From: Macrostomum hystrix
Lineage: Eukaryota > Animalia > Platyhelminthes
Length of the DNA: 64,000 bases
Direction: 5' to 3'
Assembly: GCA_950097015.1 (NCBI GenBank)
Contig: CATNEN010000009.1
Span: 1,722,898 to 1,786,897, forward strand
The notes beneath the pieces were generated by a model. The model saw nothing but the letters and a program-made list of their open reading frames with translations, had not been told where the DNA came from and did no database searches. Position 1 is the first letter of the stretch. Each line of letters opens with the position of its first letter. Positions 1 through 64,000 of this stretch are shown piece by piece. Made by a program: the position numbers and the translations under genes.

Positions 1-702
1 CGGCTGCTCTTATCTGGCGAGGCGCTCGTCTTCGTGTGGGACCTGCCGGAGGAGAAGAAGAAGAGCTTCGCGACCATCAAGGACGAGCTGGTCAAGTTCT
101 ACCGTGGCAAGGAGAACTCGTTCTGCGCCATGTCGGAGTTCGAGAGCCGGAAGCGACGCCAAGGAGAGTCGCTGAGGGAGCTGTGCCACGCTCTCAAGCT
201 CCTGTACCGGAAGGCACGCCCTGACCACGATCAGACGGTGAGAGACTGCGAAGTGCGACACCGACTGCTGGCTCTGCTGTCGAAGGAGATTCGCGAAGCG
301 TTGCTGAAAGACGCTGACTGCAGCAGCAGCAGCCCGGAGCAGCTGGCGGACCGCGCCACGGCTCTTGAGAGCATCGGCGGCAGAGGCGCCTCTGCAAGCA
401 TCGCGGTAACATCGGTGAGCAGCCAAGTGGTGGACCGGCTGGAGCAGATGCAGGAGCAGCTGGCGGACCTGGCTGCGACGGTCGCCACCATCAGCAGCCG
501 TGGACAGCGCGGTGCGCGAGGAAGAGGAGCTCGGGGGAGAGGCAGCGGTCGCGGGAAATGCTTCAACTGCGCTCAGCCCGGCCATTTCGCGGCCCAGTGC
601 CCCAGGCAGGCCGCGCCAGCCGTGCCGCCCGTGTGCAGCCGCTGCTCAGGCAAAGGGCACCGGGCCGAGGTCTGCCCGACCCCGGCTTCGGGAAACTTCT
701 GA
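1..702 (+). CDS. gag: Gypsy Gag (5'-truncated by window edge)
   Basis: Frame is open from base 1 (RLLLSGEALVFVWDLPEE...). Zinc knuckles CFNCAQPGHFAAQC and CSRCSGKGHRAEVC follow an RG-rich tract. Stop TGA at 700-702. Confidence 0.92.
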   Translation, partial: RLLLSGEALVFVWDLPEEKKKSFATIKDELVKFYRGKENSFCAMSEFESRKRRQGESLRELCHALKLLYRKARPDHDQTVRDCEVRHRLLALLSKEIREALLKDADCSSSSPEQLADRATALESIGGRGASASIAVTSVSSQVVDRLEQMQEQLADLAATVATISSRGQRGARGRGARGRGSGRGKCFNCAQPGHFAAQCPRQAAPAVPPVCSRCSGKGHRAEVCPTPASGNF

Positions 703-748
703 GGACTGGTGACCGTGGGCCATCACCAGCCCTGCCTAGCAAGGCCCA
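690..748 (+). promoter_or_regulatory. -1 programmed ribosomal frameshift signal: G GGA AAC slippery heptamer plus H-type pseudoknot
   Basis: G_GGA_AAC at 690-696 is phased X XXY YYZ in the gag frame. Stem 1 is CTGGTGA 706-712 / TCACCAG 723-729; stem 2 is TGGGCC 716-721 / GGCCCA 743-748. Confidence 0.85.
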
Positions 749-3700
749 AACCGCTTCGCTCTTCCTGCCCGGCAGCATCGCAGGCCGGCCCTGCAGGTGG
801 CTGTTCGACACGGGCGCGCAGGTGACGCTCGTATCAGCTGCCCAGTTTCGAGCTCTGGGAGTCGCAGCTCAGCTTCATCCGCCTCTCAGCACTCCGGTCG
901 GGATCGATGGTCGACGCTTGGAGTCTCCGGCATGCGCAACGCTGGCCATTCAGGTGGGCGGACTGCCGCCCATGGAGCACCCGGTGACGGTGGTCGCCGA
1001 CATTCAGCCGGAATGCGTGCTCGGCATGGACGCCATCAGCAAGATGTGCTCAACCTTCAGCGTGGATCTCATGTCGTCTTCTGTCCTGCTGGGGTCAACC
1101 AGGATCCCAGTCCTGCCAGACAGGAACTCCATGCCGGCCTGCCGGGTGGTGCCCACCGCCGTGGTCGCCAGAGTCGCCAGCACCGTGTCCATCCCAGCCC
1201 GCAGCCGCGTCATCATCCCGGTCAAGGTGGCATCGTACGTTGAGCAGGGTCTGTTCGAGCCCAGCTCTGACTTCGTCGACAAGACCGGCCTGCTGCCGAA
1301 CCGGGCTCTGGTGGTCTCCAGCGCGGACGGCAACCTGCCGGTGGGAGTCTGCAACCTGAGCGCCGACCCGGTGGTGCTCTACCAGAATCAGGCCATCGGC
1401 AACTTCGACGCTGCCGAGCCTCACGGGCCCGACGGTGAAGCTTCGGAGGAGGCCGGCTTCAACATCAACCCGGAGCTGAGCCGGTCGCAGCGCGAGGTCA
1501 TCGAAGCCCTGCTGAACCAGCATGAGCTGGCATTCGCCAGTCACGAGTTCGACCTGGGGACCACGCACCTACTGCAGCACGAGATCAACCTGGAACCCGG
1601 CAGCCGCCCCATCAAGCACAGGCAGCGGACAGTGCCACTGAACTTCAGACAGCAGGTGGACGACAAGATCAGCGAGATGCTGCGTCACGGGATCATCGAA
1701 CCGTCATGCAGTCCGTGGGCGAGCAATCTGCTGGTGGTGCGCAAGAAAAACAACGAAATCCGCATCTGCACCGACTGGAGGGCCCTCAACTCGTGCACCG
1801 TGAAGGACGCCTACCCGCTGCCGCCGCTGTCTGTCGCTCTGGACGCGCTCACTGGCAGCAGCTGGTTCAGCACGCTCGATCTCCGCCAAGGGTTCCTGCA
1901 GGTCGAGCTGCGCGAGCAGGACCGGGAGAAGACCGCCTTCTACACCACGCAAGGCCTGATGCAGTACAGGAAGCTCGGCTTCGGCCTCTGCAACGCCCCG
2001 GCGACCTTCCAGCGCCTGATGGACTTGACGATGGCGGGCCTGAACTGGACGGAGGTGCTCACCTACATGGACGACCTGATCCTGTTCAGCACGACGTTCG
2101 AGCAGCACGCGCAGACGCTGAAGGAAGTCCTGGGAAGGCTGCAGTCGGCAGGCCTCAAGCTGAACAAGCGCAAGAGCTGCTTCTGCTTCCAGGAGGTCGA
2201 GTACCTGGGGCACAAGATTTCGGCCGATGGGATCCAGCCAACCGAGGACAAGGTCAGCGCCATCCAGTCCATCCCGACGCCCGAGTGCGCTGAGGACGTT
2301 CGCCGGCTCGTCGGCATGCTGGGCTTCTACCGGCGGTTCGTGCCGCACTTCGCCAGCATTGCGAATCCGCTGCACCAGGCGACTCAGAAAAGTCGGCAGT
2401 TTCGGTGGACGGCAGAGTGCGAGGCAGCCCTGCGCGAGCTGAAGTCGGCGCTGTCGGCACCCCCAGTGCTGAAGCTGCCGGATTTCTCCAAGGGATTCCG
2501 GCTGTGCTGCGACAGCAGCGGCGTGGCCATCGCAGGAGTCCTCAGCCAGCTCCACGAAGGCGTCGAATGCCCGGTCGCCTACGCGTCGAGAGTCCTGAAT
2601 AAGGCAGAGCGCAATTACTCGACCACCCACAGAGAGCTTCTGGCGGTCGTGTGGGCCATGAAGCACTTCCGGAACTACTTGGCGTCCGCCGGCGAAATTC
2701 TCGTCTTCTCCGACCACAAGCCGCTGCAAGGGCTGCTGAACACCAAGGAACCCGAAGGTCGCCTGGCCAGGTGGATCACGCTCCTGCAGGAGATCAATTT
2801 CAAGCTGCTCTTCAGGCCTGGTCGCGAGAACGTGGTGGCGGACGCGCTGAGCCGGGCGGCGGCGACCCGGCTGACACCCGCCTGGTCGGACGAGGAAATC
2901 AGCGCGGCGCAGGCCGATGACCCGGTGCTGGCAGCGGCTCGCCAGGTGCTCATCGGACGGAGGCCCCGGCGAGGCAAGGCCGCAGACGACGCAGAGAGCC
3001 TGGTGAGGTCGGAGAACCTGGAGCTTGGCGAGGACGGCGTCATCAGGAGAAGCGGCTTCCCCGTCATTCCGCTGCAGCTTCGCCAGGAGCTTCTGAGGCA
3101 GCTGCACGACGACCCGGCAAGCGGGCACCTCGGACTGGACAGGACGCTAGCGAGGGTCGTCAACAGAGCCTGGTGGCCTGGCCTGAAGGACGACGTCCAG
3201 CACTGGGTGAGCAGCTGCGAGGTGTGCCAGCGTCGCAAGGTACCGCACCAGCACCAAAGGGCGCCGCTGCAGGACAACACCGTGCCGTCAACTCCCTGGG
3301 AGATGGTGCAGGTGGACATCAAAGGACCGCTGCCGGCCACAGAGACCGGTCAGAAGTACATCATCTGCTTCACCGACGTGTTCTCCAAGTGGGTCGAAGC
3401 GGCCCCAGCGACCAACATCGAGACTCGCACGGTCGCTGAAGCCATGCTGCGCAGCGTCGTCCTCCGCCACGGGTCGCCCGAGGTCATCCACTCCGATCAA
3501 GGTCGCCAGTTCGAAAGCGACGTCTTCCAGGAGCTGTGCCGGCTGCTCGACATTCGAAAGACCAGGACGACACCATTCCACCCCAGCGGCAATCCGGTGG
3601 TCGAGCGATTCAACCGGACTCTGGGCGACATGCTGGCGGCCTACTGCATGGAGCAGCAGGACAGGTGGGCGGCTTTCCTGCCGTACGTCATCTGGGCGTA

Positions 3701-4310
3701 CAACTCGTCGGTCCACAGCACCACCAAGCGGTCACCGTACGCGGTGCTGCACGGCCGCGACCCCCGGATCCCAGCCGAGCTCAGCCTGCCCGCCGCCGGT
3801 GAGAGGCCGGTCGTCACGGACGCGCTGGCGGACGCCCGCGCCGGCCTGCAGCTAGTGCGGCAGCGCCTGCAGTCGACGCAGCGGTCGCGGAAGCAGCAGT
3901 ACGACAAGCGCCAGCACTTCACTCCGTTCCAAGTCGGCCAGCTGGTGATGCTCAACAACCCGGCGGTGCAGAAGGGCCAGTCCAAGGCGCTCCGCCGGCG
4001 GTGGTTGGGGCCGTACCGAGTGCTCGAGAAGCTGGGCCCAGTCACCTACCGGATCTCCAAGCCCACCGGGCGGAGGCGGAGCTCGGTGGTGCACCACGAC
4101 CGGCTGAAGGCGTTCGTGGCGAGGCGGCCGCAACCCGCTGTCCCGCAGCCCGCCGCCGACCCACCCGCTGCAGAGAGCGACCGGCCGCCCAGTCCGGCTG
4201 CCGACCCGCGTGAGACCTGGCAGGAGCTGCTAGACGAACCGGCGCCTGCTGGGCCCAGACGCTCGAATCGGACTCGGAGGCAGCCAGATTTTTTTGTCGC
4301 GCAATTTTGA
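690..4310 (+). CDS. pol: Gypsy Pol (protease, RT, RNase H, integrase), reached by -1 frameshift from gag
   Basis: ORF 558-4310: LFDTGA protease, YMDDL RT, CDSSG...ELLAVVWA...DHKPL RNase H, GHLG...CEVC zinc finger, VDIKGP/HSDQG/VERFN integrase core, GPYRV GPY/F motif. No stops or frameshifts. Confidence 0.96.
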   Translation, partial: GKLLRTGDRGPSPALPSKAQTASLFLPGSIAGRPCRWLFDTGAQVTLVSAAQFRALGVAAQLHPPLSTPVGIDGRRLESPACATLAIQVGGLPPMEHPVTVVADIQPECVLGMDAISKMCSTFSVDLMSSSVLLGSTRIPVLPDRNSMPACRVVPTAVVARVASTVSIPARSRVIIPVKVASYVEQGLFEPSSDFVDKTGLLPNRALVVSSADGNLPVGVCNLSADPVVLYQNQAIGNFDAAEPHGPDGEASEEAGFNINPELSRSQREVIEALLNQHELAFASHEFDLGTTHLLQHEINLEPGSRPIKHRQRTVPLNFRQQVDDKISEMLRHGIIEPSCSPWASNLLVVRKKNNEIRICTDWRALNSCTVKDAYPLPPLSVALDALTGSSWFSTLDLRQGFLQVELREQDREKTAFYTTQGLMQYRKLGFGLCNAPATFQRLMDLTMAGLNWTEVLTYMDDLILFSTTFEQHAQTLKEVLGRLQSAGLKLNKRKSCFCFQEVEYLGHKISADGIQPTEDKVSAIQSIPTPECAEDVRRLVGMLGFYRRFVPHFASIANPLHQATQKSRQFRWTAECEAALRELKSALSAPPVLKLPDFSKGFRLCCDSSGVAIAGVLSQLHEGVECPVAYASRVLNKAERNYSTTHRELLAVVWAMKHFRNYLASAGEILVFSDHKPLQGLLNTKEPEGRLARWITLLQEINFKLLFRPGRENVVADALSRAAATRLTPAWSDEEISAAQADDPVLAAARQVLIGRRPRRGKAADDAESLVRSENLELGEDGVIRRSGFPVIPLQLRQELLRQLHDDPASGHLGLDRTLARVVNRAWWPGLKDDVQHWVSSCEVCQRRKVPHQHQRAPLQDNTVPSTPWEMVQVDIKGPLPATETGQKYIICFTDVFSKWVEAAPATNIETRTVAEAMLRSVVLRHGSPEVIHSDQGRQFESDVFQELCRLLDIRKTRTTPFHPSGNPVVERFNRTLGDMLAAYCMEQQDRWAAFLPYVIWAYNSSVHSTTKRSPYAVLHGRDPRIPAELSLPAAGERPVVTDALADARAGLQLVRQRLQSTQRSRKQQYDKRQHFTPFQVGQLVMLNNPAVQKGQSKALRRRWLGPYRVLEKLGPVTYRISKPTGRRRSSVVHHDRLKAFVARRPQPAVPQPAADPPAAESDRPPSPAADPRETWQELLDEPAPAGPRRSNRTRRQPDFFVAQF

Positions 4311-4421
4311 GCTGCTAACTATTTTTTTGTTCTTATAAAGCTTGTAGTGCATCATTTTAAGCTGCCTAAAATATTTGTTTATTTTTTTGTTTTTAATGTC
4401 CTCAATTTAGGGATGGAGTGA

Positions 4422-4729
4422 TGTAAGGTGTGCGGTGATTCATTCTCGCATCGCGTCGTAAGTTGGCTTCGTAAATTGTGCAATGCGATGTACATTCTCT
4501 GGTGTACATAGCCAAATATAAAGTCGCTCACTTGAGGCTTTAGTCACCTCGTGTTTTCTCGGTTCTCGCGCAAGTCTCGCCTTCTGAGCTAGTTTACAAT
4601 ATATTGTCTTGTGAATTTTGCACCGAAAATAACCAATCTGACGTCGCTCACGAGAGTGAATAATCGACTCGAAGGCTTTTTCCTGACTGTCACGCAGAAC
4701 CAGCTGAGCCGGCACGCACTCCAGCCACA
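4422..4729 (+). repeat. 3' LTR (about 308 bp; right end tentative)
   Basis: Starts TG directly after the polypurine tract AGGGATGGAGTGA, contains TATAAA near 4518, and plausibly ends ...CCAGCCACA. The second LTR is not in the window, so the end cannot be confirmed. Confidence 0.65.
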
Positions 4730-7700
4730 TGGCGGCTGCTCTTAATTCTAAGAATCAAAACTGCTTCCCGAGAGGCGAATCGAGAAACATAGATATTTCC
4801 TGGAAACATGACAGCTTAAAATCAACTATTTAATTGAGCGGGCGGGCTAAGGTTTAAATTACTGTTTCATAGAGCTAAATATAGATAAGATAGCGTTTTA
4901 AATCAACTGTAGAATGAAAAACATTTAATATACGACGTAAATTGCTTAATGGCGAGTGTACGTTTCAATGTAATCGTACTCGCACGCTATGTAAAGCAGG
5001 TTGTGAAGCAGCCTTTTAATACTTGTTATCTCATTTTTCTGTATTTGTATGTCGCTATATTTTCTGTTCTTTCTTTGCTCTTCTGGCTAAAGCAAAGAAA
5101 GGCAAAAATTTAGTTCTTCAAGCCTTAAAAGTCAAGCCTAAAAGTCAATAACCGTCCTAAATAAATTAATGATCTCTTTCAAAGCTTTCAAACCGAAAAA
5201 GCTGTCTAGGACAGGTGTAAAGGCCGAAAGGAAAGCAAGAATGGCCCCTATGATGCTCTGCTCAGGATAGCTGATGAAGAAAGTGTGCATTCGCTAAGCC
5301 ATATAAAATGCATCTTGCCTACAGATTTACATTAATTCAGCATTGTACCCACTTCGAGCCCCAGCCTTGAAGCGTATATTCTACTGTACCGTATTCTGTC
5401 GTAATCATTATGCACACAACTGTCGCCCCAGCCTAATCTCAAGAAGGCGGTATCGGTTCTCGAAGGGTTAGTAATGGAATGACCGTGCCTTGGAAGATTT
5501 ATGTGTGGCTGATCGTAGCCACGATCCCAGGGACCGAGAGGCGTAAAGACCAGGGTACGTTGTGCTACGGGATAGCGCAACCGAATGACCCTCACGAAAT
5601 GGGGCTTCCACTCGGAATAGAGGATGTACTTTTGGCTAGCCCCCCAGGTCTACGGCCGAAGATAGAGACTGTATGTGAGGTAATCTCGGGCGTAGAACGC
5701 GTCGCGGCCAGCAAGCGAGAACTTTTATTGCATGGGCCAGGATGCAGAAAAGCAAGATAGCCTAACCCAAGGTTAAGATCGAGTGTCCAGTCGAAACAAC
5801 ATACGAAATTATGAAAGAATTAGGTTAACTTGTAATCACCAGGCTCCAATGACGCAACGATAATTGAATAAGTCAGTTATTAACTTCCTAAAGCAAAGAA
5901 AAGGTAAACCAAAAGTTTGGAAAGCAATAATAAGAATGAATCGACTACGAAGTATGCATTGCTAATGAACATCTACGATAGAATAGCGAATAGTATTAGT
6001 TTTCATCAATATCAGGTTAAACTGCGTTATTTTTTAATTGATTGTTTTACTTTTTATGTGCGTCCTCGGTTGAATTTAAATGTTACGAAAAAAAGAGTTT
6101 ATTCTTGTTTAGGTCGTTTTAATCTTGATCAGCACAACCAGCCAAGCATTTATCTTTATTCACAGACCCAGCTTCGCTACATGCTTTGACAACTGACTAC
6201 TAAGATATTGTATCGATGGTATTATTGGCATTTTAAGTGCCGCAGTCAGACACTAGTCAGCAAAACAATGAAAATCATTAGATTGGCTTTTGTAATAATT
6301 AATTTTAGCTTTTGTTTATAGCAAGTTTTTAGTTAGCTTTTTAACTTCTTTAATATACAATATTTTAGCCACACAATGAGCCACAATAATGGTATGGCAG
6401 ATGGCTCGCGACGGCTTGATTTTAAGGTAATATTTTTGTCGCCCATTGTTTTGAATTTGAATTTTTCATGATAAAAATGTATAAAATGTAACACAAAAAT
6501 TTTCTTTTTCTTGATAGAACCAAGCATAAACACTATAGGCTCTACTTATAAATTTTTGCTGCTTAGTAAGTTGGGCTGGCTTTTGAGCTAGTTAGTTTTT
6601 TTAATTGAGATTTACTTCCTTCAATTGCTATTCTCTAGCAAAAATATAGATATAACTTTGTGAGGTTCTAGATACAATGATATAAATTTTTATAAAGAAT
6701 GCAATTTATGGAAATAAAATGTTTAAAAGTGCAATAGATAAGTTTCCTACAGATATGATTTTTTATTTCAACTTATCAATGATAGTTAATTTTCACCTTA
6801 ACTTTGTTACAACTTAATTTAGGTAAGGCTCTAATTCTGTTATTTTATAATATAGGTAAAATAATGCAAGCCATGTTTCGAGACATGTTTGAGGGGCTTA
6901 AACGAAATGCTGTCATCGTAGTGTAGCTACTGTTTTTTGATAAAAATATAATTTATTATCAAGCAATTCAAAGTAGCTACATTCATTGTGAAAAGTAAAT
7001 GAGCATTTGTTTGTAGTGATGCAAATATGTGGGTGCTAAAATCTAGCATTAATGCAAGGTGACAGACAGTAACTCAGAAAGTTGTTTCTAGAAATGCAGC
7101 AGGAAAAGCAAACAGATTCCATCATGGAAATCTGGGCCAGTGTAATGGTATTTAATAGAGTCCAGTAAATCGAAAGCAACATCAGAACTCTCGACTGCTT
7201 GCTAGCTATATTGTTGGACCTGCATAAAGGCAAGCATTTTTCTCGCAAACAGAAATTTGAAACTTGACCTACAGGCAAAGCTGACCAAAAAACAGCAATC
7301 ATAGACTAAGCCTTTGCTGCCACAATTTTTCTCTCGTGAAAATAAATGGTCAGCTTATGCTTTAGTTACTTTAGTATCCTTGCAACTTAAAATGAATAAA
7401 TGCAAACTGAATTATGCAGTGAGATTCTGATTTATTCATGAAATTTTTAACAGGGTCACACGAAGCTAGCAACTGCATTTCATTAGAACTGCCTAGCTAT
7501 CAGAGGTGTGGGATCCCGACTCTGCGCGCAGGCAGTGTTTTGTTTATAAAAACACCGCCTGCGTTATTCTGAACATGGAGGTCAAAAACCAGCCTGTGGT
7601 TGAATCTTGCCCCAACCATTGAAGCTAGTCAAAGCTTTAAACAAAGTAAATCCTCACGCTTGGATGAATCCAATTGCTGAGTGTGTTCACAATCGGCTCC

Positions 7701-7968
7701 CAGTTTGCTAACTTAAGTCAGTTTTTATACCTGGTATACGTTCAGTATTCTGTCTAAGGCCTCACTCTCTGATTGGCCAAGATTGGCCGAGGGTTTTCCG
7801 CGAGCTAAAAATAGAAACAGGCTTAGAAAAAGAGTCAGACCAAAAAGTACGCGCTTCTGTGATGACTCACCAGCAATAGACAGTCTATTTAAACAAAAAA
7901 CTGAAACTTGGTGCTCAATGAAGTCAATGAACTCAATATCCACCCCTATAATGCTAATCCCCTTATAG

Positions 7969-10900
7969 ACGCCAGGTGGCACAGATGTCAAAGGCTCATT
8001 TGCGTCTCTGTTTGTCTGGGTAAGATTTAGAAATAGATTTTTAAATAAATCGAACAAGTCGCAAATAATTAGCGAAAGTTAATCGAAACATTTTTCCAGA
8101 TTGAAACATTTCACACTTTGGACAATCCGCTGAAGTATGAAGACCTGATGGAGCAGGACTTTCTGTTTGAAGTCTTGCACCAAATGTGAGTGTCGCGCGC
8201 TTTCCTGAATCACAGTAATAAAAAACTCTTGAGATGAGCTTGACAACCGATTCCACTGGCCTTCCAGAGACAGCCGGCCTCTTTGGACTGAGCCCGTCAG
8301 CTGCGCCAAGGATTCGGCCAGCCAGATACACAATGCATCAGTGCTGACTGCGCAGCTGCTCACCTGCTATGTGGTGCGTGACTGCCTAGCTGCTGCTGAC
8401 AGAGTGGTGGACACACCTTAGAGAATGGTGGACACACCTTAGAGAATGGTGGACACATCTTGAGAAAATGGTGGATACACCTTAGAGAATGGTGGACACA
8501 TCTTGAGAAAATGGTGGATACACCTTAGAGAATAGTGGACACATCTGAGAGAATGGTGGACACATCTGAGAGAATGGTGGACACATCTGAAAGAATGGTG
8601 GACGCATCTGAGGAAATGGTGGACGCATGACAGGGAATGGTGGACACATCTGAGTGGTCTGAGAGAATGGCGGACACATCTGAGTGGTCTGAGAGAATGG
8701 CGGACACATCTGAGTGGTCTGAGAGAATGGCGGACACATCTGAGTGGTCTGAGAATGGCGGACACATCTGAGTGGTCTGAGAGAATGGCGGACACATCTG
8801 AGTGGTCTGAGAGAATGGCGGACACATCTGAGTGGTCTGAGAGAATGGCGGACACATCTGAGTGGTCTGAGAGAATGGCGGACACATCTGAGTGGTCTGA
8901 GAGAATGGCGGACACATCTGAGTGGTCTGAGAATGGCGGACACATCTGAGTGGTCTGAGAGAATGGCGGACACATCTGAGTGGTCTGAGAGAATGGCGGA
9001 CACATCTGAGTGGTCTGAGAGAATGGCGGACACATCTGAGTGGTCTGAGAGAATGGTGGACACATCTGAGTGGTCTGAGAGAATGGTGGACACATCTGAG
9101 TGGTCTGAGAGAATGGTGGACACATCTGAGTGGTCTGAGAGAATGGTGGACACATCTGAGTGGTCTGAGAGAATGGTGGACACATCTGAGTGGTCTGAGA
9201 GAATGGTGGACACATCTGAGTGGTCTGAGAGAATGGTGGACACATCTGAGTGGTCTGAGAGAATGGCGGACACATCTGAGTGGTCTGAGAGAATGGCGGA
9301 CACATCTGAGTGGTCTGAGAGAATGGCGGACACATCTGAGTGGTCTGAGAGAATGGTGCCACTTTCAGCAATTCACTTCGCACTGATTGCAGGACTGCCT
9401 AAGCCAGGCCGTTCTGCTCCCCATGCTGGACTTGAGCACTCTTGTGAGCTACAGAGTGGATCTCAGTAAGCCCAGCTGTTGCTAACAAGCTTTTCCAAAT
9501 GTTCGGGTGGCTCTAAGAACCTGCTGCAATTTTGCACCCACAGATGCGTCCCAGCAAGAGATGCGAAAGATACTACTGCTAGTACTGGGGCTGGTCATCC
9601 AGAGCGACAGGAAGGACGACTTCATCGCCGTGATGGAGACACTGCCTGGCGACGTCAAGGAGGACATCATGGAGAGCTACAAGGAGGTTCGTGGGCGCTC
9701 GGACAGGGGATCTTGTATTCCGCTCACTTTTTGAGAATTTATACTCAAGCCATTGGATTTTGCAGTTGAGTTCGCAGCTGGTTCGCCTGGACTCCACTGA
9801 GGACTCGTCGGCTCTGAGACGGTGCCACGCTGACCGCCTGACCTGCTTCAAGGTGGCTTTGCTATTCTCGGGTGTAGATGACTTTAATGTTCATTATTAA
9901 CTTGGTTCACAGTTGGACTACCAAGCCTTTTAGCCGCCCCTTTCAATACCAAGGGTGGGATTCCCCCTGACATTAATTTTTGCTGCACCCGAATGGAGCA
10001 ATGCAAGTAAATGAAACTCAAGAACACGGGCCAAATTTTTGTTGTGCATCTTTTGAAATAATAATCAAGTCGCCAGCCCTTTCAGATCGTCGAGATATTC
10101 GTCGGTTCTGGTGGACGGTCTGGTTTTTTTCCCATAAGAGATAGTGTATTTCATTCACCCCAATACACGAATTAGCACTGCGGCCTTGCCAGGCTTTTTA
10201 AATTTATCAGGCCTTACGTCCCGACCTTTATCTAGATTCTAGAAGGAGCTGCTGGACCTTCGACAAGAGGCACAAGCCGAGTATGGACACCCTGATGAAA
10301 TTCACTGATCAACCCTCAATATCGGATGAAGGCCGCACTGAGGCAGAAATGTGAATGAAATACATTACGTATTATAGGAAAAGTCTGACATACGGCCAGA
10401 ACCGTTGATGATATCGACGATTTGGAGGGCTGGCGACTTGATTCTTGTTTCTGAAGATGCGCAACAAAAAGTTGGCCCGTGTTCTAAAGTTTCGTGATCT
10501 TGCATTTACAACAATGCCCTGACCGATGCCCGCAGAGGTCCAGCCAGGCCCTGCGCGAGAAGTTCTACCTTGAGTCAGTGCTGCTCTCCGCCCAGACTGT
10601 CTCCGGCTCCGGGCCCGACCTACTGAAATCCCTGCGCCCGCCGGAGGGCCTCGTGGACTTCCATGGCTACCAGCTGCTCCTCGGCTCAGCCAATCAGCAG
10701 GTCGCCAGCTTGGCAGCCCAGCTCGACGACCGGGCAGCGGAGGCCGCCCAGTTGACAGACCGGCTGCGGCTCAAGCGGGAGAAGGCTCGGCGCCTCAAGG
10801 CTCAGTTGAAGGTCTGCATCCTCATACCTGATCGCCACCTGGCCTGATCCCCACCTGGCCTGATCCCACCTGGCCTGATCCCACCTGGCCTGATTCCACC

Positions 10901-13226
10901 TGGCCTGATCCCCACCTTGCCTAATCCCCACCTTGCCTAATCCCCACCTGGCCTGATCCCCACCTGGCCTGATCCCCACCTGGCCTGATCCCCACATGGC
11001 CTGATTCTCATACCTGATCCCCACCCCAACTGGCCTGATCCTCATTCCAGAGCCTTTCCGGATCGGAACACGCGCTGAAGCTGAAAAACCTTATAGATGA
11101 AAATGAACGCATAAAGGACTCAGTGAGACCGTTTAAATAGCTTGCTCACTTCTTATCAACAAAGATCATTCTGGTCCTGTTGAGCCTAAACTCTTCGTTA
11201 AAATCCCGAATTGCAGCTTCGCGGGTTCGATCAGCAACGAGCAGAGATGGCCAGTCTCAGACAGCGGCTGGCTGAGTTCGACTTCTTCAAGGCGCGAGTT
11301 CAGGTAAGCTGAGGAAGTTTCATCCAATCACAGTGTGTACAACAAAGCTTCATCCAATCACAGAGTGTACATCACAGCATCATCCAATCAGAGTGTGTAC
11401 ATTCGAGCTTCATCTATTCCCAGAGTTTTCACCGCATTTTCATCCGATCACATGGTGTACAGCAAAGCTTCATCCAATCACTGCACCACCAGGAGCTGCG
11501 CGATGAGAACGGCCAGCTTCTGGAGGAGCGCCAGCGGGCCGAAGAAAAGCTTTCGATATTGCGCGCCAACGCCGAGGCCGCTGCCGACCGCCTGGCCGAG
11601 TGCCAGCTGCGGTGCGAGGAGCTCGCCTGCCAGCGCGAATCGGCTACCGAGCAGGCCGCTGCCTCCGCCCGCCGGCTGGCCGCTGAAAACCGCCGCCTCC
11701 GCGAGGCGCTGGACGCCTTGGGCGGTGCTGACGCAGCTGCCGCAGCTGCCGCTGCTGCAGCCGCCTCCGCCTCAGCGTCTGCCGACTCTGACGCCGCTTC
11801 AGCACCGTCGCTGGCTGCGGAGTTGGCCGCGGCGGCGCGAATTCGCGACCTCGAGGCCGAGGTGGGCCGATTGCGCAGCGCTGCTTCAGCTGCGGCTCCA
11901 ACCGCAACGCCGGCTGCAGCAAAAGACGGCGATAGCGAGGCGCTGCTGGCTGCGGCCGAGCGGGCCCTCGAAAAAGCGGAGCGGCGCGCTGAGCGGCTCC
12001 TAGCCGAGCGGACGGTGGCCGAAGCCGCGGCTGCCGACAATGAGCGTCGGCTTCGGGCTGCTCAAGCCGAGCGTGCTCAGGCGGAGGCGGCTGCGGCTGC
12101 TCGAGTCGAGGCCATCCGTCGAACAGCAGACGAAGCCGAGCGTCGGGCCGCCGATGCGGAGCGGCGACTTCAGCGCCTGCTGGCCGAGCGGGCCGAGTCG
12201 GCGGCGGAGACGGAGACGGAGGTGGTGCTGCAGGCCAGTCAGGAGCTGGCTAAGCACCTGGCAAGGCTGGGCGGCAACAACCGGACTCTGCGACAGTCTT
12301 GCGACAAGCTCAAGGCGGAGCTCACCCGGCTGGCTGGAGTGGAGCTGGAGGTGAGCGGCTTTGAGCTCACTGAATAGCTGAGAATAGTTTTGTCTTCGAT
12401 TTCATAGACGATGACTCACAAAAGAGTGGACTATAAACCACAATAATAATAGTAACAATTGATACTATTAATAGTAACATCTGGCCCAATCGGGCCAGAT
12501 GTGCAGCCGACAGCACAGCCGTAGCTATTGAGCGGCGCAACTGTAGGCTGCGTACGGCTGTTCAGTCCATGGACTTGAGGGGAGTACGCCACACCCACCC
12601 TCAATTACCCCAGCTAATGCTGGTACCCATCTAACAGCTGGGTGAACTGAAGCAATGCAAAGTTAAGTGTCTTACTAAAATACACAAACTGTCGTAGTGA
12701 AGTCAGGAATCGAATGGATGTAGACTCACGATAGAGTGGATGAGGACTCACGATAGAGTGGATGAGGACTCACGATAGAGTGGATGAGGACTCACGATAG
12801 AGTGGATGAGGACTCACGATAGAGTGGATGAGGACTCACGATAGAGTGGATGAGGACTCACGATAGAGTGGATGAGGACTCAGGCTCAGGCCTATCAATA
12901 GTGAGGTTAGTCAAACTTTACTCCTTGCCTCCGCCCAGGTGCTGGAGCTGCGCTCCGCTAGGGACGCCGACAGCCGCCTGCTGCACCGCCTGGAGGCTGA
13001 GAATCGGCAGCTCAGGCGAACCCTGGACACTCAGAGCTGCCAATCGCCGCCGACCCCCATGAAGACCACCGCCGGTCCGAGGCATCGTGCAGCTGCGCCA
13101 GCGCCAGTTTCGAAGGCGGCAACCAATCCGTCTTCAATGACGTCAACTTCCGAAGGCGGCCCCGCAACGGTTGCTTCCATCGGCAAACGGGCTGGCGCGA
13201 CTCGACAGCCGACAAAGCAGAGTTGA
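7969..13226 (+). CDS. Hook-domain coiled-coil protein, CCDC88 (Girdin/Daple)-like. Exons about 7969-8019, 8100-8185, 8268-8373, 9393-9465, 9544-9686, 9766-9852, (10240-10285 uncertain), 10536-10811, 11051-11122, 11217-11303, 11493-12350, 12939-13226. Start exon unresolved.
   Basis: Splicing at GT-AG sites gives SLFVW|IETF...VLHQI|D...DSASQIHNASVLTAQL...EMRKILLLVLGLVIQSDRKDDFI (Hook N-terminal domain) and FDFFKARVQ|ELRDENGQLLEE, matching the CCDC88 motif FYKARVEELKEDN. Phases are consistent across the mapped exons. Confidence 0.8.
8400..9355. repeat. Intronic minisatellite: 21-bp units grading into 30-bp units (CGGACACATCTGAGTGGTCTGAGAGAATGG)
   Basis: Directly visible tandem array. It explains the repetitive ORFs 8439-9383, 8482-9333 and 8933-9469. 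Confidence 0.97.
10001..10505. mobile_element. About 110-bp inverted-repeat pair (10001-10111 / 10396-10505), MITE/foldback-like, in a CCDC88-like intron
   Basis: The left arm AAGAACACGGGCCAAATTTTTGTTGTGCATC...AATCAAGTCGCCAGCCCT...CGGTTCTGG is the reverse complement (roughly 80% identity by eye) of the right arm CCAGAACCG...AGGGCTGGCGACTTGATT...GATGCGCAACAAAAAGTTGGCCCGTGTTCT. No clear TSD. Confidence 0.7.
10820..11045. repeat. Intronic minisatellite, 15-16-bp unit CCTGATCCCCACCTGG
   Basis: Fills almost the whole intron 10812-11050. Confidence 0.93.
11325..11482. repeat. Degenerate 30-bp intronic minisatellite (CATCCAATCACAGTGTGTACAACAAAGCTT)
   Basis: About 6 diverged units fill intron 11304-11492. 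Confidence 0.85.
12441..12712 (-). mobile_element. tRNA-derived SINE, family A (CORE/Meta-like centre), 5' head eroded
   Basis: Reverse complement aligns with the copy at 48812-49085 (shared CACTTAACT...CATTGCTTCAGTTCACCCAGCTGTTA.ATGGGTACCAGCATTAGCT and CAGTCCATGGACTGA). Ends in a 10-bp hairpin and a TTA-rich tail. Confidence 0.8.
12722..12880. repeat. 22-bp minisatellite GACTCACGATAGAGTGGATGAG x about 7
   Basis: Direct tandem repeats adjoining the SINE in intron 12351-12938. Confidence 0.95.
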
Positions 13227-16200
13227 TCGTGATTGATTGAGGTCTCAATTTGTATTTTCCGGAAACAGAAGTGAATCTTGGTCTCTTTTTTATAGCTCGG
13301 ATTATTGCTCGCATTTTAGCCCGATCTCCATTCGCCAAACAATGAATATGATTTTTGGCTGAAGCTATGAATCTGTCTCGTTCTCTGTGTCCCGTTTACA
13401 GCATTTGACAACTTGGTATTCGTTGAGTCTTTGTTCTGCATTCCATTCCCCGAAGCGCACAGAGAGGAAGTGCTTGCTGCAGCAAGCAATCGCTCATTAA
13501 CCTGGCTGCTCCTACCGACCGTAATTTTTACAATCTTGATTTATTTTTCAACGTAATCTTTGATTTATAACAAATGATTCGCCTTTCCTGGGCTGTACCT
13601 GTCAATCGTAGATCGAATCCCTTGCCCGGAAGCCAATTCTGCCAATTTTTTGTAACATGCCAGCTTTGCAGAATTTTCACCGTAACTTTTATCATGATCG
13701 TTTTTATTTTGCTTACCATAATTTTATGATATTCTAGGTATGTGGCCCTTCAGTGCTCAGCCGTAAGACTCAACCAAATTAGGTCTTATCGATATTTTCT
13801 TGCTTAAATGCGCACTGTCTTGTCTATCTGATCCTGCAATCAGGTCGCAAGATTCTCAGAATTACAATTCTGTGGCGCAATCCGGCGGTTCTACGATCGC
13901 TACCTGTTGGCAGCACAACAGTTGATTTTGCACATACTATTATAGGCGAAGAGCTTTACTAAATGCTCACTATAACTCCGTCTCAGCTTGGTTTATTCAT
14001 GCTGCTTATTTTGGTGCAGACAAATAGCACCAACATATCTGACCACGTTATAAAATTTAAAAATCTTCCAAAACCACAACGATGATAATAGATTTTCACA
14101 CTAGGAAACGACAGGCGAGTAGCCAGAATCATGAGAAATAGAATATTGAAACTTCATAACAGCAGCATGCTTATAGCAATGCTGTAACAGATAACAGATG
14201 CTTATAGCTATCTGGCGGAAACAATTAGAACTCGCATAAAACACTTATTTGCAGCAAAATACAGAAAGGCTGGCCAGAAATTTGTGGACATCGATATGCA
14301 GGGCCACCCGGTGGTAAAGGCTGACGCCGGGACTCAGGTTAATCCTGATTCATTCGGCCGCCACCGACACCAGCGACCTGTGGGAGCCATTACTTGGATG
14401 AAGGGCTCCCCGTGGTCACAAAAACTAAAAGCTGGCAATCCCAGGGGAACCACCTACCACCACAGCAGCCGCCGAGGACCTAGCCGACGAGGGAAGGGCT
14501 CCGAAACTATTATAGGAGAAAATAACCAGATCCCCCCAAAAAGACGAATTTTTATGAAGAACTATAAAATTAACATTGACCTCATGGTACAGGGAATTAC
14601 TTTAATGATGATTTAAAATGCCTAATGTGAATATTTAAAATATCCTAAAACGAAAAAAATGATTTGTTAATCGTTTGTAAGTCATATTGGGTTTTTAGAG
14701 AGTTTGTGCGAATTAATTTTGGGCCATTTTGTTAAGTCATAAGCAAGCAGTTATCGGCTGTAAACGCTTTTGTCCAATAGGTAACGTTTCGTAGAAATCG
14801 TTTAAAATAAGCTGAAGCCACGTGCTTGGGCGACCTGTCGCTGCGCCTGCTCGCGCATACTCAAGTATGCTTGTTTTAAACTGTACTGAAGTATAATCAT
14901 ATGAAATTTCAGAAACTGTTTTCGAATATGATGTTTTTCTTTTTCTAATAAGTAAGTTGTATACTTATGTATATTTTCTATCTGAACGTATTCGTTAGAT
15001 TGTCTAAATCATTTTTATTAACTATTTGTCTGTTATGACTAGACTAGGCCTATGCAGATACATTTCTACAACACTACATAGTCGCATCTCTCATTACCTT
15101 TGACAATTATTGGCTTCTTGATTGACTTTGACAAGGAGGCAATCAAATAATTCATAGGTTCTTTCTTCCATAACATAAGTTCTCTTTGAGGGCTAAGTTT
15201 AATTTTTCAATAATGTTAACTACTTAACTAAATTTGTCTTATTCTTGTTATTAGTATGGCCCTATTCACTTAAATAGTATTATAAAGTTATAACAGTTAG
15301 AATTAGGCCTAACTTCTATGGGGCCTACATATATTTTTATTGCTTTAATAAATAGGTCCAGGCCAGTAAAAAAATAGAAAGAAACAAATCAGATGTACTT
15401 TTGTAGAAAAAGCACAAAGTTATTCTTTTTTCTATCTATTCCCTGTATCATTAAAGCTTAGGTTTATACAGAGTAGCAAACTATTACACTTTTAAGGCTT
15501 TGTGAATTTAGAAACCATTTTGTTGACTTTTGCTTAGTTATGGATAAAGCTATGGGAAGTTACAGAAACAGCTTTTTAGACAAAAGTTTCAGGCAAGAAA
15601 TTTACTTTTGTTTGCAAAATTATTTCCCTCTTTTAAAATTGTGCCAATGATGTGGAATGACCAATGGGAGTTGTCTATGGCCCATAGTAGCCACGTAGAG
15701 TTGTTTGGGGCACAGAAATTTGGCTGAGTTTTATTGAGCCCTCACTAGGGCCTATAGTTTGGATTTTAGAGACTTTGAGACTTTTCTGATTTGCGAATGG
15801 CTGGGCAGCCCCCAAGACCATCATGGATTGTGCCACCGAATGAAGTTCTAACGGAACTAAATATGAATTCAAGGGATCTGATAGAATTGACGGTCCAAGT
15901 ACTGACGAGACTATGTGGCATGGCACTAGCGATCTACATCCAAGAGTAACTATGGCAACACCTTCACCCGGGGCCTACCAATGCTTTTGGCAGTATTCTG
16001 TACTGGATTTGTCATTATTACCCAGTTTAGGAATCTGAGACAGTCAGGACTGCATTGAACTGAACTGAGCAATGCTCAGTGCCATTTAAAAATGTTTCCC
16101 ACCAGTTGTTGCTAGTTGACATTATCCGCTTCATCGTTTAACATTTTAAAAGAAGAAAATAATTTCGCAAACAAAAGTAAACTTACACCAGTTTCAGATA

Positions 16201-16379
16201 TGTATGAGATATAAATATGGCTACAGGGACTTTTGTTTCCAATATCTAGTTTCCATATCTTCAGTTCTAAACTTCAGCACTAAAGTGAGTAAAACAAACA
16301 GTGCTAAGACAATCAAGACAAAAATGTAGGAAAAACTCTAGTCAAACAATTCTATGTAGCTTACATAAAAATTCTATAC

Positions 16380-16680
16380 AAACTCAAGCCCTTAAAGACT
16401 TGAAGGCCAGATCCATGGGAATTTGTTGATGGCTATGACAAGACACATTTGGGAAAATACTTCGGATAGCCAACAATAGGAACTCTTTATTCTTTGGTGT
16501 AATTTCCTAGGTAAAGCTCTAATTCTCATTAACTGTTGTTGATTGAAAGACAAAAGAATAGATTTTTATTTCTTATTGCATTTGCAATGATGTCAAAGCT
16601 CATAAAGGTAACCTCACTCCTCACCTCACCTCCAAATTTCTGGGAAGATGTGGGAGTTTATAAGTACCTAAGTTATAGAT
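16380..16680 (-). mobile_element. Possible decayed non-LTR retrotransposon (AP-endonuclease-like remnant)
   Basis: Minus-strand translation with stops (EVTFMSFDIIANAI...ELELYLGNYTKE*RVPIVG...TNSHGSGLQVF) loosely follows APE spacing. Heavily degraded. Confidence 0.25.
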
Positions 16681-17819
16681 AAGGATATGGATAGGCTCTG
16701 TAAAAATGTTATAAATACTGATATTAATTCAAATAGGGGAAAATTTAGGTTACAGTGGAACTCTACTATTGAGAATCAGGTTTCTAGATTGGTCAATTTC
16801 TGTTTACTAAAAAAATTATACCAGAGTACTTAACTTATGGACATTCCTAGGCATTCCTATAATGTTGGAACTGCTAAACTGCTAACACAGTGGTTGTAAA
16901 ATACTTGATCATGTGCATAGTATGCATCGTATGCTATAAAAGTTACAATATTTACATGTCTATTATTAGCTATGTACTTACATATATCAATAAATGAGAA
17001 ATGAAAATAATTTTCAAGAGATTAATGTACTTTTGAAATATGGGTGAAAAATTACAACTACAGGAGCTGTAAATTAGGACAAGCTGTTTTCTAAAGTACT
17101 GGCTTGTCATATTTGATTCATTAGAAATCAACAATTAAAATGTAAGCATGAAATTAATTCGATTAGTTACAATTTCCAATAGTCCAAACAATTATAAGAT
17201 TATAAGAGCAACAACTGCCACAACTCAATATTAATGACAAACTCTGTCTCCCTAATATGGATACTATAGAGACAAAGTGTGTCTATAATATCACAGCCTA
17301 TGGGTATGATAGCTGTAATCCTAGGTATGGGATGTGGCAAAGTATATTGGCCTAGATGTTAGAGTTCTGCTATAGCCAAGTTTTCCTGTCATACATGCGC
17401 AACCTCCCAAATCTTAGCCGGCCGTACGACTTAGTTTTTGCTCTATTTACAACTTAGTTTGCTCTCATTTGTGACTTAGTTCATTTCATTGATTAATTTA
17501 CAACTTAGTTTGCTCTTATTTGCTCTCTTTTTCTCTCTCCTTTTTCCTTTTCTTCACACCTTCCTTTTTTGTCCCTTGGTCCCACCTTTGATTTTTTTGC
17601 GCTTGGTCAATTGGTTTTTGCAACATTCCTTGCTTGGCCCTTGTTTCACCCGGCCGGTTTGGCCAGGTCGGCCAGGTGCTGCACATGTATGTTTCCTGTA
17701 GATATTCATATCACTATCTACAAAGTTTCCTAGACTGGCTATAGTCTGTCCATATCTATATCTGTATGATGTATCTATAACCATTAAACTTCCCATGTCC
17801 TCCCATATCTGCCCAAAAA

Positions 17820-18060
17820 GGGCGGATAGCTCAGTCAGTAAGGTGTCGGACTCTGGATCAGATGGTCCTGGGTTCGACTCCCGACCTAGTCTAGAACTAT
17901 TCGTGCAGCCTTTGGCAAGCTGCTTTGCGCTGATGTGCACACAGTCTACTCAGCTGCAAATGAGTACCCACATTTCTTTGGGTAATAATAATTCCGGCTG
18001 GCGTGGAATAAAGCAGTTCTGTGCGGAAATTCTGTGGGCTTTGGATGCTGCCGATATGTT
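17820..18060 (+). mobile_element. tRNA-derived SINE, family B
   Basis: A box TAGCTCAGTCAGTAAGG and B box GGTTCGACTCC, no closing acceptor stem, then a CORE-like GGCAAG...CAGCTGCAAATGAGTACCC centre. Confidence 0.7.
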
Positions 18061-20724
18061 TGGAAAAATAAATGCCATTGCTGACACGCGACTGTCAACC
18101 AGTGTCCGAGAGAGCCGGGGAGTACAATAGGTGTGCAGTCTCCACCTGCTAGTGTGCTTGACACAACACCTGCACTGGCCCTTGGGTCTAGTGTCAATTA
18201 TTATTATTATATCCTCCCACAGAACTGCAAAGAGTCATGTTATTTCTCATTTTAGTCTTGTAGCTGGGCTAGGGACTAGGCTGGGCTAGTGTCTTGACAA
18301 ATCAGTTTCAATCTTCTTTGCTAAAATATTAGCTGGGAGTCTGGTAGTCCACATTGTGCAAGTGGTATTAAGATCTCTGCACTTGAGCCCACAAAACTTA
18401 TGGAACTATGAATTTGAATTGTAGGCAATCTTTTTCCAAATATTGTGCAATCATTCATATCTTTATTCCTGCAATTGTATCATTGCCATAGCACCCTCAA
18501 GTGACATGGAATAGTAAGTTGGGACGGAAGTTTGTATGGAATTATTGTGTGAGATGTTTAGAATTTATTTAGGATATTTATTTAGGATATTTAGGATAAT
18601 CAACAGACTATTTTAGCTACAATATATGTCGTATTCTACTACTTAGTAGAATATTATGTAGTTCCGTTTTTTATTAAAAATGTTAAACAACAAGGTTATT
18701 GTTTTACTATTAGCTGTTTAGAAAATGTATACACTTGTAGCTATTTTTTGCTAATAATTCAGTCACTACTGTTAGTAGTATGTTTAGTTCTGAGCAAGTT
18801 TTTTCGTGTCTCTGACTCTACTTTTGAACATCTGTGATGCTTCTATTCGTGAATTTATTTTTGGACTTATTTTTAATTTAACTTTTCTATTATGATTACA
18901 GATTCCATAATGTGAACCTTTTTTAATGATTTGTATGCTAGATTTGGGTTAAACTATGGTTTATACTTCATGAACCAGTATTTTATTTGTCTTCAGTCTT
19001 AAATTAGTATAAACTATGAATATTTATTTTATGAGTAAGTTAGGAAGCCAATTTCCTAGCTCCATATGTAGAGTCTACTATGCAATTTCGTCTGCTGTAA
19101 CACCGAGCTTCGCCACACACTTCATGAGCCTTGGCCATGGGCTAGTTGTGCATATGTGTCGCGTCAATTGCTTGTCCTAATACTGGTTCTAAATTCATTA
19201 AGCGCCCAGCCCAACAGAGCCTGTAGGGCCAAGCTGGGGTGGGTGGCTGTCTGCTCGGCTTCTCGAGCTGCCAGACCCAGCGGGTATTGAGTTACACGCT
19301 CAGATTGGGTTCTGCTGTCTGCCACAGCTAGCCGGCCAAACACCTAATCCAGCAATCAGATGGGAACCGGCCTGCCTCATTTTTTAACTCTCCCATTTTG
19401 ATGATTTTCGACAGCATGGTCAGGGGCAGCCGTCATTTGCACCGCCTGAAAATCCGCGCCTAATTCGACCGCTGGTTGGCCTCTGAATCAGTTTTATTTC
19501 TCTGATGAGTTGGCTATAGGAATCATTCGGGCTCAGCTGTATTAAGGCCTAGAATTGCATTGGGGCTACCAACACCTCTCATGCGCTTCTGTTCATGCGA
19601 ACCTGAATGAGGATTAGGGGTTGGGGCTGATTTCTTGGCGCTACGGTTCGCCTCCCTTCCATCTGCTCGCTTAATTAGGCTGCCTTGCCTAGCGCGCAGC
19701 ATCCGCTTCCCTCCTGTCCCGCCCTGTCGGCTTTGTGATCTTCACTTTCATTTTAAGCGCTCGTTTTCTCTATTCAATGCCTGCCTGCTTGCCGTTGCCG
19801 CGCCAAGCTTTGGTTGCCATACGAGAGGACGGTGCTTGTAAAGTACAATTGGGAAGGATTTCAATAGAATTTTTTTGCCATGCGATTCGCAATTTGTTTC
19901 CAGTCCGTTCTCATTTAGAAAGGCCGACAAGAGAACAGAATGACCAAGCGGAGGTCGGAGGCTTGTGCCCGTTGAATAGACAAATGTGGGAAAATGCGGA
20001 CATTCATAACACAGCTTGCGCCCAAATGCCCGAACTGACCAATTTTCCTGCCTCCTGCCACTTCCACGGTCACAGCCGTCCCGTATCCGTCCCATAGTCG
20101 GTTTCCAACACCGCCCGTCTGCACGAATTCCTCGCCCAGCCCCCATTGGACCATTGAAAAAGCCGTAGCTGCTACGCCCTCACTGCGGCTGTTCTGTCGC
20201 CCTCAGCGCCGCACCCGCCCCAGCCGTTCGCGTTTCTCCTCCTTACCCTAGTTAATCCCTATAGGCCCATATTTTTTCTTCTTGTTCTATCGGCAAAGCA
20301 TAACGCGGCGCTTTTCTTAGCCTTTATCTCGCCAGCACTCGAGAGTACGACAGTGAATTCTTCACAATAACAAAGTCGCGAGCATCGAGATTGTTACTAG
20401 CTGCGATCTCTTCAAAGCGTTCCATCCAGTGACAAACAGCTGCAGTCGTTGCCGCAGAACAACAGGGCCCAGCTGATGCAAGCACTCTCAGAGGCGAAAC
20501 CTCTGACAGCAGCTGCCACATGAGCGCCGGCCCCGCCTTCCTTGGGCCTGCCCCGTGGCCTCTGCTGCATGTGATTCGACATTGCCGCCTGGCCAGTTAA
20601 GGGTCAGAGGTCCGGCTGCTTTGTGCACCGCTCAACCCCTGGCCTGGCCGATTCCTCACTTCTCCCCTTCCTAGTTGCAATCGACCGGGCTCTGGGCGCT
20701 GTTTGATTAAGTCGGGCACGCCGA

Positions 20725-23700
20725 ATGTCTGAGCTGGGCAATCCCGAATTGTCGGTCGGATCTGACCCCCTCGGCCAATTAAATGCAGATGAGAGGCTGG
20801 TGGTTGCCGCGCTAACCCAGGAGCTGCATGAGTTGGAGGCCTCCTACTGCGATCTGTTGCACAATGCACCTGGCGCCTTTCTGATTCTCACCAGGCGTCT
20901 GCGACTGTTGCGCTCCACCATCGAGACTCGACTCGAGTTCATCCAGCTGAACCCCAACAACGTGCGCCTGCATCGACTCTCCCTGTACCGTTCTAGCCTT
21001 CTGCAGCTCGACTCCCAGGTTCTGAGTCTCTCTGAGGCAATTAACCGTGAACTGCAGGCCGTTAATTACCAGAAGGCTCACGAGACACTCCTACCCGGGA
21101 CCCATCCGCTTGGCAAGTCCCTGTCCCGCAACAGCTATAGCGAGACTGACCTGAACGACCCGAAGCGACTGCTATCGGTATCCGCGGGACCGAAGGAGGC
21201 ATCGAACAGTAGCGGCACCACCAATAGCGACTTCCGAAAGAGCTACAGCTCGCCTCGCTCCCTAGAGTGCTACTCAAGCTTGTCAGAAACCTATGAAAAT
21301 TTCATTCTGAACAATGCTAATTTGGACACAGTGAAAATCTCATGCGACTCGTCCAGCTCTAGTTCTAGTTCTCGGATTACCAGCACCGACGCCAGCGTCA
21401 GCGGTGTGACCCCGAGCTCCAATCTGGGCACATCATCACCTGCGTTGGCCTCTACATCGGAAGACTTAGAGAGAGGCGCAGTTGCTATGCAGGAGTTTTA
21501 TATTAGTCCGGGCACAACCTACTTTCAAATGGAGAGCCCTTCGGTTAGCATGACTGTCCCTTCTGCAGGTTTTGTTGAGTCAAACGCGGCAATGAATAAG
21601 CCGGCGCCGCCCAAAGTGCGCATTAACCGAAAGCAATTTCTGCAGACTTCAACAGACACGCAGCCATACATGGACAGCTCAGCTAGTAATGGCAGCTCCA
21701 GGAGCGTTGCCGCCCCTACTCTGCAGCCAGCAAGTACTCAAAGCGGCCAAACGTTATACAGTCTCCCCGCTGAGGTGGCTTGCTCCGGATCCGGGGTGAA
21801 AAGGGCTCAAGGAGAGAGTGCATCTGAAGCCCCTTATGAATGTATTGGCGGAACTGATGAATATGAGCCAAATCTGAGGCATCAAGTATTTGGAAGACCC
21901 AGAGTACACCCTCCTTATCTACTCAAGCATCAACTAAGTGAGGAATCGTGTGTTAGACCTGTCTTGGATCTGTCAGAGGGCAATTTGTCTTCTTCATTTG
22001 AGCGAACTCTGCTTCACACTGAGCCGGCCGTGAGGGAGCACAGAAAAGCCATGCTTAAACCCGGCCACTTACGAAAGGGCATGCAGGATCGACCCTTGCT
22101 GGGATCAGCGAGCAAGAGTTGCCGAGATAACCTGTCGGAGCCCAATACTCCCATGCAGGATAAAATCCCAGCTCAAGTTTCTGCTGCCGCCCCTTTAAAG
22201 CTGCGCAGCTCGGAGGAGCGCGTTTTACTTGGCGCTAGCAGCAACAGCGATACATCAGCGAAGCATGTACCCGATTCTCCCGATATTTTGGCCTCTTCTA
22301 AAACTAAGCAAATTGCTTCCCGGCAGGCAATGATCCCTGGATCGCTTAACTCGAGCATTCAAGTTTTGTCTTCGATAAAGGGATTGCTAAAAGCAGATTT
22401 AGCTAGGCGTGTACACGAGGCGATTGTTGGCGCATCCGAACGCAAACAGGAAATCAAAGCACTAGCGGCTGCTCTTCCCATCTACTCGTGTGTCAAGGGC
22501 TCTGCAAGGTTGGTTCAGCTGCACCCAATCGATCTTCAGTTTGACAACTCTGAGTGCGAGAGTTCTGAGTACGATAACGCTTTTCAAGTTGACCCAAACG
22601 GTCGGTCAGTGATGTCCGAAAGCGCAGTCAGTGCGTCCTCTGTTAGCATGGACTACTACCTGCCACCTGATGACTCCAGCGTCGCAGGTGATTCAGCTAA
22701 TGCTGCTGTTTTACTCACTGCTGGGCCCTCACAGAGTTGCCCTCTGCCTGACTCTAAAGTTATAAAAAATGGTTTCGTTAACAAATTAAGTGGCAAATTT
22801 AAAGTGTGGCGGCGTTTCTGGTGCATTTTAACAACCCACAGCCTACTGTTTTATCCAGCAAAGCCAGGAGCAAAACAGAAAGCTCAGCTGTGTGTTTCAC
22901 TTAAAGATATTGAGTCTGTAAGTCGTTCTTGTTTGCATGACTATGGTATTGATGTCAAGGTTCAAGGTTCAGAAAAGTCTTTGTACCTTAGCTGCGACTC
23001 GACCAGTGAGAGATCACTCTGGTATTACGCTATGGTCGGCTCAATCAAGCGCCATAACTCTGAGCTAATAGTGCAGAGAAATTCGGGACGGCTGCTTTAC
23101 AAAGGTTGGCTTAAGCGCGTTAAATGCGGAAACAGCAAGAAGCTTTACTGCAGATTATATGGACACTTTCTTGTATATTACAAGCGGCATACAGATTCCG
23201 TTCCAACCGGAAGCAAAGATTTATCTAATTGCATAATTTCTGAAGCATTTGGCGGCAGCTCATCTGAAAGTGACGGCGACTACAGTGAGGTGACCTCTCC
23301 CAACAGAACCATTGCTGTTCGAAGTAAGGGCAAGGAGCCCGTTTATTTTATTTGCACGGATGAGGCTGAGTTTGTCAGATGGCGCCATCTTTTGACTCAG
23401 CTTGCCTGCCGAATCGAACCTCAGAGTGTTGCGGAAATACTGCCAGTTCCAAAATCACCGACACCCAAGCTTAGTCGGAAAGTTATGCCCAGGCGTCAGT
23501 CTTGGCTCAACTCACCCTTTTCTACTCACCTCGCGCATTTGATGGGTGAGGATTTTCATGGAAATTTCTGGCACTCAGACCAGCCACTTGATGCTCCGCT
23601 TTCAAAGATCCCATCCGATTTGAACAACTCCGCACTGCTGCTTTTCCAGCTCATTTTGCTCTATATTTACCCGTCTGCAGATAGCAATCCGATAGAAAAG

Positions 23701-25188
23701 ACGGAATTGGTTAAGCGGCTCTGCTTGTATTGCTTTGACCTACCGCTTCTAAAAGACGAATTGTATTTGCAACTCGTGATGCAAACCATTCCTTCGTCTA
23801 AGTTAAAGCTGACACCAAAGGAGCGAAAGTCCAAGTTTAAGTGCTCATCACCTAAGTTTTTATGCTCAACGCATTCAAGCTCGTCAACGATTTCAGCCGG
23901 CAGCCAGCAACCACGGGTATCAGAGTCTGACCTTCCTGCATCCATTCAGTCTTCATGGCAGTTGTTTTCTCTGGTTTCACCTCTATTTCTGCCTTCTGAT
24001 TTGGCTTTGTCGTTTGTTGAGTATTATCTTAGCGAGCAAATCAAGAGCAATAATGCGCTTATCGCAAAGTTTGCTACCTTTTGTCAAACTTGCCTACAAA
24101 AAACTCGCGAATTCGGTGGTCGATCGCAGCCTCCTTCATCGCTGGAAGTAAACTCAATGCTTCTGAGACAGCCGTTCTCCGTTTCCGATCCTTTCAGCGT
24201 TCCTGTATCACTTCTCGGCAAGCCTTACAAGGTGGTCGGATTTCATGGCTCATCGACGGTCGCTGATCTCTGCAAATCAGCCATTTCCGCCTTTGAGCTA
24301 CCCATAACAAAGAATGTTGCCTTCTCATTGTACATAAAAGACAACCAGTCATTTGTGTATCTTGACCCTACCTGGAAAGTTTGTGATGTTTTGAGCAAAT
24401 GCGACAACGGAGTCAGCAACAGCACGTTTGAAGACGTCAGAGCAAGCCCAGCTTCGATTGCGCATTCACCAGGCCGGGATCGACCAAGTCGTGCTCCAGT
24501 CGACTTTTATTTACGATGTCGTTCCTATCAGCTAAGCATGTTTGATACTGAGCTCACGGAATTTGAATTAGAAGCAGTTGTTTACCAGATTCAGTTTGAT
24601 CTTCTTGTCAGTTACTATCCTGTAGATGGGGTGACCCTTCTAATCACCATAGCGCACCTTTGCCAAGCTCTGAAAGGCAACTACAGAAATATCGTTCACA
24701 AGGATCAGACTCTTGGCCTTTTAATCAAGCAGTTGTTTCCGCTTGTTGTAACTCACGAGGAGGACAGAGTCATGCACCTGAAGCTTATGCTTTTAGAGCA
24801 ATGGGGTGCTAATTGCTCCAAAAGCAAGTTGACTTGTCTTCGAAACTACATCAGTTCTCTTTCTGGACAGGAGCATCTGGGAGCCAGGTTTTTCCCTTGC
24901 CGCTGCGTTGACTTTGATCTTTATCGAGGTACCGATTTACTATTGGCTGTATCTGAGCAGGCGATTCATATTTTTGATGCAGGCGAGCAGAGTGTGATCG
25001 AGCAGATTAACCTTGTCGACCTAGTTGCCTTCGGTGGGCAGAACTACAATTTCTTTCTGGTTACCAGCCTGCTGAAATCTTCTAACTACAGAAAAATGCA
25101 GTTTACATTCGCTTCGCCTCTGGATATTATGGAATGCAGTCAAATTGTCTGCGACTATCTTAAAGCGGTGGATGCTGGAGCTCGCTGA
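20725..25188 (+). CDS. PH-PH-MyTH4-FERM protein, PLEKHH1/2 / MAX-1-like, single coding exon, 1487 aa
   Basis: N-terminal coiled coil; PH1 KNGFVNKLSGKFKVWRRFWCIL; PH2 YKGWLKRVK...YCRL; MyTH4 LKDELYLQLVMQT...SSWQLFSLV...KTREFGGRSQPPSSLE; FERM VVGFHGSSTVADL...HLGARFF. A strong acceptor CTTCTCCCCTTCCTAG lies about 50 nt upstream of the ATG. Confidence 0.9.
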   Translation: MSELGNPELSVGSDPLGQLNADERLVVAALTQELHELEASYCDLLHNAPGAFLILTRRLRLLRSTIETRLEFIQLNPNNVRLHRLSLYRSSLLQLDSQVLSLSEAINRELQAVNYQKAHETLLPGTHPLGKSLSRNSYSETDLNDPKRLLSVSAGPKEASNSSGTTNSDFRKSYSSPRSLECYSSLSETYENFILNNANLDTVKISCDSSSSSSSSRITSTDASVSGVTPSSNLGTSSPALASTSEDLERGAVAMQEFYISPGTTYFQMESPSVSMTVPSAGFVESNAAMNKPAPPKVRINRKQFLQTSTDTQPYMDSSASNGSSRSVAAPTLQPASTQSGQTLYSLPAEVACSGSGVKRAQGESASEAPYECIGGTDEYEPNLRHQVFGRPRVHPPYLLKHQLSEESCVRPVLDLSEGNLSSSFERTLLHTEPAVREHRKAMLKPGHLRKGMQDRPLLGSASKSCRDNLSEPNTPMQDKIPAQVSAAAPLKLRSSEERVLLGASSNSDTSAKHVPDSPDILASSKTKQIASRQAMIPGSLNSSIQVLSSIKGLLKADLARRVHEAIVGASERKQEIKALAAALPIYSCVKGSARLVQLHPIDLQFDNSECESSEYDNAFQVDPNGRSVMSESAVSASSVSMDYYLPPDDSSVAGDSANAAVLLTAGPSQSCPLPDSKVIKNGFVNKLSGKFKVWRRFWCILTTHSLLFYPAKPGAKQKAQLCVSLKDIESVSRSCLHDYGIDVKVQGSEKSLYLSCDSTSERSLWYYAMVGSIKRHNSELIVQRNSGRLLYKGWLKRVKCGNSKKLYCRLYGHFLVYYKRHTDSVPTGSKDLSNCIISEAFGGSSSESDGDYSEVTSPNRTIAVRSKGKEPVYFICTDEAEFVRWRHLLTQLACRIEPQSVAEILPVPKSPTPKLSRKVMPRRQSWLNSPFSTHLAHLMGEDFHGNFWHSDQPLDAPLSKIPSDLNNSALLLFQLILLYIYPSADSNPIEKTELVKRLCLYCFDLPLLKDELYLQLVMQTIPSSKLKLTPKERKSKFKCSSPKFLCSTHSSSSTISAGSQQPRVSESDLPASIQSSWQLFSLVSPLFLPSDLALSFVEYYLSEQIKSNNALIAKFATFCQTCLQKTREFGGRSQPPSSLEVNSMLLRQPFSVSDPFSVPVSLLGKPYKVVGFHGSSTVADLCKSAISAFELPITKNVAFSLYIKDNQSFVYLDPTWKVCDVLSKCDNGVSNSTFEDVRASPASIAHSPGRDRPSRAPVDFYLRCRSYQLSMFDTELTEFELEAVVYQIQFDLLVSYYPVDGVTLLITIAHLCQALKGNYRNIVHKDQTLGLLIKQLFPLVVTHEEDRVMHLKLMLLEQWGANCSKSKLTCLRNYISSLSGQEHLGARFFPCRCVDFDLYRGTDLLLAVSEQAIHIFDAGEQSVIEQINLVDLVAFGGQNYNFFLVTSLLKSSNYRKMQFTFASPLDIMECSQIVCDYLKAVDAGAR

Positions 25189-26789
25189 CAGCTAAATATC
25201 TGCTGTCCACACGGGCTGAGCTTAAACTCTACAACATATGATTGCTTTGTGGTGTGTTTCAGTGACGAGCGTTTTTTTAATTAGAGATGCTTGTTCTTCC
25301 GATTATTCGACTCAACAGAACTCCATGAAATTCAGTAAGGCATTATTATAAATTTCCTTGCAATAGGAGAGTATTATGGTTCTTTTTGACTTTTTGATGT
25401 AACTACGAGCGTACAGGTAGTTCTTGTTTCTTTGCTGAGCTACAAATAAGCAGCCAACAAGAAAGTTTCGTGTCTGTGTTATCTTCAGTATATTTCCAGG
25501 ATATATTAAGCTGTTAGAATTTATCCGAGCCTTTGCTTGACATCATCAGTATGCTATTTACGTGCGTTTGTGCCTTTCCCTGGATTCATCATGCACTTGC
25601 ATGCTAGTGTTTTTTCAATCGGCATCATATAGGCTTGCTTTTGATAGAAGAAATATATATTATAATTGATCTTAATTGATTTCGCTTTTGATCTTATCTA
25701 TTCTCTAGTGTAATGTCGCATGCTTCGTACAGTACATCACATTTTACACATTATAGTTGCCATTGCCGTATGTGAACACTTCCTTTAATGCGCCTTCTTT
25801 TGTCGCCCCCAGATCTCAGCATATTTTTGTTTAATAATTTGTATGCTATCATACTTTACTTAACTAGTGTACATTTCTGTAGCCGAATTTATTCTACGAT
25901 GAACCAGATGCAATTGTCTACCTTATAATTTTCGTCTCAGACTTTTTATCTTCTTTTAGAATATGAATAGCTTACGCAACTAAAATGGAGCAGTCGTTTA
26001 GAGCAGGGTGGATTTAGATCGAGTTGATGTATGCACGACATGTGAGGCCTCATGAGCTAATAAATTATTCATAACTCAGCCGGGTACGTGCCACGTGCTC
26101 GCCCATGCTGTTACTATGGTGACCGAGAAGATTTTTTTTAAGAAAGTGCATGCCTTCAATCATTTTTAATTTTTTGCATATTCGCATTCGCAGGCTGCTC
26201 TGGGATCATCACGAATGATCTTAACCCTCTCTGCAGGCTTAGTAGATTAAGTGACTGACTTATCCCACTAAGGATTGAAGGCGCTATCCTGCCTGCACTG
26301 TCAAACTGAAACCTTCGAGATAAGCTGGAAAGTTCAGGTTGCATCGGAGATTTCGCGACAGTGGCAGCACGGAACTAGTTTTGTTGACTTGTAAGTTATC
26401 TCCTTATCTATCTGGGCTCAGTGGTACAGAGCCGCGTTTTTCTCACTGATAGACCTGTGCGCAATTCCTACCCGAAGCCAAAAATTGTGAGAGCTGTCTG
26501 TAGACTGAAAAGACTGTAAAGAATTGTCTAAAGTGGCTTGAATCGATTGAAGCCTGGTTTCAACCCTGCTGTTGCGTACACAGCAGAGGCGAAGCGGAAT
26601 TGTCGTGCTCTCCGGCAAATGCCATGCCTCCGATTTTGTTCTGCGCCGTTTTAAGTATGCTGCTGCACTTGATAAGTGTGCGCTCCTGATCAAGTTAGTT
26701 CAGCCCGCACATCAGGCATCGATTGTTTGAAATCCTTAACTAGCCAAAACTTTCGTGGTCACCTAACTAGCTGTAGGCCTAGGCCAATT

Positions 26790-27240
26790 GCTTTGCCTTC
26801 CGAGACTCCTTGAATTTTCTCTTCATCGAGGCGAGAAAGGATCTTGGTGTGACCTGCCGGCCTGTTAACTAAAGTTATTCTATTTTTAGCCATCAAGTTT
26901 CTGCCTCGCAAATGCTCGATTCACAGAATCCAGATTGGACAGAATATAAAATAACTTCCCTTACCATATTGTCAATTCTCTTGTAATTCCTGACGAGATT
27001 GAATCCTAAGTCAGCCAGTGGGAAATTAGAGATGATGGCTTAAGAGAGAAGGAACTTCTTTCACTCTCTTCTATGAAGCGCAACGCTTGGAATAAGGATT
27101 TAATTTAGTAGTATTGAAGCTTCTTGCTCAGCAAAGTGTTGAGGAAGAGCTCTTTGTCGAATTGGCAGCTTGGAGTTGATGTCAGAACTCAAAGTGCAGC
27201 CTCGGAGTGGGTATTGTGAGTCCAGTTGAACTTGGCAGGT
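26790..27240 (-). other. Possible 3' exons of a small unidentified minus-strand gene or pseudogene
   Basis: Exon-like segments with good splice sites: ag|GDEITCQVQLDSQYPL..., ...FNLVRNYKRIDNM|gtaag, ag|VTPRSFLASMKRKFKESRKAKQLA*. The frames do not join cleanly. Confidence 0.25.
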
Positions 27241-30200
27241 GATCTCATCACCTGAAATGCTAATAATAAATTCGTGCTGCCCAAATCGCAATTCTTCGGA
27301 GCCACATACTTTTCTGACGTCATTCCTCGTTTAGCACAAGTAGCTCGTAGTTAGTTCGGTGGTACAAACCAAGCAAAAATCACGTCTTTCTCTTTAATTT
27401 AATTTTTCAATGAAGGATTTGATTATCATTAAAACAGCTGTCTCTGGTCCTAAACTCCACGTTTGATTGCACTCTGCTTAGCGCTGGTCTTGGATTTCTG
27501 GTTAATTTCCTTAGCTGCTCCGCATTCTAAAGCCTCAATCAATCATCCCGTGATGAATGGCGCGCCGCGCTGCCTCCCGCAGTCAGAGGCGCAGCTTGCC
27601 GGCCCACCTTGCAGCATTTGCCTATGTCCGAAACTTGAGACACAACCGACCTTTGCTTCGTCTACAGTCCCTATAGCTAGCCTGGCCCAGGCTGTTGTTT
27701 CATTCCTAGGGCCACTTCTCGGGCACGGGTGACCCGGATCATAATTGATGACTATTTTTTGCAACGCCGCTTTCCTCTTGAAAGACAGGCACAGGTCGGC
27801 ATGCCCGCCTGGCCACTGCGTTCGCGGTCTTGATACTCATAAAAATTTGCTGGCTCGGATAGTGCCGCCCGGTGGATTTCAGCAATGCGAAACGGTGGCC
27901 TTTTCTCAGGCCGTTAGTAATAATCCCACGCTCCCATTTCTCCTAAAGATCTCTCGGTCCGGGATTCAATTAGGGCTAGGGTCTAAAAACGCTAATCCGG
28001 TACATAGGCTGGGTCATAATTCCGAGCGCTACTATGAAATCCCAACACTCTCGCCTTCGCCCATCTCTTCCTCTCGCCGGTTTCCCCTCTCCATTTCTCC
28101 TTGGTCTTTTCCTCCTTGGGTCTGTCTCCCTCAGCGTTTTCCCGCTTGGTCTCTCGCCCTCGCCAGCCTCGAGGAAAGGTGTGCGCGACCAGCAAGTAGG
28201 TATCGATCCGCAGCCCTGCCTCCGCTGCCTCTCTGCCCCACTCTCGCTTGCGTTTCTTGTCCCTAAAACTGCTGCGGTGAATTCCTCCGTGTGGTCTCTA
28301 AGCCAGCGTGTCTGCATTTTCTCCCTTAGCCGAGCAGACACGGGCCATTAGAGGCCAAGTGGGCGGGGCAAACACGCTGTTGGCTCTTAGCACAATGCGC
28401 ACTGGGTGATTAAAGTTGCCAGTTAAAATTTGGGGGTGGCTTTTAGGAAGCCCAAACTGGATAAATATAGTTGCAAAATTCATCGGCCCCAGCACAGGCT
28501 GTGTGCAATTCCGAGATCTGCTAGAGTAGTCATTTACCTTCTCTTGAAAGGTTACTCTTCCTTCGTACCTTCTCTTCTTCAGACATCAGTCTCTCCTGGA
28601 GCTGAGCGGAGTCTGGCTTAGGTGGCGGGCCAGGATTCTTGTGAAATTTGCTTTCGCCTTTACGCATATTGAGTGACAGTCGGTGCCAGTGGCAGGGGAG
28701 TTCGCCTAGAATGATCGCTGGAAGTTTACTCCCCCATGACGCTTGCACTGCTAGGTCAATGGCCCTCCTAAACCTATGCAGTTGGTTTTAAAGCTGCGTG
28801 TGCAGCTTTTATCAATTGATGGGTTATCTTGAGTACTACCACTTAATATATTCATATTAATAGCTTCGATCTTCATCGAGCTTTGTAGTGCATTGTCCCT
28901 TGCCTACAAGCAGTATTGGACTGAGCGTACTGACAGCTCTTAGATAAGTTAGTTAAGCAGTTGGCATTTCCTTTAGTTGTGCAGTGCGTGACTCGGCCAG
29001 CAGACGAGAAAGTTAGCGTCTCAACTGCAAGTGCCGGCTGAAGTTTCACTAAAGGCGCTACTATTTTAGTCGGTCCCTGTCCCCGCCTATGCTTATTCGA
29101 ATTGCTAATGCTCCCTCAGGCTTTTCCTGGTATAAACACCGGCTTGGCCCTGCGGACCACCCGAGGAGGCCAAAATGTAGGCTGTTTCTCTCCAGCTAGT
29201 ATCGGCATTTCCTAATACATTTACATTGCCGTCTCATTCCGCAAGCTTCAGTAGCTGCACTACTTTTTCGGATCTGTCACTGGCAGACGCAGAGTGCTGC
29301 GAATAATTTTCCTCTTTTCATCCCCCTGCTTCGTGCGAGTCCTCCAGTTTTTTTGCTGGCGCGTCTGAGGCGTCAGAAGACAGACCGATTGACAATGGCA
29401 CAAAAGCCCTACGGAACTTTGCGAGATCAGGTCCGAAACGGTGTTTTGTGTAAGTGCGTGCTATCCGTGCTTCTGTGATTTGTGCCTGCGGACCGATTCC
29501 GCCCAGATTTATCATCCCTTTAATTCCCAGTTTCTGTCCAGCTGCCTGGAAGGTGTGTCGCACTGGTCCTGTCAGCAATTTTCAAAAGGAACCAGCTTTC
29601 TTTTTGTATTTTATCATGCTGTATCGTGTATATTTCCCGACGGCCCGCGAGTTGCGTTTAGTTCAATTAATCCGGAACTTCTAAAATTCCTGGGTGCACT
29701 TTTTCGCTCCCCATTTCTCCCCTGCCACAACTGAGTGCGCGCAGTTCCTATTTCTGTTTCTTTTTTGCACCGGTCTGGCAGGGCTAGGTCGGAATTGGGG
29801 GCAGGCCGATGAGAGGAGCTGGGCGGACCATTGGGACTGGCGCCCACTGTCCTTGGCAGTGTCGGTGACTCCGGCCCAATCTTTTCTCCTAATTCACCCG
29901 AGCCCTCGCGGATGAATTTTGTCCATCCCTCATGCCGGCGCCCCGCCTGACCTGAATTTCCCACTGGCCTTTGCGTTTTCTTCAATCAGCCTTGCCTTGG
30001 CTGACACGACATGACCTGGGCTTTCGCATTAGCTAAACTGCCCTACACGTCTGGTAGCTGATAATGAGACACTTGGCTACTAGCTTGTATGCCTGGCATT
30101 TGTTTCAGCAACAGCCGCCGAGGCGGTCCGCACTGCTTTCCACAAGGTGGCTTGCACAGTCTCCCCGATGGTGACTCCCACTGTCTCCTCCATGGCTACT

Positions 30201-31118
30201 AATATTGTCAGCCCCATGCTGGCCCCACTGCTTTCCCCTAGGTGGGTGGTTCCACTGTCTCCTCCATGGTGACTCTCACTGTCTTCCTGTTTAGCTATTT
30301 ATTTTGCATTGCATTGCCGTTGTGCAGCTACTAACTTATTAATTAGCATCAATTATAGTTGCTTTATTTCCTATTTCCATGCCTTGAGTCTTATCCAGAA
30401 ATAAAGTTACCTAAAATAGCAGAAGTTGAGTTAGTTCCACCGATCGATACAGAAGCAGCTTCAATGGGGCTGGCTGCAGATAGTCTTCCTGTTTTTTTCT
30501 GGCTCAGTGTGAGCTGGTTTCGGCTCGTTACCGCAGATCGATGCAGGGAGCCTGCCAGGCTTTCACTCCAGCTTTGCTTTTGCATTAATCTTTCATTCAT
30601 AAGTGTCGCGCGCTTGTGAGAACAGAAGACGCTTCCCTGTGTGTTCTTGGCGCCTCTGACAGGAAATTGAGACCGCTGACAAAAAACTGAAGTCCCCACC
30701 CTGCCAGCTCTCTCAGGCCGCACTCGCCTGTCCTCTTCACGTGGGCCTTCTGGAACCACAGCGGAGTCGGTTGAGCTGGTTCAGAATGGGGCTTTCCCTG
30801 GCTTCGAGTTCAGCATTCAGTCTCGCCGAATGGCAATTGTTGGCAATTAGCTGTCTGTTTGGCCTCGCTCAGCTTCGATTCTACTACTTCTAGCAGTAGT
30901 CTGTTGTTCATATTTTTAACGGCCTGCACGGTAATTGATGGCAATTCGATTCGATAAGATCTTCCCGAGGCAATAGCGCCCTATTAGATAGTCAAAATCA
31001 GACTATCTGATTCTCAGATTTAGCTAGGCAGTGTATTGCTTTGTTTCGACTGCGAAGCCTGGAATAAGTCTTTAATTTCGGTCAGTGGCCTTTTGCCCCC
31101 GCAGCCAAGCAGCCGCAG

Positions 31119-34100
31119 ATGTCAATCAGGGAGCGCAAGAAGGGCTCCGGCACCGTCAGCAGTGCGTCGAGCAGCACTGGAGGCCTCGGCGGCCTTCTGT
31201 TTCGTCGCGGCAGCTCGTCGTCGGAGTCAAGTGCAGCGGCAGCTGTGGCCATGGAGAAGCAGCAGAAACGGCAGCAGCAGCAGCAGCAGCAGGAGCATCA
31301 GCAGCAGTCGATCATGCAGCTGCAGCCAATGAGCCAGGACGAGCTGGATTCCGCCCTGGCCGACATGATTCAGGACCTGAACCTGGACGCGCGCTCCTTC
31401 CAGAACAAAGACTACCGCGCACTGGCCGTCATGCTTCACAACTACAAGGAGCACAAGAGCAGCGCTGAGACCGACTTCGCCACCTGCCTGGCCCTGCTGA
31501 AGCGACTCGCCGGGCGGCCCGACGGCCCTTCACCTGACGAAGCCGACAAGGGCGCCTCCCAGCTGCGCATGCACATGTCCACGCTGACCATCACGGATGT
31601 GCGTCGCTTCGCCGACGCTGGCGGACTTCGGGCGCTCGGCCAACTGCTGGAGTACTGCGCCCGCTCCGTGGTGCTGGCGGCCGGCGAGCAGGGCAAGGAG
31701 GTGCGCCAGGATGCCAGATGGGTTGGGTTGGGCAAGGTATCCCATGATCCCAGATGGGTTGGGTTGGGCAAGGTGTCCCAGGATCCCAGATGGGTTGGGT
31801 TGGGCAAGGTGTCCCAGGATCCCAGATGGGTTGGGTTGGGCAAGGTGTCCCATGATCCCAGATGGGTTGGGTCGGGCAAGGTGTCCCAGGATCCCAGATG
31901 GGTTGGGTTGGGCAAGGTGTCCCAGGATCCCAGATGGGTTGGGTTGGGCAAGGTGTCCCAGGATCCCAGATGGGTTGGGTTGGGCAAGGTGTCCCAGGAT
32001 CCCAAATGGGATGGGAAAGGATTGCGCAGGTGTTTATAAAGGATGAGATGGAGACAGAAGTGAGCTAGCAACTTAGATATCTCAGATCCCATAGATTTTC
32101 CCCATTTTAATATATGCAAAATTGTATACCTGCTCAGCCACAAATGTTCTCTAATCCCTGATCGACTCAACCCACCACGCCAGGCCGGGCATTGGCGCAA
32201 GGCCTGCCTCAACACCCTGCTGAGCCTGCGGAAGTTCTGCGACAACAGGTGCGGCATGACTCACCTGCTGCAGCACGAGCCCCGGACCGTGTCCACCATT
32301 GTGGAGTCGCTGGGCATTGTGCCTTTCCTGCCGCCTAGCGAGTACCAGCTGGCCAGCTGCATCTTCGAGCTGCTGTCCTCCTTTCTCTTCTTCTACAAGA
32401 GCGAGCACGAGGAGCTGGCCAAGGCTCAGGTTGGTTCAAAAGTTATGGCTGACCAATAATCATCCCAGATCCCCACACCTGACCAACAATCATCCCAGAT
32501 CCTCACACCTGACCATCAATCATCCCAGATACTCACACCTGACCAACAATCATCCCAGATCCTCACACCTGACCATCAATCATCCCAGATACTCACACCT
32601 GACCATCAATCATCCCAGATACTCACACCTGACCATCAATCATCCCAGATACTCACACCTGACCAACAATCATCCCAGATCCTCACACCTGACCAACAAT
32701 TATCCAGTTCCTCACACCTGACCAACAATCATCCCAGATACTCACACCTGACCAACAATCATCCCAGATCCTCACACCTGACCAACAATTATCCAGTTCC
32801 TCACACCTGACCAACAATCATCCCAGATACTCACACCTGACCAACAATCATCCCAAATCCTCACACCTGACCAAAAATTATCCAGTTCCTCACACCTGAC
32901 CAATAATCATCCCAGATACTCACACCTGACCAATAATCATCCCACATCCTCACACCTGACCAACAATCATCCCAGATACTCACACCTTACCAACAATCAT
33001 CCCAGATCCTCACACCTGACCAACAATCATCCAAGATACTCACACCTGACCAACAATCATCCCACATCCTCACACCTGACCGAATGTTATCCCGAACCTT
33101 CTTTCCTGTCCAGGTGGAGAACGCCAACACGATTGTCCTGCGTGCCTTCAGCACCTCTCGCGGCTTCATCGCTTCCGAAGGCTCCTCGGGTGCCGCCAGC
33201 GTCGTCGGCGGAGTCGTCGGCAGTTCGAGCGCTGCCAGCGCCTTCGGATCCGGCGGCGGTCGCTTCTTTCAGATCCGCAACACACTGGACAAGGCCTGCG
33301 CCCTTCTCAGCCGGCCGGATGTGGGCACGGAGATCCGGCTGCGAGCCTACGACCTACTGCGCGACTGCCTGCTGTTTGTCAACACCCTGCTGGACACCTG
33401 CGAGGGCGTCCACCATCGCATGGCGGTGCGCACAGAGCTCTGGGGCTTCGGTGGCCTTCGCGCCCGCTGGCAGCTGCTGGGCCGCCTCACGCGAGATGCG
33501 CCGGACCGCCAGTGCAGGACTCAATTCGAGGTCTTCCAGGTAACTGAAGCCTTGGAAATGGCCTCACGATATCCCCTATTTAGATCCCAGATATCCCTTA
33601 CCTTTCCTAATCAAGTTATAGCTTCTCTGAAATCAGCTTCTCAGATCCCAGTCTATCCCATATTCTCAGATCCTAGTTTATCCCATATTCTCATCTCCCA
33701 GTTTATCCCATATGCTCAGATCCCAGTGTATCCCATATTCTCAGATCCTAGTTTATCCCATATTCTCACATCCCAATCTATCCCATACCTCCCTACTCAG
33801 ATCCCATTGTCTCTGACATCCCTATTTGCAAGCGCAGGCCTCCAAAACCCCGCACCTGCGCCCCCCCACCGCCTGCTTCCAGGAGCAGGCAGACCAGGAC
33901 ACCCTGGAGATCAGCGATCGCTTTGAGGCCGCTGCCGCCGACTACGCGGAGTTCAGCGAGCCGGGCCGCCTGTTCGAGCTGCTGCTCCGCACGGTGCAGG
34001 GCACGGAGGCCGAGTGGTACTTCCGCAGCATCCTGCTGCACCTGCTGTTCGTGCCGGTGGACGAGCAGCACAAGGAGTACTTCAAGCTACTGGAGGAGCT

Positions 34101-37100
34101 GGTCTCACAGCTCGTGCTCACCAGGGACGGCACCTACCCTGATTTCCGCTCCAGGGATCTCCGAGTCTACTTCGACTTCGAGGCGGTCAAAAAGGACATG
34201 GTTACCATGGAGACCAGGGAGCGGGAGCGACTCAAAGTGCTGCTAGAGGAGCAGCTGCGCGTTGACGAGTGCGAGAGGCGCGCGGCCGCCGAGGCGCTGC
34301 GGCAGCGGGCAACCGCGCTGGAGGCTCAGCTGGCCGAAGCCAATCGGCGTCTTGGCGAGGCGCAGCTGCGGCTGGGGCAGCAGGCGGGTCCCGGCGCGGG
34401 GCCGTCAGCTTGTGAGTGGCTGGGGCAGCAGGCGGGTCCCGGCGCGGGGCCGTCAGCTTGTGAGTGGCTGGGGCAGCAGGCGGGTCCCGGCGCGGGGCCG
34501 TCAGCTTGTGAGTGGCTGGGGCAGCAGGCGGGTCCCGGCGCGGGGCCGTCAGCTTGTGAGTGGCTGGGGCAGCAGGCAGAACAAAACCTGAACCCCCTTA
34601 ACAGTACAAAGACCAGGTGGGTATTTCAAATACCAATTTTTTCTTGTCTCCTATCTGCCATTTCGTTTGGTAGCTATCGTGAAGTAGGCAGTGGTTATTA
34701 GAAATATTAGGACTAAATACCATTAACACCTGCGGCTGGCTACTGTAAGTAAGTAGAATACGACAGAAATTCATTTAATTATTATTTTTTAGCTTCATCA
34801 GCTGGCGCGCCTCCACCTCCGCCTCCGCCTCCGCCACCACCGCCGCCGCCGCCTCCGCCACCGCCGCCACCGCCTCCGCCGCCGGCCCCGGGTTTCGCCT
34901 GTCCACTGCCGCCGCCGCCGCCACCGCCTCACGGCTTGAAGCCGAAGCCGGAGCACCGGCTGGCCAATCCGACAAAGCGGCTGAACTGGCAGCCCGTGCC
35001 GCCAATCCAGCTGAAGCGAGACTCCCTTTGGGTGCGCCACCATTGGCCTAGTAGATGACGAGTCATTCTTCTATTGGTTTTTAAGTCATAGCTGCTCCCG
35101 CTGTTTACTCTCTGAAATTTTCAGGTGCTGATGGGAAATCAGGAGGCCGAGTTCTGTGACCCCCAGCTGGTGGCCCGCGTCAGCCAGCTGTTTTCCACAA
35201 AGGCGACTGGGGCTGGCGCCGCCTTCCAGCCCGGCTCGCGTCGCGGCTCAGCATCCGAAATCGATCAAGGCGGTTCCGGAGCTACCAGCGGGCGGCGAGC
35301 CTGCCGCGTGCTGCCGCCGAAGGCCGCCGAAAATCTGGGCATCGCGCTGGCCTCGCTGCGACTCAACCCGGAGGAGGCCGCCAGGCGGCTCATTGAGTGC
35401 GACGAGCAGCGGCTGCCTGTCAGCTTCCTGGAGCTGCTGTTCAGGTGAGCAACCTGAATCTCAGATCCCCAAGTTGAGTAGCCTGGATCCCAGATCCCCA
35501 AGTTGAGTACGCTGCATCCCAGATCCCCAAGTTGAGTACGCTGCATCCCAGATCCCCAAGTTGAGTACCCTGCATCCCAGATCCCCAAGTTGAGTACCCT
35601 GCATCCCAGATCCCCAAGTTGAGTACGCTGCATCCCAGATCCCCAAGTTGAGTACGCTGCATCCCAGATCCCCAAGTTGAGTACCCTGCATCCCAGATCC
35701 CCAAGTTGAGTACCCTGCATCCCAGATCCCAAAGTTGAGTACCCTGCATCCCAGATCCCCAAGTTGAGTACCCTGCATCCCAGATCCCAAAGTTGAGTAC
35801 CCTGCATCCTAGATCCAAAGTTGAGTACCCTGCATCCCAGATCCAAAGATGAATACCCTGCATCCCAGATCCCCAAGTTGAGTACCCTGCATCCCAGATC
35901 CCCAAGTTGAGTACCCTGCATCCTAGATCCAAAGTTGAATACCCTGCACCCTAGATCCAAAGTTGAGTACCCTGCATCCTAGATCCAAAGTTGAGTACCC
36001 TGCACCCTAGATCCAAAGTTGAGTACCCTGCACCCTAGATCCAAAGTTGAGTACCCTGCATCCTAGATCCAAAGATGAGTACCCTGCATCCCAGATCTCC
36101 TATTTCAATTCAGTAAATCCCAGATTTTGTGATAATTGTCCTCAATCATTCCTGAGAATGCTGAGTGAATGATTATGATTTTTTACTGCCATATGGGATA
36201 TTTCTGGATAAGTCAGCCATACAAGCCACACTACCCCAACGGTCATCGCCCGCACCCCGCAGGTCCATCCCAGAGGACGCTGATATGCGCAGCCTAGCCA
36301 GCCTGTCGGCCAGCCTGTCCGAGCTGTCCGAGGCGGAGCAGTTCCTCTGCCGACTGGGCGCCGGGCTACCCGGCCCGCCCAAGGTTGCTAGGCAACGCGT
36401 CGCTTGCCTGCTGTTCAAAATGCAACTGCCCGACCTGCTGGCGGATCTGCGGCCCGGACTGGCGGCTGCCATCGACTGCCTGCGAACTGTGCGGACCAGC
36501 CAGCGGCTGCGGCAGGTGCGCCGAGTTGCTAGATGTGTGCTCAATGTGTGCTCAATATGTGCTCAGTTTGTGCTCAGTCTGTGCTCAATATGTGCTCAAT
36601 ATGTGCTCAATGTGTGCTCAATATGTGCTCAGTTTGTGCTCAGTCTGTGCTCAATATGTGCTCAATATGTGCTCAATGTGTGCTCAATATGTGCTCAGTG
36701 TGTGCTCAATGTGTGCTCAGTGTGTGCTCAGTGAGTCTCAGTGAGTCAGTGTATGCTTAATGTGTGCTCAGTGTGTGCTCAGTCTGTGCTCAGTCTGAGC
36801 TCAATGTGCGCTCAATATGTGCTCAGTGTGTGCTCAGACTGTGCTCAATGTGTGCTCAATATGTGCTCAGTGTGTGCTCAATATGTGCTAAATTTTTGCT
36901 GATTGTGCTCAGTTGTACTTCTAAGCTCATGCTGATCCTTCCGCCGCAGGTGCTACTAGGCGCCCTGGCGCTCGGCAACATCTTGAACTCTGGCTCCCGC
37001 ACTCTCGGCAGCTGCTTCGCCTTCCACGTCTCCTGCCTGCCTCAGCTGGCCAGCGTGCGCGACTCCTCCGGAGTCGTCGGTGGCGACGGTGGCGGCCGCA

Positions 37101-38015
37101 GCCTACTGTCCGTGCTGGCCGAGCAGCTGTGGCGCAAGTGGCCGGACGCACTCAACCTGCCGGACGAGCTGCGCCGGCTGGACTCGGCGGCCCGAATCAC
37201 CGAGGAGGCCGTGGAAGACGCCGTCAAGGAGCTGCGGGATCGCTGCCAGCTGCTGGGCGAGGCGTTGACCGCCTTCCGACCTGCCGGACCCGCTGACAAC
37301 TTCAAGGTGAATAAAAATTGAGCTTTTAGTACTTTGTGCTTGCAGTCTGGCTGAGTAGGTGTTCTCAAAGCCACCCCCTCCACACGCGCAGTCAAGCATG
37401 GAGCCGTTTCACAAGTACGCCCAGTCCGCCCTGGACTCACTGGAGGCGTCCCGGCGCCAGCTGCGCGAAGAGTTCCTGGCCACCGCCGACTACCTGGCGC
37501 TTGACCCGGTCAAGTATCGGCCGGAGCAGCTGCTGACTGACCTGCGCAGCTTCCGCGACGCCTTCGAGGCGGCAGCGGCGGCCGAGGAGCAGCGCCGGAA
37601 TCGCGCGACTACCGTCGCAGCCGCCGCCGCCTCCTCCTCCAGCTCCGCGGCGGCTCGGCGCACCGGCAGGCAGCAGCCGGCGGCTGGCAAGGAGAACGGC
37701 AGGACAGCGGCTGCGGCTGCGGACAGCGCCGGCCTGGTGGCCAACCTGCTGGAGGCGCTGAAGAGCGGCGCGGCATTCCACACGCCCAGGCAGGCGGGCG
37801 CCGGTGTCGGTGGAGGCGGCCGGCGGACCCCGCGCCAGGGCGCTGAGCGGCGCGCTCTTCTGCCGATGGGTCAGCAGGCCGAAGCCGCCAGCGCTTCTCC
37901 CACGCAGCAGCAGCAGCTGCAGCAGCATCGCCGTCGGCAGCGCCAGTGGCAGTCGGAAGCCGCGGCGGCAGCTACGGCGGCTGTGCTGGCGAGCCTGCGA
38001 GATGATTTTCAGTGA
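31119..38015 (+). CDS. dia: Diaphanous-related formin (GBD-FH3-FH1-FH2-DAD). Exons about 31119-31700, 32184-32429, 33114-33539, 33883-34411, 34793-35031, 35125-35444, 36263-36515, 36950-37306, 37359(or later AG)-38015.
   Basis: GBD MSQDELDSALADMIQDLNL; FH3 YFKLLEELVSQLVLTRDGTYPDFR; polyproline FH1 then GLKPKPEH...KRLNW; FH2 LALGNILNSGS; DAD AGLVANLLEALKSGAAF (DIAPH DAD consensus MDSLLEALQSGAAF). All exon phases join. Confidence 0.93.
31712..32010. repeat. 36-bp intronic minisatellite GGGTTGGGTTGGGCAAGGTGTCCCAGGATCCCAGAT x about 8
   Basis: Begins just after the exon 1 donor of the formin gene. Confidence 0.97.
32448..33082. repeat. 30-bp intronic minisatellite CATCCCAGATCCTCACACCTGACCAACAAT x about 21
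   Basis: Fills intron 32430-33113. Confidence 0.97.
33580..33810. repeat. Degenerate intronic repeat (CAGATCCCAG...TATCCCATATTCT)
   Basis: Several diverged copies in intron 33540-33882. Confidence 0.7.
34372..34577 (+). repeat. 48-bp perfect tandem repeat x4 containing the exon end and splice donor (GCTT|GTGAGT)
   Basis: Unit GGGCAGCAGGCGGGTCCCGGCGCGGGGCCGTCAGCTTGTGAGTGGCTG; donor GT at 34412, 34460, 34508 and 34556. Confidence 0.97.
35458..36095. repeat. 29-bp intronic minisatellite CCCAGATCCCCAAGTTGAGTACCCTGCAT x about 22
   Basis: Direct tandem array in intron 35445-36262. Confidence 0.97.
36530..36912. repeat. 10-bp-unit intronic minisatellite (TGTGCTCAAT/TGTGCTCAGT)
   Basis: Fills intron 36516-36949 and produces the spurious Cys-rich ORFs. 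Confidence 0.95.
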
Positions 38016-38684
38016 TAATTTTGCTGACAAGCAATGCTCCACGGCTGCTCTGGCCTTCTGAATCATTCAACTGAATTCTGCAAGGCTATTTTAGGCATAA
38101 ACGGATCAATTTCATATCATTCGGCCACAGCCTCAAAGCATCCGTTTTGAATCTGGTTAATCTATTAGAAAAGCATTTGTGTGTACAATTGCCTGCTTTG
38201 CTTCCCTTGATTCAGCATTTCCTGTGTAATTATTACTGATTTAAAACTCAACTGCTCAACTTCTCCTCGATCTGTGCTCACACCCCAGCTCTGCAATAGA
38301 GATTTCTTTTAAATTCTTTTTTTGTGCTCAACATTATTTTTTTAAGTTACCTTTTTGCCCCCTTTCCTGAGTGGTGGCAGGTGCACTTTTGTCACCGTAG
38401 CTGCTCACTTCGAATCGATCTGCGCACGCATTTTCGTGCTCTGATTTTCCAAGCTTTTCTCTACCGTACATCAGATTCTGAGTCAGGCGGATTAGTAAGT
38501 ATATAAGCAGCTGAGCACTTGACTCTACAGATCAATCAGATTTGCAGCTGCACTGGAGGGAATTGCAGTTTAAATCAGTGCGGATATCTGCGTCTTCTGC
38601 TATTTTGAGTTATTATCAAATATCAATAGCTTGGGATCACTTTACAGTACCGGGGATACATCATAGCACCAGGCACAATGGACT

Positions 38685-38835
38685 CAACATTGCAACAGTC
38701 ACAATGAACTCATCATTGCACCAGTCACAATGAACTCATCATTGCACCAGTCACAATGCAATCATCAAAGCACCTATCACAATGGAATCATCATAGCACC
38801 AGTCACAATGCACTCATCAAAGCACCTATCACAAT
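38685..38835. repeat. 26-bp minisatellite CAGTCACAATGAACTCATCATTGCAC x about 6
   Basis: Direct tandem repeats between the formin and C1GalT genes. Confidence 0.88.
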
Positions 38836-39199
38836 GGACTCATCTCACTGCCATAAATACAACTGAGTGTTTTTGAGTAGGTAATCAGGTAAATTATCTG
38901 AGTTGAGGCCTTCACGCATTATACTTCAATCCAAGCAGTGTTGATTCACTCTTGATTTCGCCCTAGCAGCAGAAGACTCACCGATTGCAGCTGTTGCTTG
39001 AACTGGTCCACTTTCTGCTAAGCAGATCCGGGTAACCCGAGACTGTCCTGTCAACTTGTCTCTGAGCTCCGAATAAACACGCGGCGGTCCCACTGCAGTT
39101 CGATTTAAGTAGAAAAATAAAAATACGATTTCACCCGTAAGATTGGACATTAGACAAGAGCAGAACCACTTCTAAGCAAGTTTTTGTCTGCTTAATGAC

Positions 39200-42100
39200 A
39201 TGCGGCATCGGAAACTACCACTGCTGCTGCTGCTGCTGGCTGGGTGTACAGTCGCCTGTTCCGGCCTGCTGTTCCTGCTACGTAAGCGGCTGCGCCCAGC
39301 TCCAGACCTGCCACCGCGGCCGAAGATTTTCTGTCTGATCTTGGCAGCTTTGGAGCAACTCGACAGCCGAGCTGCGGCCGTCAACCAGACCTGGGCTCAG
39401 CGATGCGACGGCTGGCTCTTTGTTGTCAGTGGCTCGGAGCCCACCAGCGTGACAGTCAGAAGCCGCAGCTTCCTGCCGCTGCTGGGTCAGTGGTCCTGTG
39501 TGCTGTGCTGAAGGAGAAGGGGGCTAGCAGAGGGTCCCCAAGGACGAGTCGCAAAAGTCGCAAAAGTTCTAAAAATAGAAACTGAGTCATGCAAACAAGC
39601 GAGAGCTAAAAATAGCAACAGCGTCATAGGCTTACTATTAGAGGTGATTTTGCGAGGGCACCCCAAGTTCAAAGATGCTACACGCGGGACACTGGTACAA
39701 ATTGCACCCAGTTGTGATTGCACTGACGGCAGTCTCATCCACCTAAATTTCTAGCACTAGCTTATACTGGCACCTACTGCTCAGCAAAGTTAATTGAAGC
39801 ACTTTTAAATTAGATGTCTTGCTCAAAGACAAACTGTTTCCCATAGGCTCAGCTTCGAACTCCCGACCTCTCGCTCAGAAATGCAAAGCTCTCCAAAGCA
39901 AAATTTCAACTCTTTCGTCCACACTCAGAAGTGGCAGCTCCCGAAGGCCGCGATCACCTGTGGCAGAAGGTGCGACTGGCCTTTCAATTCGCCAACGCCC
40001 ACCTGTTGGCGAACTTTGATTATTTTCTCAAAGCCGACGATGACACCTTCGTGATTCTGGCCAATCTACGTCGCTTCCTGCAGAGTCCAGGCCGGCCCAC
40101 GGCAGACTCGGCCTGGTGGACGGGACGCGCCCTGCGAGTGCGCCTTGGCACGCAGCGGCGGCACTGGTGGCAGCGCTACATGTCCGGCGGTGCGGGCTAC
40201 GTGCTCTCGCGCGGCGCTGTTCAAAGACTGGCGGCCGGGGCTGGGAACTGCGGACCGGTGACCTCGGAGGATGTCAACATGGGTGAGTGGAGCCTTCAGA
40301 GCTGGTTTTCTAAATGTGCAAATACTGCGCAAGAAGAAGGACGCAGGGGAGGGTGAGTGGCAGGGCGGCCCACGCGTTTGTCTCTGGCACCAAGGTCCCT
40401 GAGCTCGATTCCGTGGCGAGGCCACATTCATTTAGGGCGCAGCCGCGGAGAGAAGGCTTGGAGGCATGTCGTGCAATTTACGCTCTTGAAGGCCAGCCTC
40501 CAGTGAGAGGTGAACGCTGCCGGACGATGAGAAAGTCAGGGCAGATGTACACACCTGTGTGAGTGTGCGCCTGTGTACGGTATCTGTTTGCGAGTGTGCT
40601 CAAAAGTCAGCGAAATGAGCAGATTTGCATCCTCGCTGGCTGCGGTCTGCTGTCACCAAATGATGTGCCAGTACCCACAGTCGTGAAAATTTTACAAGCT
40701 ATTCATATTTTAATTTTAATTTAACACCGCCTTCTGATTGATTCGCCAATCACCTTGCAGTCTCTTTCTCTTGCCCTCAGTGGCGCATTCTCTTTTTATC
40801 ACATCGCCAACCCCCTCCAGTCAGTACGACTTAGCTCGTAACAATCTATCAATATATCAATATATTCGACAACGAATCTTCTCTTATCTCGATTATTGAT
40901 TAGCAAACCAGGAACGAGATATGATATCTCCTCATATTTTTCTCAGTTGTGTCAACAGGGCTATTGCTGCACCGAGTTCATAAAATCAGCATCTCGATTT
41001 CTTTTAGCGAGTAGAAGTATCCGTAGTTCAAATTCCAGATAAGGCCATGGGCCTTGGGTCCACTGAGTGCATTGCTGAAATTCTTGAAAACTCCATTAGG
41101 ATGTGTTTGAAGCAATTTGCGAACCACCAGGCACCTGCATAGCTTTTGGCACAGTTTCCCGGAGAGATATCATTGTCTTTATCCATAGTCGAAAACTGGT
41201 AGCCATTGTTCGCTCTCATCGAGTCGCTGACTCCCTCGCTGGCGGAGAAGCCGCTCACACTCAGGCGGTACAGGTCGCTCTCCGGGCCAACCCTGAAGTT
41301 TTTGTAGTGCGCCCAGCTCTGTGTGCCATTCCACAGCCGCATGAGGAAGAGCAGCTGCCTTCCCGGCCCGCTTGACGTCAGGGAGTGCAGGTTGTTGAGG
41401 CCTAATTTGCCGGAAGGTCAATCGAAGTTTCTTATGGTTTTGAAGTACTAGATCGCAATTTAATTATAGGATACATATTCAAGGACACAGTATCGAGCAG
41501 ACCTATCCAGTAGTTTCCATCTGGTCCATCGCCGAACTTATTCTGGTACTGGCTCCAGCCGACGTAGAAGCTCACGGATCCAGACACTGTGCTGCACTGT
41601 GGTCCAACAGTCATTGTTATAAGTCTGCAAAATGAGGGGGTTGCAAAATTAACTTTATGGGAGCTGACTCGCAGAGCGGCAACTTAAGCGAGATTTCATT
41701 AGTTTAGGGCGCAACCGCGAATAGAGAAAGCACATGGCAACTTATCGAAAAATATAGAAAGTTGCAGTTGTTGATAAAATCTTTAAATAGGGGCTGAAAG
41801 TAATTGAAGCTTAACTCAGACTCATCACCAACTTAAGTCATCGTAACCTTCTTATCGTTCATCGTAACCTTCTTATCGTTCATCGTAACCTTCTTATCGT
41901 TCATCGTAACCTTCTTATCGTTCATCGTAACCTTCTTATCGTTCATCGTAACCTTCTTATCGTTCATCGTAACCTTCTTATCGTTCATCGTAACCTTCTT
42001 ATCGTTCATCGTAACCTTCTTATCGTTCATCGTAACCTTCTTATCGTTCATCGTAACCTTCTTATCGTTCATCGTAACCTTCTTATCGTTCATCGTAACC

Positions 42101-44624
42101 TTCTTATCGTTCATCGTAACCTTCTTATCGTTCATCGTAACCTTCTTATCGTTCATCGTAACCTTCTTATCGTTCATCGTAACCTTCTAATCGTTCATCG
42201 TAACCTTCTTATCGTTCATCGTAACCTTCTTATCGTTCTTTTAACTCTCAAACTGGGGAATGGCGGGTATCTGACGCGCGTCGGTATATGCTCAAAGTCG
42301 GCTCAAGTAAAGATGACTCAAAGTCATCATGCTCAGCAGTCCGCTCACCCAGACAAGCCGGTCTCCCACAGTGCGGCACTTCCTGCAGTGCCCGAGGCCT
42401 AGCTGGCAGCGGAACTCCGTGCACCGGCCCAAGCTGGCGTTGAAGTCCACCAGCTGCACGGCGGGGTCCCTGCTATCGGCTCCGGTGCAGAGCACCCTCG
42501 ACTGAGCCGAGTAGGACCCCGCCACTTCGTAGTCGGCGAGGCTCTCGAGGCTCAATCGCCACTGGCGCTCAGATGAGGCAGCATGGGCAGGTGTGAGACA
42601 CGGCAATGCCACAATTAGCAGCTGCAGAATCATTGAGGCCGCACAGTCGTGTGTCGCCTGCAGATTCGGTCGCGAGACAGAAAGACCGAGAATCCTAAAT
42701 CAAACGGCTTTATCCCAGGTCACGCCCTGCAGCAGCGTCCCCAATTGTTGGTCTGACTGAGCAGCGGAAGCAACAGACAGATGAAGTATCCGTGCACAGC
42801 GGCGCTTGAGAAACTGTTGCGCATCCGTTGTGTGACTTCTAGCTCATGACAGTTTCCGAGTTAGAGACAGCGCCAGTCGAACCAGCAAGCGGTAAAGGTT
42901 ACATTGCTCCCGACAATTATGCTGCGGTGAAATGGATTCCACAGGCTCACTGCACTGTCAACAGCAACATTTTTGTATTCAAGGAAACAACTATCGCATA
43001 ATTTAGCGCTATTGTCAGTCCGAGCTCACCCTTTGCCTCGAAATGCTTGAGTCCACTGTCAGTCAATGAGGCAGTAATAAAAAAATAATATTTGCAGGCG
43101 GGCTGTGGGCACTGGCACATCATTTGGTGATCCGCAGCCAGCGAAGAGGCGATTCTGCCCATTTCGTTGACTCCTGAGCACACACGCATGTTGGTGGGTA
43201 CATCTGGCCTGGACTTTCTAATTCATCATTTGGTGATCGTAAAACCCTTACCCTCCTCAAATTTTAGTTCTCTCTTAATCCATGGCATCTACTCTCATTC
43301 AGTCTTGCTAGCTCGACCACACTGCCATGAAATTATTGACAAACTACCCGCTTAAGTGGCATGGACGAACTTTTTACTAGCGACGAATCGACGAGATCAG
43401 CAGCTTCCAACCTCAGGAGATTTTATGGCTGAGGAAGTGAGCGGTATAACAGGAAAGTTTTGTCTTCCTGTTACCTTCTGCCACAGCAACAGAGAGATAA
43501 ACGCTCCACGGGCCAGAGGCCCGTTTCTGTGTGGACTCCGGAGTCCCATGAAAAGCAGCAGCGAAGCTCTGCCTCTCGCTTCCAGTGTATTTAAATTCAA
43601 GCAGCGCGCACAACAGAGGCAGAATGGGGAGAGAGGGAGAAACGCTGGGAGATTGCTAACACAGGGGCAGCTGTTTCTTTGTCCCACACGCACACGCTCC
43701 CCAGCGAACGCTCGCCGAACTTCTTCCTCATATTCCTGGGCCGTATCGATCCACGGACGCCTCGTCGTGTACGCGAATCATTGAGCCATGCAAATACAAT
43801 GTTCTGAAGCGTATTTGCAAGGCTTACAAGCGGCAGAGCGGTCTAACAGCAGCTTCCAACCTCAGGAGATTTATGGCTGAGGAGTGAGCGGCAGAGCGGT
43901 CTAACGCACCAAGGTCCCTAAACTCGATTCCGCGGCGACGCCACATTCATTTGGGGCGCAGCCGCGGAGAGAGAGAGGGTTTGTGGGGCTTGCCAAGGCA
44001 CAGTGAGAGTGTACACTGCCTGACGATAAGAAATTCAGGGCAGATATCACACCTGTGTGAGCGTGTGCCTGCGTACGGTGTCTGTGTGCGTGTGTGCTGA
44101 TGATTCAGAGAAGTGAGCAGAATTGCCTCCTCGCTGTCTGCGGGCCTACCGTCACCAAATGATGTGCCATTGCCCGCAGTATGGCTGAGCCAGCAAAATC
44201 CTACTCAGTCGCGCAAATCTTTGCCAGGCGCCTGCATGGAGCGGTCGGGCGTCGAGTTCGTGGACTCCTTCGACCCCGGCAGGGACGGTGGCGAGCGATT
44301 CCACCCCCTGAGCGTGGCCAGCCACCTGGACTTTGGCAAGTGGCCAACCACCCACTGGCTGTGGCACTACAGCCTGCGGCCTGTGCAGTCCGTGAGTTCT
44401 TCTCATTGGCAGTTGTGGGCTGGGGAGATCGCAATCAGTAATACTCAGTGCGAGCTCCCCTCGTCACTCCGCCTCACCAGGGCCAGCGCTGCTGCAGCAG
44501 CTCGTCGATCTCATTTCACAATGTCTCGCCGGAGGAGATGCGCAGTTTTCACTTCCTGCTCAGCCGGCTGCGGGTCGATGTGAGGCGGGGCCGTCCTCAG
44601 CCGCAGGGTCGCCAGGATAAATGA
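39200..44624 (+). CDS. C1GALT1: Core 1 beta-1,3-galactosyltransferase (C1GalT1-like, GT31). Exons 39200-39485, 39929-40282, 44228-44391, 44481-44624.
   Basis: Type II membrane anchor; IFCLIL...[17 protein letters not shown]; [20 protein letters not shown]; [14 protein letters not shown]; SEDVNMG|ACM...DSFD...ERFHPL; [17 protein letters not shown]. Phases consistent and no lesions. Confidence 0.9.
39745..39900 (-). mobile_element. Decayed SINE family A fragment in C1GalT intron 1
   Basis: Reverse complement reads GGTCGGGAGTTCGAAGC...GTCTTTGAGCAAGACATCTAAT...GTGCTTCAATT...GGTGCCAGTAT, resembling family A. Confidence 0.55.
40335..40690 (+). mobile_element. tRNA-derived SINE, family C
   Basis: Shares GTCCCTGAGCTCGATTCC (B box), GGGCGCAGCCGCGGAGAG and CCAAATGATGTGCCA with the copies at 43829-44190 and 58490-59690. 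Confidence 0.75.
40978..42633 (-). pseudogene. Secreted fibrinogen-related protein (signal peptide, PAN-like segment, FReD), two frameshifts. Exons 42633-42349, 41624-41503, 41401-40978.
   Basis: [23 protein letters not shown]...YWIG|LNNLHSL...FSTMDKDND...CA...[13 protein letters not shown]...GLIW...YSLKEIEML*. Frame breaks near 41592 and 41106. Could be real decay or assembly indels. Confidence 0.8.
41838..42238. repeat. 21-bp minisatellite ATCGTAACCTTCTTATCGTTC x about 19
   Basis: Near-perfect array in intron 1 of the fibrinogen-related gene; source of the MNDKKVT ORF. Confidence 0.98.
43085..43200 (-). mobile_element. SINE family C 3' fragment
   Basis: CTGTGGGCACTGGCACATCATTTGGTGA...GCAGCCAGCGA is the reverse complement of the 3' part of the 40335 copy. 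Confidence 0.6.
43829..44190 (+). mobile_element. SINE family C copy with duplicated head
   Basis: A box GCGGCAGAGCGGTCTAAC occurs twice; body matches the 40335 copy. Confidence 0.75.
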
Positions 44625-45189
44625 GACCCGGACGTTGCCACCTTGCACCTTGAGTGCGACATTTCTGCCCATGCTTTTGTCTATCACTATAAACAGGACA
44701 CACGTTTTATCGGTTACCTGTGCCAATCGGTTTTATAAATGAAGTCGAAACGATATTATACACTATATGCTCAAGAACTGTACGCATGCTTTTGTTCATC
44801 AAAGCGAGTTTTTAGCCTATTGTTTGGGGCTCCGGATTTGTCGCCGATGAGTCGGGACTTCAATCTGAAGCTCAATAAGTTTGTATCCTTGAGCACGGAA
44901 CACAAAACAATGAGTTTTGAACTTAAACAAGTCCATGGACTGAACAGCTATTCACAGCCGTTGAATGCGCACTGAAGCAGCAGTTGTACGAGTATTTGGA
45001 AACTCATAAAGTTCCAGAGATGCTGCTCATACTCTATCTATTTATCAGTAAAATGTTATTTTTTTAATTCGAGTGAAACAGGAAATCATCGATGATAAAG
45101 GGACTATTTATGTTAAACTGTCAGTAAATTGCAAAATTTTAAAACCGAAAGTTGCTCTAAGAAGGAAGCATTTTGTCACACTGGATGAT

Positions 45190-47284
45190 GTTTGTCCCAA
45201 ATCCAACACAAGCTGCTCATAGCACTGCCATATCCTCTGCTTCTGCCCCAGGAAAACCGTTTCCTGGTGTTAATTGCTTCGGTAACATGCTCAACCTGCT
45301 GCAGAGGGAGCTGCAGTTCCAGTACCGGATCTCCCTGGTCGCAGACGGGATTTTCGGCTCCCGAGTTGGAACCAACAGCTGGAACGGCATGATCGGTCAG
45401 ATCGTCACTCTGGTATTTTTGGCCTTGTGAGCCTTCCATTGGAGTGGCTCAATCTGAGTCTGTGTGTCTCGATTCACTGCAGTTTTTAACAATGGGTTGC
45501 ATCGACAGCTAACTTGTGAATGAGTTTATCAGCCGCTGATGATCGGCTTTTCATGCCTTGCAAATCAGCCAGTTTTAACTACGAGTTATCCGTTCATGCA
45601 TCCGTTCGCATTCTGGTCCCTGGCTTGGTGGCTTTTCGCCCTCGCTACGGCCTGTTGCTACACGGCCTGTCTGGCTTCCCGACTAATGTTCAGCGAGCCG
45701 GTCGAATCCCGAAAGTACAGCAGCCTACGTGAGGTGCTGGAGCAGTCGACCGTGCCCTTACTCATTATCAGAGGGGGCACGACTAGCAAATGGACAAGCG
45801 TGAGTGACACGAAAGGCAAATCAATGCTTTGAAAAGTTTTGCTAGCGATGATGAAGTAGAAAATGGCGATGAGTTTCTTAAACATATGGTCGCATTGAAT
45901 GATTTTTATTGCATCACCCATAGACAGTTGAAGCAAGCAACAATTATTTAGTCTGAGCGTGCAGCAATGCTCCAACAGTCTATGGCCAAAGTTATCGGCA
46001 CAGTAAACACAGTAATCCACATCTAGGGACACAGGGCTGAGCCTCATACACAAGTTATTTCTCGAGAAGTTCATATGTAAAAGAATGTCAGAAAAACAAT
46101 TTCAGACTTCAAACCAGCCCGACCTCAGAAGGCTGGGTGAGTTGGCGATGTCAAGACCCGAGAGCGTGGTGAATACGAGCTCGTAGCAGCTTCGAGGCCG
46201 TGACGAAGGTGAAGCACGATGACTATATTTTTATTGGCGAGCAGGGCTCCACCGAATACATCGCTGCAATGGAGTGCGACCTGGAGTCAGTGCCCACCGG
46301 ACTGCTGACCCGAGACTACGGACTGGCCATTGCAAAGGCTGAGAGTCATAGCTTGTTGAAATATAAGCAAGCATTCTATAAAATCGCGTCCATTACAATA
46401 AAATTATTTCTCATGCCTAAATGCAACTAATGTCTCTGCTTTGTGATGACCGATTCATAAGAATTATTAATCAAATTTTTTTATTCATGTCGACTTGTCA
46501 TGGAAATTTTATCCGTTAGGGCCAACACTCAAGGCACAGGGAGAGAGCACACAGCCTGGTGTTGAGAAAGTCTGGGCAGAGGTACACCTGCGTGTGTGCG
46601 TGTGAGTGCCTGTGTAACACTCTGAATAAGCTGAGGGGCCAGTGGAATGGGCAGAAATATTTCCTTGCTGATTGCGGGTCGACTGTCGCCAAACGTTTGC
46701 GGCAATGCCAGCAGAACAGCCCTAAATAATATTATATAAAAAGACGCATGCTTGGCCAACTGGGGCCGTACGTTTTCTTCGCACCACACTAAACTACTCT
46801 CGTGCGGACTTCATACTTTACAGCTAAGGTGTTGGCACCTGCCGCCCGCAGGCTCCCCGTTGAAGCAGCCTCTGGACGCGGCGATAATTTAACTAAAGAC
46901 GAATGGCGACCTCGACAACGCGATAGCGCGCTGGTTTAGAAAATCCTTCTGGTATTGTGCGCCCAAGCAGCAGCGCAGCCCAGCGCCAAGGTCGCTCAGA
47001 CCAGGCGATCTGCTCGGCATTTTTCTGCTGCTGCTTTTTGCTGCTCTTGTGCCAGCCGCAACCGCGCTGGTTGAGCTGCGATTCCGTGCCAGCGGCCCGC
47101 GGGTAAGTCGTGTTGCTTCTGTTGGGAAGATCAACAATTCGATATGCGGGGTGTGCAGATAAATTCAGATAATATTTTGTGCACTTGACAAACCATGCAA
47201 TTCATTCAGGCTGAGTCAACACCACCACAGCAGGAACTCGCCACCGTTACGACGGATGGAACAGCCGGACAGCCCTCAGTGTGA
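45190..47284 (+). pseudogene. Ionotropic glutamate receptor / IR-like pseudogene (S1, M3, S2, M4; no recognisable M1/M2)
   Basis: S1 LQFQYRISLVADGIFG...WNGMIGQ; M3 SVRIL/SLAWWLFALATACCYTACLASRL; S2 YIFIGEQGSTEY...CDL...YGLAIAK; M4 GDLLGIFLLLLF. Lesions: in-frame TAA 46890-46892, frameshifts near 45618 and 46185, and the expected donor after AAG G (about 46339) reads CT instead of GT. Confidence 0.8.
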
Positions 47285-48811
47285 TTACGAGCGTATGTTC
47301 TTTGCCTTGTTTAAACAAAAAAATAATTTTCTACATTGCCTACACAATGCATACATTTGCAAGCATAACACTAAGAACATTTGTGCATTATGTACGTAAA
47401 AAGTAAACTGAGTTATTTTTCTTTTTTGTAAAATTGAGCTGTAGACATGCACTAGTACAGCATTGTCCGTATAACAAAATAGCTAGCTTTTGCATGCATC
47501 TACATCAAACAAATTACTTATAAACTAGGTAGGACATCTAGAATACTAGTACTCTATAATAGTGGTACTAGTATAGAAAGATTAGTATTCTAGAAATATA
47601 AAAAGTCCTTGAAACTAAGGTTTCATAGCTTGCCTATTGTGCTTTTTAAGTATTGTTACACTTACACACCGTCAATACGATTGAAAATGTATCGGCTTTC
47701 AATAAGAATCGATTTAAAACAAACGGATACTCTATTTTACTTTAAACTATCAACTGCTAGTGAAGAATTAGACGTTTTTTACGAAATGCTTACTAGTTTT
47801 CTCAGTTTAACTTAAAATAATTATAGATAGCGCGAAGAGGTCTGATCATTATTAAAAAATGAACCGTAATTTGCACGTGTGCAGTCAGAGTGCATAAGTT
47901 ACTCTCGAGCTTACGCTTGATATAAATATGCAATTTTCTATGCTTAACATTCGTCAGGATGTCAGGTACCCTTCGTCAGGTACCCTTCATTCGAAATACT
48001 GATTTTAATACGTTGTTTATGCTATTAGTTCTTTGCATAGAGTTTTACTTGGAATACATTTTGCCACTATTTGTTACTGTTGACTTGTTAACTGGCTTTT
48101 ATTTTATCTCTGCAAATGAAGAGAGTCATTGCTATATCAATCTAAGCTGAATATTGCATATACAGCCTAATGCTGTTTTTAATAGGTATGATGTAGTTAG
48201 CTATTGTTAAAAAGTTTTATTTTATTGTGATAAGCTGTATAAGACAGTCAAGTGGTCCCTAAAGCAAGGTTTTAATGATATTTCTCTTTATAAAGGTTCT
48301 CTTTCATGATATAGTTTTACTTTAGTTTCACTTTTATATTATAATGTGATTGTAATTTACCTATATGTTTATAATGTTATTTTGGCTTTTATATTGTTAG
48401 CCATTACAAATATTCAAACTCTACAGTAGTAGGCCCTACTCAGTAGTGCAGTACTACAGTAGGCCTAGTAGTTATTTATGGCTAGCAAATTATTATTTAA
48501 ACTATTGGCCCTACTGGACTTTATTCTCTATGATATATTATACTGCAAAAAACTAAAAATGTCAAGTACAATTGTTGTTAACTCAGTGCTACATTTAAAA
48601 CATATGCTTGCCTAGGTAGTTGTTTTTCTAGCCTACCTGTCTAGCCTACCTACCTAAAGAATGGTCTTTTAAAATATGCTATAAAATAGCTTCAGAGGTG
48701 TTTTCTAACTTTTATCATATTATATTACTAGTGTATTTTATATAGTAAGATTAATATAGAGCCCTTTAACTAGATATAAGTGGTTTGTTAGTGATATTAG
48801 TAATATAAGAA

Positions 48812-49085
48812 GCTGTAGCCCTGTGGTTAGAGTGTCAGACTCACGACTTAAAGGTGGGGTTTGATTCCTCGCTCTACTGGAACAATTTGTGTCTTTTAGC
48901 AAGACACTTAACTCTGCATTGCTTCAGTTCACCCAGCTGTTAAATGGGTACCAGCATTAGCTAGGATAATTGAAGGTGGGTGTGGCATCTCCCAGTCCAT
49001 GGACTGATCAGCCATATGCAGCCTTCAGATGCACCACACAATAGCTGCAGCTGTGCTGTTGGCTGTGCACATCTGGCCCAATTGG
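48812..49085 (+). mobile_element. tRNA-derived SINE, family A, near full length
   Basis: A box TAGCCCTGTGGTTAGAG, B-box-like GGGTTTGATTCC, and centre GCAAGACACTTAACTC...CAGCTGTTAAATGGGTACC similar to the CORE-type consensus. Confidence 0.8.
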
Positions 49086-51200
49086 ACATGTGTAATCAAT
49101 TATTAATTAATTAATTATTAGTGAAATTAGTTATAAAGCCATATATATAGAGCATCAAGCCATTTTTTTCCTGACCAGTTGACCTAGTCTTTGTTAATAT
49201 CTAACTCTTAATTTTAAGCTTATATTTGTTTTATTTGTCTTAACACACAGACTATGTAATATTAATGATGATAATTGAAACACAAAGTTTCAATCAGAAA
49301 GCTTTTCTGATAATGTACATATGCTTGTATATAAACAGTTTCAATAGTCTACTTGTACAATACACATGTACATCAACATTTTTAGTGAGTGATATTTCTT
49401 CAGGCTTATCTTTCCATACTGTGTGCATAGCTTCCATTAACAATTTAGGTATTATTAGTTTTGTTACATGGATGATGGAAATCACGTGATTTTCAATTCT
49501 GAGCTCTTGGTCTCAGCTGGGATAGAGACATGAAAAACTCTACAGACTGCTCCAGTCCCTGCCTGATGGATTGGCTGCCATCTGAAGTCCTGACGCGGAT
49601 CCTGGCGATGCTGGACCAAACCAGCCGCGCCCGCTGCGCCCAAGCTGAGGCCGCCGCTGGTACAATCTCGCCATGCAACCTCGGCTGTGGCGCCGACTCG
49701 TCATTTACGGCAAGCCTTCGGTGATCACCGCGGAGTTGCTAGGCCGTATCTCGAGCTGGATGTCCGGCTCGCTGCTGGAGCTGGACTTTCGTGTCCGCAG
49801 TGGATGCGTGGCTGCCCTGCTATCCGAGTCACTCAGCCTACAGAGCCTCACTATATACAAGCCGATGATTTGTGAAGATGCCGAGAACCCGCTGACTGCT
49901 CTGGGTCGCTGTTGTCCTCAGCTTCGAAGCCTGCGGCTGCTCGAATGCGGCAGCACGCAGGTGCTGACTGCTAACTCTGTAGCGCAGCTGCTGGCTGGCT
50001 GTCCGAAACTGTCACACTTAGAGATCTCGTTAAACAGCGAAAGATCCTTGACATTGCTTGGCAGTTTAGCGGCTCGCCTGGTTTCTCTGAACCTTCACGG
50101 CAGCTTTCCGTTCGGTGATCTTGATCTGCCCAGGTGCCCAGAGCTGACCTCCTTAACCGTTTGGAGGCTCTTGGAGTCTGGTAAGTCTGACACACGTACG
50201 GTGAAAATGGTGCGAATGCCCTGTATACTACTTAAACACCTCTCTTATCGTCGCAAGCGACTCTAATGACTCTAGAGCCTCGTAACGAGTCGTCAGCATT
50301 GTCCGAGACGCATTCGGACGTTTTTGTAACGGCGTACTCGTATTCGAAGCGATTTGATTTTTCATTTGCTTCTTAGCTATAACTACTCAATAAGCCTAGA
50401 CGCTGGAAGCGTTTCTATTGAGGCAATCATTAGGATGATATCAGAAGGTCCTCGGAGCTTAAATCGCTGCCACCCGCTCCCATCAGGACTGGAGCCGGTG
50501 CTGCCCCGCCTGCCCTGTCTGTCCGGGCTGACGCTGCACGACTCGGACTTTATCGACGGACTCGCGAAGGCGCTGGCTGTTTCCTGCCCCGGCCTCCGCT
50601 CTGTCAGGCAGGCGTCTCCTTGGTTTTGGCCTTCGAGATTTGACGGCCGATGGTCTCGTCGCGCTTCTGAAAGGCTGTCCGCAGTTTAAGCTGCCTGGAA
50701 GTGCCGTACTGCAAGCCGCTAGACAGCGCTGGCTACCGCCGCGTTGTTGGCAGCTTGCGGCCCGACTTTCAGCAGCTGGCGTCTCCTGTGCGGCAGCCTG
50801 ACCGAGGCGGATCTGCAGACTCGGCTGCCAGCGAAACTCACTCGGCTGCAGCTGGACTTCAACAACAACTGCGGCGGCATTGAAGGGCTTCGGACCGGCT
50901 TGTCGGGCTGCTCGGGTGAGGGGGCCAAGGTCTTTTTGATAATCTTCTAGAGCAGGGGTCGGCAACCTTAGGATTACGAAATTAAATTTCCGGTTACCCA
51001 TTTCTGGAATTCGCGATACTTTAGGCGAGAGGCAAAAGTTAGCCCGAAAACATTTGACACGCTTTCAATTACATAAAATAAGAAACCCTTCCTCCCTGGG
51101 AGAAAGGAGGGTCATTACTCATTGGAAGTATTACATGTACTACGCTGGCAATCATTTTCGCCAATGTTATGCGCTTGAATAAACCATGCACAGGAATGAG

Positions 51201-52981
51201 TTAGGATCGCATTTTGCAGTAGCAGCACTTTCTTTTGATGTGACAGTTGCGCACCTCGCTGAGCAGCTTCCTTGTTTCCTCGTTGATTGCGCCCGACAAC
51301 CAGCTCTCGTGATACGCCTTGAAAATGCCTGCTCGTGACCTCAAGAACAACGTCAAAGATGTGCTTCGGGAATGCCTTCTTTCCATCCGCACGTTGATTC
51401 CCCATGGTCATTTTGAAGCGCTCAAAACCTGGGATGGAAATCCTAGACAACAGCTTGGCAAAGTACCTCGCATTGTTGCTTTGAATTTTCAAGGTATGAA
51501 GCAAGCGTGGGTCTAGGGATTCAGCAGAGTAATAGACAGGACTTTGAAAGTCTCCCATTTCATCGTACTTCGATAGTGACTGACAACGTGGGTCAATCTG
51601 TCGATCGGGATTTCGACTTTCTCAATCCGCGGAGTCTCGTGGCGTGGAGTCTCGTGCCGCCGGAGTCTCAAGCCGCGGAGTCACGAGTAGCGGAGTCTCA
51701 TGCAGCGGAGTCACGGGTAGCGGAGTCTCAAGCCGCGGAGTCACGGGTAGCGGAGTCTCATGCCGCTGAGTCACGGGGTAGCGAAGTCTCATGCGCTGAG
51801 TCACGGGTAGCGGAGTCTCAAGCCGCGGAGTCACGGGTAGCGGAGTCTCATGCCGCTGAGTCACGGGTAGCGGAAGTCCCGTGCCGAAGAGTCTCAGCCG
51901 CGGAGTCTGTGAGACGGCTGTGGTCGCTTGCAAGGCTAGAAAGCATACACTTTCCTTTATCTCCGCTAAATCCTTTTGAATCAGCTTGATGCTTGTCGAA
52001 AGCTCGTTCAACTGTTCCACTATCAAAGAATTAATGGCGCCTCCTTCATTCTGTCTGAGACGGTTGAATTCCAGAATCTTATCAACACTTCCTAGCACTC
52101 TGGTTAATGATGACTCGGAGAGTGAGCTGACTGTCTCAGTCAGAGCCGGATCTCGAATGGCTGCGTTGGCAGCCGCTTCCTGCTGATTAGTTTCTGTAGG
52201 GGGCATCCGCGCGGCTGATAACTGAAGCAGGGGCAGTCTTCTGTGCCTTTGATTTCTTAAGAATTTTACTCGCCACTGTTAAAGAAGACGATGCCTTTCT
52301 CTTCAGAGTATTGGGTAGAATAGTGGAAGGGGCGGCTTGGTGCACCTTGTTGGGAACAGTAGGTTGGTGAGCATGTACATGCACATCAAGGAAGCCGCCA
52401 GTCGAAGGTGCGTGTTGTTCTTCTCTGCACTTTTTTTCTTCTTCGATGGCCTTCAACCGTGAGCTTTTGTTAAAGTCAAGTCGGCTTGCCGAACAATGGC
52501 CTTGTCATCTGAAGAAGAACAAAAATTTTACATTGCAATATCTGAACTGTACTACAATTTAGAGTCAGTTAGTGGTATAGAGGAAAGACGAAAGAGTGGA
52601 GGAGAGGATTTTGGAGAGAGAGAGAGAGAGAGAGAGAGGAGAAAGAGGGTGGTCGAAGCTGACACAGCGGGGTAGGCGAGGGCCGCCCATTAACCTTAAC
52701 CTGCCTAACTTGTATTCCGTTGCTGCGATAAAAAGTGCAGGAAAGGACTTGTGATGTTGCCTGCTTTGAAAAAATGAGTGTGCCTATGGTCAGCCCTGCT
52801 GACCATTCCGGCAGGAACGGAGATGTTGGTTTCTTCGCTCGGCAGGAAAGGTAGAGAAATAGAGAAATGAAAAGACAAGACTGAATTATGGAATGCATTA
52901 GTGAATTGAGTAGCGTATGCAGATATGAAGCTTTAGCTCACCTGACACTGCTAAGACTTCGACAAGCTGTTCGTTCTCCAT
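51201..52981 (-). pseudogene. Two-exon coiled-coil + BEN-like-domain gene inside the hAT element (frameshifted)
   Basis: Exon 1 52981-52942 (ATG GAG AAC...TCA G|gtgagc) joins in phase to exon 2 from 52508 (ttcttcttcag|AT GAC AAG). Coiled coil IVEQLNELSTSIKLIQKDLAEIKES. C-terminal NARYFAKLLSRI...TMGNQRADGKKAFPKHIFDVVLEVTSRHFQGVSRELVVG/AINEETRKL follows BEN-domain spacing. About 4 frame breaks. Confidence 0.6.
51630..51905. repeat. 30-bp coding minisatellite (PLPVTQRHET-like units) within the BEN-like gene
   Basis: Unit GAGTCTCAAGCCGCGGAGTCACGGGTAGCG x about 8; open in the gene's frame on the minus strand. Confidence 0.9.
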
Positions 52982-55399
52982 TAGTAGTTTATGTTTATTC
53001 GCTCTCCAACTTTAGGCACTGCCTGCTTAAATTCAATAGAATCTACTAGACCATCTGCGTCAAAAAGTACTAGCAACCAAATGGTCGGTTGTCTTGATGA
53101 GCGGCGGCTCATTTTCTCTTATTCTAACTAATCGTGTTTATGGCCGAAGCTGTTTCTCATCATTTCAAAATTATTTCGATTGCTGTCCAGGTGCAAGCAC
53201 TAGATTCCAGGTAGAAAATTAATTGCTGCGTGCAAGGATGGGGAATCCCAAGTGACATCGAAAACCCCTCCCCTCGGTTTATTGGCCGACACCACCAATC
53301 CGAGAAGAGCAAGCAGGGGACGCTTTCACACAGAATTCCGCGGAAATTTGGACTCATTCCGCTGACCAACTGTATATACCCCGCGGGCTAAGAGAGAATC
53401 TTAAAGACGACGGCGGGCCGCATGAAGAAAGGGGAGAGATGAGACACAGGAGAGATGAGACAGGTGAGAGATGCAGACGGGGGTGACAAGACGCAAGAGA
53501 GATGAGACGTGGGGAGATAAGACGCAAGAGAGATGAGACGTGGGAGATAAGACGCAAGAGAGATGAGATAGGGTGTACTTTAGAATAGGTGTTAGGAGGA
53601 GCTAAGGGCCGGATTTGGGAGCTTTCGAGGGCCGCATCTGGCCCGCGGGCCGGAGTTTGCCGACCCCTGTTTCTAGAGCGATGAGGAAGCACCACAAAGT
53701 TGAGTTTGTACTAGTAAATGAAAGAAAGCTGGTCAGTGATTCGGTGCACAAAACTCTTGAAGACTTGTGAGACACGAAGCTCTTAAGTCAAGTCGGTTAG
53801 TCGGCTGTCCACTTTCATTTTTTTAGGTTGTATTGCGATCGAGAGTCTCACAAGTACGTACTGGCATTGAACAACGACACATCACATTTATCCCACAGAG
53901 CTCACCCACCTAGTCCTTACTGACTGCAACGATGAGCTTTTGTCAGCGCTGCTCATCCAGCTACCCCGCCTGCGTAACCTCCGCCTCAGCAGCTGCAGTC
54001 GCCTCACCCGACAGGCCTGGGCGAAATTGCGCGAACTCTCCGCTTTCCACACGACCTGGCCGAGTTGTGGTGCTCTTCTCCATCTGCAGCGGCTCCAGTC
54101 TCACCGATGAGTCGGTCGCCGACATCTGCGCCAGTCAGATCGCCAGGGTCTGCGGTGGCTATGCCCTGGACAACTGCAAACAGCTGACTTCACAGTCTCT
54201 CACCTCCATCGTCAGCAGCTGTCCTTGGCTGACCCGCCTGGCTCTGCTGTCCTGCTATGCTATTGCGGAGCCTCATCAACTGGCATTCCGCGCCGCCTTC
54301 CAGCACCGCGTGGAACTGGAGCTTCGTGGTGCGCCCGAATGGGCCCTAGATTTGTGTGACTCGGATGCGGAGAGCTAGTCAGGCTGTTGCTCTTTCCTGA
54401 GGCTTGGTCTAGCGCTTCATTGAGCTTGTCAAACTGTCAGCGTCGATACACAAGCGACTACTTTGATGTGACTACTTTCTAATTCTTTCAAGTGCCGATT
54501 TTGTATTAATTGGCTAATTTATTTCAATGAGGGTTTTGTAGGCCAAACGCAGTTGTTGGTAGTAAACGTTCAAAGCCAAGTAGGCATCCACAATTTGTTA
54601 TATATTGAATATATTGAATGTACAGTATGAGTGTACACAACGGCAATGACGAAATTGGCATAGTAAGTGTGTGAGATTACTAAGAGAGAACCTCGTGCAG
54701 AGTTACGCAACGCATATCGCATGGCAGAACTACACAAAAGTGCACCAAAGAATAACTTAGGTCACCACAGAGGGTAAAACATGCCCTCCTTTAAACCTGC
54801 CTTGGCCTAGTTGTCAAAACGCCGAAGACTAAGGTGCTGACTGTGCGCCCAACATTCCAGCGAAGCTGACAAGTCCGTTACTTTCAGTCCGTTACCATCC
54901 CGACTTCTAATTGATAAGTCAGAAAGTCAGCAGAAATACTCTGCAGGTGCTGCATTAAGGCAATAGCACATTATGCCAGTAAATAACATATAATGCGGTA
55001 ACTTAATAAACAGTAGAACGTGTGTGTCCCATTTGGTCAGGAAAATCGTCAGCAAGCATTACTCTAATTAACAATACAACTTCCAAACTGGGGCTCTGCT
55101 CTGGCTTCTTGGATTTTGTATCGTAAAAACTAAAGCTGCGTTTTTTAATAAAGAAACGGAAGCCTTACGAGTAAACCTTCGAGCAATGGCCAGGAAACCT
55201 GTACGGAAGGCCCCGACCAGCGTGCCTCATTGTAGAGAAACTAATTCAAGCAGGAAACATGGCAACGAGCTGATGGGAAAAGTTTTGTTCCAGCCAAAAG
55301 TGAATTAAAAGACTTGACGTTGTTCCTATGTATTAAAAATCCAAAAGTATGTGATAAAATACTACTCAGCTTCTTTGTTGCAAACTGTGCAACGCAGGG

Positions 55400-56050
55400 A
55401 GACTGAGCTAATCATCTTGAGCAGCACTTTGCTGCGAGTGACTTAAATCTCTTCGACGCTACTCCGGCCTCGGAGATTGACGGAATCGAATGACTCTCGG
55501 CGTTGGACCAAATGGATTGGATATCAATCAACGTCTTCGAGAATTGGATACGGACTGAATGTATTCAACGCATGGAGACGATCCGCGAAGCTATTTATGG
55601 CATTGTCTCTCCGGGTTAGGACTGGCTGATTTCTGTTGACGTTCTCAAACCAATGCACTTTTGATACAATATGGCATGTATTTTCTCGCTAACTGCGAGC
55701 ATACGAGCTAACTTTGAAAAAGTATATTGAAAAAGCTTCGGAAAGCGGCCAAAAAGATTTTTCCGCATACTGTTCGTACTTATGAAGCTGCTGACTGGAC
55801 TTGCTGTTGTTAAAGTCGGACGTTGTAAAAAATTTGGCTAAAGACTAAACCTTTATTTACGTGTTTAGGTGGCACGTACTGAAGTAGGTCGTCCGTTCTG
55901 ATTCAACATAGAATCCCGCTCGTTGTCATAGGCAGGACTCGGCAAAGTTTTTCATGAAGAAAGATGAAACGTTTTCAGACCGAAAAGAATTGTCCAAAGC
56001 ACGACGGAAGACTTTCCAGTAGGGGTTGAATTCAGAGCCCAGACTGCTTA
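55400..56050 (+). mobile_element. Decayed non-LTR retrotransposon RT-proximal fragment
   Basis: Stop-ridden translation IREAIYGIVSPG*DWLISVDVLK...MACIFSL...RILFVLMKLLT...LSKA resembles the LINE SPGxD..VLK / RPISLL..KL / DLSKAFD series. Confidence 0.35.
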
Positions 56051-56566
56051 TGAGAGCAACATTTTTTGCTGCAAATTAAACTGTGAGGGGGACTGTCTCA
56101 TGTCTAACAAAGAATCTGTGAGCTGCGGCCGGAAGGATGTGACTCCGCGTGACTCCATGCTTGCACTGGAGTTCCGCGGAATTGGCGACGCACTCTAGAA
56201 AACTCGTTGCAATAGTGCTTTTACTTTTTAATCAGTATCTTAAAAAGTAATGAAAGACGGATAAAATCGTAGCAAAGTTGTTAACAAACTTCGTTTTATA
56301 AACAAAGCACGAACTGACGTCTGTACTTTGAATTCGACTGAGGATCGTGTACGCATAGTAAAAGTGTTAATTTAGTGGTCAGGCAAAGCCAGGGTAAGAT
56401 GAGACGGACTTTAACTACTTCTGACTTAAAGATAAGGTAAGTAAGGCATTTCTCATGTCGTCTTTAACAGGGTTCATCGGACGTGATAGCATATGCTTAT
56501 TCGTTGCTTGGGTCTTGTCAAAAATTTCAGTAAATAACCAGTATCCTTAGTTGCCGCTTGGTTGCA

Positions 56567-57773
56567 TCATCCGCCGCAGAGATTTTCGAGTTCTAGGAAC
56601 TGATTAAGGGTGAGCGATGCTGTGACGAAGCCCCAGCACTCAAGCCAGCCGTTGAATGGCGCTGGCCCGGCGGTATTGCAGTCGCCGATACGAAGACAGT
56701 TGAAGCTATCCATTGCAGCGGGGTCGCTGCCGAATGTCTTTGGCGAGTCGGTGTCATACAGCACACCATTCATGTAGACATGAGATTCATAGTTCGACCC
56801 GGTGAAGCTCACTCCGAGGGAGACAGTTTTTAAGATCCCATCCGTGACCAGCCCGGTGTTGGAGATGATCTCAGTGTACTGTTTGGAGCCGTCCACTAAG
56901 TAATGCCTAGACTGGATTTGACCGTCGGCTCGGGTGTTGAAGTGGCTCACGGAGGCGCTTGAGAGACAGCTGCTAAAGGAGCTGAGACACTTTGCTCTAA
57001 AAGTCAATGACGATGTAAAACTAAGTCACTGGTTTTATTTATTTAAAAAGACTTCTGACTTGGATTTTCTTACTCTGAAGTCGCAGCTAGCTTTCCTCGA
57101 AAGTAAATAGTAAACTTATTGTTCAGTAAGATGTACTGACTAAAGCCATTCGTGCTGACAGCAATGAAGGAGCTGGAGCTAGTGTTTAGGCGAACACCGT
57201 TGAGAGGGTCCTGCTGGGCAATGTTTTGAGGTACAGCTGTGTAGAGAGAGCCGGCCAGATTGGAGAAGCCCACTTTAAAGTTGTACCAAATCACTACTCT
57301 CGAGGCGAAGCTCAAGGCTGAAATTCCAGGAACTGCGACAGTCGCCGGTCGGGCCGTCAAGTTTTCTGTCAACGGCATGCTTCTGGCTGCAAATCATAAA
57401 AAAGGGAGCAGTGGCCTCTTAATTTTCTACAAACTAGAGGTTAAAACAAGAAAGTGCTCTTACTGGAACCACTACCTGTCCGTTTCCGTCTCACACTCAT
57501 TCTGGGGCTGCAGCCGGGAGTCGAAGGCGGTTGGGCTGCCAGGCTGTAGCATTCGGAGCTATCTTTTAGGTATACGGAGAGGCGACAGTCGCCACTCAAA
57601 GTGCAGCGAAGCACACATTCCGACTCACTCGGAGTCGACACGGCCGCCTCAGGCAGAGCCGATGGGCAGTCGGAGGTCACCAGGTCGTACACAGCAGAGC
57701 AAGCTTCGTACGCCATCGTTGAACCAATTAGAAGCACAAAGAGCGACAGTTTCCAAATGTTACTGGCAATCAT
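56567..57773 (-). CDS. Secreted protein with PAN/apple-like and LamG/ConA-like domains. Exons 57773-57476, 57386-57073, 56981-56567 (approximate).
   Basis: Signal peptide MIASNIWKLSLFVLLIGSTMA; PAN-like SESECVLRCTLSGDCRLSVYLKDSSECY; LamG-like VYMNGVL...LRIG...FNGWLECWGF. GT-AG introns join in phase (1, then 2) with no lesions. Confidence 0.75.
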
Positions 57774-58037
57774 ATTGCTGCAGCCCACTAAACTTTTAGT
57801 TAATTTGTTTTAAAAAAGTTTCTGTCGCAAAGTCATGCAAGGTCCATTCGAAGAGAATGTGAATTTGAAGCGATGAGGTGCTAACCTGTAGTGCATGGTC
57901 TATTGAGCAGTTACTAGCTGATTGGTCCATGAAATATTACATGTCTCTGCCCAGTGGCAGCCAGTTTTGCCAGATAGAAACAGAAGGAAGAGCCTTCTAG
58001 AAGATCTGGGGATGAAAATTGTATTAATGGAAAGACA

Positions 58038-58305
58038 GGAGTTTTTAGCCTGGTGGTTATGAGCTTCTGACTTTCGACCGGGGGTCGGTAGTTCGAAACA
58101 CAGCCCTACGGAGACAATTTGTGTCCGTGAGTAAATATCTAATTCCCCAGTGCTTCAGTTCCCTGAGCTGTAAAATGGGCACCAGCATTAAATGGGGTAG
58201 AAATTCGGACACGTGTGGCGGCCTTCTCAGTCCACAGCCTTTGAGTAGCTGTACACAGCCTTTAGAAGCGCCGATAAAAAGCTTCGGCTGTACATCTGGC
58301 CCGGT
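58038..58305 (+). mobile_element. tRNA-derived SINE, family A, diverged copy
   Basis: TAGCCTGGTGGTTATGAGC...GTAGTTCGAAAC...GTGCTTCAGTTCCCTGAGCTGTAAAATGGGCACCAGCATT...CATCTGGCCC matches the 48812 copy. Confidence 0.7.
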
Positions 58306-58489
58306 TTTATTTCCGTTCGCTGGCTGTCGAACTTAGAGTGCTCCAGTTCTTAGATAGATCAATAGACCAAGTGACGAGTCTGCGGCAGCGTTTGCTGTGT
58401 CAAACTGCGTCCAGAAATACTCTTGTCTGTTCAACTCGTGCCCTGATGTATTCTGTGGAAACTTTCAATTCGGGGATTTGCTTAATAAT

Positions 58490-59690
58490 GTAATAATAAT
58501 TGCAGGAGGGCTGTGGGCAATGGCACATCTCATTTAGAGACAGTAGACCCGCCGCCATGCAGCGAGGAGGCAATTCCGCCCATTTCGCTGATTCCTTTGC
58601 AAACACCAACACGCACACGTGTACTTTTTCATCGTCAGGCAGTGTAAGCTTTCACTGTGTTGTAGTTTATCGGTACCGTCGGCAGTTCGCCGACGCGGTA
58701 GTAGGGGTTCGGGTACGGACCACCCAAAGCTTGCCGGGGGAGGAGGGATGGGAAGCAGCGACCCTCGAGGCGTTCCGAAACTCCGAGGAGAGATGGGATG
58801 GGCTTGGAGCGTACAGACACTCGCTAAGCCCGGCACAGAAGGATGCGCGAAGGCTTTGACTGCGAGCGGGTAGCCACTCGACAGCCCCAGAGAGAGGTGG
58901 ATGACGGTCTGGAGGCGTACCGACGCTTCGCAGACTCGAGGGAAGACTCTGGAGGAGAAGGATGATGATGATGAGCTTTTGGCAGCAGCAGAGGTCGGGC
59001 AGAGGAACAAGGTTTGAGCATGGACAAATAACTCGTTAATGCTTATCTTACCGAGAGGGATCGAACGCTGCACTCATGGCAATTAGTGTAGCTCAGGCTG
59101 CGTAGTTTATTATTGTATGGATTGTTCGCTTCTAACTCAGGGCAGCGTTCTCACAATAGTACTCGGGCGGCGCGGGGGCTGGCCACGGGCAGCGCGTGCT
59201 AATAAATAACAGCATGGGGTGAGGCGAGGGCATAGGGCTGGACGGGATAGGGCTAAGCCACGCAGGGCTGGGGTGGGAGCAAACACACAAGGCTGAGAGC
59301 CGAGAGAGAGAGAAGGAGGCCGGCTAGCCAATCAGAAGTCTCCTTGGCGAGAGGCCTGATTGGACTAGCGAAGACGGCGCAGGGGGCAGCCAATGGGCGA
59401 GCGACAAACAACCATAAAGGAGGGTGCCTAAGCCGGGGCCGGGCAGAACTGGATTGAGCAGGTGGCCGGGGTGGAAGGTTTAGAGACGCAGGGGTCGGAG
59501 CAATGTCATTGTGAGATGCAGCTCACAACAACTGTGCCTTGGAGGTTGGCCCTCAAGGCCGTAAATTGCACAACAAGCCCCCAAGCCTGCTCTCCGCAGC
59601 TGCGCCCCAAATTAAAGTGGCCTCCTCGCGGAATCGAGCTCAGGGACATTCAGTGCGAGAGTCAACTGCGTTAACCGCTCTGCCACCGAC
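58490..59690 (-). mobile_element. SINE family C split in two (59690-59531 and 58657-58490) by a solo LTR
   Basis: Minus-strand head GGGGTCGGTGGCAGAGCGGTTAACGC...GTCCCTGAGCTCGATTCC. The body rejoins as AAGGCACAG/TGAAAGCTTACACTGCCTGACGATG across the insertion. Confidence 0.8.
58658..59530. mobile_element. Solo LTR, 873 bp
   Basis: Termini TGTTGT...ACAACA (6-bp inverted repeat); 4-bp TSD ACTG at 58654-58657 and 59531-59534; internal CCAAT boxes and a CATAAA TATA-like motif near 59412. Confidence 0.82.
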
Positions 59691-60679
59691 CCCCTTAGGG
59701 ATACGCATGTCTAGCCGGTTAACTAAAAACATTATCTGTGACGTTACGATTCTACCTTGCTCATGACTGCCCCCCGCTCACCAAACAATAACTGAGCCGT
59801 TTCTTTGTCGATTCAAGGTTCACCATATGCGAACGACTATAACTATTCTGAATTGTTCTCATAAAGATCAGGTTCTGAATAAAAGCTCAAGGGTACTCAA
59901 GGTACTAGAACAGTATACATAATTTTAGACTTTTGCAAAGCTCAAGCAAGGCAGAGAAAACCAATGTTGAATATCTTACTTAAAACAATGCGACAATCAA
60001 TCTAACTAAGCTGCATGTGAAGCACTAGCTCTCACAACTTGCTCTTAGGTCCAGAGCGTCGTCAGGAAAGTCGTTTGTACTAAATTATTGAGTTGAAACT
60101 GACTTCAGAATTATTATTTTGCCGTTGGCAAATTGAGTTTACGAGCTAACACGATAAAGATGCGTCGTTGCATATTTAAGTTTCAGGCTTCACGCTGATG
60201 CGTTACGCTCGTACTATTGTTCAGTACCTGTTTTAATGATTATTCCCATTACAAGATGAACTTTAATTCAATTTATCTGACAAAGTTTCTAATTGAAATG
60301 CATGCTCAAATCGGTATGATAATGTAAGGACCGCACAATTGCAATTATTCTTGCTATTTTTCTTTATTAACCAGAAATATTATATTCGAGTCCATTTTAT
60401 TTGATATAATAGAAATCAATCCAACAGGAATGGATTATCACATTTCTCTCTCTGGAAAGAATATAGTGTTGATCAACTATTTGGTATTATGCTCATTTGT
60501 ATTTGTTAACGGGAAAATTTTACCAGATAGCCAATATTCCAATTAGATATTTCGAGCTGTCTTAGTTGGAACATATGCAGTTTGATTGCTTTGCTCACAG
60601 TTGTCTACGAGACGAGGTTCACGCCAAACTGCCTGGGCCAGTTACGCTTTGAAGTCGACTCGCAATTCAGACAGAAAGC

Positions 60680-62123
60680 TCACGAGTTGCTCAGGAGCAG
60701 CAGTACCTGCAATACGGAAAAGTTTTTAGTTCTTTCCAAGCCTATAAGAATCAGATTGTGAGCTTTCCTGGTTACGAACGCAAACAAGTCGAGAGAAGAC
60801 TGAAGCAAACAAGTTGAGAAAAGAAGACTGAAGCAAACAAGTTGAGAAAAGAAGACTGAAGCAAACTAGTTGAGAAAAGAAGACTGAAGCAAACAAGTTG
60901 AGAAAAGAAGACTGAAGCAAACTAGTTGAGAAAAGAAGACTGAAGCAAACTAGTTGAGAAAAGAAGACTGAAGCAAACAAGTTGAGAAAAGAAGACTGAA
61001 GCAAACTAGTTGAGAAAAGAAGACTGAAGCAAACTAGTTGAGAGAAGAAGACTGAAGCAAACTAGTTGAGAAAAGAAGACTGAAGCAAACTAGTTGAGAA
61101 AAGAAGACTGAAGCAAACAAGTTGAGAAAAGAAGACTGAAGCAAACTAGTTGAGAAAAGAAGACTGAAGCAAACTAGTTGAGAGAAGAAGACTGAAGCAA
61201 ACAAGTTGAGAAAAGAAGACTGAAGCAAACTAGTTGAGAGAAGAAGACTGAAGCAAACTAGTTGAGAAAAGAAGACTGAAGCAAACTAGTTGAGAGAAGA
61301 AGACTGAAGCAAACAAGTTGAGAAAAGAAGACTGAAGCAAACTAGTTGAGAGAAGAAGACTGAAGCAAACTAGTTGAGAAAAGAAGACTGAAGCAAACTA
61401 GTTGAGAAAAGAAGACTGAAGCAAACTAGTTGAGAAAAGAAGACTGAAGCAAACTAGTTGAGAAAAGAAGACTGAAGCAAACAAGTTGAGAAAAGAAGAC
61501 TGAAGCAAACTAGTTGAGAGAAGAAGACTGAAGCAAACTAGTTGAGAGAAGAAGACTGAAGCAAACAAGTTGAGAGAAGAAGACTGAAGCAAACTAGTTG
61601 AGAAAAGAAGACTGAAGCAAACTAGTTGAGAAAAGAAGACTGAAGCAAACAAGTTGAGAAAAGAAGACTGAAGCAAACTAGTTGAGAGAAGAAGACTGAA
61701 GCAAACAAGTTGAGAAAAGAAGACTGAAGCAAACTAGTTGAGAGAAGAAGACTGAAGCAAACTAGTTGGTTAGAAGCTACATCATCGAAAAACCTACTCC
61801 AACTTGTGCTTTGGCACGCGACCTTCTACAGGCCTGGAAACACCCTCTGAATGATTTTACCCGATAAACCTCCCTGTCACTCGCCTTGTGTCCGAACAAC
61901 ATCGCAAGGGTGCCGGAGGCGCCAACCACCTGGCAGGCGATCAGCAGCACGCCTCGAAGCGGAGCGACGTCGTCTGGCAGACAGAAGCCGAGCGCCAGGC
62001 CCACCAGAGCTGCGGCGCTGACGTTGCCGATGCTCGCTGCGGTGAGGCGAGCATCGCCCGGGTCCAGGGGGTGCAGATTGCGCGTCTCCCAGGCGAAGAA
62101 CAGTCCGAACAGCAATTGGATGC
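60680..62123 (-). CDS. Class C GPCR, GABA-B-receptor-like, TM5-TM7 exon (62123-61885) plus a probable short last exon (60706-60680); upstream exons not identified
   Basis: GIQLLFGLFFAWETRN...GDARLTAASIGNV...LAMLFGHK matches GABA-B TM5-7 (LLLFGxFLAWETR..NDS..IG.SVYNV...FVPK). Donor is GC (AAG|gcgagt). Confidence 0.7.
60780..61770. repeat. 28-bp intronic minisatellite GAAGACTGAAGCAAACTAGTTGAGAAAA x about 35
   Basis: Direct tandem array with two variable positions per unit. Confidence 0.98.
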
Positions 62124-62329
62124 CTGCGGGGCAGAGCCGATTCTATTTACCTGCTTGTGCCCCCCTAATTGCTGACCATGCTCAATCAGGCATCAACGAG
62201 GGACGTATTTCTATGAAGTCTCTGATAAAATCAGTCTAGATCAATATTCTATTAAAGGACCACTAGGACTAGGTGTTGAAGGAGAGGAGACTACATTTCT
62301 ACATGTAAAGATGTCCATTTTCTAGATGT

Positions 62330-62735
62330 GTTTACCAGTTTTATAAATGTGTTTAACAGTTTTCTAGATGGGTTTAATAGTTTTCGAATGTTTAATAGTT
62401 ATGTAAATGTGTATAAGAGTTTTCTAAATGTGTTTTACAGTTTCTTAAATGTGTTTAACATTTTTTTCAAAATGTGTTTAACAGTTTTCTAAACGTGTCT
62501 AAAAGTTTTTAAAATGTGTTTAATAGTTTAAAAAATGTGTTTAATCGTTTTCTAAATGTGTTAAATAGTTTTCTAAATGTGTTTAACAGGTTTGCGTCTA
62601 AAAGTTTTTTAAGTTTTTAAACAGTTAATAATGGAGTCTAACAGTTTTCTAAGGAGTCTAACAGTTTTCTAAGGAGTCTAAAAGTTTTCAAATATGTTGA
62701 ACAGTTAATAATGGAGTCTAACAGTTTTCTAAATG
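62330..62735. repeat. Degenerate AT-rich tandem repeat (AACAGTTTTCTAAATGTGTTT-like)
   Basis: Repeated about 21-bp motif, diverged. Confidence 0.75.
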
Positions 62736-62927
62736 TATCTACAGTGCCACATGTAACAGGAAATATTTGTTGCCTGCTTGGCTAAGTAAAATCGTTTCTC
62801 TGCTATATTGGGGCAATGGTTTGCTGTCAAAGAAAGAGGGGAAATATTTCGTGCTGGGGGTTTGGATGCCTGCAAGTAGCCTCCATTCTGGTATTATGGA
62901 GGTTCTCTTCTGTTTGGGGGAAATTGG

Positions 62928-63850
62928 TTCTCTGCTGCTGACGGAACATCGGTTCTTTGCTGCTGACGGAACATCGGTTCTTTGCTGCTGACGGAACATC
63001 GGTTCTTTGCTGCTGACGGAACATCGGTTCTCTGCTGCTGACGGAACATCGGTTCTTTGCTGCTGACGGAACATCGGTTCTTTGCTGCTGACGGAACATC
63101 TGTTCTCTGCTGCTGACGGAACATCGGTTCTTTGCTGCTGACGGAACATCGGTTCTCTGCTGCTGACGGAACATCGGTTCTCTGCTGCTGCCGGAACATC
63201 GGTTCTCTCTGCTGCTGACGGAACATCGGTTCTCTGCTGCTGGGGGCAATTAGTTCTCTGCTGCTGGGGGGGGGAATTAGTTCTCTGCTGCTGGGGGGGG
63301 AATTAGTTCTTTGCTGTTGGGGGGGATTAGTTCTCTGCTGCTGGGGGGAATTAGTTCTCTGCTGCTGGGGGGAATTAGTTCTCTGCTGCTGGGGGGGGGA
63401 ATTAGTTCTCTGCTGCTGGGGGGAAATTAGTTCTCTGCTGCTGGGGGGAATTAGTTCTCTGCTGCTGGGGGGGATTAGTTCTCTGCTGCTGGGGGGGGAA
63501 TTAGTTCTCTGCTGCTGGGGGGGGAATTAGTTCTCTGCTGCTGGGGGGGAATTAGTTCTTTGCTGCTGGGGGGGATTAGTTCTCTGCTGCTGGGGGGGAA
63601 TTAGTTCTCTGCTGCTGGGGGGAAATTAGTTCTCTGCTGCTGGGGGGAAATTAGTTCTCTGCTGCTGGGGGGGGGATTAGTTCTCTGCTGCTGGGGGGGA
63701 ATTAGTTCTTTGCTGCTGGGGGGGATTAGTTCTCTGCTGCTGGGGGGGAATTAGTTCTCTGCTGCTGGGGGGGAATTAGTTCTCTGCTGCTGGGGGGAAA
63801 TTAGTTCTCTGCTGCTGGGGGGAATTAGTTCTCTGCTGCTGGGGGAACAT
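62928..63850. repeat. Compound about 25-bp minisatellite: TTCTCTGCTGCTGACGGAACATCGG then TTCTCTGCTGCTG(G)nAATTAG
   Basis: Two sub-arrays share the TTCTCTGCTGCTG core and switch near 63240. Confidence 0.97.
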
Positions 63851-64000
63851 TGGTTTTTTACTGCTGAGGGATAGTAATCACATGTACCTTAGTAGCATTA
63901 AGCTGGGTTGTATGAAACGTAAGTTACTTGTGTAATTTTTGCCCCAATGGGGCTCTTGGTGTACAGACCGGATGTCTCAAAATGTATTCAAGCTCAGAAA

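Follow-up and report, generated by a model that had tools for sequence, protein, structure and literature searches.

The 2.7-kb insert described here lies in a 64,000-nucleotide stretch of Macrostomum hystrix DNA, which we call the window. The insert is very probably a small hAT-type MITE enclosing a fragment, with one end only, of a rare Tc1/mariner-type transposon; the second gene of that transposon codes for a protein with a predicted BEN fold. An earlier note, made from the letters of the window alone, had read it as a candidate Pack-hAT, that is, a non-autonomous hAT element which had picked up a host gene as DNA and carries it from site to site. The coordinates of all features are collected in Table 1.

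Table 1. Features of the insert and of its host gene, in window positions
Feature	Position	Strand
Host-gene upstream LRR exons (F-box-associated LRR type), putative splice donor GT at 50916	49673..50915	+
Left 8-bp target-site duplication TTCTAGAG of hAT-type MITE	50945..50952	.
MITE start, 18 bp: 13-nt terminal repeat CAGGGGTCGGCAA plus CCTTA	50953..50970	+
One-ended Tc1/mariner-type transposon fragment: one terminal repeat and BEN-fold gene	50971..53372	-
Exon 2, stop TAA 51203-51201; open in L002:2663-3969, frameshifted in window	51201..52508	-
C-terminal 139 residues with predicted BEN-fold domain, equal to L002:3550-3966	51204..51620 (approximate)	-
30-bp coding tandem repeat, 8.8 copies, Thr/Pro-rich 10-residue units	51629..51893	-
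GT-AG intron, 433 nt (434 nt in sister copy), phase 1	52509..52941	-
Exon 1, corresponding to L002:2060-2228; window frameshift near 52981	52942..53112	-
Tc1-type terminal inverted repeat, minus-strand CAGTTGG..., holding palindrome TTCCGCGGAA	53335..53372	-
Remaining hAT-type MITE, right terminal repeat 53657-53669	53375..53669	+
16/31-bp tandem repeats in right part of MITE	53433-53568	
Right 8-bp target-site duplication TTCTAGAG of hAT-type MITE	53671..53678	.
Host-gene downstream LRR exon	53932..54378	+

The outer ends of the insert are those of an abundant hAT-type MITE of ~300-1300 bp. They form a 16-nt terminal inverted repeat (50953-50968 and 53654-53669) of 94% identity with an exact 13-nt core, flanked by the 8-bp duplication, and on these points the earlier note was correct. 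An extra T at 53670, found in the window only, separates the right end of the MITE from its duplication; two sister copies of the insert carry the duplication exactly, in register and without the T. Genome-wide, the terminal 14-mer of the MITE occurs 123 times, against 0-1 occurrences for a control. The 21 copies that we fetched, 297-1300 bp long, agree over the outer 26 nt at either end and have 21 different duplications, every one with a central TA. Both the 8-bp duplication and the short terminal inverted repeats (13-16 nt), present family-wide, are as expected of the hAT superfamily. The resemblance to MER1/Charlie-like MITEs extends to the central TA of the duplications, which often read nTCTAGAn, to terminal repeats that begin with CAGGGG, and to variable internal tandem repeats. 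The genome contains at least 40 matches to the hAT dimerisation domain; none lies within 5 kb of a MITE terminal repeat at the 100 of 123 repeat sites listed, and no autonomous partner with the ends of the window MITE was found among the matches listed. One pair of MITE-type ends, at C38:13879901-13882995, spans 3.1 kb.

The 2.4-kb internal DNA starts 18 bp inside the left end of the MITE and is itself part of a transposon. On its right side, the last base of a Tc1-type terminal repeat is followed directly by a TA (53373-53374), and removal of 50971-53374 rebuilds a continuous MITE start, ...CAACCTTATATACCCC, with a single TA, which matches the prediction for an integration event. The left junction falls within the source element rather than at one of its ends, with 3 nt of exact microhomology (6/7 with one mismatch); the shared nucleotides, TTA, are the final three of the first 18 bp of the MITE. 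We considered a TA duplication on this side and rejected it, as the TA found there is part of the MITE and the source element does not end at this junction. The fragment lacks the second terminal repeat and the transposase half, which bears out the earlier observation that the insert encodes no transposase. Helitron, LTR, piggyBac and Harbinger ends were dropped as candidates for the inner unit once the CAGT...TA repeat pairs described below had been found.

A left junction with only short microhomology, internal to the source element, could also have arisen by template switching, in which filler DNA was copied into the MITE while a break there was being repaired, so that integration followed by one-sided deletion is not needed. 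The right junction, however, coincides with the exact end of a terminal repeat followed by TA, a point at which a random switch would rarely start, and removal of the insert restores the MITE; we regard template switching as improbable.

The same junctions weigh on the proposed gene capture. As in Pack-MULEs and other transduplicating elements, non-autonomous terminal repeats, here of hAT type with their 8-bp duplication, enclose a gene-containing unit, and within a sister copy the intron-containing gene is complete. Unlike in Pack-MULEs, the internal DNA is another transposon: it carries its own Tc1-type repeat, is joined to the MITE at a TA and is a fragment of an element that elsewhere is two-ended and TA-flanked, which argues against capture of a host gene. 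When the genome was searched at the DNA and protein level, no non-mobile parental locus outside the Tc1-type element came to light. Nor did we find a second insertion site: the three full composite copies, the one in the window (C9:1.77 Mb) and two on contig C2 (9.33 and 9.40 Mb), share the same flanks (99.2-99.4% over at least 10 kb on each side) and therefore represent one insertion, not three. Copies with the same ends and cargo at different duplications, which the earlier note had suggested looking for, were not found, and a pattern search for an empty-site allele gave no match. The Pack-hAT reading is accordingly very hard to sustain, and we return to a MITE with a nested transposon fragment.

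This one insertion was later duplicated or assembled three times, and nothing indicates that the composite has moved as a whole. The two copies on C2 are in inverted orientation and no more than 85 kb from the end of that contig. They differ from the window at 80 places in 5.7 kb, comprising 21 substitutions and 59 1-bp indels, 53 of which sit in runs of at least two identical bases. Such a pattern, together with the proximity to a contig end, favours the view that the three copies and the frameshifts described below are assembly artefacts and that the genome has a single locus (or two alleles) whose gene is intact, a view that we take as a serious possibility; at the least, it is a practical warning that three "copies" and several frameshifts may be assembly products. 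The insertion was said to occupy an intron of an F-box gene. LRR exons of the F-box-associated type do lie on both sides, and from these flanking exons we describe the host as an LRR (F-box-like) gene.

The gene inside the fragment has the spliced structure that had been noted, with a GT-AG intron and a 30-bp coding repeat, and the coiled coil that had been claimed corresponds to a long helix in a single-sequence model. It is not complete in the window, contrary to the earlier reading: the frame is broken at least four times, mostly by homopolymer indels that the assembly may have introduced. In one C2 copy the frame is complete, with 491 codons in two exons; in the sister copy L002, exon 2 is open over 434 codons and a phase-1 GT-AG intron connects it to exon 1. 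The ATG at 52982, proposed as the gene's own start, owes its place in the frame to an indel alone, and the frame of the sister copies reaches an ATG 129 nt further upstream, at window position 53112. Exon 2 encodes a basic region, the long helix, the ten-residue repeats, the predicted BEN-fold domain and a Cys-rich tail; the window coordinates of the C-terminal domain are approximate because of the indels. Substitutions among the copies number 10/423 in exon 2 versus 4/422 in the intron and are thus not fewer in the coding sequence, so that purifying selection between copies is not evident.

The inner unit occurs without the MITE at three loci, C1:0.96 Mb, C38:26.2 Mb and C1:3.96 Mb. All copies share a sharp end, ...CCCAACTG followed by TA, which at these loci is one arm of an inverted pair whose arms lie 3.3, 2.2 and 12.7 kb apart, respectively. 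Each of the three two-ended copies has a TA on the outer side of either repeat, as the window has outside its single repeat. The terminal inverted repeats are ~39 nt long, differ at one position and begin with CAGTTGGG. Next to the far arm lies a convergent, intron-containing gene for a Tc1-like DDE transposase, which is absent from the window. Its motifs comprise an HTH region, FTDE, KHPLKV and QDNDPKH...SPDL..E. It matches the catalytic domain of Sleeping Beauty (5cr4) with an E value of 1.9e-4 and scores 0.95 in Atlas features to Tc1/Tc3 HTH clusters, and its relatives match the Pfam families HTH_Tnp_Tc3_2 (PF01498) and DDE_3 (PF13358) with E values of 1e-18 to 6e-9. Pfam searches with single transposase exons stayed below the cut-off, and a word search with the last exon gave no match.

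The TA duplication, the terminal inverted repeats and a transposase with HTH and DDE domains place the inner element in Tc1/mariner. As in Sleeping Beauty-type elements, the repeats begin with CAGT and a paired-like HTH is followed by a DDE domain with a QDNDPKHTS...SPDL..E segment. Tc1/mariner elements are textbook one-gene transposons that normally encode the transposase only. Unlike these, the source element has a second, convergent, spliced gene of ~2.4 kb, and its transposase gene contains introns, of which the position after KHPLKV is apparently common to a metagenome relative. The spacing from D to E is 35 instead of 34, and the family is of very low copy number: it comprises four insertions in the genome, every one a deletion derivative, with no copy in which both genes were found complete. 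From these overlapping derivatives, we infer a source transposon of ~5 kb with ~39-bp repeats and two convergent intron-containing genes. The alternative offered in the earlier note, a family in which a BEN accessory gene routinely takes the place of a transposase, was right in spirit, but the family is of Tc1/mariner rather than hAT type, with the gene beside the transposase and not replacing it.

The C terminus of the second protein is BEN-like at the level of the predicted fold only. No match to the Pfam BEN profile was obtained up to an E value of 10 with the window pieces, the intact sister ORF or three relatives; the gene was not among the matches of a genome scan with PF10523, and phmmer and a family profile retrieved nothing relevant from PDB sequences. 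The proposed BEN-like C terminus is thus upheld by the predicted fold and not by the profile, and BEN membership rests on an AlphaFold2 model from a four-sequence alignment (pLDDT 79, pTM 0.73). Among 48,161 PDB representatives, the five best structural matches to this model were the BEN domains of BEND3, NACC1, Bsg25A, BEND6 and BANP, with Z values of 8.8-6.8 (next match 5.0), a range where chance matches of helical folds occur, and rmsd values of 2.2-3.7 over 81-99 residues. By Foldseek, BEN domains gave query-normalised TM scores of 0.44-0.49 and were the sole matches above 0.4 among those listed. The predicted all-alpha domain, single and C-terminal after a helical or low-complexity N-terminal part, recalls BEN-solo proteins such as Insensitive, Elba1/Bsg25A and BEND5/6; unlike these and other known BEN domains, the protein lacks a Pfam BEN match and is transposon-encoded. 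It also has a conserved Cys near the domain start and a Cys-rich tail (C..H...C..C), features that are not known from solved BEN domains.

The only relatives of the protein that we found come from Macrostomum lignano and from a single metagenome sample; a word search with the 417-residue ORF against 5.8 billion proteins gave no match, and the relatives' DNA was not found in two metagenome scans. Convergent ORFs adjoin one relative, P0001. A literature search for BEN and Tc1 transposons returned nothing relevant.

These data leave two views of the gene's place in the element. It might be a passenger, a host gene once picked up by a Tc1-like element and without a role in transposition, as could be expected from the one-gene habit of Tc1/mariner, the tiny family of four insertions and the absence of constraint between copies. 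The M. lignano homologue would fit this view as well, since no similar transposase or terminal repeats lie within 6 kb of it. In the M. hystrix genome, however, DNA and protein searches, run exon by exon, located the gene only inside the Tc1-like element, and all four insertion sites contain its repeat-adjacent 5' part, which shows that the element took the gene along at each insertion. Moreover, a marine metagenome scaffold pairs a related Tc1-like transposase with a Pfam-BEN gene 1.6 kb away; hhalign found no similarity between the window protein family and the Pfam-BEN gene of scaffold L069. We hold the passenger view to be possible, if somewhat doubtful. BEN domains are sequence-specific DNA binders. 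The protein would most likely be a dimeric, sequence-specific DNA-binding factor with an accessory or regulatory role for its Tc1-like element, similar to that of TnpA in En/Spm or of the Myb-like protein in Harbinger. The palindrome TTCCGCGGAA, which occurs in each terminal repeat, is a possible target. In En/Spm (TnpA and TnpD) and PIF/Harbinger (Myb-like protein and transposase), too, one pair of terminal repeats encloses the genes for a transposase and for a distinct putative DNA-binding protein; the present element differs from both in its superfamily, Tc1/mariner, and in its predicted DNA-binding fold, BEN. We speculate that this macrostomid lineage of Tc1/mariner, and perhaps that of other marine animals, could be a true two-component system in which the BEN-fold protein binds the ends (for example at TTCCGCGGAA) and is needed for or regulates transposition, a proposal that we consider unlikely.

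The order of events and the mechanism of deletion can be inferred as follows. A single insertion of a ~310-bp hAT-type MITE into the intron of the LRR gene would have created the duplication TTCTAGAG, and the ~5-kb Tc1/mariner-type transposon would at some point have entered the MITE at a TA 16-18 bp from its left end. A deletion running inward from the far terminal repeat, rejoined at the TTA microhomology, would have removed the transposase half and left an immobile, one-ended remnant that kept the BEN-fold gene. Segmental duplication or uncollapsed assembly of a region of at least 20 kb may finally have made this region threefold, which would explain the three "copies".

A hAT element with a captured gene would have been a rare case in animals, whereas nested, decayed transposons such as the one that we find are ordinary. 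The interest now lies in a two-gene Tc1-like transposon whose second, spliced gene encodes a protein with a predicted BEN fold. If this protein acts on the ends of its own element, the design of a transposase plus a DNA-binding partner, known from CACTA and Harbinger, would extend to Tc1/mariner, and a route from transposon genes to BEN-solo host regulators would be suggested. If the two-component reading is true, it would point to repeated recruitment of BEN partners by unrelated DNA transposon superfamilies in the M. hystrix genome.

By its sequence, the outer family of the insert (window 50953-53669) is classed as a hAT-type MITE. The exact 13-nt core of its terminal inverted repeats was already recognized in the earlier note, as was the 8-bp TTCTAGAG duplication, which flanks both sides, with a single extra T (53670) before its right copy in the window and in perfect register in two sister copies. 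By genome search, only the last ~300 bp of the element are highly repeated, and the fetched loci contain 21 complete small elements, 297-1300 bp in length. All 21 have in common their first 26 nt (CAGGGGTCGGCAACCTTATATACCCC) and last 26 nt, and their 8-bp duplications all differ, with a central TA, often nTCTAGAn. Genome-wide, the terminal 14-mer has 123 occurrences, versus 0-1 for the reversed control, mostly as inverted pairs 270-1600 bp apart. On contig C38, inverted MITE-type ends lie 3.1 kb apart, far wider than usual, and may belong to a further composite or to a longer member of the family. A hAT dimerisation domain resides in a 1139-codon open frame of the duplicated region on contig C2, just past the window's right end, and a similar 1091-codon frame lies on C3; either may represent an autonomous hAT element or a domesticated gene.

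In the window, 2.4 kb of foreign DNA separates the first 18 nt of the MITE from its remainder, which picks up exactly at the break (...CAACCTTA / insert / TATACCCC...). Both ends therefore belong to one MITE, contradicting the alternative, raised earlier, that they came from separate insertions. LRR exons of the F-box-associated type flank the composite, which therefore occupies an LRR gene's intron; the host, called an F-box gene earlier, is putatively of that type by these LRR exons, one of which (49673-50266) matches Pfam LRR_At5g56370 at 25 bits, just under the cut-off. Elsewhere, the window has two long open frames, one a 1250-codon Ty3/gypsy pol (protease, RT, RNase H, integrase) and the other intron-less, of 1487 codons, with PH, MyTH4 and RA-like domains.

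Searching the genome (220 Mb, 42 contigs) yielded two further full-length composites, both near the end of contig C2 and in opposite orientation, with flanks 99.2-99.4% identical to the window for 10 kb or more in either direction. For the triplicated region of at least 20 kb, segmental duplication is one possible origin; the other is assembly left uncollapsed and unpolished close to the contig end. Over 5.7 kb, the window differs from the C2 pair by 21 substitutions and 59 1-bp indels (80 differences), with 53 of the indels in runs of at least two identical bases. Long-read consensus errors typically leave such an excess of indels, and the assembly may have generated the extra copies, as well as the extra T and the frameshifts in the window. 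Whether the extra copies are real or not, we saw no sign of the composite moving as a unit, and the three copies are one insertion; a pattern search found no empty site in the genome. The proposal of a Pack-hAT falls on its own test, as the cargo is single-site and is itself another transposon.

The inner 2.4 kb recurs, in each case as a deletion derivative free of the MITE, at three other loci. All copies share a sharp end, ...CCCAACTG, followed by TA, which on the opposite strand reads as a Tc1-like terminus, TA then CAGTTGGGTCAGCGGAATGAGTCC.... A pattern search placed an inverted match of the same 24-mer at those three loci alone, at distances of 3.3, 2.2 and 12.7 kb. The two arms match over ~39 nt with TA outside both, and each terminal repeat contains a 10-bp palindrome, TTCCGCGGAA. 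CCGCGG-centred palindromes occur near the ends of both transposon families: besides that in the Tc1-like repeats, the MITE has CCCGCGGG in both of its subterminal regions. The resemblance may be coincidence. Copy A of the element (C1, 0.96 Mb) interrupts a Ty3/gypsy-type retrotransposon pol.

Inward of the second arm, an ORF encodes a pair of HTH regions along with an FTDE motif, and further transposase segments (HVWAGIS..., QDNDPKHTS...SPDLMSPVE and a C-terminal piece) lie beyond frame changes that look like introns. The sole PDB match of the D-to-E segment is the Sleeping Beauty catalytic domain (5cr4, E 1.9e-4). Relatives of the first exon carry Pfam HTH_Tnp_Tc3_2 and DDE_3 (E 1e-18 to 6e-9), one being named a Tc1-like transposase; Atlas features agree with this assignment, and single exons fall below threshold against Pfam. 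In P0005, a marine metagenome relative, the first exon ends at the same KHPLKV, suggesting an intron conserved across a Tc1-like clade. By genome search, the transposase is confined to the three loci without the MITE. From the terminal arms with TA and the Tc1-like transposase, the source is taken to be a Tc1/mariner-type element, low in copy number and ~5 kb long, whose two genes converge; none of the surviving copies retains both genes in full.

The right junction is of the clean integration type, with the repeat's last base followed by TA and then the MITE, and once the insert is taken out the MITE keeps just one TA, in keeping with TA duplication. At the left junction the breakpoint falls inside the source element: copy A continues ...GGACTTTAGG... 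and the window has ...CAACCTTAGG..., sharing 3 nt exactly, or 6/7. We infer that a whole Tc1-like element integrated into the MITE and then underwent a one-sided deletion, which would have begun at the other repeat, for example after cleavage there, with microhomology guiding the rejoining. The alternative is that template switching took place during repair. Such nesting, of a truncated Tc1-like element within a hAT MITE, is ordinary.

The second gene had been described as a minus-strand gene with its own ATG and a phase-matched GT-AG intron. The spliced model is intact in sister copy C2a, where the two exons give an uninterrupted 491 codons; in the window the frame is broken at least four times, and the ATG (52982) is in frame through an indel only. 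Exon 2 encodes, in order, a basic and Ser/Thr-rich stretch, a predicted helix of ~70 residues (single-sequence model, pLDDT 64-80 in the helix), about nine Thr/Pro-rich 10-residue repeats and a 139-residue C-terminal region. The 30-bp repeat reported before was confirmed. With exons 1 and 2 searched separately, DNA and protein searches of the genome found no paralogue outside the Tc1-like copies. The gene lies between the transposon repeats and has travelled with the element to at least four sites.

Pfam BEN did not match the gene product at E 10, a genome scan with PF10523 did not touch the gene, and a word search with its protein found nothing. An exhaustive HMMER search of 1.84 billion representatives gave three relatives, all without Pfam domains: P0001 (333 aa, 47% identity, same architecture; JGI metagenome), P0003 (142 aa, a shorter fragment from the same sample) and the sole named one, P0002, Macrostomum lignano hypothetical protein BOX15_Mlig025727g1. 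AlphaFold2 with the 4-sequence alignment gave a model of pLDDT 79 and pTM 0.73. Foldseek E-values were weak (>1), with BEN domains the only matches of TM >0.4 among those listed. In a Foldseek-independent search of 48,161 PDB representatives, the top five were BEN domains, from BEND3 BD1 (5jno, Z 8.8), NACC1 (8yzs, 7.9), Bsg25A (4x0g, 7.6), BEND6 (7yul, 7.4) and BANP (7yuk, 6.8), followed by a gap to Z 5.0. The suspected BEN-like C-terminus is thus accepted as a predicted BEN fold, not as a member of the Pfam family.

Coordinates of features in the window, on other contigs of the genome (C1, C2, C3, C38) and at related loci
Feature	Location	Details
LRR exons	window 49673-50266, 50354-50915, 53932-54378	
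Composite terminal inverted repeat	window 50953-50968 / 53654-53669	16 nt, 94%
TTCTAGAG duplication	window 50945-50952, 53671-53678	
16/31-bp repeat	window 53433-53568	near right end
30-bp tandem repeat	window 51629-51893	8.8 copies
CCGCGG-centred palindromes	window 50976-50990, 53385-53392, 53643-53650	
Long open frames	window 558-4310, 20725-25188	
Full-length composite	C2:9326543-9329258	flanks as window
Full-length composite	C2:9396402-9399115	flanks as window
Triplicated region	window 42518-62208, C2:9318000-9327999, C2:9388000-9397999	window part covered by flank match
Inner-unit copy	C1:962848-963561	element 16-311 joined to 1998-2422
Inner-unit copy	C38:26217478-26218984	element 215-449 joined to 1137-2422
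Inner-unit copy	C1:3964951-3966278	element 1137-2423
Wide MITE-type pair	C38:13879901-13882995	
hAT dimerisation domain	C2:9315576-9315743	
Similar hAT frame	C3:1930009	
pol around copy A	L061:4450-4974, 8105-8968	RNase H / integrase
Transposase first exon, copy A	L061:7330-7908	
Transposase first exon, P0005 locus	L070:543-1127	
BEN-fold gene exon 1	L002:2060-2228	copy C2a
BEN-fold gene intron	L002:2229-2662	copy C2a; GT-AG, 434 nt, phase 1
BEN-fold gene exon 2	L002:2663-3969	copy C2a
ATCACAAACCCGAAAT arrays	L068:3803-4078, 5111-5353	Macrostomum lignano NIVC01004238
DDE_3 and BEN gene pair	L069:1806-4949	TARA_SAMEA6041341_METAG-scaffold_4257

BEN domains are sequence-specific DNA binders (Insensitive, Elba, BANP, BEND3), and the gene product resembles the BEN-solo layout, a helical dimerisation region with one C-terminal BEN. 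Since the gene also lies between the repeats and moved with the element, we tentatively regard its product as most likely a DNA-binding factor that serves the Tc1-like element in an accessory or regulatory role, with the TTCCGCGGAA palindrome in each repeat as a candidate site. No constraint signal was found between the gene copies, and the Macrostomum lignano homologue has no visible transposon context. Directly upstream of that homologue are inverted arrays of a 16-bp unit, ATCACAAACCCGAAAT, which look like transposon subterminal arrays. On a Tara scaffold, 1.6 kb separates a related Tc1-like DDE_3 gene from a divergently oriented gene with a true Pfam BEN domain (27 bits); no clear terminal repeats were found bounding the pair, and this BEN shows no similarity to our gene product. 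The composite also brings to light a Tc1-like transposon with two genes, one of them for a BEN-fold partner protein.
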